Shown here: positions 1 to 64,000 of the stretch, piece after piece
How positions within the stretch are numbered: the stretch's first letter is position 1
How the letters are laid out: each line of letters opens with the position of its first letter
Assembly (NCBI RefSeq): GCF_032062105.1
Contig: NW_026928226.1
Span: 248,001-312,000, forward strand
Direction of reading: 5' to 3'
Length of the DNA stretch: 64,000 bases
Source: Saccostrea cucullata
Taxonomy: Eukaryota
Notes under the pieces: generated by a model
What the model was told of the DNA's origin: nothing
What the model saw: the letters and a program-made list of their open reading frames with translations, nothing else
Database searches by the model: none
Translations under genes and position numbers: made by a program

Positions 1-113
1 GGCTGTAAACCGAAGTACAATTCAAAATTTCAAGCCTTTTACAGGAAAGTGTTGTCATCTCAAATGAGTGAACACTCGTTGATGGAACATTATACAAATA
101 GACAAACAAATAA
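1..113 (+). repeat. 3' end of a SINE-like interspersed repeat (degenerate)
   Basis: ATGAGTGAA motif followed by a (CAAA)n-like tail; resembles the copies at 3276-3610 and 56490-56700. Confidence 0.45.
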
Positions 114-1149
114 ATTGAAATAATTATTCTAATAATCTATAATAATATACTACAAAATGTTTCGATATCTGATGTTAATGTAAGTATATTTTGGCTAAAG
201 CTGATACGGGATTTTTCTAACAGACGAATGTGCGATTTGCATGGCCTTTATTAAAAATATTGATCTTTGATTGTTTGCTGTTTGGCAATATTTGGCACTA
301 GATAAGTTATGGAATTCGATATTATACAAAACATGGTAAATTGTCTTTTATTTTTATTTGACTTGGTATCTTTTGCAGTTCTACTAGGAAGTGAATTCTT
401 AAATGCAATAATTTTTTTTTATTCTTAAAGAAAAAAAAATACAATTTGTAATTTACAGTGAACTTTTTTGCTTCACTGTGTTAATTTAAAACAAATAATT
501 TGCGACTGAAACCGTTATTCATCGTTATTGGAAGTAACGATATTTCACTTTTTTCATTTAACAATGAATGTTTTATATAAAGGTATATTACAGCAAAATT
601 TGTTCGCAAAAATTTTGCACAGTCAACAAAATTCGAAATCAGCTGATATATGTTTTCATTTGGTAAACGTTACACAGATATAATCCAAACTAAATTAGAC
701 GCAACTGTATACTTAACTATGATCTACTCAAAAGAAATATTATTAATTGCCCTTTATGGTCATGTGGAAAGAATGAAGATGTTTATCTTTTTTTGCCTGT
801 AGGAATTATCCAAAAGCTATAGGAGTAATCTTTTTACTCGACTATTTTTACTTGACGAATTGGTCAATATTAATTTAAAAAACAAATGTTATTATGTGGT
901 GATGTTAATATGCCTGTAGAAACTAATACATATATTTTTGCTGCTGTGCATAAATTTTTTGATGAATCCTGTAGATTTTAAATTATTATGTAACTGAGTA
1001 AATATTTCACTTGTAACTCTTTTGTATTTATACTTCTATGTACTACAGGTATCTTAATTGCATGACATATAGTTATATTAAAGGAAAGGAAGTCGTAAGT
1101 TGTAAGAACTTGTTTTTGATCCTTTTGTTTATACAGTAAAATATGTTCA

Positions 1150-1154
<5 letters not shown>

Positions 1155-1220
<66 letters not shown>
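1155..1220. repeat. (GA)n microsatellite
   Basis: ~33 GA units with one interruption; explains the spurious SLSL ORF at 1073-1270. Confidence 0.98.
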
Positions 1221-1225
<5 letters not shown>

Positions 1226-1857
1226 ATATTCAAAAATTCGATACTGCACTAATCTTTTTAGAAAATACAAAAGAAGACGTTTTTCTTTGATATGAATTTT
1301 TCCGTTTTCATATACAAGAATTTACCTTAGTGTTAAATTTCCACCTAGAAACAATCCCCCCCCCCAAAAACAAGGTGGGGAGTCTGGAATTAGGGATCAG
1401 GGAGTACATGTACATATCCAAGATTCTACCCAGCACCCTCGAGCTCTTTCAAAAAAATAATAATAAACTTGCGTAATCCTTGAGAAATTATTTGTGTTTC
1501 TTTTTCTGTATATTTTGTTTCATATTGCACAATCCATTATAACTGGTTATTACCTGTTCACGTTTTCAGTTGATCGATGAAATACCAGGCCTACTCTAAA
1601 TATTAATGTGACACAATTAAAACCCAACTCGGACAAGTGCAACATTCCGGAATTAACACCCGATAGAGGACTTTTTAAATTATTTTTTATAAAACTAAAG
1701 CACCGCTTTCAATATTTTTTTTGCATTTTATGTACCACACAGATAACGAAACATGTGTTAGGTTTAAAATAATTAAGATTTGAGTTAATTGATAATTAAA
1801 AGTTAGAGGGGTCCGAAATGAAGGGGCAAAAGCACTATGCTAAATTGGAAACATTTT

Positions 1858-2305
1858 TTAAAATTTTTATTCTTAATTTCTAGGAAAAGTGGTAATCCTT
1901 TTTGTATTAATGAACAAAATTAAACTTTAATGCAGATATATAATTACATGTATTTTCAAACTGTTTGAAAGTAAAACCCCTTTACAAATCTTATCATTCG
2001 GCTCTTAGTGGTGTGTTCAGAGTTTTGCAAATGATACTAACCCGTGAAACGTACACAGTTTTTGTAAATCGTACACGCGAGCTCTGTTATTGTGAAGGTT
2101 TGGGATTCTACTCTACTCAACACAACTGCAAAGACTGATAATATACTGTGTGTATGTTTTGCTTTCGAAAGTTTCTACTCTGAATTTTCTGGACTATAGT
2201 TTTAATATTTTTCATTAATACACAACAAGACTGCCACTTTTCCTTAGTAGTATTAAGTATGAAATTAAAATTTGTCAAAGTGCAAGGATGTGTCAATCAA
2301 ACCCG
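1858..2305. repeat. Inverted pair of a dispersed repeat (DNA-transposon remnant)
   Basis: TTCTTAAT..TAGGAAAAGTGG at ~1870 (+) and its reverse complement at ~2190-2305; a third copy at 44858-44970. Confidence 0.6.
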
Positions 2306-3017
2306 TACAAAAATTTGAAGTTTTTTTTAAATATAATTTTTAGTTGAAATAAGATTTTTAATATATTTCCATGTGAACTTCTATCGACATATATAATTCG
2401 TGACATTATACAGAAAATTTTAGAAAATATTAACTTCAAATCTGTGTCTATGCACAATTGATTACTAGTAATTCGAAATATTTACATTTGTAAATATTTT
2501 TTCTTACATGAACCTATTGAAGAGAAAATGTGTTCATATATCTGTATGTATTCTGCTTTAAAACACACGACTGTGTCCTATTTTCTTTTACCTATATACG
2601 AGAGTAATTTTGTGATATTACATTTCAGTATAACCTGATAGTAATGAAAACATCAATGACAATGCTATTTGTAAAAGTAAAAAAAAAAATGTCGTGCGCC
2701 GACCACCGATATTTAACACCCTTTAAATGCTGATTTTATGCATAAAACACCACAGGTCTATGATATTTAGTCAAAATAAAAAAATAGCATTATCCTCATG
2801 CATGCAAAAAAATTTTAGCATTCATTGAGAAGTATTTGAAATATTCAAAAAGTTTGCGTTTATCTGGGACAAACCTCGTACAAGAAATACAATACATATC
2901 AAGAACGTTCTTATAATGATGTGAAAATAATTCCTCTCAAATCGGCAAAAATTAACATCTGATTGAATAACAGTTCAGCCTTCATACATGTACATGTCTT
3001 TAAATTCATCAAAATAA

Positions 3018-3275
3018 CTTCAAGGTCAAGGTCAAAAGGTCATATTTGGTGGTACCCTAGGAAAGATCTTTTCACAAGTAATACACAAGTGAAATCTCGA
3101 AGTCAGATCTTTTCACAAGTACTACACATGTGAAATTTTGAAGACATAGCTTCACTGAATCAAAAGTTATGGGCAAGTTTAAAGTTTTTGCGGACAAACA
3201 GACAAACAAACAGACAGATAGGCAGCCAGACAGATAGATAGATATATAGACGGACAGACGGACACGACAAAAATT
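3018..3275. repeat. Non-autonomous Helitron/Helentron-like repeat with (GACA/GACG) microsatellite
   Basis: CAAGGTCAAGGTCA head, internal duplicated TCTTTTCACAAGTA unit, GACA/GATA/GACG tetramer run. Confidence 0.55.
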
Positions 3276-3610
3276 CGCTTCGTGATCGGGAGGCCTGGTT
3301 TCTATTCTCTTTCGCAGTGCCGCGTCAAAGCTAGAACGTAAACCTTAAATGTAAACAAAGCTAGTGACTATTCACCAAGCGCTCAGTATTAGAAGTGAAA
3401 GTTATAGATCTTTCCGATATAACCTTAAAAATATAGGTCTCCTTTGAGGGTAGGGGTTGGCATGATAAAGAACACTCAATGGCCCTGAGTGCCCTGAGCG
3501 CCCAGTGTAGGTCTAAAGTTGAAGCCCTTCATTGGTTTATGGCGACGTCTCTATATGAGTGAAAATTCTCGAATGGCATGCTAAACAACATACAAACAGT
3601 TAATCAATCT
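3276..3610 (+). repeat. SINE-like interspersed repeat
   Basis: CTTTCCGATATAACCTTAAAA...CTCAATGGCCCTGAGTG...ATATGAGTGAAAATTCTCG plus CAAA-type tail, shared with 37720-37832 and 56490-56700. Confidence 0.6.
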
Positions 3611-3984
3611 TATCGCGGCATTATTACGTAAAAAGATATTGTCAGTCTTTGGTGAAAAGAACACCCTTTGGATGATTTAAATCTCCTTTCAGAACAGTTA
3701 ACCAAACAACAATGGCCATTGGAAACCATATCGATAACTGCAATTTATAAAATGGAGTCAGCATCCGACATATTAAACCATTTATCTAAAATATTATTTC
3801 AAAAATGTATTAACTGGACTTGGATTTTTTAAAGTATGGATGGTTAAATTTGTTTTTTTATTTCCGCATATTTAAGGATACAATTGACCATATCCCTAGT
3901 TCTCTCTCTACTGAAAATAAAATAGCTTACTCCACGTTTGACAGTTTTGCATGGACATATAAATAAACTAATGAACTATTACCG

Positions 3985-4560
3985 TTAACATATGTAATGA
4001 GACTGATTTTGTACGATACCGGTTGCATTGTGATGCATGTCTTGTCAACCTGTGCAAGGCCTGCGTTGGAGAACACATATTAAAACATAAATCTAAAGAC
4101 CAAGGAATGATGGTCACATTTGAATCAAGAAATTTCAGTCTTCTCTGCCCTGGATGCGCCTACTATAAAAAAAAGATGCAAGAAGTCTGCAGACATGACA
4201 TTCCGGTCTATCGCACATGTTACAGCACCTTATCAACATCCCAACATCTTAGTCATAAGTAAGGCAAAATCCTGCATGTTCTGGTTGAAAGGGAAAATTG
4301 ATCAGGGAAAAAAAGCCAAATGGGACAATTCCTCCCACCAACCAGGGAATTACAGCTAATGTGCAAAACAGAATGAGTCAATTAGAGAAGGAATATGGAG
4401 ATCTCTCAGGCCCATGGAAAAGCAAATAAACAGAACTGGCACAGAAAAATTAATATAAATATCCACACCCAAAACTCAAGTTGATGAAATAAAGACCTCA
4501 TAGCGGGTGAAATTAAAAAAAAATTGGAAAGGGGGGTTAACAAAGGTATCTTCTGCAAAA
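3985..4560 (+). pseudogene. TRIM-like locus A: decayed B-box/coiled-coil 5' fragment
   Basis: HCDACLVNLCKACVGEHI, QHLSHK, LEKEYGDLS and KTQVDEIKTS match the intact paralogs; multiple frameshifts and stops; no NHL part seen; ends approximate. Confidence 0.85.
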
Positions 4561-4714
4561 TATAAATAAAATCCATTTCTAGGAATATTTATTGATATCT
4601 TTAACTTTTATAAAGTTTTGTTTCTGAGCAATTCGTCTGCAATAAGAATTATAAAATACAGAATATTATTTAAGCTCAAAAGTCCATTAAGCAAACCAAA
4701 ATTGGAGTAGAGCA

Positions 4715-4965
4715 AACAATTTTTGCTTTATATGAATACAAAAATAGATCTACTAATAAAGGGGCGCAAATCGTACCCATGGGATTTCGAATAGATTGTT
4801 GGAAGACTTGGTCTCAAAAAACATAAAAGATACTGTCAATCAAAAACTCAGCCATCTTTTTGGTGTCTACTTCAGAGTACTTGTGTGCGTAATCAGAATG
4901 TTTTAACGAAATAACTTTGCGAATGACCAGTGACAAGGTAAGTAAATTCACGGGTACCATTTTAA
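4715..4965 (-). mobile_element. Penelope-like (Naiad) RT fragment
   Basis: Homologous to ~49630-49880 (IPMGTxxAPL..DLFLYSY and YSEVD regions); degenerate. Confidence 0.8.
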
Positions 4966-5114
4966 ATGCAAAAACAGCAGTCTAAAGCATGTTTCTTATA
5001 AAATTAACAATAACCAAACTTTATTAGCACTAACAAAATACAATGTAATCCTATGCTTCATTTTCTTTCTCAATATTCTCAATATTTTTCTTTAAATTTT
5101 ACTTTCATTAGTTA

Positions 5115-5239
5115 CATGAATGATATGGAGATAAGGAACAATATTCAATCTCAAAGACCATAAAACAATACAAAATAGGAGCAGTGCAAACACGGACTTT
5201 CGAAACATCAGAGTGCCATGGAGGAGTGAACATCATGAA
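5115..5239 (-). mobile_element. Naiad PLE 3'-end fragment
   Basis: Matches 48865-48995 with an internal deletion; CATGAA on both sides; the paralogous segment near 15050 lacks it. Confidence 0.75.
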
Positions 5240-5353
5240 GAAAGGTATATTTGTGAAGCATTATTTAGGAAGAACAGAGAATATTCTTATTTTAATGCCA
5301 TATTTATATTATCTATTTATTAAAAAGAGTCCTTTTTACTAAAGTACTTTATT

Positions 5354-5911
5354 CGGTAATAACCGATATTTGCCCCCCAAACCAAACTTTGATGAAGAAA
5401 TATTTAATTATGTTCTTAAATAGGGGAGTATATGCTGACTTCAACGCACTGAATATTTTCATAAGTTATGACGTTATATGTACGAAATGACGTCACAAAC
5501 ATGACGTAAATTTCAGTTTTTTATGAATTCTACAGAAAAAATGTACATATTTCGTCGATATTTTGAGTAAAAGTCACCGAGCGCATGTGTGTTCAGGCTC
5601 AATATTTTGATATAATGTGCAGAATGATAAAATCAATGAAATATGTAAATATTGTTTCTGAACAAACTTGCGCTCTATAAATTTTAAAGCTAAAATTGTT
5701 TGAATTTTGTCCATTCTGTCCTCTTTCTGAAAAAAGGATATAAAATCGGACTAGTTTATGACGTCATAAAAACAAAAATTGTGATTAAACTACTTTGAAA
5801 CAATAATATGTTCTGTTAATTATATTTCACATACAATTTTTAAAATTCAGCACATTTCAGGAAGTTTTCAAAATTTAACTTTTGTGGGGGGCAAGTATAT
5901 GCAATATACCG
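5354..5911. mobile_element. MITE
   Basis: Imperfect TIRs CGGTAATAACCGATATTTGCCCCCCA / TGGGGGGCAAGTATATGCAATATACCG; absent from the paralogous segment. Confidence 0.7.
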
Positions 5912-8234
5912 CATATAGTTCTTTGTTTTAAAACAATAAAAAACAAATATTGATTGTTTTTTATGAATATAGCAGTTGATCCAAATACTACTTTACAGGA
6001 TTTGATCCGATGTATTCTTTATAAGGCCGTTCTATATATATGTCGTACATGTGCACTGTGATACAAATATACATGCTTTGTGAACTTAGGTCTGTGAGAG
6101 GTCTATGCTAGAGAATACAAATCATTTGTCAAACTTCAGTCTAGGAAATTCACTCCACCTTCACTCTTAATTTGCCTCCCATAAAATACATTTAAAAGAT
6201 TCAGCTTAAGATTTAAGATTGAAGAAGTATACTAGAAATACTTATAAGTCTGAGAAATATAAGAAAACTTTTTTTTCAGATTTTTGATATTCCTTCGTTA
6301 AGATCAATTTTGAATGGCTGTGACTCTTAAATTTCCACATAAAAAGATATTTAAACTTTTGTCTTAAAATAACAACAAATTATTCTATCTTTTCACTTAA
6401 TTTCATTTAAATGATTTTAAGTATTAAAAAGGGAGAAACTTCAATGACAGGTGAAAGTTATTAAATAGGACACATTCCCTTGAGAATTACATTTAAATAT
6501 ACGGAGTACATACCTTTTACATACCTGTTATGCATTAACTATCATTATATATGGGGCCAATAGTGGGTGGAATAGCTATTTATCAATATATTTTAAAATA
6601 AATGCTACAGTTGTAATGACGCAGCTAAACATTTGTGTATTATAAATCAGAACAATGGATTAGTACCTATTACAGTACAGAAAATGTTACAGCTAAAACA
6701 TAGTATACTTCCACAACTTTTCGTAAAGTAGTAGCAATCTTTACAGAGGTTATACAACAAAACTTACTTAGTAAATAGTTTCAATAGATAATTAAAAATC
6801 TTAAAATACTTTTATCATTGCAATGTCAATGGTTTTTAAGAAAAGTGTAATTCAAGTTTGATTAGAAATCGTTAAGAATATGCAAAAAATGTTAATAATG
6901 TAATTGGAAAATTGAAAACAAATAACCTAAACTGAAAACTTTATTTTTTAATTCATTTTTCAAATGTTATTTAAAAATTATGTGCAACAAAACGAAATTG
7001 CAAGTTTGATGTAGTCTACCCATGTCTAATTTTGTTTTTCAAAATCAACATATTCAATGACAGAATATTAACATGTTGAAATATCAAAACAGTGTAAAGA
7101 AATCTTCTGCAGAATCCACTTCTATAAGAAATGATTTACTTCGGAATCAAAAACTATCAGAAAAAGAGCCCCACTTTCATCGTTCTAGAGGCAAACGTAT
7201 TTGTTAGATTTCATTCGAATCAAGCAGCCAACTCAAGTGTCTACCAAATCCTCTCCCTGGATCATATGTGTATTTGTTTTGATTAAAGCAGAACACGATT
7301 CGTAAAAGATGTGTGTCCGCCATTTTTGTTCCCGAGTCTCGCTACTCTGCAAACCCATATATAAAGGCCAGGACTTAGTCACAGTTCAGTGTAATCAGTC
7401 GACACCGGTGTGGACGTACGTATGTACAGCATTCGGTAGCAAGAATAATAACGTAATACTTCGTCTATTGCAGGAAAGTAATATACCAAATAATATAGCA
7501 AACATATTTTTAACACGCTGTAAAGTCCATTATGTATTAATTGAAATATTTAGATGCATATATGTTTGGATTAATCCTAACACATTCAGGCAAACATGTG
7601 CTCATTTCACACTTATCTAAAACAGAGTCAATGGCTAGATTTTGATAAAAAAAAAACCCGGCAAACATCGATAATAAATCTTTACTCTACGATTTGCACA
7701 GATTTCAGCAGAATCACTCTTTAAAGCACAATAATTATTTTACTTTAATTTTGTGTGTGTCATATGCTAACAAGGCTTTATGTGTAACATTATTTAAAGA
7801 ATTCCGTCCCTAGTAATAAACTACAAATTTGAGCCGTTTGTCGTAAATCATTGAAGTGCAGCATTCACGTATTAAATACCTAGATGAAACCAGAAACTGA
7901 CAGTTGTTTGACAGAAGAGCATGCATATGGATCGTGTGATATAAAATATCAATTGTTTAGCTTTACTTTGGCAGGGAAAAGAACGATTTTCTTTACCTGT
8001 ATTCAGGTAATAATTATGGATTTATTTTTTAAAATTATATATTTGTTGTTACAATTCATTCTAATATTTCTATATTAAACTTAAGTAAGGCATTCGCTTT
8101 TTCCTCGCTTGTAATATTGTTTCAATTATGTGCTGAGCTATTTCATTTAATTTTCGTTTTTTTCATCTTTATTTTGAGATCTAAATTGTAAGAGTATTGC
8201 TTAAATCAGTCATTATATTAAATAGGTATTTTAA

Positions 8235-8729
8235 GGACAGATGATACAAACAATTTTTTCTTTTAAAAAGATTAAATATCATGTCACAAGTTTAGAAAAG
8301 TGGATGGTTCTTAGAATTTTTTCTCCGAAGAACTGGAAAATGAAATAGATTTGGAAAATATTAGTAATATTTCAATAAAAAAACGAATATAGACAAATCA
8401 CATTCAGTAAAGGTTTACAGGTGAAAATAAATTTTAGAATATGTTATCCTGGCGCTAAAAGTGTAATATAAACCTTAGAAAAATATAAAAATATACCAAG
8501 CCAGGTGAATTTTAAGAGAAAGATCGAAATGACAAAAAATTTTATCATTTAGCTTTTCCTAATAAAATTCACCTGGCTCGCTATATTTTTCTTAAGTTTA
8601 TGTTACACTTTTAGTCTTTTTCATATTCCAGTTCTTTGGAGAAAAAATTCTAAGAACAATCCACTTTTCTAAACTTGTGACATGATATTTAATCTTTTTC
8701 AAAGAAAAAATTGTTTGTGTCATCTGTCC
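8235..8729. mobile_element. TTAA-flanked foldback MITE (Kolobok-like termini) in the 5'UTR intron of TRIM B
   Basis: TTAA|GGACAGATGA...TCATCTGTCC|TTAA; ~105-bp near-perfect TIRs plus an inner inverted repeat ~8455-8615. Confidence 0.9.
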
Positions 8730-8864
8730 TTAAGTGTGTTACATTTTTGAAATATTCTTTCATATCTAATTATAGCATTTGGCCAAGGAAGAGTCATGAA
8801 CGCGTTCCAATAATTTTTTCCAATGATTTTGAAACTTTACATTACAGAGTCTCTAAATTCGGAA

Positions 8865-10871
8865 ATGAACCCCAGTACAAGTGCCCAGGATTTAATACGA
8901 TGTGACCAGTGTGAGACTGCTATAGTACAAATGTACTGTGATCTATGTCACGTTAATCTCTGCAAGGCCTGTGTTGGTGAACACATTTCAACTGATGAAA
9001 CCAAAAAACACGAAGTTGTCAAATTTAAGTCAAGAAATTCTACTCTTCTCTACCCTAGATGTGAATCACATGAAAAGGAAAGATGTATGAATTATTGTAA
9101 AAAGTGTGAAATCTCTGTCTGTCCCACTTGCGTCAATAAACATCGCAATCATAAGATATTAAATATATTGGATGTTCAAGAGGAAACAAAAATCATGATA
9201 GAGAAAGAGCGAACTGAATTAAAAGAAACAATCTATCCTACTTACCAGGAAATTTTTTCAGACCTAGAAACGATTCAAAGTGAATTGGAAAAGGAAGCTG
9301 AGGATCTTTTAACAGCCATAACAAAACATGGAGATTACTGGCACTCAGTAATCGACAAACTTGTCGATAGACTAAAAACTGATGTTAGAAAACTGAAAGA
9401 CACAAAGACAGATATATTACAAAGAAAAAAGGATGAAATTAACATGATTATTGTTAATGTAAGAAATGACATTGATTTGTTTGATAAAACTATCGACTCG
9501 AACGACATTTCAGAAACTTTAAGTGTGAAATTAAAAGATCATTATAAAAAACTTCCACCAAAACTAATTTTTTGTAAATCTAAATTCACACCAGCTGAAA
9601 TTCAAGAGGGGAGCATTTTAAAAATGTTCGGAAGTTTAACAGCACATGGTTTCAAAACAGAGAAGAATGGCTACCGAATGAAAACCATACAAGGATCACC
9701 CCAGGATGAATCCATTCAAGTTATCCCAATTAAATCTTCAGAAGAAAGTTCCTTTTCTGATTCCTCTCCAGTTTCCAAGAAAGCACAAAAAACTGAACGC
9801 CTTTTCCCCACCAATCAGCATTTACCAGCAATTGATAACCTTTCTTTAACTGAAGAGAGGGCACCACAAGTTCGATATCGACCTCCAGTCCCTAGAAAAC
9901 CAATTTTCTCTCGTTTGGTCAAACGAAAACCACCAGAATCTGGTTCCCGTACTCAAGTCCCTTTGAAATCAACAGGCTGCAGATTAGGTCATACAGCCTA
10001 TAACGAATTAGTTGAAAATGTACATCATTATTCAGACAAAAAACTGCATAATGAACCGGATATTTTGAGCACAGAAATTATTTATGGTAAGAATATTATA
10101 AATATTGCCTTTCTGGGCAATGAAAAGATATGGCTATGTAAAGGTGAAACTATCATGAAACTGTATAGCATTAATAAAAGTTTTTCGCTGGAGTCGATTA
10201 CAACCAAGTCGGAAAACATCCCAACAGACATAGCGGTGACAGAAAGTGGAAATCTCATGTATACTGATAAGGGGGATGGAACCGTTAATATTGTGAAAGA
10301 AGGAAAAACTCAAGAGTTGATCAGATTACAGAACTGGAGACCTATGAGCTTATCCAGCACTTCTAAAGATGATATTCTGGTTACCATGGAAAATGATGAT
10401 AACAAACAATCAAAAGTTGTCCGATACTCTGGTTACTTAGAAAAACAATCAATTCAGTTTGATGACGATGGTAACCAACTCTTTAACTTTGGTGGATCTC
10501 AAAACTTCATATGTGAGAACAAAAACCTTGATATCTGTGTGGCTGACTGTGGAGTTCAAGCAGTAGTGGTTGTCAATCAAACCGGGAAATTCAGATTCAG
10601 ATACACTGGACACGCTCCTGCTCCAAAGAATAAACCATTCAATCCGGCAGGAATCACAACAGACAGTCAAGGCCACATCCTTACAGCTGATTATGATAAT
10701 TATTGTGTCCATATTATTGACAAGGATGGACGGTTCATACATTTTATAAAGTTTGAACATTTTCAACCTTATAGATTGTGCACAGATAGAGATGACAATC
10801 TTTTTGTTGCTGTCGCAGATTTGAAATCGTGGCCTCCAGGCAGTGTGAAGAAAATCAGATACCTGTACTGA
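8865..10871 (+). CDS. TRIM-like locus B: RING-less B-box/B-box/coiled-coil/NHL-repeat protein, 668 aa, intact
   Basis: Start set at MNPSTSAQD by alignment to the paralog start MDPxxSAQD; acceptor TTACAG ends at 8847; CxxC..CxxC..CxxC..H B-boxes; NHL-type ENKNLDICVAD and PxGITTDSQGHILTAD. Confidence 0.92.
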   Translation: MNPSTSAQDLIRCDQCETAIVQMYCDLCHVNLCKACVGEHISTDETKKHEVVKFKSRNSTLLYPRCESHEKERCMNYCKKCEISVCPTCVNKHRNHKILNILDVQEETKIMIEKERTELKETIYPTYQEIFSDLETIQSELEKEAEDLLTAITKHGDYWHSVIDKLVDRLKTDVRKLKDTKTDILQRKKDEINMIIVNVRNDIDLFDKTIDSNDISETLSVKLKDHYKKLPPKLIFCKSKFTPAEIQEGSILKMFGSLTAHGFKTEKNGYRMKTIQGSPQDESIQVIPIKSSEESSFSDSSPVSKKAQKTERLFPTNQHLPAIDNLSLTEERAPQVRYRPPVPRKPIFSRLVKRKPPESGSRTQVPLKSTGCRLGHTAYNELVENVHHYSDKKLHNEPDILSTEIIYGKNIINIAFLGNEKIWLCKGETIMKLYSINKSFSLESITTKSENIPTDIAVTESGNLMYTDKGDGTVNIVKEGKTQELIRLQNWRPMSLSSTSKDDILVTMENDDNKQSKVVRYSGYLEKQSIQFDDDGNQLFNFGGSQNFICENKNLDICVADCGVQAVVVVNQTGKFRFRYTGHAPAPKNKPFNPAGITTDSQGHILTADYDNYCVHIIDKDGRFIHFIKFEHFQPYRLCTDRDDNLFVAVADLKSWPPGSVKKIRYLY

Positions 10872-11542
10872 AGTTAATTACTTTTTATTGGTCATTTCCG
10901 TAGATATTTTGTTAAAAGCAGAGTTTTTCCAAGGTTGCAATAGAAAACCGGAAAAAAATAGTTACTTAGAAAATGTTTTGAAAGTTGTGCTCTTTAGGCT
11001 TGCTGTTTTTATTAATATTGTTCAAATAACGATATTTGGTTTATTTCTTCCTTATTTATGACACATACCTTGTTCTTGTATTCTAATTAATATGCATATA
11101 TCAATAATAAATGTTTGATTATATGTTCTCAAGTAACCGTCTCAAATGCGATGAACCATTACGCTATAATGCAAAAAGACCATTTTTGTACATCAAAAAA
11201 TGTTTGCAACATTCTTGCGTTAACCTAACGGTGGTGGATACAAATTTGGACATATGTTAGGAAGGATTCTTCTTTGGGTTTCTAACTGGATGAGATATTG
11301 AATGTATATTTGCTTATATCTCTTAAATATTTAGATGTAAGAAATTTAAAAGATGATATTTTTCTTTTCTCATCACAATCGCACAATTTCAAATAGATAT
11401 GTTAAACTGAGTTTTAAATCTAACAGGAACTAAATTTTTGGTAAATGGTGGCGTATGAAAATATCTTCTCCTCCGATACTCAGTCAAAATTATTGTAGAA
11501 CAATGAAATAAGTAATTTTTACACAATCAAAGACTTGAAGTA

Positions 11543-12935
11543 TTTAATGAGCCCGGATCAATAGATCCGAGGCGCATATTGTTTTGTCCTGTCTATTTGT
11601 TTGTTTATCTCTTTGTGTGTTTGTCTGTTGTCAGCTTTAACATGAGAGATAAAGACTTCATATTTGGTATGCATACTCCACTCATTAAGTTATTTCAAAT
11701 GACAATGACCCTGTGTCCTTGATGCTAAAAATCGTTTTTTTTTCAAACTTTGTTGCTGCTGGGTGCATAATGTTTTACAAACACATCTTGTTTTTATGAC
11801 CTTGTGACCTTGACCGTAACCTATATATGCTGAAATAGCTTTTTCAAACTTTTGCAATAACTTTTGAACCATGTGAGATAGAGACTTTAAGTTTAGTATG
11901 AATACTTCACTAATTAACAAGACCGAGTCTAAATCGAGTGTGCATGGCTTTTACGCAGCCTTTTAATTTCACGCAGTCATAAGTGGGACAGTAGACCTTT
12001 TCTAAACATAAAATTAACATTATCTGAAACGCCTACTGGTCTGAAAATTTGATTTTACGACAATAGTAGGAAAAACACTCAAATGGCTCTAGAGACGTAA
12101 TGTAACTGTTTTCCGATTTTGTAAGCAATGCATGATGCTGGAGAATGGCATATGGCTCGCTTATATATTGGTATACGTTCATGTATATTTTACTAAAAAC
12201 TGATGACAGAGCATCAAAAAATAGCAGCTTTCTAAATGTTGCTATTTTTACCAAAAATATCTGCGCCGATAATTCATCTGCACCAATATGTATTTAAACC
12301 ACTAAATGGCAATTTTAGAAGTCTTTGGCATCGAAAAATTAATTTTTGTAATTAAGACCCCGTCCAATCTAGATGGTCAACTTTTTTGAAATTTCACATT
12401 TTGATGACTTTTTACAATAACTTTCATCTTGAAGAAGAAATCTCTAGGAAAGAAATATAAAAAAATATGGGGGAAATGTGATAATTTGGCGCTTTTCTAC
12501 CAAATTCCCATAGAGTCCAACTATAGAATAAAATTACAACTTTTGCAATGACTCCCAAAGAAATCGGGGTGATAAACATCCGATTTTTTAAAATCTGAAA
12601 ACAATTCATATGGCAGTAAAAATTAATTAACGAAAAATTTCAAAATCCCTAGGGTTAAAATAACTAGACTCAGCCTCGTTAACCTCTTTCAAATAACACC
12701 ATGGTCGATGACCTTGAGACTTTGACTGTGACCTATATGCTTAAATAGCTTTTTGGAACTATCGCCATGACTTTTGAGCCATAAAAGATAGAGACTTCAT
12801 ATTTGGTGTGCAGACTCCACTAATTAAATTCTTTAACATGACACCGAGGTCAATGATCTTTTAACATTGACTGTGACCTATATGCTAAAAATATCTTTTT
12901 TTGAACTTTGTTGACATCAGGCGCATTGTAGTCCA
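11543..12935. repeat. Helentron/Helitron-like non-autonomous repeat with tandem subunits, interrupted by a MITE
   Basis: Repeated AGAGACTTCATATTTGGT.TGCA.ACTCCACT and TGACCTT units on both sides of 11918-12678; CTGT/TTGT microsatellite near the left end. Confidence 0.65.
11918..12678. mobile_element. TTAA-flanked MITE nested in the Helentron-like repeat
   Basis: TTAA|CAAGACCGAGTCTA...TAGACTCAGCCTCG|TTAA; the host repeat resumes in register. Confidence 0.7.
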
Positions 12936-13292
12936 CAATTAGGGAATCAAACAAAAGTTTCTCTTATACCCAAACTAGATTCAGTGATGTTCAAATAAAG
13001 TATTGAATTTACTTTTTACTTTAGGAAACTACATATATTTGATAAGATATAAGATGATAATGTACTTAGTTAAATTGTTTGAAGCATAAGGATCTATAGA
13101 GGGACAAAACTTCTTCTAGTGTTGAAACTTATAAAAAGAGTGCCTGTGTTAGGCAGAACTGCTTTGAAAATATTCTTTACCAAAATCGTCAAAAGAAAAA
13201 TGTCAAATGCAGATACGTTGTGAATTAATTGAATATTTAAATTCATATTCAGCAACATGTAGTGTAATGTTCAAAATGTAATAAAACATATG

Positions 13293-13390
13293 CAGATAAC
13301 GAAAAGTACTCAAGATTAAAAGTCCATAAAACAGTACAAAATAGGAATAAACACGGACCCCCGAACCATCAGATGTGGGTTCAGGAGCCA
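13293..13390 (-). mobile_element. Naiad PLE 3'-end fragment
   Basis: ACACGGACCCCCGAACCATCAGATGTGGGTTCAGG matches ~48941-48975. Confidence 0.75.
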
Positions 13391-14907
13391 GTTTGATAAT
13401 ATTAAGTGGTGTGTAGTAAATCGTAAACTTTATTCAGAAACTGAATATTTTTTACAAGTATATTACTGGTTAACATTTTCATGTTTACTGGTTTATAATC
13501 AGTTTGGGATTATACTGATGATTTCCAGATTTTCTTATTAGGTCTAAGAGAGGTAGACTTGCATATGAATTAGTTAATACTGGACAAACAGGTTTTATAC
13601 ATTGTAATAATATAAACTCGCCTATACGTCGATGGTTTTGGAAGTTGAATTTTGGATTAAAAACCATTGTCCAACTTATATTGGAGCTTTAAAGAAACTG
13701 AGGTTTTAGAGGGTCAATCCATCTGATTATAGCTGAAAAAAAAAACAACATACTTCCTAAGTTTCGAAAATGAAACAAGTTAAAGGGTAAAAGGTTTAGT
13801 AATTATTGTTGTGACTAAACATTCACTTTCTGTTTATTCCAAAACCCCTATAATCTTCAGGGCATGTAGGTTTGGAGGCCGTCATGAAGAAATTTGATGT
13901 AATTGATTCCTGATACCGGTTCTTTACTCTCATTAACCTTCAGATATATTTTGCAAAAATGTTGCTTTCTAGAAACCACCAGAAATTGGACTATCATCTC
14001 CCACCCGAAAGAGATATTGAACAACAAGATCATATATATGTATATTTAAGAAATTGGCATATAAAACTACCTTTGTGCTACTGCAATTCTTTCTTTTTCT
14101 CACACCTTTTTTCTCACGCCGTTTTGTTAAGTGCATTTTACTGTAAATTCATTTCGTCGGTTTAAAGCAATGAATTTGATTTTCATAATCTCTTTGAGTG
14201 TCAGACAAACATAAATAACTACAATTTCTGATTTTTTTTTTTAAAAGATAATTTTACACGCTGTCGTTTTCACTCATTTTACAAAACATATGGTGACCAT
14301 TGAGTCGTAAGCTTTTATAATGTCAAATAATTCTTTAAAACAGTGTAAACTACCCCCAAGATGATGCTTATCAAATTTGCCAAGTGTTTTGAAAGTCAAT
14401 CAAGCATCTTCGGTGATAATTTGTTGAATTTTGGCAAACAGTACATTACTGTTCTAAGTGCTTGTCGTCCATTATTGATGCTCAAGTGTCTGTAAAACAG
14501 AGTGGCTGTAGATTCCACATATTTCAGTGAATATTTCTTTGGGATTCCAAACTTTAACAGCATCTTTAATGAAACATTTATTTTCACTCTAATGACTGAT
14601 TCTTTATCAATCAGTATTAATGCAGTGTCTCGTATACCCATTGTTTCCAAGCTTCTGACAATGAAACTATTTGATTTAAATTCATTAAAGATTCAGTGAT
14701 GAGAGAAAGTCAAGCTTAATGTCGTATGATTTCTATAATTTTTATCATAGAGTTAGGACATTATGTAGTAAACATTCCTAGTATATTGATTAACACTGAT
14801 TAAAACCTAATTAGACTCATTAAAATATACTTATATTTTACATCTATTTTTGGGAGGAGTTTGGGCTGGGTAGAAAATTAAGAAGAGGACAGATTCTATT
14901 TTTGATA

Positions 14908-16085
14908 CGCACAGCAGTCTGAAGCATGTTTCATACAAAATTTTCTATGACCACACTGTATTAGCAGTTAAAAATATTGCAAAACAAGCCTATGCTTCAT
15001 TTTCTTTCCCATCATTCCCAGTATTTTTCTTCAAATTTTATTTTCATCAATTACATTAAAAAAGGTATAGTTTTGTAGAATAATTTAGGACGTACAGAAA
15101 ATATTCTGATTTTAATACCATATTTATAAAATCTATTTGTTAGAAAGATTCCTTTTGAAATCATTTGATTTAAAAAAAAATGAGGAATTATATTTAGTGT
15201 TTTCTTCTTTTCATTTCGTATAAGATGATGCACATTTTCGGCTTTATATGAATAAAATATAGGTCTGCTGATAAAGGGGCGCAAATCGTATTCATGGGAA
15301 CGCAGGCATCTTTAGAAACGTTGAATTTTTTAAGATAGTAATTGATCCAAATACCAGTTTCCAGGATTTGATCCGAGGTATTCTTAACAAGGATGAACAG
15401 TGAAACATGTTTTGTCAACGTAGATCTGTGATAATCCTGTGTTAGAGAAAACAAGAATTTTTCTCAAACTTCGGTATAGGAAGTCCACTCCCTTCTACTT
15501 TTAATTACTGCCTCCCTTAAAAATGAATTTCAAAGATTCAAACTGGGGATTCAAGCTTTAAAAAGTATTTTAAACAATTTTTTATATATGAGCACGATAT
15601 TTTTCTCATATTTGACTATTTCTATTTGAAACCGATTTTGAATGGTTTTGTCGCTTTCATTCCCATATGAGAAGATAAACTTTTATCTTAAAATGACATC
15701 AAAATGTCACATCTTTTCGTTGAATTTCATAACAATAGATTTTCATCGTTATAAGAGGCAAAACTTCAAGGACATGTGAAAGTCATGAATTAAGACATAA
15801 TCCCTTGAGAATAACATTTAAATATGCGCAATATATACCTTTTTACATACCTGTCATGCATTCAATGTCATTTAATATGGGGCTACAATAGGGATTTCAA
15901 AAATAAATGCTACAATGGTAATAAAACAGCTACTTTCTTATTCATTATAAAACAGAACAATGGATTAGTACCCATTAAAGTACAAGTAAGCTTACAGCTA
16001 AAACGTAGTACAGTACTAGTGCCACAGGTTTTTCGTAAAGTGTTAATTTTTACAGAGGCTCTACTACAGAGGTAACTTTTTTCAC
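14908..16085 (+). repeat. Copy 2 of the duplicated segment
   Basis: Colinear with 4970-6780; contains its own Naiad RT fragment at ~15195-15300. Confidence 0.75.
15195..15300 (-). mobile_element. Naiad RT fragment
   Basis: Translates as VPMNTICAPLSADLYF, cf. IPMGTNFAPLLADLFL in the 49618-51051 ORF. Confidence 0.7.
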
Positions 16086-19000
16086 AAATTTATTCAAATA
16101 TAAGGCAGGATTTTACATTACCCCTAAAACCCAACCTGACTAGGGGGTATGGGATATTATAACATAAATTGCAGTCACTCACCCATACAAACAGATAAAC
16201 ATTCACTCGAAAGACAGTAGAAAAGAGATGGAGAGATAGAAAGGTTACTCTGGTTGTTTTTTATACAAACCATATATACAATAGTTGAACTATAGTTACA
16301 TTTTTTTTTTTAAATAAACATATTTCTAATTAAATATGATTCTATCTATTTATGTTTGGGAATTTTTGCTAGCAAAAACTGAAATTTAAATAGAACAACT
16401 TGAACAAAATAAAGCGTGCATATATTGACATATATTTGCATATTATACACTCATCTCTTCATGTTATTGCAGAAGATTTGATTCAAGGACAAATGCAAAG
16501 ATATAATTATGCTTTTAAACAATATTTCACACTATTAATACATGAGGATACTTCCACATGAATTCCATCTTTTGTGGCCCAGTGGCCATTGAAAAGAATA
16601 TTTTCAAAAGATAATATTTATTTTTCACTTATTTACGATTATCTCTCTTTGAATAAACTTGAATCCCCTTCACCTAAGAATATGTTGAGTCACGTTTTGT
16701 CCGCCGTCACGTTATGTCCGCCGTCACGAAATGTCCGCCTCTTTTTCGGAAAAATCGTCACGTTATGTCCGCCGTCACGAAATGTCCGCCTCTTTTTCGG
16801 AAAAATCGTCACGTTATGTCCGCCGCCACGAAATGTCCGCTTTTTTTCGGATAAATAGTCACACTATGTCCGCCTCTACAACATGTCCGCCGCCAAGAAA
16901 TGTCCGCCCCCCCCCCCCCAAAAAAAATCGTCACACTATTTCTGCCGTCACGAAGTGTCCACCGATCATCCAAAATTGTCTTTTCGTTATGTCTGCCCCA
17001 ACGAAATGTCCGTCAAAGATTGAAAATAGTGTTTATTAATGATAACGGTTTGTCTAATCTAATTTGCTACAAATGATTTCATTGAACTACATTATTTCGA
17101 TCAATAAATGGATATTTGTTTAATTCCTCTTGATTGTTTACGGTATTTGAGAATTTAATGGCATGTTGTTAAAATGCAATTAAAATAAAATAAATAATCG
17201 GGTAAGAATTCTGATCGAATCTTGATTGACGAAATTCGAAGCGGAGAGAGTATTAGCATGTACATATAGGTACAGATTGTACATGTATACATTTCCTAAG
17301 GATTTTCATTATACAACACATGTATGTATAAATTTAATTTCTCACAAATACGAAATTTTTGCTCAGCAGACAAGGATAAAGCACGTTTTTTACTTTTCTA
17401 AAATAAAAGGAAATGCAATTTAGCAAATCTGGATGGGAGATGGGGGTGGTTACACCTCCTTTGGGATATGCTAGAGTGAGTGAAATTCCGAATATTTGTT
17501 GTGTTTTAACACAAGTACCGGTATTTAGCTCGTGATAGGCTACTTATACAATTTATGTATGAAAAAAAAAATCGGTCGTTCAAATAAAATACGCGCCTGC
17601 AATATTGCATGCACTGTTTTAATGTGGCATATTTATAGATTTTTTATGATACTATTTATAACAGATAAAGTTATTTCAGTTTGATGCCTAATAACAGGAA
17701 TATTGTGGTTTGCCGATTAAATCAATATATTTCTTGTTTTAAATACCTAACTAAAATGTTTTGTGTAGATATGACGAGATATGACAAGTTTAGATAAAAG
17801 TTCGAGCAAATATCACTTGAGCCGATATATCCGGGAATTATAAAAAAGAAGTTTTTAGTCATTGTGTATTACATACTATATGTGTATATTTATAGGTATT
17901 ACATATTTATTTTTCATTTACCGGTAAGTTCGGTAAAATAAATGGGCATATACATGTACGTCAGGTGCGACGTTTCTACGTCTGTATTCATAGGAATCTT
18001 TTCGATTTTAAAATTGAATTTCCCTTACAAGGGCTGTTTATTGTCAACTTCTAGGAGCGACTCTTGATGGTCTTGCTTATTGAAAGCAAAAAGAGGACTG
18101 TTCCCGCCCCGTTGAAGTGGGTCTCATCGGAAAGGTAATGTCTGGGAAATTTGACATCTATTCTGATGTAGGTTCTGCCAAGGATTGTCTTCATCTTATT
18201 GTTAACAGTCCTGCGGCGGACATAACGTAACAGTCCTTAACAACCTCGTCACGCTGCAGAGGAAATCGAAATTTTCCTCTAGAAACAATATCTGTGAAGA
18301 AAATCTATGGTTGTCTGCAACTGGGACTCAAGACTTTAATTTGGTCGAAAAGGCTTGTCAGACAGTCAATGACTGTTGACGCCTCGGCTCCACTGGAAAT
18401 GTCGTTTCCCCCTAAGCACATTACGACGATGCCCGGGTTGTACCTCAACATCTTGTAGATGGTATTTGGACAGGGTACCTGTAAAGTGCGAAACGAAAAA
18501 GAAACGAAACGAAATCTACCGAAAAGAAACAAAATCTACCGAAACGAAATCAAGACGAAACGAAACATAATCAAAACAAAACCTGCCGAAACGAAACGAA
18601 ACAAACTATTGAAATCTTCGTTTTTCCCCAAATCAAGGTAATTCATGTATATACTTATATATGTGTAACTGCTTGTGGACTTTTTTTTTACTTCAAATAA
18701 AATTCATATGTAGTTCTTGCACTTGTTAATATAAAATTTGATTACCGAAAAATTATGCTCCCTTGTCAGTCTAATGATGTATTTACAGTCGTTTGGCCAA
18801 TTTCGGATTTTGGCCAGTTCCGAATAATTATTAATTTAAGGACTGATAATTAATAAATTCAACGGTGTAAAAATAAATTGATTTCTATGGTGAGAAGGCT
18901 TACTTATGAGTGTTTGAATTATGTGAAGTTTTGATTTTTTGCCCTCGGTTTGGTTTCGTTATCGTACTTGAAACAGTCGACATACTTTTACAACGCAACA

Positions 19001-19258
19001 AATCTGAATCACCGAGACGCGTAAGTCTGCAGAAAAACCGCTGTGTATACATAAATTTTTCACATAAAACCACGTTCCAGGTCTCAAAAGTAAGTTTTAT
19101 ATGTCCTCTAAAATATGCTAAAAACTTGTCAAAAATAAATATTTAGAACACTGTAAGATATTGAAATATTTTCGTTTTCTTATTTTACCAGTTCCGCATA
19201 CCCATTTTGAACACTATTATAAATTCACTCTTCTTTGTTTTCTTCATTGTAAACGTGA

Positions 19259-19780
19259 CTTTTTATAACCACGCTGGAAAAACAGGAAGAAGGAGTATAT
19301 AGTAATGGAATCTTTGTCCATCCATCCGTCTCTACGTCCGTCCGTCCGTCTAGCTCCGTCTGATATTCTATGGGGTATCCATTTCTTATCCGCAACCCCT
19401 ATTCTACCACTGAATGAAGTTCAATGAGGTTTCACGGAATTTAATAAGTCTTTCACAGAATCTTTGTTTAAGAGAACCAAAGTGCACCTATTTTATTTTT
19501 GGATTAGGCACATAATTTGGCTCCTTGAGAAAAACATGGATACTGTCATTTTTGTAACATTGAAAGGTATATACATCTCTTATCCGCAATTCCTCTTATT
19601 CCACTGAATAAGATTAAATGATACTTTCACAGATTCTTTATTATATTGTGAAATTGTTAACTTTTGATCTGACACTTATTTTGGGTCTTCCAGAGCAAAA
19701 CATGGACTTTGTCATAAATAATCGTAAAAGAGGTGTGGGGTATCATTAAAATGAGCTCAGTGCCCACAGTGCCTCTAGTT
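19259..19780. repeat. Helentron-like non-autonomous repeat with (GTCC)n
   Basis: TTTTATA head, GTCC microsatellite, two TCTTATCCGCAA subunits, terminal CTCTAGTT. Confidence 0.55.
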
Positions 19781-19916
19781 CTCTACAACCTTTGGAAATA
19801 CAAATAATATATTGGTAAACAATTAATTTAACTTTTCTTACTAATAGACATGACAATGGATAACGTCTGGGACGTATATTTTTTAATTTAAGGTTGAATT
19901 GAATAAGAATCTTTAA

Positions 19917-20515
19917 AGCGGCACAGTGAGTCAAAATCATATCGTAATTTTAAGATATCTATAGCATACAGAGAAAGACTTATGAAATAATGAGTATTTA
20001 GCGAATATATGACAATTAAACTGCAAGAATTGACTGCACAATATAAGTGCCGGAAAAATAAAGGTTGTATCTACCGTTTCGTTGTTTCGGTTATGTCAAG
20101 GTCACGCAACTCTTATTTTAAGCTCAAACTTGTAAACAACATTCAACTGGAGCATGCAAAGGTGAGAAATGTATTCTAAAAACTTTTTTAAAAAGATTAA
20201 ATCAATTTTTTTTTGTCTTCTTACATTCATTCGTGGATAACTGAGACCATTGTAACTATGGAAACTTATTTAACACTTTTCTGCGCACGCGTACAATAGG
20301 GAGGAAGAAGTACCAAGGTATTTTGCAATATTTTCGTTCTGGGGCAGACAGAAATTATTTTTACTTTTATTTTTCCCCATAAAAATATCATTTTTAGCTT
20401 CTGAAACATGTAATTTTCTGAAACTGAATACTTTAAGAAATTGAACAAAATTTACAGAGGTCATGCGAAAATTCTACTTTTGTCAATTTTCCCCTTTGTG
20501 CGTCACAGTGCCGCT
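19917..20515. mobile_element. TTAA-flanked MITE (Kolobok/Crypton-like termini)
   Basis: TTAA|AGCGGCACAGTGA...TCACAGTGCCGCT|TTAA. Confidence 0.8.
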
Positions 20516-22281
20516 TTAAGCTATCCGGAACTCGTCGGCTTATTCGTAACTGGTAAAATGGACACTTATGGTAACTTGCGTAATAATTTTTTTGGAGGGA
20601 AGGCCGAACTTTTATGAAACAATATTTAATTCAACAAGTCATCAAACTACCTTGACAAAGCACTTGGATTTTGAAATAATGCCTTGTTTATTTATAGCAC
20701 CGCCGAATCGGTTTCTTATTCAGAACTGGCCAAATAACTGTACATGCTTGCCAGCTGCAAATATGCACGAACGTATGTACTATGCATGTAAAATTTCAAT
20801 ATGTGAACTATTTTCAAATTTTTATGTCTTAAAGTTATTTCCAGCCCTTATTTATATAGATACATGATATCTATCAAAACTGATATGTTACATGTAAAGG
20901 CTCGTTTATGTACGGGTCAAAATAAAGTCACTGTACTGTTGTATGTTGCGAATGTCTTAAAACATAGGATAAACCAGAGATTTCCGAGTATTTAGTACAC
21001 TGTATTTCATTCCGAGATGTCTGGTTTTATAGTTCAATTATACAGGTAACTCCAATCGGAATCGTGTGTATCCTTCCTACGTACAGACGGTCCTATTTTT
21101 CATCGAGGTAAATAAGTGGTAATTATTTAGTGTTATATTAACAAAATTAAGTATGACATAAAGGCAGGGAGGTTTAGACCCTTAGCCCCCCAACCTTTTT
21201 GCAAAGATATATATTAAACAGGCATTAAAAATTGGGGTTTCCCTTTCTGGTTGGTTAAGCCCCCCACCCCACCTCACCCCTGTCAATTTGCTTGCGACGC
21301 CCATGATGCAACATATCTATCAAAACTGAAGTTTTACAGAAACTTACGAGTATTTCAATGCGAGGTGTCTGGGTGGTTTTATCGTTCACTTATACATGCA
21401 ACTCTAACAGCAGTGTGTATCCCATCTACGTTCATACGGCCTTATTTTGTATCGGGGTATTTTTCGAGGGAGAAATGAGTAGTATGCAATGAAAAGGCTC
21501 GACAAAAGACGTCTAAAAGGATTTAATTGACAAGGAAATATTCTCTCAAAACGAATGATGTCAATTTAATGAATGTCAATTATTGATATATTAACAAAAT
21601 ATGAATTTGAATTTTAAGCGAGGGCGCCTGAACTTGAGTTAGGTACCTAGTGTTAAAAACAAGTAGGGTACCCCTTATTCGAAACAATTGCCCTGGTAAA
21701 GAAGCTTACTATATAAATTTCATATGAAGTTTCGTTTCGTTTCTATTTCGTTTCGCACTTTACCGGTACCCAGTTGGACAAGGTTGAGAAGCTGTCATCC
21801 CACCAACTCCAAATCACCCGACTTCAAATGGCAGGACAAAGTCTGTAAAGCTTGAAGCTACCTTCACGTAGGATGAACCGAATGTGACAGCTCTCATGGT
21901 GTCTATGAAATAAAATAACAAAATTACAGTTATAATAAACTCGAGGCAAATTATGTAATTATATAATGATAATCTCTTTTTGACACCTTATAATTAAAAT
22001 GCAATTATCTTATATAAAAATATTTATTATTTATGATTTTTTAAAAAAAATCTTTTGGAAGTTATACTTATTGGGTTATTGGGTTTTGAAATCAATTACC
22101 GTGTTGATAATAAATCGGTAATGTGGTTATAAATTACGCCTAAATATCCTCATCATGAAGTACGCTGGGAGTTCAATAATACTGCTAAACTATCTAATCA
22201 TTATCGCTACTCCTCATTAAAATGTTGCGCGCTTATCAACCTTACATCTCACATCAATAAGACGATTGATTCTCATTACTT

Positions 22282-22613
22282 TGGTGTCCGGGCCATTTGC
22301 ATTAGCACAACATCGCATTCAGATAAACGCACCGTTGCGATAACACACAACACGCTGTCGCGCTAACGCAACTTTGCACATGGAGCAAACACACAACGCG
22401 CCGTCGCGCTAACACAACCTTGCACGGCGCATTGTCCAATGTTGTGTTAGTTCGACGGTGTGTTGTGTGTTGGCGCGTTGTGCAAAGTTGTGTTGGCGCG
22501 ACGGCGTATGGAGCAAAGTTGCATTAGCGCGACAGCGTGTTGAGTGTTAGCGCGATGTCCCGGTCATCTAAACACGATGTCGCGCTAACGCAAATGGCCC
22601 TATTCGGACACCA
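22282..22613. mobile_element. Foldback MITE with internal tandem repeats
   Basis: TGGTGTCCG..GGCCATTTGC / GCAAATGGCC..CGGACACCA; internal GTCGCGCTAACAC units invert about the centre. Confidence 0.85.
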
Positions 22614-23422
22614 TAAATTACCGCTCCATACAGGAATGGGTAATTGATGACGCAGAAACTGAATCCTATATTCTATATATCTATAAATAAATCACAATGT
22701 TTCAAAGAAAGTTTGCAATCTAATTCAGTCTCAAAAATTTCTGTGTTTGGAGATATGATAAACAAAGCCCTCAGTAATGTGTCTTTAAAAGATTATAAGT
22801 GTGGAGAACACCTAACCAAACAAGAAACCTTTTTAAGTGACCAGGGAATACATTTATTATGCTTGACCATGTACGGTTCTTTGTACATAATTATGTAAAG
22901 CGAACTAAAGATGGGCATTGTAGCGATATATGTACTGTTCTTAGAAGAGGGATTAAATAGAATTAAAAAAAAAGGTTAAAATTTAAATTGATTTAACTTA
23001 ACTTCAAATAGATATAAACAGACTTGTCTTACCCTATTTTCCATAATTTTATGTGTTTGGCGAGAATGGTACACTGTAGCTCCAACTGGAAGCTTGTTCA
23101 GGGGAAAGGGGCCTTACCATCATAAACTCTATTCCCTAACCTCCTTATTTAGGGGCGCTGCCATGTTTGGATCACGTGACTTGGCGCCATAAAGGTGCTG
23201 ATAACGCCATAATTCGGTCATATTTTCAATGCAGTAACTTTATTCATCAATTTATTGGCGTAATTTAAATACAAACACGTTTCTTTATTTGGTCTTTTTT
23301 TCTCTTCATTGTTCGTATAATTAAAACATTTAGATCGATTTATTGTTATTTAACTTACTTTTTAAGGCTAAGTTGGTTAAATTTTACCCGTATTTGGGAG
23401 GTTTAATAAATATTACGTCGTG

Positions 23423-23843
23423 CATTGGCGTCGGAAGCAAATTGAATGTGGGGGGGCTAGGTGTTAAAAAAATTTTTTTTTTACCTTCTCAAAAAAACCT
23501 GACAAGCAAAAAAAAAAAAAAGGAAGGAAATGTGAATTTCCCAAACACGAAAATCCTATTTCGTGGGGGGGGGGGGGGGGGGGGGGGGTTGTAAATTCAA
23601 ACTTTTCAGTACCAAAATTTTTTTTTATACACCACCTTTTCACCATTTTTTACCTATACTGCGATATATCTTGGAAAGTGGGGGGGGGGGCTAAACCTAC
23701 GAAGCAATGTTCAATGTCTATACATGTATACATTTGGAAAAAAAGTGGGGGGGGGCTAAGTCAATACTAAGTATATATTTGGGAAAAAAAGTGGGGGGGC
23801 TAAGCCCCCCCTAGCCCCCCCCCCCCCGGTTCCGACGCCTATG
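23423..23843. mobile_element. hAT-like MITE with 5-bp TSD
   Basis: TCGTG|CATTGGCGTCGGAA...TTCCGACGCCTATG|TCGTG; G-run subterminal repeats. Confidence 0.85.
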
Positions 23844-23880
23844 TCGTGTTTGCTTTGAAATCAATTCTATTATTTAAGAT

Positions 23881-24393
23881 TATAGCGAGTGTCGCTCGCG
23901 TAGCGAGCCCAATAGACTAACGTGTACGAACGGAGGATGAAAAGTTCTGTTGACTTAGGACACAAACGCTAGTTTTATAGAAAAGAGATTGCATTAAATC
24001 GTTCTTTTCAGGTACGTTTTAGCCACCATGTGGCTATGCACCGCAACATGTTTTCCAAGTTTCACGGAAGCAACCGACATAACTTCGTCAAAATTCGTAA
24101 GTTTCCGGTGACGTCATTTGTATCATTTCCGAAGGGCAAGGTGAAGGCCGGTGCTGTTGCATGGGGGTATTTTTTTCATAAGATAATTCAAAATCATTTC
24201 GTTAAGATTTCGGTAAAATACAATGTTCCTTTATTTTTTTTTACTATTTTTTATATATTCGCGCAAAGGACATTTGGTAGTGCAGGAATTCTGGGAATGT
24301 TGCACAGAGAAATTTGGCTGGCGTATGTACAGATTTCAATCCGAATTTCCTCTTCTTACACGTTAGTTTATTGAGCTCGCTGCGTTCGCTATA
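23881..24393. mobile_element. MITE
   Basis: TATAGCGA..GCGAGCCCAATAGACTAACGTGTA / TACACGTTAGTTTATTGAGCTCGC..TCGCTATA. Confidence 0.75.
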
Positions 24394-24812
24394 ATGCAAT
24401 CCCCATGCCACAAATCTATTGTTTGCGTTCTAAGTCAATCAACAGGACTTTTTATTTGACGTCATACTTTCAAGTGATAAACAATCGGCAAACCTCGGCT
24501 AACTCCGCTCCGCTCCATTCATGTGCGAGGTACGAGTCATCTGAGGAACTCCGAGTGAGTGAAAAACGGCTCGGGTATTTCCGATTTTGTCGGAAACTTT
24601 TGAAAAGTTCGGAATCTCGATCCCGATGCCTGGAAAATGATGTTTTTTTCTTTATTCTTTTCCTCATTTTTAATGAACTGAGGTTAGACAGTGCAACGAA
24701 CAGCTGTGTAATTTTTTTATAGTAAATAACTGCGCTCGCCCCAACGGTCGCACATATATAGAACATATTAAAAGGCAAAAACTTATATAAGTAAGAATAT
24801 CAGATCTTTTAC

Positions 24813-24817
<5 letters not shown>

Positions 24818-24845
<28 letters not shown>
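24818..24845. repeat. (GA)n microsatellite
   Basis: ~14 GA units. Confidence 0.9.
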
Positions 24846-24848
<3 letters not shown>

Positions 24849-25312
24849 GGTAGTGGTTGGTCTTTTAAAATTATAACAGGTGATTTGTAAATCCGTTTCG
24901 AAAATAAATAGTATGTTGACGGTGCAACCGTTAGAGCGAGCGTAAACTCATCTTTTGTTTTAATTAAGATCGGGTTCGTCAAACCGCTCGTGACGTTAAG
25001 TGCGTATAGACTCTGACGTCATATGACGTTGTATGTGCAATATCAAGAAAAAACCTGAACAATGACGAAAGTTAATGGCGAATGTTTCGTTTACTATTTA
25101 TCTTCAATATGTATCCATTAAATCAAGGCGAGTAAACTTTTTGTTGAACTTTTGCTGTCATTCTCGCGAGAACTTAACTAAAACAAGTGATGCATTGTGG
25201 GTCCAAATTACCGTGTCAAAAATTCTATCGAATGCCAATCTCCCATGCAGAGTTGTCGTTCGTTCCTCTCTCAGACATGTATGAGCCGATGGTAGAGAGT
25301 GATCGAATGCAT

Positions 25313-25823
25313 CAATCTCTCACCAGAGGGCGTTTTACGCTCATCGCTCCAACACCTCTGTTATCGTCTAAATTACAAGAATCTTATCTTGTAAAACAAA
25401 AATAAATTACAGATTTCCACCAACTTGATAATTTTTTTTAATGAAAGTAGTAATATCAATCTGTAGCNNNNNNNNNNNNNNNNNNNNNNNNNNNNNNNNN
25501 NNNNNNNNNNNNNNNNNNNNNNNNNNNNNNNNNNNNNNNNNNNNNNNNNNNNNNNNNNNNNNNNNNNNNNNNNNNNNNNNNNNNNNNNNNNNNNNNNNNN
25601 GGCACTATTTTGTTCTGAATTTATACACATATTTTCAATTTGAAACCAAGGAGACAAAGTCAGGAAATATTTACTACCAGAGAGCTTAAAAAACATCATT
25701 GACAAATTATACAAAAAATCAATGTCTAACAATTTTTGTCGACAAATAATTATTTGACAACCCGCGCTACTTTTTAGACGACAACAGAGGTGTAAGCGGA
25801 GCGCGCCATCTGGTGAGAGATTG
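25313..25823. mobile_element. Mutator(MULE)-like MITE with 10-bp TSD
   Basis: TCGAATGCAT|CAATCTCTCACCAGA...TCTGGTGAGAGATTG|TCGAATGCAT; TIR extends through ACACCTCTGTT.TCGTCTAAA; the centre is an N gap. Confidence 0.8.
25468..25600. other. Assembly gap
   Basis: Run of 133 N. Confidence 1.
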
Positions 25824-27612
25824 TCGAATGCATGTGCAGTAGTTCGAATTTTCTCTTCACACAGGCGTTGCTTTAAGAGCTCGCAACCGAGATACCCCCT
25901 TTCAGGTAAAGACAGGATGTGTATTATACCTTTAATGACACCTGTGATTCTAAAACAATGAAGACCTTTTCAACAGACACCTGGGATTCACACCTTTTGT
26001 TTTACAGCGTGGGAAAATTTTTACCTTTAATTCAAATACAATAAGATTGCATTCAATTCCTGAGTTTCAGGAATTCTGAAATGCGTTCTACGTTCTCTTC
26101 CCATGTATTTTTTTTTTCAAAAAATATATAACTGATTCAATTAATAAATAATTAACCATGTCAGAACTGCTTCTTCTTTTATTCTTAGAGCCAAAAGTTA
26201 CAATTTTAAACAATGATGACGAAAAGATACACCCCCCCCTACCCGAACTAAGGATGCTTAAAACAAGAGTATGCATTGAATAAACTGACAGATGCATCAA
26301 AACAAAGTTTATAAGAAAATGTAACTTAAGTAAGGTATTATTTCGCTCAGAAAAATTATTTTTCAATTTTAGCCCATTTGTATTAAATTTTTATTTTTAC
26401 ATTAAAATGATAACATTATGCCATATATACATGTACGTTATCCTTTACATATAAATACAAGTTGGTTAAAAGTGAAAAGTTGTTTTTTAATTCAGGAAAT
26501 GATATTTAGTTAAGATAAACATGAAGAATGATAAATAGATAGCATTGACGGCTTTGAGAACATTCTGCTTAAAAAGAAATCTGAAAGGACTTTATCTATT
26601 AAAAAATTAGATGATGATAATAGAAATCAATATAAATTCATCATCAATCTGTTTTAATTATTTTACAACATATACGTATGCGGGTATTGTTTGTTTGATA
26701 CTTACCCAATAGTCTTCATTTTTCTTATCAACCGGTCATGTGGCGCAGCAGGGATCAAAGTAAAAACAGATACCTGCCTGCGGCCAGGTGAGACCGCGCA
26801 ACGCATTCCCTCATTGGATGAGGTAAACACGTGATCATTTGAGAATTTAGAGAAGGACAATGTTCAAGTCGGCAAAGCCCTGGGGCCCGTTTTACAAAAG
26901 TACTTACGACAAAGACTAAAAAAATTGAGAACATCATTTCTTAGAAAAAAATTAAAATAATTTTGATATAAAGTTTATTAAAAAATTGAATGTATATCAA
27001 ACGTCTCAATTTTTAAAAAAAAAGTGTTGTCGGACATTACGAGACGATATTTACAATCAGAAATATTGAATGACATTTCTTAAAGGCGGACATTATGTGA
27101 TCAGTGACGAGTTTACCTAGAATAGATGGACATTTCTTGGCGGCGGACGTAATCCGACGATTTGTTTTTTCGGAAGAAAGGCGGACTTTTCTTGTTGGCG
27201 GACAATATTACGAGTTGTTTTAGAAAGAATGCAGGCATTTTGAAGCAGGGAATATAATATTACGATGTGTTTAGAAGAAAGGCGGACATTTTGTAGCGGC
27301 GGACATCGTGTGACGATTTTTCTGAAAAAGAGGCGGACATTTCGTGACGGCAGACATAGTGTGACGATTTTTCTGAAAAAGTGGCGGACATAACGTGACG
27401 ATTTTTCCGAAAAAGAGGCGGACGTTTCGTGACGGCGGACATAACGTGACGGCGGACAAAACGTGACTCAACAGAATACTTTGAGGCAAGTTTGGATGAC
27501 ATTGGCCCAATGCTTCCTGAAAAAATGAAAATGTGATAGGTTTACAGACAACTGACAAATTTTTTTCAGAAAAGATCAGTTGAGCCCTCGGCTCAGGTGA
27601 GCTAAAAACAAA

Positions 27613-28100
27613 CAGTTACAAACTTTACAGAAGCATTTTGAGGGTACTAACAAGGAAATTATTGAGACTGATGATGACTTTAATTCAATCAATAAAGCTA
27701 CAGTCTCAAATGGCATTTCAACAGTTTTACGATTACTTATATTTCTAAAGTAGATAAGTATGTAAAGCTTTCAAATGAGCTTGTCCCCTCTGCATCGAAA
27801 TTCGCTCAAGGGTAATTTTAAGACGAAAAAGTTCTAAAATTAGTTGAAACTTTATAACCATTTAATATTACAACAGAAAAGCATGGTTACAGCATAAACG
27901 CCACAGATAAGCCAATTATCCAATCAAAGACAATGGAAATAAAGTCCTCTAATTCAGTCTCACAGCAAGCACCAGAGGCAGATTCCATTCCTTGAGTCTC
28001 AGAGAAATTATCACTGGGAGCTGGATCCTCTCTGCATGTCTCACAGAAAGTTCCAGCAGACAAATACCCTCCAGCAGATGAACAACAATCACTAGATCTT
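27613..28100 (+). pseudogene. TRIM-like locus C: coiled-coil/linker fragment
   Basis: QLQTLQKHFEGTNKEII..SNGIS..KVDKYVKL..LVPSASKF..TEKHGYSI matches paralog QLQTLQ..DSNDIS..VDQYKNLP..SEEHGY; stops and frameshift; not in the ORF track. Confidence 0.8.
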
Positions 28101-29500
28101 GGATCTACGACAATGTAGGATGTCCTTAGATACAGAGGAAAATTTTCGTTGCAGAATTCGATTTGATGTTTTCAGGGTGCAGAACATGATATTGTGTATG
28201 GAAATCAATCATGGTACTTTTCCTAAATATCCAAATGTACACAAAATTCAACAAATATTTTTGTTTATAAACATAAAGGTAACAACTGCATATGTGAAAA
28301 GCAAAGACTATCAACGATTTCTTTATATTCTACAGATTCATTTTTAATGTCATTACCTTTGAAATATATTCCAAATATTTACGGAATGAGTATGATAGCT
28401 ACCCAAATATACGATATGCATATATACCCGGCTTATAAACTGTTCCACTTCTTAAAATTTCGTTTTCTTCCATTAATGAGACTATAGGCCTTTAAATCGC
28501 TAAGAACAATTGAGGTGCAATCTTTTTTGACACAAACAATTTTTTAAACGATACAAAGGCCTGTGACGAGACTGTAAAAAACCTGTTGGCATAAAATTAC
28601 TTCAAATTGAACAAAATGTAAATAAAAGACAACCAGATTGACAAAGATTTTGTGATGCAGACAAAGGAAGATTTCATCCATTTGAAAGCCGCAATACAAC
28701 ACAGATTAAATTAAATTACATAGTTAATCAATCAAACAATTTTTTTTGCTAAGTTTCCTTAATATAAACAAGATGTCAATCGAGGGATAAACTATTGCCA
28801 AAGGAATAAATACACGAATTATTAAGGTAATTTGATTGAAATATCAGTGGTCGGAAGTGCACTGCATATTTTGAAAATTCCAAATATAAAATAAAATAGA
28901 ACAAGAAAAGTGTTTTTGTTTGTCTTTTAGCAGTATGTGCTGTGTATTATTCCAACAGAAGTTCCTCGTGAAAAACAAAGCATATATAAGTATTTATAGT
29001 AATTATTACCAACACTACCTATAACACTTACTGTGCTATAAAAGTAATGGGGAAAAACGCAACAAATCAGACCGTCATTTCGACCCCAAACCCTCTGATT
29101 TTATGGTCCTGTGCTCATCCTATTGGGGTATCTGGTCAGCAGCAATCAAATCTGAACACTGCATCCCTCTCTCCATAAATGTCTTTTACTTTCAAGGACA
29201 TTAACTCAAGCTCTCCCCTGCCGGGGCTTTCTCCTGTCTCTTTTTGAGTGAATGGTACGGCACCAAAATTAAAGTTAATAACAAACCGAAAAAATGCTGA
29301 ACAGTGATTATTACACCCGTCTGTCAGTCATAGCATTGCATATTTAGTCCTTTATCTATATACAGGTATATTTAGGGCATTTCAGTACTACAAAATACTT
29401 ACACATGCAGTATTATTTTTACCGTGGATCAACAGAGCGCAAAAGGTCTTCAGTTAGCTATGTGATACCCCTTTGATGCTGGGAAAAGCATGTCCTGAAC

Positions 29501-29812
29501 CATTGGCGTCGGAAGCAAATTGAAAGTGGGGGGAGGCTAAGTGTAAAGAAAAAATGGTACATGTACCTTAAAAAAAAGCCCGACAAGCAAAAAAAAAATG
29601 GCCATTACCCAAACACGAAAATCCTATTTCGTGTGGGTGTCGGTTCGAACTTCAGTACCAAAAATTTGTTTCCAAACAACACCACTTTCCCCATTTTTAA
29701 CCAAAAGAAAGACGTATCTGTGGAAATTGGGGGGGGGGGGGGGCTAAACCTACGAAGATATATTCAATGTCTATATTAAGTATATATAGTCCACCCGGTT
29801 TCGACGCCTATG
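29501..29812. mobile_element. hAT-like MITE with 5-bp TSD (same family as 23423)
   Basis: TGAAC|CATTGGCGTCGGAA...TCGACGCCTATG|TGAAC; shared internal CCCAAACACGAAAATCCTATTTCGTG. Confidence 0.85.
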
Positions 29813-31479
29813 TGAACAGTTGTTTTTTTTAATAGAAATAATATTTATAATCATGTTCAGAATATGAACTTTATAGAAGAAGTTATAACTCTATAAAAAG
29901 ACATTCAAATTTACACGCATTACTTATTTATTATGTTTGAAGTGAGTGTAGTAGGCGTAAAAAATAATTTGAAACCCTTTATATGAGATCTTAGAATGAA
30001 TTATATGGAGCAAAATTTCCGAGCTAGGATCAAGTGTCATTGGGCAGTCAGAAATGATTCCACTGTGTATAGTTCTTTATTTATTGGCTGTTTCTAATGC
30101 CTTCAGATGTTCATTTTCTCTTACATTTCACTGCTTTGCAAAATATCCCCTTACTTTAATTATCAATAATGTTCTAATTAATGCATTAAAATTGATCAAA
30201 CATGGTTAATTTTTTTAATTACCACAACAGCTCTCTCAAGTGCAATGAATTGATATTCAAAGTACAAAAGGAACGTCTTTGCGCATTTTGTTTAATCATA
30301 AATGTCTTTCAATATTTCATACATCTGATTAAAACAACAATATATATAATTATATAGCTAGTAAATAGTCTCTATCAAAATACTATCAAAAATCTAGAGA
30401 ATTTTAAGTTCAATAACACTATAATACTGCGAATGGATTCAACACCTTTGAATGTCAGCCATTTTTGGGTTGCATGGTTTAGATTTTACGGCATAGATTG
30501 GTTGGAAAGATTTACACGTTTACACTTGCCAATAAAAGGAATGAACAATAGTAATAGACTAATGAGGACGTATAATGCTTACATCTACTTTGATAAGTCA
30601 GCAGGTATTGCACTTGGCAAGTATATAGCCCGAGTGAATTTTAGAAAATATGCTTTATTGGTCAGCAAGGTATGCAATTACAAAGTTAGAAATGCTTCAA
30701 AGTCCAGATTTAATTAACAAATCTCAAACAGATAAATCCCATCTCTTATGCTTTGAGAGGCCTGTGTTTACTCTGTTCCAAATTTCTCTTATTTTCAAGG
30801 ACATTTTAGCTTGCATACTGTTTGTTGGATCTTCCGATTCCTTCTTAACAAGAACCAAGTTGTTATTTTCAACATTTTTGACAAAATTTTGCTTGTATCA
30901 TCTAACCTTAAATGAGAAAATAAATGGAGGATCTAATAGTATGTAAGGTATGAAATACTATATTTTCGCAATATATTTTTGTTTTGTCCCTAACATTTTC
31001 CCGGAAACATACTTAGAAACACTACATAGACAAATAATATTGAATAATTGTTCATTTTGTATGACAGTTGCAATATCATCATGAGTGCAATGCCCAAAAT
31101 TCGTCAAAACTTATTCTCAAAAGGCAATAAATTGATCGGAGAGGAATATAGATTTATATAAATGCTCTATCTAGAAAAAATTTGACTGGGTGAAAAAAAA
31201 ATTATTTTGTCACGTGAGATAGAACAGCAAATAGGTATACCAGATACCTGAGTAATTTTAATGTAACTTGCATAGACATAGACAAAAGATGCTTTAGATG
31301 ACATTGTATTAATTTTTATACAGTAATTAACCTTTAGATTTAATTGCTTTAAAATTGAAAATTGCGTCGGTAATAATGTAAATAAAATTGACAAACAACT
31401 AAGGTAAATATTTATTTAAAATAAGAAAAGCTAATAAAATATCATTCATCAATAATAATCAGACATATGCATTGTTTAA

Positions 31480-31600
31480 GTGAAGGATCTGGAGATAACG
31501 CGCAGTATTCAATATCAAAAGTTCATAAAACAATATAGAATAGGATCAGAGCAAACACGGACCTCCAAAACATCGAAGGTGGGATTAGGTGGGATCAGGA
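31480..31600 (-). mobile_element. Naiad PLE 3'-end fragment
   Basis: GGAGATAACG..CAGTATTCAAT..CAGAGCAAACACGGAC..GGTGGGATCAGG matches 48865-48975. Confidence 0.75.
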
Positions 31601-32944
31601 GAATTCAAAAAGTAAATAAACCTGAAATGCATATGACAGAGATTGGTGCTTAGTTGGGTGTTTGTTATACATTCTTTCGAGAACTTCTCACTCAGCTTGG
31701 TTTACCATAAATTGCCTATGTATGACTTGGTGGCATAACAATTAGTGGTACCCAAAGCTGAGAGAGAATAATATATTTTTTAACTTTGAGATTGTTTTAC
31801 TGTTATCTTCACGCTCCCTTTAGTGCTTCTAGAGAGGAGACATCTTTGTTAAAGGATCTAAGGCAATTCTAAACCGCGATTTTAGGTTTCATTCGGAGGA
31901 CCGATCTGTTCCGCCCTTGATTGGCACTAGACAGGTCTCTTTGCGTGTGAACAGATAAATACATGCGTTGTTTTATTTAACATTTTTCTTTATCTCTTTT
32001 TCTTTGAAACTTTTTTCTTCTATTCAACTAGCTAATTTTAAAATCGTATAGCAGTATACTGTGGGTTATACTAAGACTATACTCTTGCATAATTATCTAG
32101 ATTATTATTGAAAGTTGTCACATAATTCAAAGACAGAAATCTTGTATTTTAAAAATTTATAATCCTAATTTGATTTTCTAGGCGTATATATAGAGTGCGT
32201 TCGTTGGAAAAGGGATTTCAAATGATTGCTTAAAACTATATGGCATATATAGTAAATAGAATCATAGTGAATATATCCTATACCATAGCAATCTTTGAAA
32301 TAGATGAATATTTCTGGATTGTTCTTTTGAAATAAAAAAATAATAAAGCGTTACCAGACTTGTTTTATATTCATCTTAAAAGTGTACTGTAAATCTTCAG
32401 TATAAGATCATATTATCTGTTATGTTAATATTTGATTTTAAAATCTAAAATTAAAGTACATTGTATGTACATTCCAATGAATAATAAAAAAACCCCTCTA
32501 CTCTGTGTTTGTCTTTCATCCCAAATCATCAAACGCATTGTCAGTTGACAACAATATAATGTATTCGTTTCTCTCGTTTAGTCTATTTTTTATTCAATTA
32601 ATTTCCCCGTCTACTTAAAAAGCACTTCTGTCATTTATAAACCAAGGTACTTAAACTTTATTCATAGGTTACTCTGGGGATTATGTATAAGTTAATCAGA
32701 TCTCAGATCTCTGAACAATTGTTCGCATTTTATCATGGCCAATGCGCCTCTTTTTTCTATCCTTTTGTCATTTTCCTACATGTCAGATGTTCAAGCAAAT
32801 GCATATGTAAAATATTAAAACAAAATTTTATAATTAAAGCAAAGCAACAAAATTAAGGAGAGGCTATTCGATCGCATCAAATAAGTATATTTCTTTAATA
32901 CCCAAATATTGACTGGTAAATATTTTATCGCAAGATTTCAAATA

Positions 32945-34336
32945 CTGTATACAGGATTATTTTCGCCCCACTTTATTTTCGTCATTTCACACTTGCAAAC
33001 AATGTTGCCCCATTTTAAATTCACCAAGTCACAGTTTTGTTTAAGAAATTAGAGAGGTTTAGTTACAAGTGACGTAACAACGTGTACGCGTAACATTGAC
33101 CTACACGTTCTATTTGATGTCCACGTCAATAACATGATTTAGTTATACGTACACGTGTACGTATGCAAATTTCGTGATTGAACAGTAAATTAATTGAACG
33201 GCATTGTACTTATTATTTTTAATTTAGACAAATCAATGGTGAAATGGAATTTATATTTACTCTAGTCATAGATATCATGAAAAATTATTATATGTATTGT
33301 CATCTCAATGCAGTGAATTGCTCTAAATAGTTTGTCACCTAGTATCTCTCTACAGAACCATTAAGCTTTAATTATGCATCACTTTAAAATGGAAGCAATC
33401 ATAAAAATTATTTATCTGACGATAAAAAACGACCACGTTTTGCACTTTGTGGAGGATGAAAGGGAGGGGGGGTTGTCCAAAAGAAAACCTTTTGAAAACA
33501 ATAAATTGTGAAGACTCAATCATATAACGTCTAGAAAGGAGGCATGGAATAAAATTTAATGCATCAATACATTGTTAAAACTAAAATCAGACACTGCCCC
33601 CTTTTTTTTAAATACGCGTCTGCTCTAGATCTTTACAAGTGATAGTACAAAAGAAAAAAAATAGTTAATGAAAAACAATCTCAACAAGCACTTGACGTTA
33701 CACATAGGCCTACTACCTTAACTTATAAGGCGAGGGGTTGTATTTTTTGTTATGTCACTAGTGCTAGTGGATGTTATATAATAGTTCTAAAATATTCTAT
33801 TTAAAAAAAGATAAAGAATATAGAGGTGTTAAAATAGGTTTTAAAAAGAACAAAAGAAAATAACAGAAAATAAAAAATCACCAAGAAACCATGAATTTTT
33901 ATTTGGTGCATTGGTGGGCAAAATAAACATGCTGTTTGATACCAGTTTAAGTTTAACTTTCCAATGATATAAATTCTAATTCTTTGATGGAATCATCGAA
34001 TCATCATTCATTATTTTTTTTTTAGATAGACTAGCGTTCTTGTTTTATTGCACAAAAATCAATCAACTACATCAAAATAACTTTACCCGTTTACACCGTA
34101 CGTATAGACAGTGTACTACACGTCCTAAACTTGTAGCTACACATCGGAGTTGACGTCATGACGCCGAAGAAAACAACAATTGATGACGTCCCCCGTACAG
34201 GTTCGTCACTAAACGTGTAACTATAACTCTCTATTATACTTTACACTTTGAACTCTTCCCTTTCTGAATTCGTCCAAACGAGGTTAGAGCGAAAAGGACA
34301 AAAATAAAACGAGGGCGAAAATTTCCCAGTATACAG
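32945..34336. mobile_element. TA-flanked (Tc1/mariner-type) MITE containing a nested element
   Basis: TA|CTGTATACAGGATTATTTTCGCCC...GGGCGAAAATTTCCCAGTATACAG|TA. Confidence 0.8.
33051..34232. mobile_element. Nested non-autonomous DNA transposon (Harbinger/ISL2EU-like termini)
   Basis: ATT|AGAGAGGTTTAGTTAC...GTAACTATAACTCTCT|ATT. Confidence 0.65.
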
Positions 34337-35680
34337 TATCATATACCGATTTTCAATTGCTATAACTGGTACTGCACTGTCCTTTTACACAAATTGAAAT
34401 TTAAAAACTGTAATAATTGGCCCTTCTCTCATGTTCGGATAAGGTAATATGGTCTATTATCAATGGTTATTTTCATTATCATATCGATGAATCATATGTT
34501 GATAATGAGCAGTTAACGAACAACTCTGCTCCCATTTTGTATTGTTTTATGGACTTCTGATCTTGAATGCTGCTCATTATCTTAAGATCTTTGTAACGGT
34601 GCAAGTTATATTTGGTTAAAAATCAGTGAATTGTATGTTTGATTCTTTAACCTACCTAAACTCAAAAATTGAGGTTATGCAAAATATTTCTGATCCAAAA
34701 TATAAAGATTTATTCAACATCACAACTTGCATTTACCGGCCATATGCCATATATTTGTTTATTGAGCTTGAATGATTCTATTTTGGGACAGCCTATGATA
34801 AATCAGAATATAAGGTCGGCTAGACTTAGGAGTTCCCCCTTTTTAAAAGATTAACATTGTTTTTTGAAGATATAAATCTCCAATAATGAGCTCATAACAC
34901 ATGTTGGATTCTTTTTTATACTTATGCATGTTAAAGCATGAATATGTACTTAAACCTTTTTTATAATATTTATATGTACATACTCTGTTAGCAGTGATTC
35001 ACTTTCAAAATATGAGGAACGGCAATTAAATGTAAAAAAAAAATATTCAATTATTTCAATCAACAAAGGTAATATTTTATACAACATTTATAACTTATGC
35101 ACTGCTAACGTTAGGAACAGTAAGATAAAGATATTGATCGAAGAGTAGAGCACAAACATTCGCCTTGGTTTGTAGATAATGATAATACAAGTAGGTCGTA
35201 CGACTGAACACCGAGTAATTTGGATTTCTGTTGGCTAGAACAGCTGCCATTTTCCACTAGAAAGCAGGTAACAGTTTTTCATCACATTATCTACCAATTA
35301 ACTTTTATCTCCAAATAATTTTTTTTTTTTCAAAACAAGAGAATGATATTTTCCTTTTCCCTTAGAAATGTGTAGTTCTGCACAAAATTTCAATGTATTC
35401 ATAAACACTTTTGAGATCATGCAATTGTTGCCATGACATGTACATGCGAACTTGCAATTAAAGAAAGTCACTTTCACTATTTTACAATATTATCAAGATT
35501 AGCAGGAAATACGCTATTGCATTCCATGCTGTTAAGTTAACAAAAAGAGGAAAATATGAAATACTTATATAAAATTATCTCATCAATTCATTACCTCATC
35601 AATTCATAAAAATCACATACAATTTATAAGTTGATCTACAAAACTGCTATTTACCACTTTTAGAGGCCAAAGGTCTAGTC

Positions 35681-37465
35681 ATGGACCCCCGTGCAAGTGC
35701 CCAGCACGTGATACACTGTGACATATGTGAGACTGTTAAAGTACAGATGCACTGTGACACGTGTCTCGTAATCCTGTGCAAGGCCTGTGTGGGAGAACAC
35801 ATCTCTACCGATGAATCCAAGGATCATAAAGTGGTCAAATATGAAATGAGGAATTCCACTCCCCTTTACCCCGAATGTGCCTCTCATGGAAAAGAACGAT
35901 GTGAGATGTTCTGTAGAAACTGTGACAATTCCGTCTGTGGCAGTTGCCTCTCATCTGATAAACATATGAGCCATAAATTATCAAAAGTCGTAGAAGTTCT
36001 GGATGAAAAGAAAGATAAGATAAACAAATACAAATCTCAGTTAAATGAACACGTTAATCCCAAATACCTGGAGATGGAATCTGATATACAAAACAAAATA
36101 AGTGAGTTAGAAAAGGAATATGAAAAACTCTTAACCTCTATAACAAGTCAGGGAGAGGTCTTGCAAAGAGAAATCAACAAACTTGTCAATCAACTTAAAA
36201 ACCAGGTTGATGAAATGAAAAGATCGCAGTTACAAACTTTACAGAAAATTCTTGATGAAATTAACAAGAAAATTATTGATATAAGAGATGAAATCAATGT
36301 ATTAGATATTGCAAAAGACTCAAATGACTTTTCAAAAATCTTCAGCTTACAAGTCTCTATAGAACAACATAAAAACTTTCCAAAAATACCTATTTTGTCT
36401 GCCCCAAACTTTACACCGAAAGTTATCCAAGAAGACGAACTTTGTTCTCTCTTTGGAAATTTCTCTTCAATTCCTCTTAAATCAAAACAATTTGGAAACA
36501 TTCCGGAAACAACGAAAGAAATCTCACTTAAATCACATAAGAAAAGTCCCCCTCATGCAGTTAAACAGGGATCAGTAAAAGTTTCTCTTCCGTATAAAAA
36601 GCTGCGTAATGAACCAGAGATTTTCGACAAGCGCATTTATCATTATGGCTACCTTCGAAATATTGCATGTTTTGGAGATGAAAAAATATGGGCCTGTGAT
36701 GAAAGCTGTACCATGACACTCTACAGCATAAATCAGGGTTTAATCAAGTCAATCAGAACAAGGACAATAAACAGGAGCCCAACAGACATAGCAGTGACAA
36801 GAAATGGAGAGCTAGTGTATACAGATCAATGGGAGAGAACTATTAACATTGTGAAGAGTGGAACTAAAGAAGAAGTGATAAGAGTAGAAAAATGGAAACC
36901 TCTAGGTGTCTGTAGAACCTCCTCCAGCGACCTTCTCTTTACTATGGAAAGTGATGATAAACAGTCCAAAGTTGCCCGGTACTCTGATTCAACAGAGAAA
37001 CAATCCATTCAGTTCGATGATAAAAAGGCACCTCTTTATTCATCGGATGGTTCTCATAAATTTATATGTGAGAACAGGAACCTTGATATCTGTGTGGCTG
37101 ACTGTGGAGCTAAAGCAGTAGTGGTGGTCAATCAGGCCGGGAAACTGAGATTCAAATATTCTGGACAAGCTCCTCTTCCAAGGTATAGAGCATTCAATCC
37201 AAGAGGAATCACTAGAGACAGTCAAAGTCACATCCTCACGACTGATTATGATAATAACTGTGTCCATATAATAAGCGAGAATGGACAGTTTCGTCGTTAC
37301 CTAAATTTACCATTTATGCTCTTGGTGGGTTGTGTACAAATACAGATGACACTCTGTTTCTTATTGCTTGGAAATATTTCTTCAGTCTGTCAAGCTCTCT
37401 TGAGAAAATCAAATACCTGCATTAACCGACATTGGTCACTTACCGGACAATTTGTTCAGAAATAG
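35681..37465 (+). CDS. TRIM-like locus D: B-box/coiled-coil/NHL protein with a late frameshift (594-aa ORF; ancestral stop 37423-37425)
   Basis: Full paralog alignment to ~37305; the conserved tail GLCTNTDDTLF...KIKYLH* continues in another frame. Confidence 0.85.
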   Translation: MDPRASAQHVIHCDICETVKVQMHCDTCLVILCKACVGEHISTDESKDHKVVKYEMRNSTPLYPECASHGKERCEMFCRNCDNSVCGSCLSSDKHMSHKLSKVVEVLDEKKDKINKYKSQLNEHVNPKYLEMESDIQNKISELEKEYEKLLTSITSQGEVLQREINKLVNQLKNQVDEMKRSQLQTLQKILDEINKKIIDIRDEINVLDIAKDSNDFSKIFSLQVSIEQHKNFPKIPILSAPNFTPKVIQEDELCSLFGNFSSIPLKSKQFGNIPETTKEISLKSHKKSPPHAVKQGSVKVSLPYKKLRNEPEIFDKRIYHYGYLRNIACFGDEKIWACDESCTMTLYSINQGLIKSIRTRTINRSPTDIAVTRNGELVYTDQWERTINIVKSGTKEEVIRVEKWKPLGVCRTSSSDLLFTMESDDKQSKVARYSDSTEKQSIQFDDKKAPLYSSDGSHKFICENRNLDICVADCGAKAVVVVNQAGKLRFKYSGQAPLPRYRAFNPRGITRDSQSHILTTDYDNNCVHIISENGQFRRYLNLPFMLLVGCVQIQMTLCFLLLGNISSVCQALLRKSNTCINRHWSLTGQFVQK

Positions 37466-37719
37466 AAAATAATAAATTAAACATAAAGTGGATATACCTG
37501 GGTTTTATTTTTTCATTTTGTCTTGTTCAGGCCATTTTATTTACTGCAATTGATATGCCAACCATGTGGTGCTACAGGTGTAATTAAGTTTATAGCATAT
37601 TAAAGATATCATAATGTATTTTGTGGGTAGTAATAAAACGAATAAATCGTGAAATCATAAAGGTATCTCATGAAATTGCACCTAGACTTTTCCAAAATTA
37701 ATGGAGGGGTATACAACAG

Positions 37720-37832
37720 GGCCTTAGGATGAGACCATATAAACCGAGATTCCATGTCGCAGTACTAGTAGGAGTTACCCCGAAAAAAAATCCTTCTTTG
37801 CTCAGTTGCCGTAAGTACAGCTCTCCACCGGC
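37720..37832 (+). repeat. SINE-like repeat fragment
   Basis: GGCCTT..GATGAGACC.TAAACCGAG..CATGTCGCAGTA, shared with 56503-56590. Confidence 0.6.
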
Positions 37833-38265
37833 AAGTGAGATACTTATTTTATTATTAACAATACTTCGCTGCATCTGTAGACAATGCTACAAATATATGT
37901 GTATTGTTGCCTACGACTGTAAACTAGGTAAAAGGAAACCTGGAAATGCAAAAATTGTGTCAATGTTGAAGCGATGTGGTCATCCTCGAATATTTACATT
38001 TGCAAATGTCTTCCTTTATATAACAATTCTGAAAGCAAGCGTGTTAATAACTGTATAAATAAAAGTACGGGTTCAAGAGGTTTTAGATGTGCGCATGGAT
38101 AAACGTTCGGCGTAATTTCTTAGTGACGTCATAATGGGTCGACGCGCGTTCAGTGGATTTCTTATATGCTGTTGGATTTGAAAAATAATGCATTTCACAC
38201 GTTAAAAGTCACGATTCGGCAAATTTATAGTCATATATGAATAAGTCACAAATGTAAATTAAAGT

Positions 38266-38414
38266 AATGAGGTATCATTTTTGAGTTTTATTGGGATATA
38301 AAACGGGTTGGCACATGATCATATCTTCCATAAAGCTCTTCGGGCTTTATGGGATTTGATCACGTGACCAACCTGTTTTACATTCCAATAAAACTAAAAA
38401 AAAATATACTTATT
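38266..38414. repeat. ~150-bp palindrome (hairpin MITE) closed by C-TTCG-G
   Basis: AGTTTTATTGG.AT.TAAAAC.GGTTGG..CCATAAAGC-TCTTCGG-GCTTTATGG..CCAACC.GTTTTACATTCCAATAAAACT. Confidence 0.8.
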
Positions 38415-38740
38415 TCTAAATAATCCTACATCATGACACTAGATAAGTAATCATTATTGTTCATCATTGCTGATATGACGTCATAAAGTTCGTCAAATTA
38501 GTCTAAAAACGTCCCGTTTTTTGATAGGGAAGTATATTAATCTGTGATATAAATTCAAAACTCGACAGTGAATTAATCAGTATATATGTCATTTAAATTC
38601 CATGCTATACAAGATCATAAACTATATTTAGAAAAATAGCTATTATCCTAAAATACCTGACAAAGGACTTTACAGTCCTTTTATCTCTAAATTTGCACAA
38701 CTATGATGTAAATATTATCAAATACAGTTCAATGTTTATA

Positions 38741-38911
38741 TGGTGTACCTTCAGATATCCGGATCCTGCAGTATCCGGACGACTTTTCGTCGCACAGATT
38801 TTTTTATTTTTATTTTGTCTTGTTTAACTTGTAATTCAGATATCCGGACACTTCTCGTATCCGCACAAATTGACTAGGGACCAAAGCTTCCGGATAAATG
38901 AGACCCCACTG
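38741..38911. mobile_element. Short TA-type MITE (degenerate)
   Basis: Repeated ATCCGGA motifs; right end TCCGGATAAATGAGACCCCACTG|TA; left TIR degenerate. Confidence 0.5.
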
Positions 38912-39441
38912 TATTGAAATTTATGTTTTAGAAAAATTGGTCCATAGTACGTGATTATTTGGGTCCATTGGCCTCTTGTGATATTTTTTAGATAAATTCC
39001 AATTATAAAACAAGTACGCCATCAAGTTGTTAAGATAGAATTAGGTTTGTTTGTGGAGAAATAATAACCCAGATGCAATAATATTGCTTGTCACAAGTTG
39101 ATCGTGTAGAGAAGCCTTTTTCTACCCATTCATTTTGCAGTCACAGGTCAAATATAACTCTACACATTTTTTTCAAACATATACAAAAGAATAAATATTT
39201 CTTTGAAGAATAAAAATACATGAAATTATGGTTTTATTTGATAAGATCAGGACAAAAACGTTTATGTGCCCTGTCATCTGTCTACTTTAAACTGTTATTA
39301 TGCACAAATAAAGAGCAGAGTAGGCATGTTATATAACTGGAATTAAACGGGAGAATAAGAAACGACTGACAGGAAATCTCTACTTAGAGTTATTCAGCAT
39401 GCTAAGCTTGATCTAGTATAGCACGCTCTTGTGAGAGATTA

Positions 39442-39458
39442 TGAGTCACGTGACGTAA
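39442..39458 (+). promoter_or_regulatory. Candidate composite AP-1/E-box(CLEAR)/CRE-like site upstream of a putative non-coding first exon of TRIM E
   Basis: TGAGTCACGTGACGTAA; strong donor CAG|GTAAGA at 39524; acceptor TTTCAG at 41866. Confidence 0.35.
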
Positions 39459-39902
39459 AAACATCAACATCGTGTTGAGTTTCCGTTGGAAAGGATAGCA
39501 GACATTTACATACTTCTAGACAGGTAAGACGTCTTGGTCAATAGATATCAATTTTTTTTCATACTTTGTGCATACATTTTGAAGCAAGACAGTCATAATT
39601 TCTTCGTCTTTTTTTGTAAACAACCCCTTTTTTCATTCTAATGAAATACTTCATAAAACCTATGTATGAATTTTGTTAAGGACTGGTAAAGTCACTATAG
39701 TGTCTTGCGTGATCAAATAATTTTATGCAGTTTATTGAAGTGTCATGAAATATATGATTTCACATTCTTCCTCTTTTTAATATGCAAATCTTCCGTTAAT
39801 AGCAACCATTAGACCCAAAACATTAAATCCCAGACCTGAGTTTCACTTATTGAATTGTATAATTAAAAGTATGGGGAAATTGAACGTCAAACGTATAATA
39901 AA

Positions 39903-40043
39903 TGTCAGGCTGGTTTCTTACCGGATCACTCAACCGTTTGGCAATAACAGCATGTTAAGAGCAATGTTGACGGAAAGTTGTGTTGTAGAGTGCTTTATGA
40001 TCTAGCAAAATCTTTTGATAGAGTATGACGTAAGGGTCTTTTA
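39903..40043 (+). mobile_element. Non-LTR (CR1/L2-like) RT fragment
   Basis: CQAGFLPDHST and YDLAKSFDRV*RKGLL, the QxGF..ST / DLxKAFDRV motifs of LINE RTs. Confidence 0.7.
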
Positions 40044-41872
40044 AACTCTAACATATTTCATATTTTGCAATCCTTTTGAATCCCATTATTGTTATCTGAA
40101 TACTGGAATTCTGAAGTTTGTAGAATATACTATTAGTTCCTGTACACATACTTCAGGGTTTATTCTTTATATCGATTTTGATATAATGAATGAAAATAAG
40201 TTGTTACTATGAAGATCATTTGTAGAAGAGAATTCTATGAGGGGTATTCAAAATCAAAAAGTTCGCAAAGTAATTGAATAACAGCCATAAAAGAAATGAA
40301 ATTAAGTTTCAGTATTCATTATTTTTAAGGTAGCTTTCTCCTATTTTATTGCCAATCTGTCATTTTTCTGCTCATGCACGAATCACTTGATCCAGGCGTT
40401 CACGTGAGATGTTCCGTAGCTTTCTGTTTACAAAAGCTGAATGATTTTTTTCTGAGTTGTAAAATTTGAGATTAATATTTTTTAAATCATACAAAAAAAT
40501 ATTTCTTGAAAGAAATTTTAGCTGAATTCTTATATATTTTAAAAATATTATTGATCTTCGAATCTTCAGCAATGCCACTGAGAGTGTTAATTTTGTTATA
40601 TACCCCTGGTTAATTTTTTGCCAGGAGAAATCAGTTAGTGAGACTATATGATTAGCAATATAATAGTGCATATAAAAACTTTCTCTTTTCTAGACTCCAA
40701 ATTCACCCTTATCACCTCTTTCTAAAAGATACACAATTAACTTTTGTCAGGCCTCATGTTGAATATTTTGTTTGCTTAAGTTGCTTGGAATTTTTAGTGG
40801 AAATGAATTTTTTGAAATGATTTGATTTAATTAGAATGTTTTTGTAGTTTTCAAAAGCATTCCCCAGTTTTAGGTAGATTCTGACTCAGAAAATTAGTCT
40901 TGAACCTATAAGTATAGCTAAAAATTTTAAAGTTTTGGACTGGACATATCAAATCTATGAAATCGATTAAACTTGATCATGTTTGAGTAAGGTGTTACGC
41001 CTTGACGCTTGTATCCAAGGCTGAAAGCATTACACAGTTCTGATAATTTTTTATACCTTTTTATTCTTCCATTATTGTTTGAAAATGTATTCATTTCATA
41101 ACAAGGAATACAAAATATCAGGCTGAAAGCTTTTGCTTCTACCCAATTTTCGATCTCGACTAAGTCTGTATTTGTAAATTTACCGAACAGGATCGATTTC
41201 CTGTAACAACAAACAGAACGGTTTTGTTTCTTTGAAATGGATAAAAATATTGAACGCAAACCATTGAACAAAAGAATGATCAAATGTTTGAATGTTACCA
41301 AAAAAAGAGACACTATGACTTAATTTTAATCTGTAAAGATAACATTTAGATGTAAAACTTGACATTGCACCGATTAAAATTAAATTCTTGCTTTGTTGTA
41401 AATGACAGTTCAAATATATTTTGTCCACCATGCTTCATTAATTTTAACTCCTTTTTTTCTCTCCATTTTATTATTTGAATTATATAGTACAAACGTATTA
41501 GAATTTTTTTAATATTGAAAATAATATGTATATCTTTCATCCTTTATAATCTAAAAAATGTCATGGTAGACTGTGTGGAATAAATGGTCTGAAATGTTGA
41601 TTTTTGTAGTCTCTTTCTGATTGCAGTACTGTCTTGCATTTTTGGTAGTTTGCCTTCACATTAAGGTTATTTTGAAAATAACTAACTCTATAAATGCTAC
41701 ATATATTGATTCAATCTTGAAAATCTAAAGTAAAAAGAACAAAAAAAAAAACATTTCTAAAACAAGAAACCAACAGTTTACAGTCTCTGGCCAGCAGAAT
41801 TTAAAGATGATTCTCTTTTCAATTACCGGTATTTATCAACGTTAAATCATTTTGTTTCAATTTCAGTTAGGC

Positions 41873-44354
41873 ATGGACCCGAATACTAGTTCCCAGGATG
41901 TAATACGATGTGACTTGTGTGAGACAGCTATAGTATATATGTACTGTAATACATGCCTCAATAACTTGTGCAAAACCTGTGTGGGAGAACACATTGCAAC
42001 TGATGAATTGAAAGATCACAGAGTGCTCAAATTTGAGTCTAGAAATTCGACTCCATTCTACCCTACATGTAAATGTGCTTTCCATGAAATAGAACGATGT
42101 GAGATGTACTGTAGACACTGTGACATTCCTGTGTGTAACACTTGCCTGGCATCCGATCAACATCTCGGTCATAGATTATCGAAAATCTTACAAGTTATGG
42201 GGGAAAAGAAAGAAATGATAAAAATGCAGCGAAACCAATTAAATGAAACCATTTACCCAACATATCAACATATTGCAACTGATGTTCAAAATAGAATACT
42301 AGTAAGTGAACTGGAAAAGAAATATAAAGAGATCTCAGAAGCCATCACGAAACGTGGACATTACTGGCACAGTAAAGTTGATAAAGTTGTGAAGAAACTT
42401 AAATCCCAACTTGATGAAATAAAGAAATCTCAGTTAAAAACTATGCAAAAACATTTGAATGAAATCAACAAGAAAATTATGGACATTAAAGATGACATTG
42501 ATTTATTTGATGCATGCATTGCTGAACACACCAATGACATTGCGAGATTAATAAGTGTAACACCAAAGACGGATCAATATCAGAAGCTTCCACAAAAACT
42601 TGTACCCTCACTACCTCAATTCATTCCAAATACTATTCAAGACGAAACATTAAGTCATCAATTAGGAAGCATATCACCATTTTCATTTATATCAGAAGAG
42701 TATGGTTACATATTCAAACCAAGGCAAGAAATGCAAAAAGCCGGTTCCTCTCGGTTAACTAAAACGAAATCACCAGATGTTGTATTCCATCAGGTTTACA
42801 TCGATATTTTCTTACAAATAATCCTCAAAATATTTCCTGTCTTGGTGATGATAAATTGTGGATATGTGATGAAAGCAATATTATTGAACTTTACGTTGTA
42901 AAAGATCATATACAAGACCGGTTTATCAAAACGAAGGCAAGGACCATACCAGAAGACATAGCAGTGTTAAGAAGCGAAGACTTAGTTTATACTGATGGCT
43001 TGTATAAAACAATAAACATCGTTAAGAATGACGAGATACAGGAGTTGATCAGACTTCAGTACTGGAAACCATCACGAAACGTGGACATTACTGGCACAGT
43101 AAAGTTGATAAAGTTGTGAAGAAACTTAAATCCCAACTTGATGAAATAAAGAAATCTCAGTTAAAAACTATGCAAAAACATTTGAATGAAATCAACAAGA
43201 AAATTATGGACATTAAAGATGACATTGATTTATTTGATGCATGCATTGCTGAACACACCAATGACATTGCGAGATTAATAAGTGTAACACCAAAGACGGA
43301 TCAATATCAGAAGCTTCCACAAAAACTTGTACCCTCACTACCTCAATTCATTCCAAATACTATTCAAGACGAAACATTAAGTTATCAATTAGGAAGCATA
43401 TCACCATTTTCATTTATATCAGAAGAGTATGGTTACATATTCAAACCAAGGCAAGAAATGCAAAAAGCCGGTTCCTCTCGGTTAACTAAAACGAAATCAC
43501 CAGATGTTGTATTCCATCAGGTTTACATCGATATTTTCCATCTTACAAATAATCCTCAAAATATTTCCTGTCTTGGTGATGATAAATTGTGGATATGTGA
43601 TGAAAGCAATATTATTGAACTTTACGTTGTAAAAGATCATATACAAGACCGGTTTATCAAAACGAAGGCAAGGACCATACCAGAAGACATAGCAGTGTTA
43701 AGAAGCGAAGACTTAGTTTATACTGATGGCTTGTATAAAACAATAAACATCGTTAAGAATGACGAGATACAGGAGTTGATCAGACTTCAGTACTGGAAAC
43801 CTCGTTATGTCTGCAGCACTTTCTCTGTTGACATTCTGGTTACTATGGGAAGTGATGACAACAAACAAACAAAAGTTGTTCGATACACTGACTTCACAGA
43901 AAATCAAACCATTCAATTTGATGATGAGGGTAAACCACTATATTCCTCTGGTGGTCCTAGGCGATACATGAACATATGTGAAAATAGGAATCTGGATGTA
44001 TGTGTAGCTGACTATCACGCTAAAGCAATAGTGGTGGTCAATCGGGCCGGGAAACTGAGATTCAGATATATTGGACATACTCCTGCTCCTAGGAATAAAC
44101 CATTTTGTCCACAAGGAATCACTACAGACAGTGAGAGTCACATCCTTACAACTGATTATGATAATCGATGTGTCCATATCATTGACAAAGATGGACAGTT
44201 TCTTCATTATCTGATCCTTGGAAAGAATAAACCGTATAGAATCTGTATAGATAATGTTGACAATCTTTTCGTTATTTCCAAAGAAAAAGACAAAGAGAGG
44301 GACGAATGGTATTGCACTCACAGTTGTGTTATGAAAATCAAATATATGTGGTGA
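41873..44354 (+). pseudogene. TRIM-like locus E with an internal tandem duplication (42344-43070 / 43071-43801); 584-aa intact ORF if the first copy is removed
   Basis: ORF-track pieces 41852-42901, 42856-43119 and 43116-44354 are explained by a 727/731-bp duplication and a 4-bp deletion in copy 1. Confidence 0.85.
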
Positions 44355-45319
44355 AACCAATTATACCAATAATCATTGTAATGGCATACAAGAATATGAA
44401 AAGAATGATAAACAGAACATATAACTGATTTGTATACTTCAATTTTTTTCAAAAAGGTTATTGTTCTGCAATAAACAGCTGAAATATTTATGGATAACAT
44501 GCCCCTAACTAGTCCTATTTTTTATTTGACCTAGATCATTTATTTGATGGCTTTCAATACAAAATACCAGAAAATATGACGAGACAACAGATGTACTTTA
44601 GTAAGAGCAAATTAATCGGGTGTTGAGGCGAAAACTTGTGCAAATGAAAATCAATAGAGTTCTTAAGGAATAAAGACTGTTTTATAAATTAATATTTACA
44701 TGGGCATGAGATGAACAGTCCGGTCCTTCAAAAGAAACCATATCAATTGAAATCCCTTAAAGAATGAATGCTGGTATGAAAAATATTCAACAACATTTAA
44801 TTCAAAATTTATTTATTGAACATTGAAAATTAAATTGAATTAAAGTTAAAATATTGGCGGGTTTGATTGACACATCCTTGTACTTTCACAAATTTTAATT
44901 TTATTCTTAATATTTAGGAAAAGTGGCAATCTTGTCGTGTATAAATGAAAAAAAAATGGAAACTATGATTAATTTAAGTTCCCCAGTGCTTGGATTATTT
45001 CATGAGGGGCAAACGAGGGAAATAGTTCTCGTCGATTGGAACTGGAATTTTGCTAACTCTCTCAATGATATACTTTTTAACTGTTTTATCATACCGATAC
45101 AAAAGAAAATAAATAGAGGAATACGAATGACGGGGAATTGGCTTTTGGAGCAGGGATTATTTAACTTGACGTCCGCACGGGGATTATTCTAATGACATAT
45201 TTTACCTATACAAAAGTAAATTCTAGAAGATAACGGATAACTGGGAATTAGCTTCCGAAGCAGAGAATAGCTCATTTGTCGAACGCGCAAAGATTAGTTC
45301 TTCACAATGGTTTTTACTA

Positions 45320-45405
45320 CGGACCTCAGGAAATCCCAGAGGTTGAATCAGGTGCCCAGGAGGAGTAAGTATCCCCTATTGACCGGTCACACCTGTTGTG
45401 AGCCC
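45320..45405 (-). mobile_element. Naiad PLE 3'-end fragment
   Basis: CAGAGGT..ATCAGGTGCC..GGAGGAGT.AG.ATCCCCT..TGACCGGTCACACC matches 48960-49017. Confidence 0.8.
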
Positions 45406-46071
45406 GAAATGTTTTAGTGGATTATCCTTAGTCAATATTAAAATAAAATGAGGCCTTATATAGTGTTTGTCACATGTAAAGTAGCATGCAAAACATAAAG
45501 GTTTATCTTTTTTTTTTTTTTAAAAAAAGAAAGATGTTTAAACTTCACATATGCTTTTATGTACTGCTGTAAATTGTATCATAAAATGCAGCTCTCTGTG
45601 TCATTCATGCAGGAAAATAGTAATTACAAAGTAAATAATGAGAATTTTCAAATATTTTTTTTCCAATTCAGCAGACTGCTTTGTATATTTCTAATGAGCA
45701 TTAAAATATAGATGTTTAAATAATTTGTTCGGACCAGTAAAAAAAAATAACCTAGCACGTAAATAAAGCAGCAATGTGAATAAATGTGGCCTCAAAACAC
45801 CGATGGTGTTGAATTTCTTAACTTAGACTCATTTTTGACAGATAATCATTTTTTTTGGATTTCTAGATTTTTTCCCCTATAAGTCATAGTTCTGTCTTAT
45901 TTTATTTATATACACGTTATTATTCATCATTTTGATCCATTTTGATATTACGGTGTCATCAAAAGTCACAATGTCCAAAAATTTGTTTTTACAATAGCTC
46001 TAAAACAATGTGAATCATACAGTAAAACTTCAACAGTTTATAAACATATCTTTGTTTAACATACATGTATA

Positions 46072-46274
46072 CTGTAAAATCAAATATTTTCATGGGGTCA
46101 AATTTAGTGGTATGAGGATCTCTTGGTACGTGAGATTTGATTTCGTGGATCAATAATAAATGAGTAATTATGTTTGTAGCATTTCACATCCCGTAATAGG
46201 CATGAGTTTGTGGGTCATAACATACCTTGAAAACAACGAAAATTAAAATCCCTCAAAACTTTGTGATTTCACAG
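46072..46274. mobile_element. TA-flanked MITE
   Basis: TA|CTGTAAAATCA...TGATTTCACAG|TA. Confidence 0.65.
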
Positions 46275-46569
46275 TAGTTAAACCCTGCACACTAAGGACT
46301 TGTTGTGTAAGTCATTACAAGTGTATATAAATTTAACAGTAAGAACCTTAATCAGAGGAATATAAAGGTTTACTGTAAAAGCTATCATGGAGGATACAAA
46401 GGTTTGCTGACAGAACCCTTTCAGAGTATAAGCTAAAAATGTACATATGTTGACACAAGACGCACGACGGAGGAAAGACGACGATAAACGAAAAGTAAAA
46501 CCTTCCATTTTTTCAGCAGAGGATTGTTTCCCCATTTATTCAAACTTTTATTGTGTGTTGTGTGCTCCT

Positions 46570-47150
46570 CGCTGTGTCATGATTTGAACCAACTTTATTT
46601 TACACAACCCGAAACTCCGTCTGTATCAGTCCATGTTTACAAAGTAATCAGGCTTTCTGAAGGAAAGAGTTTGCCAATTTATTTCTATAAATATATCCCC
46701 TGAGTTCATTATTTGATGAAACTTGAATTTACCAGATAACATGTATAACTAATTATAACAAATCATGGCGTTAGTCTTTCTGAGTAGACCATGATGACCT
46801 ATTGCGGTCCAGTTCTTTCCTTGAAAGTATTAATTTGAACTACGTTGACTCTTCACTATGCAATGAAACTTTCATATAAATTTCAATTTTTCTGGCTCAG
46901 GCTGGTTTTTGTTGATAAGGTTTTTCCAAATATGCGACTTACTTTTCACAAATTGCAATCTATATCACTCATAGAAAGAGGGAATGTTCCTTTATTTAAT
47001 TGTGGCAAGTTTGGTTGAAATTCGTTTATTGGTTTTAAGAAGAAGTTGAAAATGAATAAAAAAAATATACAGAAGCAGACAGTCAGATGAACACAAAACA
47101 AACTGTGATCAGAAACATTCATCTCAGCTTTCAGCTCTCTGACAGGTCAA
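46570..47150 (+). repeat. Degenerate Helentron-like/satellite-related repeat
   Basis: AAACTTGAAT units, GCAAGTTTGGTTGAAATT and GATCAGAAA..AGCTTTCAGCTC tail as at 27474-27608. Confidence 0.5.
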
Positions 47151-48333
47151 CGAAAATAAAGACCTTAATAAGAGTCAGACATGTTCGTTCTCTAAAAAAA
47201 ATAACCCACTTAAACACCAACGGTAATTATACAGTAGGCAATTGGAATTATCATCTTATTGTGTATTCTTGTTGTTAAATGCTGGGTGATAAACATTCCA
47301 TTTCGGTCATTAGAAATAATATCAGCTGCAATATGTAGTTTGTTGTTCAATAAATAACGCACTAAACTAAATGTAATGAACTGTCATTTAACAATAAAAA
47401 CAATTCAACCTCAACACTGTGTTTTTCTTATAATATACATTAGTAGTATAGAATTGCTCAGAGTAAACACAATTTCCCAGTCAAGCAAGAAGATTGTCTA
47501 AAATTACAGATCAAATTATAGAACTTCACAGGCGGCTTTGTTTCTTTCTGCTGATCGTATTCAATACATATTTTTTTAATACCCTGCTGACTCAAACTAG
47601 ACAAAAATAAAAATTGAAAAAATTGACAGGTAGATAATGGTTAGGGAATCATGTGACCTGGAACACCCTTTGTATTGAAACTTAGTTGTTTAGTGGAGCT
47701 AACATTGCTTTACTTGTCAACAGGTAATTATTAATTATAAAACTATTTTAAATCATATAATTTTCGTCATAATATTTTTTTAGTTGTATGAAAACATTTT
47801 GTGTGTTAGGCATATAATAAATATGTAAAGTTTTAGGTTGCTACAAACGTATGTATCTGACAGTCATATTCATCGTTATTTATATACAAAATCGATTTCT
47901 TCTTCGGCAGAGAGGAGAATAAATATCCAAAATTCGTGTGTTCAAATTCAAATTCTAAACTTGTGAGCACAAGATCATGGTTCATTAATGTGAATTAAAA
48001 ATTAGAGAAGCAAAAAAAATAAATAAATAAATAAAATTAAAAAAAAAAAAAACAATATTTTAAAGTCTGTAACTTTTACTGAATTTAGGTTGATTGATCC
48101 AAGTTCTCATATATATCCAGAAAAGAGAAAACAAAAGTGTTGATCTTTGATGAAAAAGGTGTTACCTTTATGCTAAAATTGGTTCATTTTCTCCTGAACT
48201 TTCAAAATACATCAACCGTACTTGTTACACTATGATAAAGGAAATCAGAAGAAAAAAATTCAGTGAATAATCTTGCAAATATTCATCCACAGATAAATAA
48301 TATAATTTATTATTTCAGAGCCTAACACTAGTC

Positions 48334-51300
48334 ATGGACCCCCGTACCAGTGCCCAGGATTTGATGCGATGTGACCTGTGTGAGACAACATTAGTACAGA
48401 TGCACTGTGACACATGTCTCGTCAACCTCTGCAAGGCCTGTGTTGGAGAACATATTTCAACGAATGAAACCAAGGATCACAGAGTGGTCAAATATCAGTC
48501 TAGGAATTCTACCGTTATCTACCCTGCATGCACCTCCCATGACAAAGAACAATGTGAGATGTTCTGTAGACATTGTGACATTCCTGTCTGTCACACTTGC
48601 CTGGCATCTGATCAACATCTTAGTCACAAGCTCTCAAAACTTTTGCACGTTGTAGGTGAAAAGAAAGACTTGAAAAGAAAAGAGCACAAAGAATTAAATG
48701 AAACAATTTATCCCACCTACCAGGACATAGACGTTGACGTGCAAAAGACAATGAGTCAGTTAGAAAAGGCATACGGAGATCTCTCAACAGTAATAACAAT
48801 ACATGGAGAGGAATGGCACAAACAAATTGACCAACTCGTCAGAAAACTTAAAGCACAGCTTAATGGAACGATATGGAAATAACGAACAGTATTCAATCTC
48901 AACGTCCATTAAACAAATATACAAAATAAGAGCAGAGCAAACACGGACCCCCGAAACATCAGAGGTGGGATCAGGTGCCATGGAGGAGTGAGCATCCCCT
49001 GCTGACCGGTCACACCCGCCGTGTGCTCGTTGTCATAATCAGGATATAACGGAAAAAATCCGTGGTCAATTCAGTGTATAAATAATGGACTAACAATTGG
49101 TATGAAAAACGTCAGTAAGCATTTCATTCAATGATAAATTGTATTTGCTGACAAGGTCATTGTATCGACCATAGAATTTACGAAATGATGACTTCAAACG
49201 AGACCGCTGATATTCTTGTTTCATCAACTTGCTTGTCAATAATTTACCTCGTTTAAGAAATTGTTCATACGTAGAACATGCTCTTGCATATCGAATCAAC
49301 TGAGATATAAATACTCCATATGCAGGTGATGAAGGTATATTGCTGCATAAGTAAGGGAAGTTGACGATAGAAAAGTTAAAGTCATCACGTTTATCATATA
49401 GCTTGGTTGTTAGATTACCATTAGTGTCTTTTTCAAGTAAAGTATCCAAGTATGAAGCAGAAGTGTCGGACTCTGTGGTATCTTTTATTTCAAGCTCACC
49501 AGGATATATCGTGTCGACGAAGGAATGGAAATTATCATTATTAATAGACAATACGTCGTCGATACCCCGGTATATCTAAATGTTGAGTGGAAGGCCAAAG
49601 CAAGTGTTTTCTTCTTTTCACGTATAAAATTTCGCTTCATATGAATACAAAAATAGGTCTGCTAATAACGGAGCGAAATTGGTACCCATGGGAATTCCAA
49701 CAGATTGTTGGAAGACCTGGTCTCCAAAAACCACATAGATATTGTCAATCAGAAACTCAAGCATCTTTTTGATGTCAACTTCAGAGTACTTATGTGTGCA
49801 ATCAGAATCTGTTTTAACAAAATAATTTTTCAAATGACCAATGACGAGGTAAGTAAACTTACGAGTTCCATTTTTGTTGAAGAAGCAGCTGTCAATGATA
49901 TCAAAAAGCCTGGATTTTAATTTGTCGTGGGGAATTGTTGTGTATAAAGTTGAAAAGTCGTAAGTTTTTATGCTGTTGATTTTTGTAAAGTCTTGTGATT
50001 TCAAATTGTCCAAAAGTTCTTTAGAATTTTTAAGTATCCACATCTGATTTACACCACTTCTTGAATATATAGTTGTACAGTACTCTTGAAGTTTTTCCTT
50101 CACTACTGTCAATATTATAGTGAGAAGTAACGAAAGAGGCTTGGCTGAACATTTACTGGAACCTGCAATGTATCTTTGTTTGTAAGGATTCTTATGAAGT
50201 TTCGGAATCCAATATATATAAGGTAGTTCAAATTCATTTTGGCTCTGTGGAATATTAAAAGTATTCAATACTGACAGGTGATTCTGAAGAATTTCTTCCT
50301 TAGAAGGGGAAGTATATGTATAAGTAGGATTACCACTTGTAGAATTAAATCCAAGTTCTTCTAGAATACAATTTATATAATGAGCCTTACAAACGAAGAC
50401 AATGTTGTTACCTGCTTTGTCGGCAGGAACCAGTACGTACTGATCGAGTAATATATCTAATTCTTTTTTCACTTCTGGTTTATTGAACACAGAAGGATAG
50501 ATGGTTTTCACTTTGCCCCTCAATCTTTTAATACGTGACTTTAACATGGATCTGATACATTTAATCCATTCTGACAAGGTGTCAATGTCTTCTTTTTCAT
50601 ATCTAGCCCATCGTCTGGCGTAATTTTCAACAGAATCCATAATATTTATGAAATTCCGACGCCAGTTGAAGGATTGGTGTTCCCTATATTTAGGACCTTT
50701 TAAAATAAGTGATCTAAGGTCCTCATTACGAACTATTTTTACGTCACCTGTAATAACGTGTCCAGCAGGACTATAGTTATAGGGCGAAGAAGAACATGAA
50801 CACGAAAGGGGATTTTTTTTCAGATAGTCAATATCCAGGCCATGTAAAGTGTATTTGTAATTGAAAAGTTTGGAAGCAATGGTCGATGTATATTTGTAGG
50901 AAATACAAGGTGTAGTCTTTAACTTGAAATATGGTGGAATACAAGACTGGACCCTTTTGTGATTAAGAATATTACTTATATTAACCGCGTCAATTCCTTT
51001 ATTGGCATATTGAAGTTTAAGGAAAAGACGGATTGTCAGATTCTCCTTCAATTTTTAATAAAGCAAAAACCGTACAGTTACAAACGTTAAAGGTACATCT
51101 AGATGAAATTCACGTTAAAATTGTAAACATTAAAGATGATATTGATTTTCTTGCTACCGCTGCAGATTCTAATGACATTTCAACACCGTTCAATGTAAGA
51201 TCTAATGTAGATAAATATAAGAAACTTCCACAAAAGTTTGTTCTGTCTTTACCAAAATTTATTCCAGGGACAATATTTATTCAAGGGGAAGAACTTTGTA

Positions 51301-63464: not shown

Positions 63465-63705
63465 GATTAATCATATTGTTCTTTTGTTTAACTATTTAAC
63501 AAATGTGTACACCTATACTTAATAAAACTTAACAAATGTACTTCTTATTTTGTTATTTTTGTTGGAAAAAAGTAGCTTAATTATATATGTACACTGTATG
63601 TCAAAAATTTACATTTATTTTGGTAATTGCAAAAGTGTGTTCTTTATGTATTTAGTTTATAAATACTGATCAATTAAAAGTACAGATTCTATAGAACCAG
63701 TAATA

Positions 63706-64000
63706 AAAACAAAAGGCCTGCACTACGATCCACATCGCTCGCTTCAGCACTTTGACTAGAGAGAAGAAGAAATAAGCCAAATATTGGAAAGATTCAATAT
63801 AAATGTGGTTCCAACGGGGACATGATTTGAAAAAATGTGAAACAACACAAACTGATGATGTTTCTTAATTAATAAGATTTTCTTTACATAATCTTTAATA
63901 AGGCTGCCCAAAAGTTAAATATGCATTGTTGCAACCACTATTGAAATAATTATATCAATAGTGGTTGAGAGTGCATTTCAATAGCAAACGTAGTTAGTAA
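63706..64000 (+). repeat. Start of a degenerate Helentron-like repeat
   Basis: AACAAAAGGCC..CCACATCGCTC head and CATGATTTGAA unit as at ~46578. Confidence 0.4.

Follow-up and report, generated by a model that had tools for sequence, protein, structure and literature searches.

The 10.8-kb element at positions 16683 to 27473 of the window, the 64,000-nucleotide stretch of Saccostrea cucullata DNA analysed here, is likely to have arisen by internal deletion from the Saccostrea counterpart of Ginger2-1_CGi, a Repbase entry from the Pacific oyster, and to be mobilised by that family's integrase from another copy. Internal deletion is the most likely origin because no trace of an integrase or transposase was found within the window (hmmsearch best E 0.2), as had also been concluded from the letters alone. 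The element can be tied to the Ginger2-1_CGi transposase because its internal SGNH gene accompanies that integrase. The sequence-only reading, a non-autonomous TIR element of an integrase-like DDE enzyme with Ginger elements as the lead, was right in these respects, but its terms "possibly undescribed" and "superfamily unclear" are not supported: the SGNH gene connects the element to a transposase that Repbase has under the name Ginger2-1_CGi.

The left end of the element opens with TGTTGAGTCACG and the right end closes with CGTGACTCAACA, giving termini of the form TGT...ACA with TGTTG present at both ends. The terminal arms (16683-16773 and 27383-27473) show 99% inverted complementarity across 91 nt, and beyond position 91 the arrangement of sites is unlike between the two ends. 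GAATA flanks the element on both sides (Table 1), with a chance of about 0.002 for that exact 5-mer. Allowing at most 3 mismatches, the window contains 21 matches to the terminal 17-mer (10 left, 10 right, and 1 internal) against 0.08 expected; the sites recur on a 17-bp lattice, separated by spacers of 17 bp that are rich in A/T, and decay toward the interior. A solo LTR of an LTR retrotransposon, which would have short inverted tips and a length of a few hundred bp, was ruled out by these long arrayed inverted ends lying 10.8 kb apart.

In three public runs, contigs depart from the window at 16682, and their consensus matches the sequence after the right duplication at 27 of 30 positions, so that other copies of the interrupted host repeat, a putative Cg170-type Helentron, continue as the empty site predicts; no second copy of this repeat was found within the window itself. 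The inverted termini, the GAATA duplication, the 17-bp subterminal arrays and the rejoining of the host repeat, all proposed in the sequence-only reading, are thus borne out, the arrays with 20 terminal sites.

Table 1. Features of the element and its flanks (window positions)
Feature	Position	Strand	Evidence or detail
Left 5-bp target-site duplication GAATA	16678..16682	+	direct repeat
Left terminal inverted repeat	16683..17014	+	TGT end; 14 17-mer sites, <=4 mismatches, decaying inward
SGNH pseudogene residues 119-173, DxxH block	18054..18218	-	89-93% identity to P0001/P0007
Internal 16/17 match to terminal 17-mer	18215..18231	-	at SGNH frameshift
SGNH pseudogene residues ~40-115, GGND block, one in-frame stop	18245..18472	-	86% identity
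Nested 3.3-kb TIR element splitting SGNH gene	18473..21771	.	9-bp duplication, one mismatch
TTAA-flanked element inside the 3.3-kb element	19913..20519	.	contig joints skip 607-609 nt
SGNH pseudogene residues 1-41, GSS block, one in-frame stop	21775..21897	-	85% identity
Foldback repeat, probably nested	22270..22615	.	sequence
Nested small TIR repeat	23423..23845	.	second copy at 29501-29775
Nested foldback repeat, arms enclose N gap	25300..25835	.	contig joint 25353-25795
Assembly gap, 133 N	25468..25600	.	sequence
Right terminal inverted repeat	27029..27473	-	ACA end; 13 17-mer sites, <=4 mismatches
Right 5-bp target-site duplication GAATA	27474..27478	+	direct repeat
Remainder of the interrupted high-copy host repeat, up to its end	27479..27608	+	contig loose ends 16682, 27608

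The SGNH gene noted earlier, an esterase gene, is present as a broken pseudogene in three parts. These show 85-93% identity to proteins of S. cucullata and belong to a gene that is multi-copy in oyster annotations; the middle piece has a Pfam Lipase_GDSL_2 match (E 1e-4). Its frameshift coincides with the internal 17-mer match and amounts to a net 17-nt insertion relative to intact homologues, as counted by eye. The idea that this match is a genuine inner end was rejected, since the half of it that is conserved is ordinary SGNH coding sequence. A freshly captured host cargo was likewise rejected: SGNH is a family-wide second gene and not, as the word "cargo" had implied, a possession of the window copy alone. 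Among 139 loci of other organisms, however, none has an SGNH gene. Six other ORFs in the element gave no Pfam match above noise. The nested transposable elements had also been recognised correctly, and the one that splits the pseudogene appears to be MULE-like. Together they account for at least 4.6 kb of the 10.8-kb element, so that much of its length consists of later nested insertions.

In oyster annotations, SGNH adjoins a gene encoding an integrase with OTU and F-box-like domains at three RefSeq loci and in two gene-model chimeras. At 3 of the 5 RefSeq SGNH loci listed, the integrase locus is 1-3 LOC numbers off and lies on an equal-sized contig (LOC133187149/150, LOC128172091/094, and LOC128169363/365); the two S. 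cucullata SGNH loci, however, had no number-adjacent partner among the 7 integrase loci listed. The Magallana gigas chimera P0005 has SGNH fused to the integrase N-terminus (74% over 46 aa to P0028), and in P0016 the fusion is to the C-terminus (82% over 67 aa to P0033). The 113-aa core of the M. gigas partner P0209 is the same as that of Ginger2-1_CGi, by a comparison made by eye with the supplement of PMC10045372, a likeness that concerns the core alignment row and not the ends, TSD or gene content of the entry. The Saccostrea integrase core matches the Ginger2-1_CGi-like core at 99 of 113 residues, and the whole protein at 78%. Relative to Ginger2-1_CGi, the window copy lacks the transposase, has a decayed SGNH gene and carries nested insertions.

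The partner integrase retains an intact D-D(35)-E triad, with D114 and E212 invariant and D177 nearly so across 41 proteins. Its predicted model aligns with the PFV intasome (E 3e-19, Z 21.6, residues 1-382, rmsd 8.5, 348 aligned), and the fold matches listed comprise retroviral and Ty3 integrases and OTU domains, with TnsB/MuA-type enzymes not among them. An OTU domain was identified in P0196 (E 4e-8), a partner protein and not window DNA. What connects the integrase to the 17-bp ends is the SGNH gene together with accession numbers, and not DNA.

This indirect link leaves room for a different reading, in which the SGNH pieces are what is left of another Ginger2-1-like copy that inserted into an unrelated element with TGT ends. 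We consider it improbable. In its favour, several nested insertions are already present in the element, no single sequence with both the 17-bp ends and the integrase was seen, and none of the contigs listed joins SGNH to the left end. However, neither further ends nor another duplication was seen around the gene, contig depth stays level between 16988 and 18169 and is the same as at 26050-26837, and the outer ends share their pattern and array build with the relatives of this integrase. In interior bins free of nested repeats, depth was 13-34x (X1) and 12-21x (X3) that of the right flank and even on both sides of the N gap, which marks the interior as multi-copy, although the values describe contig depth and not copy number.

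It is highly improbable that the copy is complete and its integrase gene concealed in that gap. The gap, which may differ in true size from its 133 N and is crossed by none of the contigs listed, does lie where the gene would be expected, on the upstream side of SGNH in minus-strand direction, but it falls within the arms of a nested foldback, where other contigs skip 441 nt, and neither end of the 2.9-kb gene was found beside it (hmmsearch best E 0.2). Moreover, in the M. gigas chimeras P0004 and P0005 the integrase start is fused to inner SGNH at differing points, as expected of deletion copies. The unbridged gap and the high-copy host repeat could also suggest that the two ends come from different copies mis-scaffolded together; the same 5-mer on both flanks and rejoining at the exact predicted base of the host repeat make this scarcely credible, since two independent insertions at one repeat base are unlikely without strict targeting, and relatives show none.

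Equally hard to credit is that a transposase of the Mu/Tn7 type (TnsB-like), a group that is not known from animals, acts on these ends. The TGT ends, 5-bp duplication and asymmetric arrays do resemble Tn7-like ends, and to this extent the parallel drawn in the sequence-only reading stands for the architecture; it does not extend to the enzyme, as site arrays occur in canonical Ginger2 ends too and the partner folds like PFV and Ty3 integrases. Searches with the two-site end pattern returned two single, coding-like and chance-like matches without arrays in bacterial genomes and none in viral contigs or metagenomes. A second genome scan (alignment A2), over 5 of 64 parts, gave mostly weak bacterial IS matches, and no prokaryotic match to the partner there was better than a weak E 3e-15. 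Neither the oyster integrase nor SGNH had a locus in viral contigs, the end patterns of the coral relatives had no match in viral or genome contigs, and an atlas search returned generic integrase and KRBA2-like clusters only.

For an internal-deletion copy of the Ginger2-1_CGi counterpart, the full element, in window orientation, would be ordered left end, SGNH, integrase, right end, with both genes on the minus strand. The partner would bind the 17-bp arrays, pair the ends, cut at the terminal CA and join the ends to the target with a 5-bp stagger, after which host repair would make the duplication; the OTU and F-box-like domains may act on ubiquitin signalling during transposition. In the window copy the integrase gene would have been deleted and the interior filled later by other transposons.

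Ginger2/Tdd elements are described in the available part of PMC2836005 as having TGTNR termini, TIRs and an integrase-type DDE enzyme without reverse transcriptase. The window element shares the termini and TIRs, and the transposase is absent from this copy and present in the presumed autonomous partners. The TSDs given there are 5 bp for TDD-4/5 and 4 bp in RTATAY for animal Ginger2, and a 2023 paper gives 4 or 5 bp for Ginger2; the 5 bp of the window fits that range and not the animal RTATAY rule. By the 2010 definition, as far as the available text goes, Ginger2/Tdd has an H2C2 finger before the core, unlike the oyster partner, and the OTU and F-box-like domains, SGNH gene and hydrophobic N-terminus of the oyster lineage are unreported for Ginger2 in that part of PMC2836005. 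Ginger1 shares the TGTNR ends and a C-terminal OTU (or Ulp1) domain, which partner protein P0196 also has, but combines a 4-bp CCGG/CCGT TSD with H2C2, YPYY and GPY/F according to the same partial source, in contrast to GAATA in the window, and its core motifs in the available Repbase rows differ from the partner core. Polinton/Maverick integrases have a core without HHCC (PMC10045372) and a motif around the first Asp similar to that of the partner, but these elements have AG...CT-type ends and 6-bp TSDs; neither the window nor L048 and L065, complete relatives that are too short for them, showed polymerase or capsid genes. IS3EU/GingerRoot elements, integrase-related TIR elements of oysters that can carry gene fragments (PMC6839031 and PMC10045372), differ in their TA...TA ends, 6-bp TSDs and core.

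Elements that contain relatives of the partner integrase also have arrayed TGT...ACA ends (L048, L065, and the L043 family), and a further relative (G001:C232) lies in an element of 24.3 kb flanked by a 5-bp duplication. In G003 and the other G001 contigs no additional complete element of the clade was found. Among four elements with both ends, the present one included, two have a 5-bp duplication, one a single flank base compatible with 3 or 5 bp, and one (L065) none. Of the flanks of 11 insertions, 8 had G at -5 and 7 had C at -1 (post hoc test, uncorrected), the symmetry expected of a 5-bp stagger. These data point to 5-bp duplications with a G-N3-C bias in the sublineage. In a tree of 49 of the 148 available rows, with long branches left out and TDD and Repbase sequences not among the rows, the oyster-type clade formed one well-supported branch, sister to the canonical Ginger2 rows (support 95/87); its grouping with Polinton-like (p-AU 0.155) or Gypsy rows (p 0.114) was not rejected. 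A first tree with IS outgroups was set aside, its long branch having fallen inside the clade. An H2C2 finger was scored in no clade row, and canonical rows such as L013, L086, L108 and L121 scored it.

The locus itself, a dead derivative of a catalogued family, is of little import, and some novelty survives at the sublineage and not the family level; no published description of the sublineage traits was found in papers, Repbase entries lying beyond that scope. The name Ginger2 spans two well-separated groups, one of which fails the original finger and TSD rule. The arrayed ends give a diagnostic structure for annotating oyster repeats, and the 17-bp arrays a defined substrate for the question, left open in PMC2836005, of how an integrase that otherwise only inserts DNA excises an element.

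A tentative and on balance unlikely proposal is that the transposases listed in Repbase as bivalve Ginger2 form a separate superfamily-level lineage of marine animals, marked by the traits of the clade (no H2C2, 5-bp G-N3-C targets, an OTU and F-box-like tail, arrayed ends), in which the full-length enzyme has a working signal peptide and secretory entry and a downstream start gives a shorter nuclear form; if true, the transposon would throttle itself by a mis-routed enzyme or export it. Since a DNA transposase has to get into the nucleus, one would not expect it to have a conserved signal-peptide-like start, yet such a start is predicted from sequence in 18 of 36 long-N-terminus transposases of the sublineage. 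The possibility that these hydrophobic N-termini are intron T-tracts was rejected, as in-frame stops precede the start codons and the DNA is not rich in T (L046, L051, and L057).

The element spans positions 16683-27473, and the first 91 nt of its TGT...ACA termini are inverted-identical at 99%, with GAATA on both sides as a 5-bp target-site duplication. Allowing up to 3 mismatches, we counted 21 copies in the window of the 17-mer that builds both terminal repeats (10 at the left end, 10 at the right end and 1 inside), compared to 0.08 expected. The terminal sites follow a 17-bp lattice, with 3 in tandem at each tip before A/T-rich 17-bp spacers interrupt, and beyond position 91 their order is unlike between the two ends. 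Host-repeat contigs departing from the window at 16682 were found in 3 of 4 public runs (25-37 per run), and their consensus past this point agrees at 27 of 30 positions with the sequence after the right duplication. Since this continuation reproduces the predicted empty site, the element represents one insertion event in a high-copy repeat. The sequence-only reading had described the inverted termini, the duplication, the 17-bp site arrays with 17-bp spacers and a host repeat that rejoins upon removal of the element, and each of these features was borne out. The interrupted repeat may be a Cg170-type Helentron. Elements of the Cg170 type are described in PMC7492417.

An SGNH gene and nested repeats had been read in the interior, and both were confirmed. 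The SGNH (esterase) gene, on the minus strand, is split into 3 pieces with 85-93% identity to S. cucullata proteins; it has 2 stops and 1 frameshift, and a 3.3-kb nested element flanked by an imperfect 9-bp duplication interrupts it. That the outer sites are nearly perfect points to a move of this copy after esterase decay began, or to tips kept uniform. Recognised nested elements total at least 4.6 kb, and very deep contig bins at 23.7-26.0 kb suggest further nested sequence there. A nested foldback repeat encloses the 133-N gap between its arms, and none of the public-run contigs listed bridges the gap. Depth in 6 interior bins free of nested repeats, relative to the right flank, was 13-34x in run X1 and 12-21x in run X3, which come from the same sample and in which contig depth is not a copy number; the level was even left and right of the gap. 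No integrase was detected in the element by tblastn with 16 relatives (best E 0.09) or with a profile of 13 (best E 0.2), versus E 1e-51 for the SGNH control, in agreement with the earlier remark that no transposase is visible. At the SGNH frameshift (18215-18231), a net 17-nt insertion copies 10 nt of downstream sequence and converts coding DNA to a sequence that matches the terminal site at 16 of 17 positions; the insertion may have arisen by repair partly templated on the element ends, or by chance.

Oyster annotations contain multiple copies of the SGNH gene. Two M. gigas models join it to an integrase: the start of P0005 is 74% identical to the N-terminal start of an S. cucullata rve integrase, and P0016 opens with the final 67 residues of the same protein. 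An integrase locus lies 1-3 accession numbers from the SGNH locus, on equally long contigs, in 3 of the 5 RefSeq SGNH loci listed, and both S. cucullata SGNH loci are without such a neighbour by number among the 7 integrase loci listed; adjacency was drawn from accession numbers, with 15 of 17 and 15 of 27 cluster members listed. The SGNH gene looks restricted to the oyster family, since none was found in 139 loci from other organisms.

At 932-954 residues, the full partner protein combines an rve and an OTU domain with a Cys-rich stretch and, at the C-terminus, an F-box-like region (Pfam E 0.002, obtained for one relative; atlas 0.90-0.91, a lead). Its catalytic triad (D114, D177, E212) is conserved, and its best solved relative by sequence is PFV integrase (E 4e-22). 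In the predicted model (mean pLDDT 76), residues 1-382 match PFV and Ty3 integrases and residues 459-614 match OTUD3. After the F-box-like motif, residues 820-954 of the full-length partner P0196 form a conserved domain for which Pfam gave no match and the atlas only unnamed neighbours.

The partner transposase is already catalogued, since the core of its M. gigas form reads the same as Ginger2-1_CGi. This comparison, made by eye, was between the Ginger2-1_CGi row in the PMC10045372 supplement and the core of M. gigas P0209, 113 residues long; the Saccostrea core is identical at 99/113 positions. The Ginger2-2_CySi row there reads the same as locus L065, and by motif 6 of the 24 Ginger2 rows found fall in the partner's sublineage (hereafter the group), while the 8 that appear by name in the PMC2836005 table all lie outside it. 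The element, previously read as a member of a possibly undescribed family of unclear superfamily, is likely a derivative of the catalogued family. A match to a classified family with known transposase was the outcome set to overturn that earlier reading, and it was obtained in substance, for cores in place of termini. The partner integrase, supplied in trans, would bind the 17-bp arrays, pair the ends and insert the element with a 5-bp stagger, its own gene having presumably been deleted from the window copy; the differing junctions of proteins P0004 and P0005 suggest integrase loss in other copies. The part of this scheme that was shown comprises the ends, the duplication, the empty site, the missing transposase and a linked partner gene with intact triad and integrase fold. 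The excision mode is left open in PMC2836005.

Relatives of the partner integrase numbered 602 at E 1e-10, some of them outside the group, and were located in marine-animal-like contigs. A tree was built from 49 cores (24 group, 12 canonical Ginger2, 8 Polinton-like and 5 Gypsy, labelled by motif and afterwards agreeing by eye with Repbase rows). The group was monophyletic in it at 100/99 and sister to canonical Ginger2 at 95/87; alternatives that placed the group with Polinton-like or with Gypsy rows were not rejected. A larger tree with IS outgroups was discarded, the IS long branch falling inside the group. The H2C2 motif, a Ginger2 feature according to PMC2836005, was scored in no row of the group. 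TGT...ACA ends of short arrays enclose the relatives L048, L065 and the L043/L047/L067 family; at the contig ends of L065 no duplication is seen, and L048 has a single flank base. A 24.3-kb element (G001:C232:9823-34116) has 313-bp TIRs, a GCACC duplication, a group integrase with introns and several nested elements, and a second copy is without the integrase part. Judging from ORFs, the nested content of the 24.3-kb element includes hAT-like, helicase-bearing TIR and Gypsy elements. Among the flanks of 11 insertions, scored post hoc, 8 had G at -5 and 7 had C at -1. Neither a 5-bp duplication nor arrays alone are unique to the group, since 8 canonical-type elements with both ends showed duplications of 4 bp (5), 5 bp (2) or none (1), and the canonical-type L017 also has arrayed ends. 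Two Ginger2 elements of the canonical type with H2C2, found in soil metagenomes (L086:8997-11898, L101:9044-11814), have 5-bp duplications, and close relatives have 4 bp. No published account of the group's traits was found in searches of open-access literature; the ends, duplication and SGNH gene may already be described in Repbase, in subscription papers or in supplements to preprints. GTDB MAG contigs L011, L012, L014, L016 and L017 are animal-like, with Gypsy and Ginger elements, and the bacterial MAG G004 held 108 integrase matches; animal-like contigs in several bacterial MAGs are host contamination.

A strongly hydrophobic stretch lay within the first 36 residues in 18 of 36 non-redundant proteins of the group with a long N-terminus, and the same criterion picked 2 of 434 windows elsewhere in them; the signal-peptide-like call is a hydrophobicity count, and the choice of proteins, which required the starting Met to lie 150-205 residues ahead of the first catalytic Asp, favours extended N-termini. 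Among the canonical Ginger2 and Polinton-like ORFs printed, many of them truncated, 0 of 20 were hydrophobic from the first Met. T-tracts were ruled out in L046, L051 and L057, where the starts come after an in-frame stop. P0005 gives the oyster family such a start; annotated full-length oyster proteins start further down.

Features around the element, and examples of signal-peptide-like N-termini
Feature	Position or identifier	Remark
Cluster of B-box/NHL (TRIM-like) genes	4000-63500	encloses the element
B-box/NHL ORF	8814-10868	
B-box/NHL ORF	35630-37462	
B-box/NHL ORF	41846-44351	
B-box/NHL ORF	61638-63461	
Decayed B-box/NHL copy	27613 onward	adjoins host repeat
Tandem duplication, ~730 bp, 99% identical	42338-43801	inside TRIM-like gene
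Second inverted-repeat pair, 210 bp, 89%	49081-60959	11.9 kb apart
Harbinger-type transposase (DDE_Tnp_4)	53007-54044	inside second pair
Myb/SANT ORF	54696-55439	inside second pair
478-aa ORF, no Pfam match; TRIM-like fragments		inside second pair
Signal-peptide-like N-termini	P0029, P0032, P0039, P0042, P0048, L046:1466, L051:2070, L057:1257	

The tandem duplication is possibly an assembly artefact.
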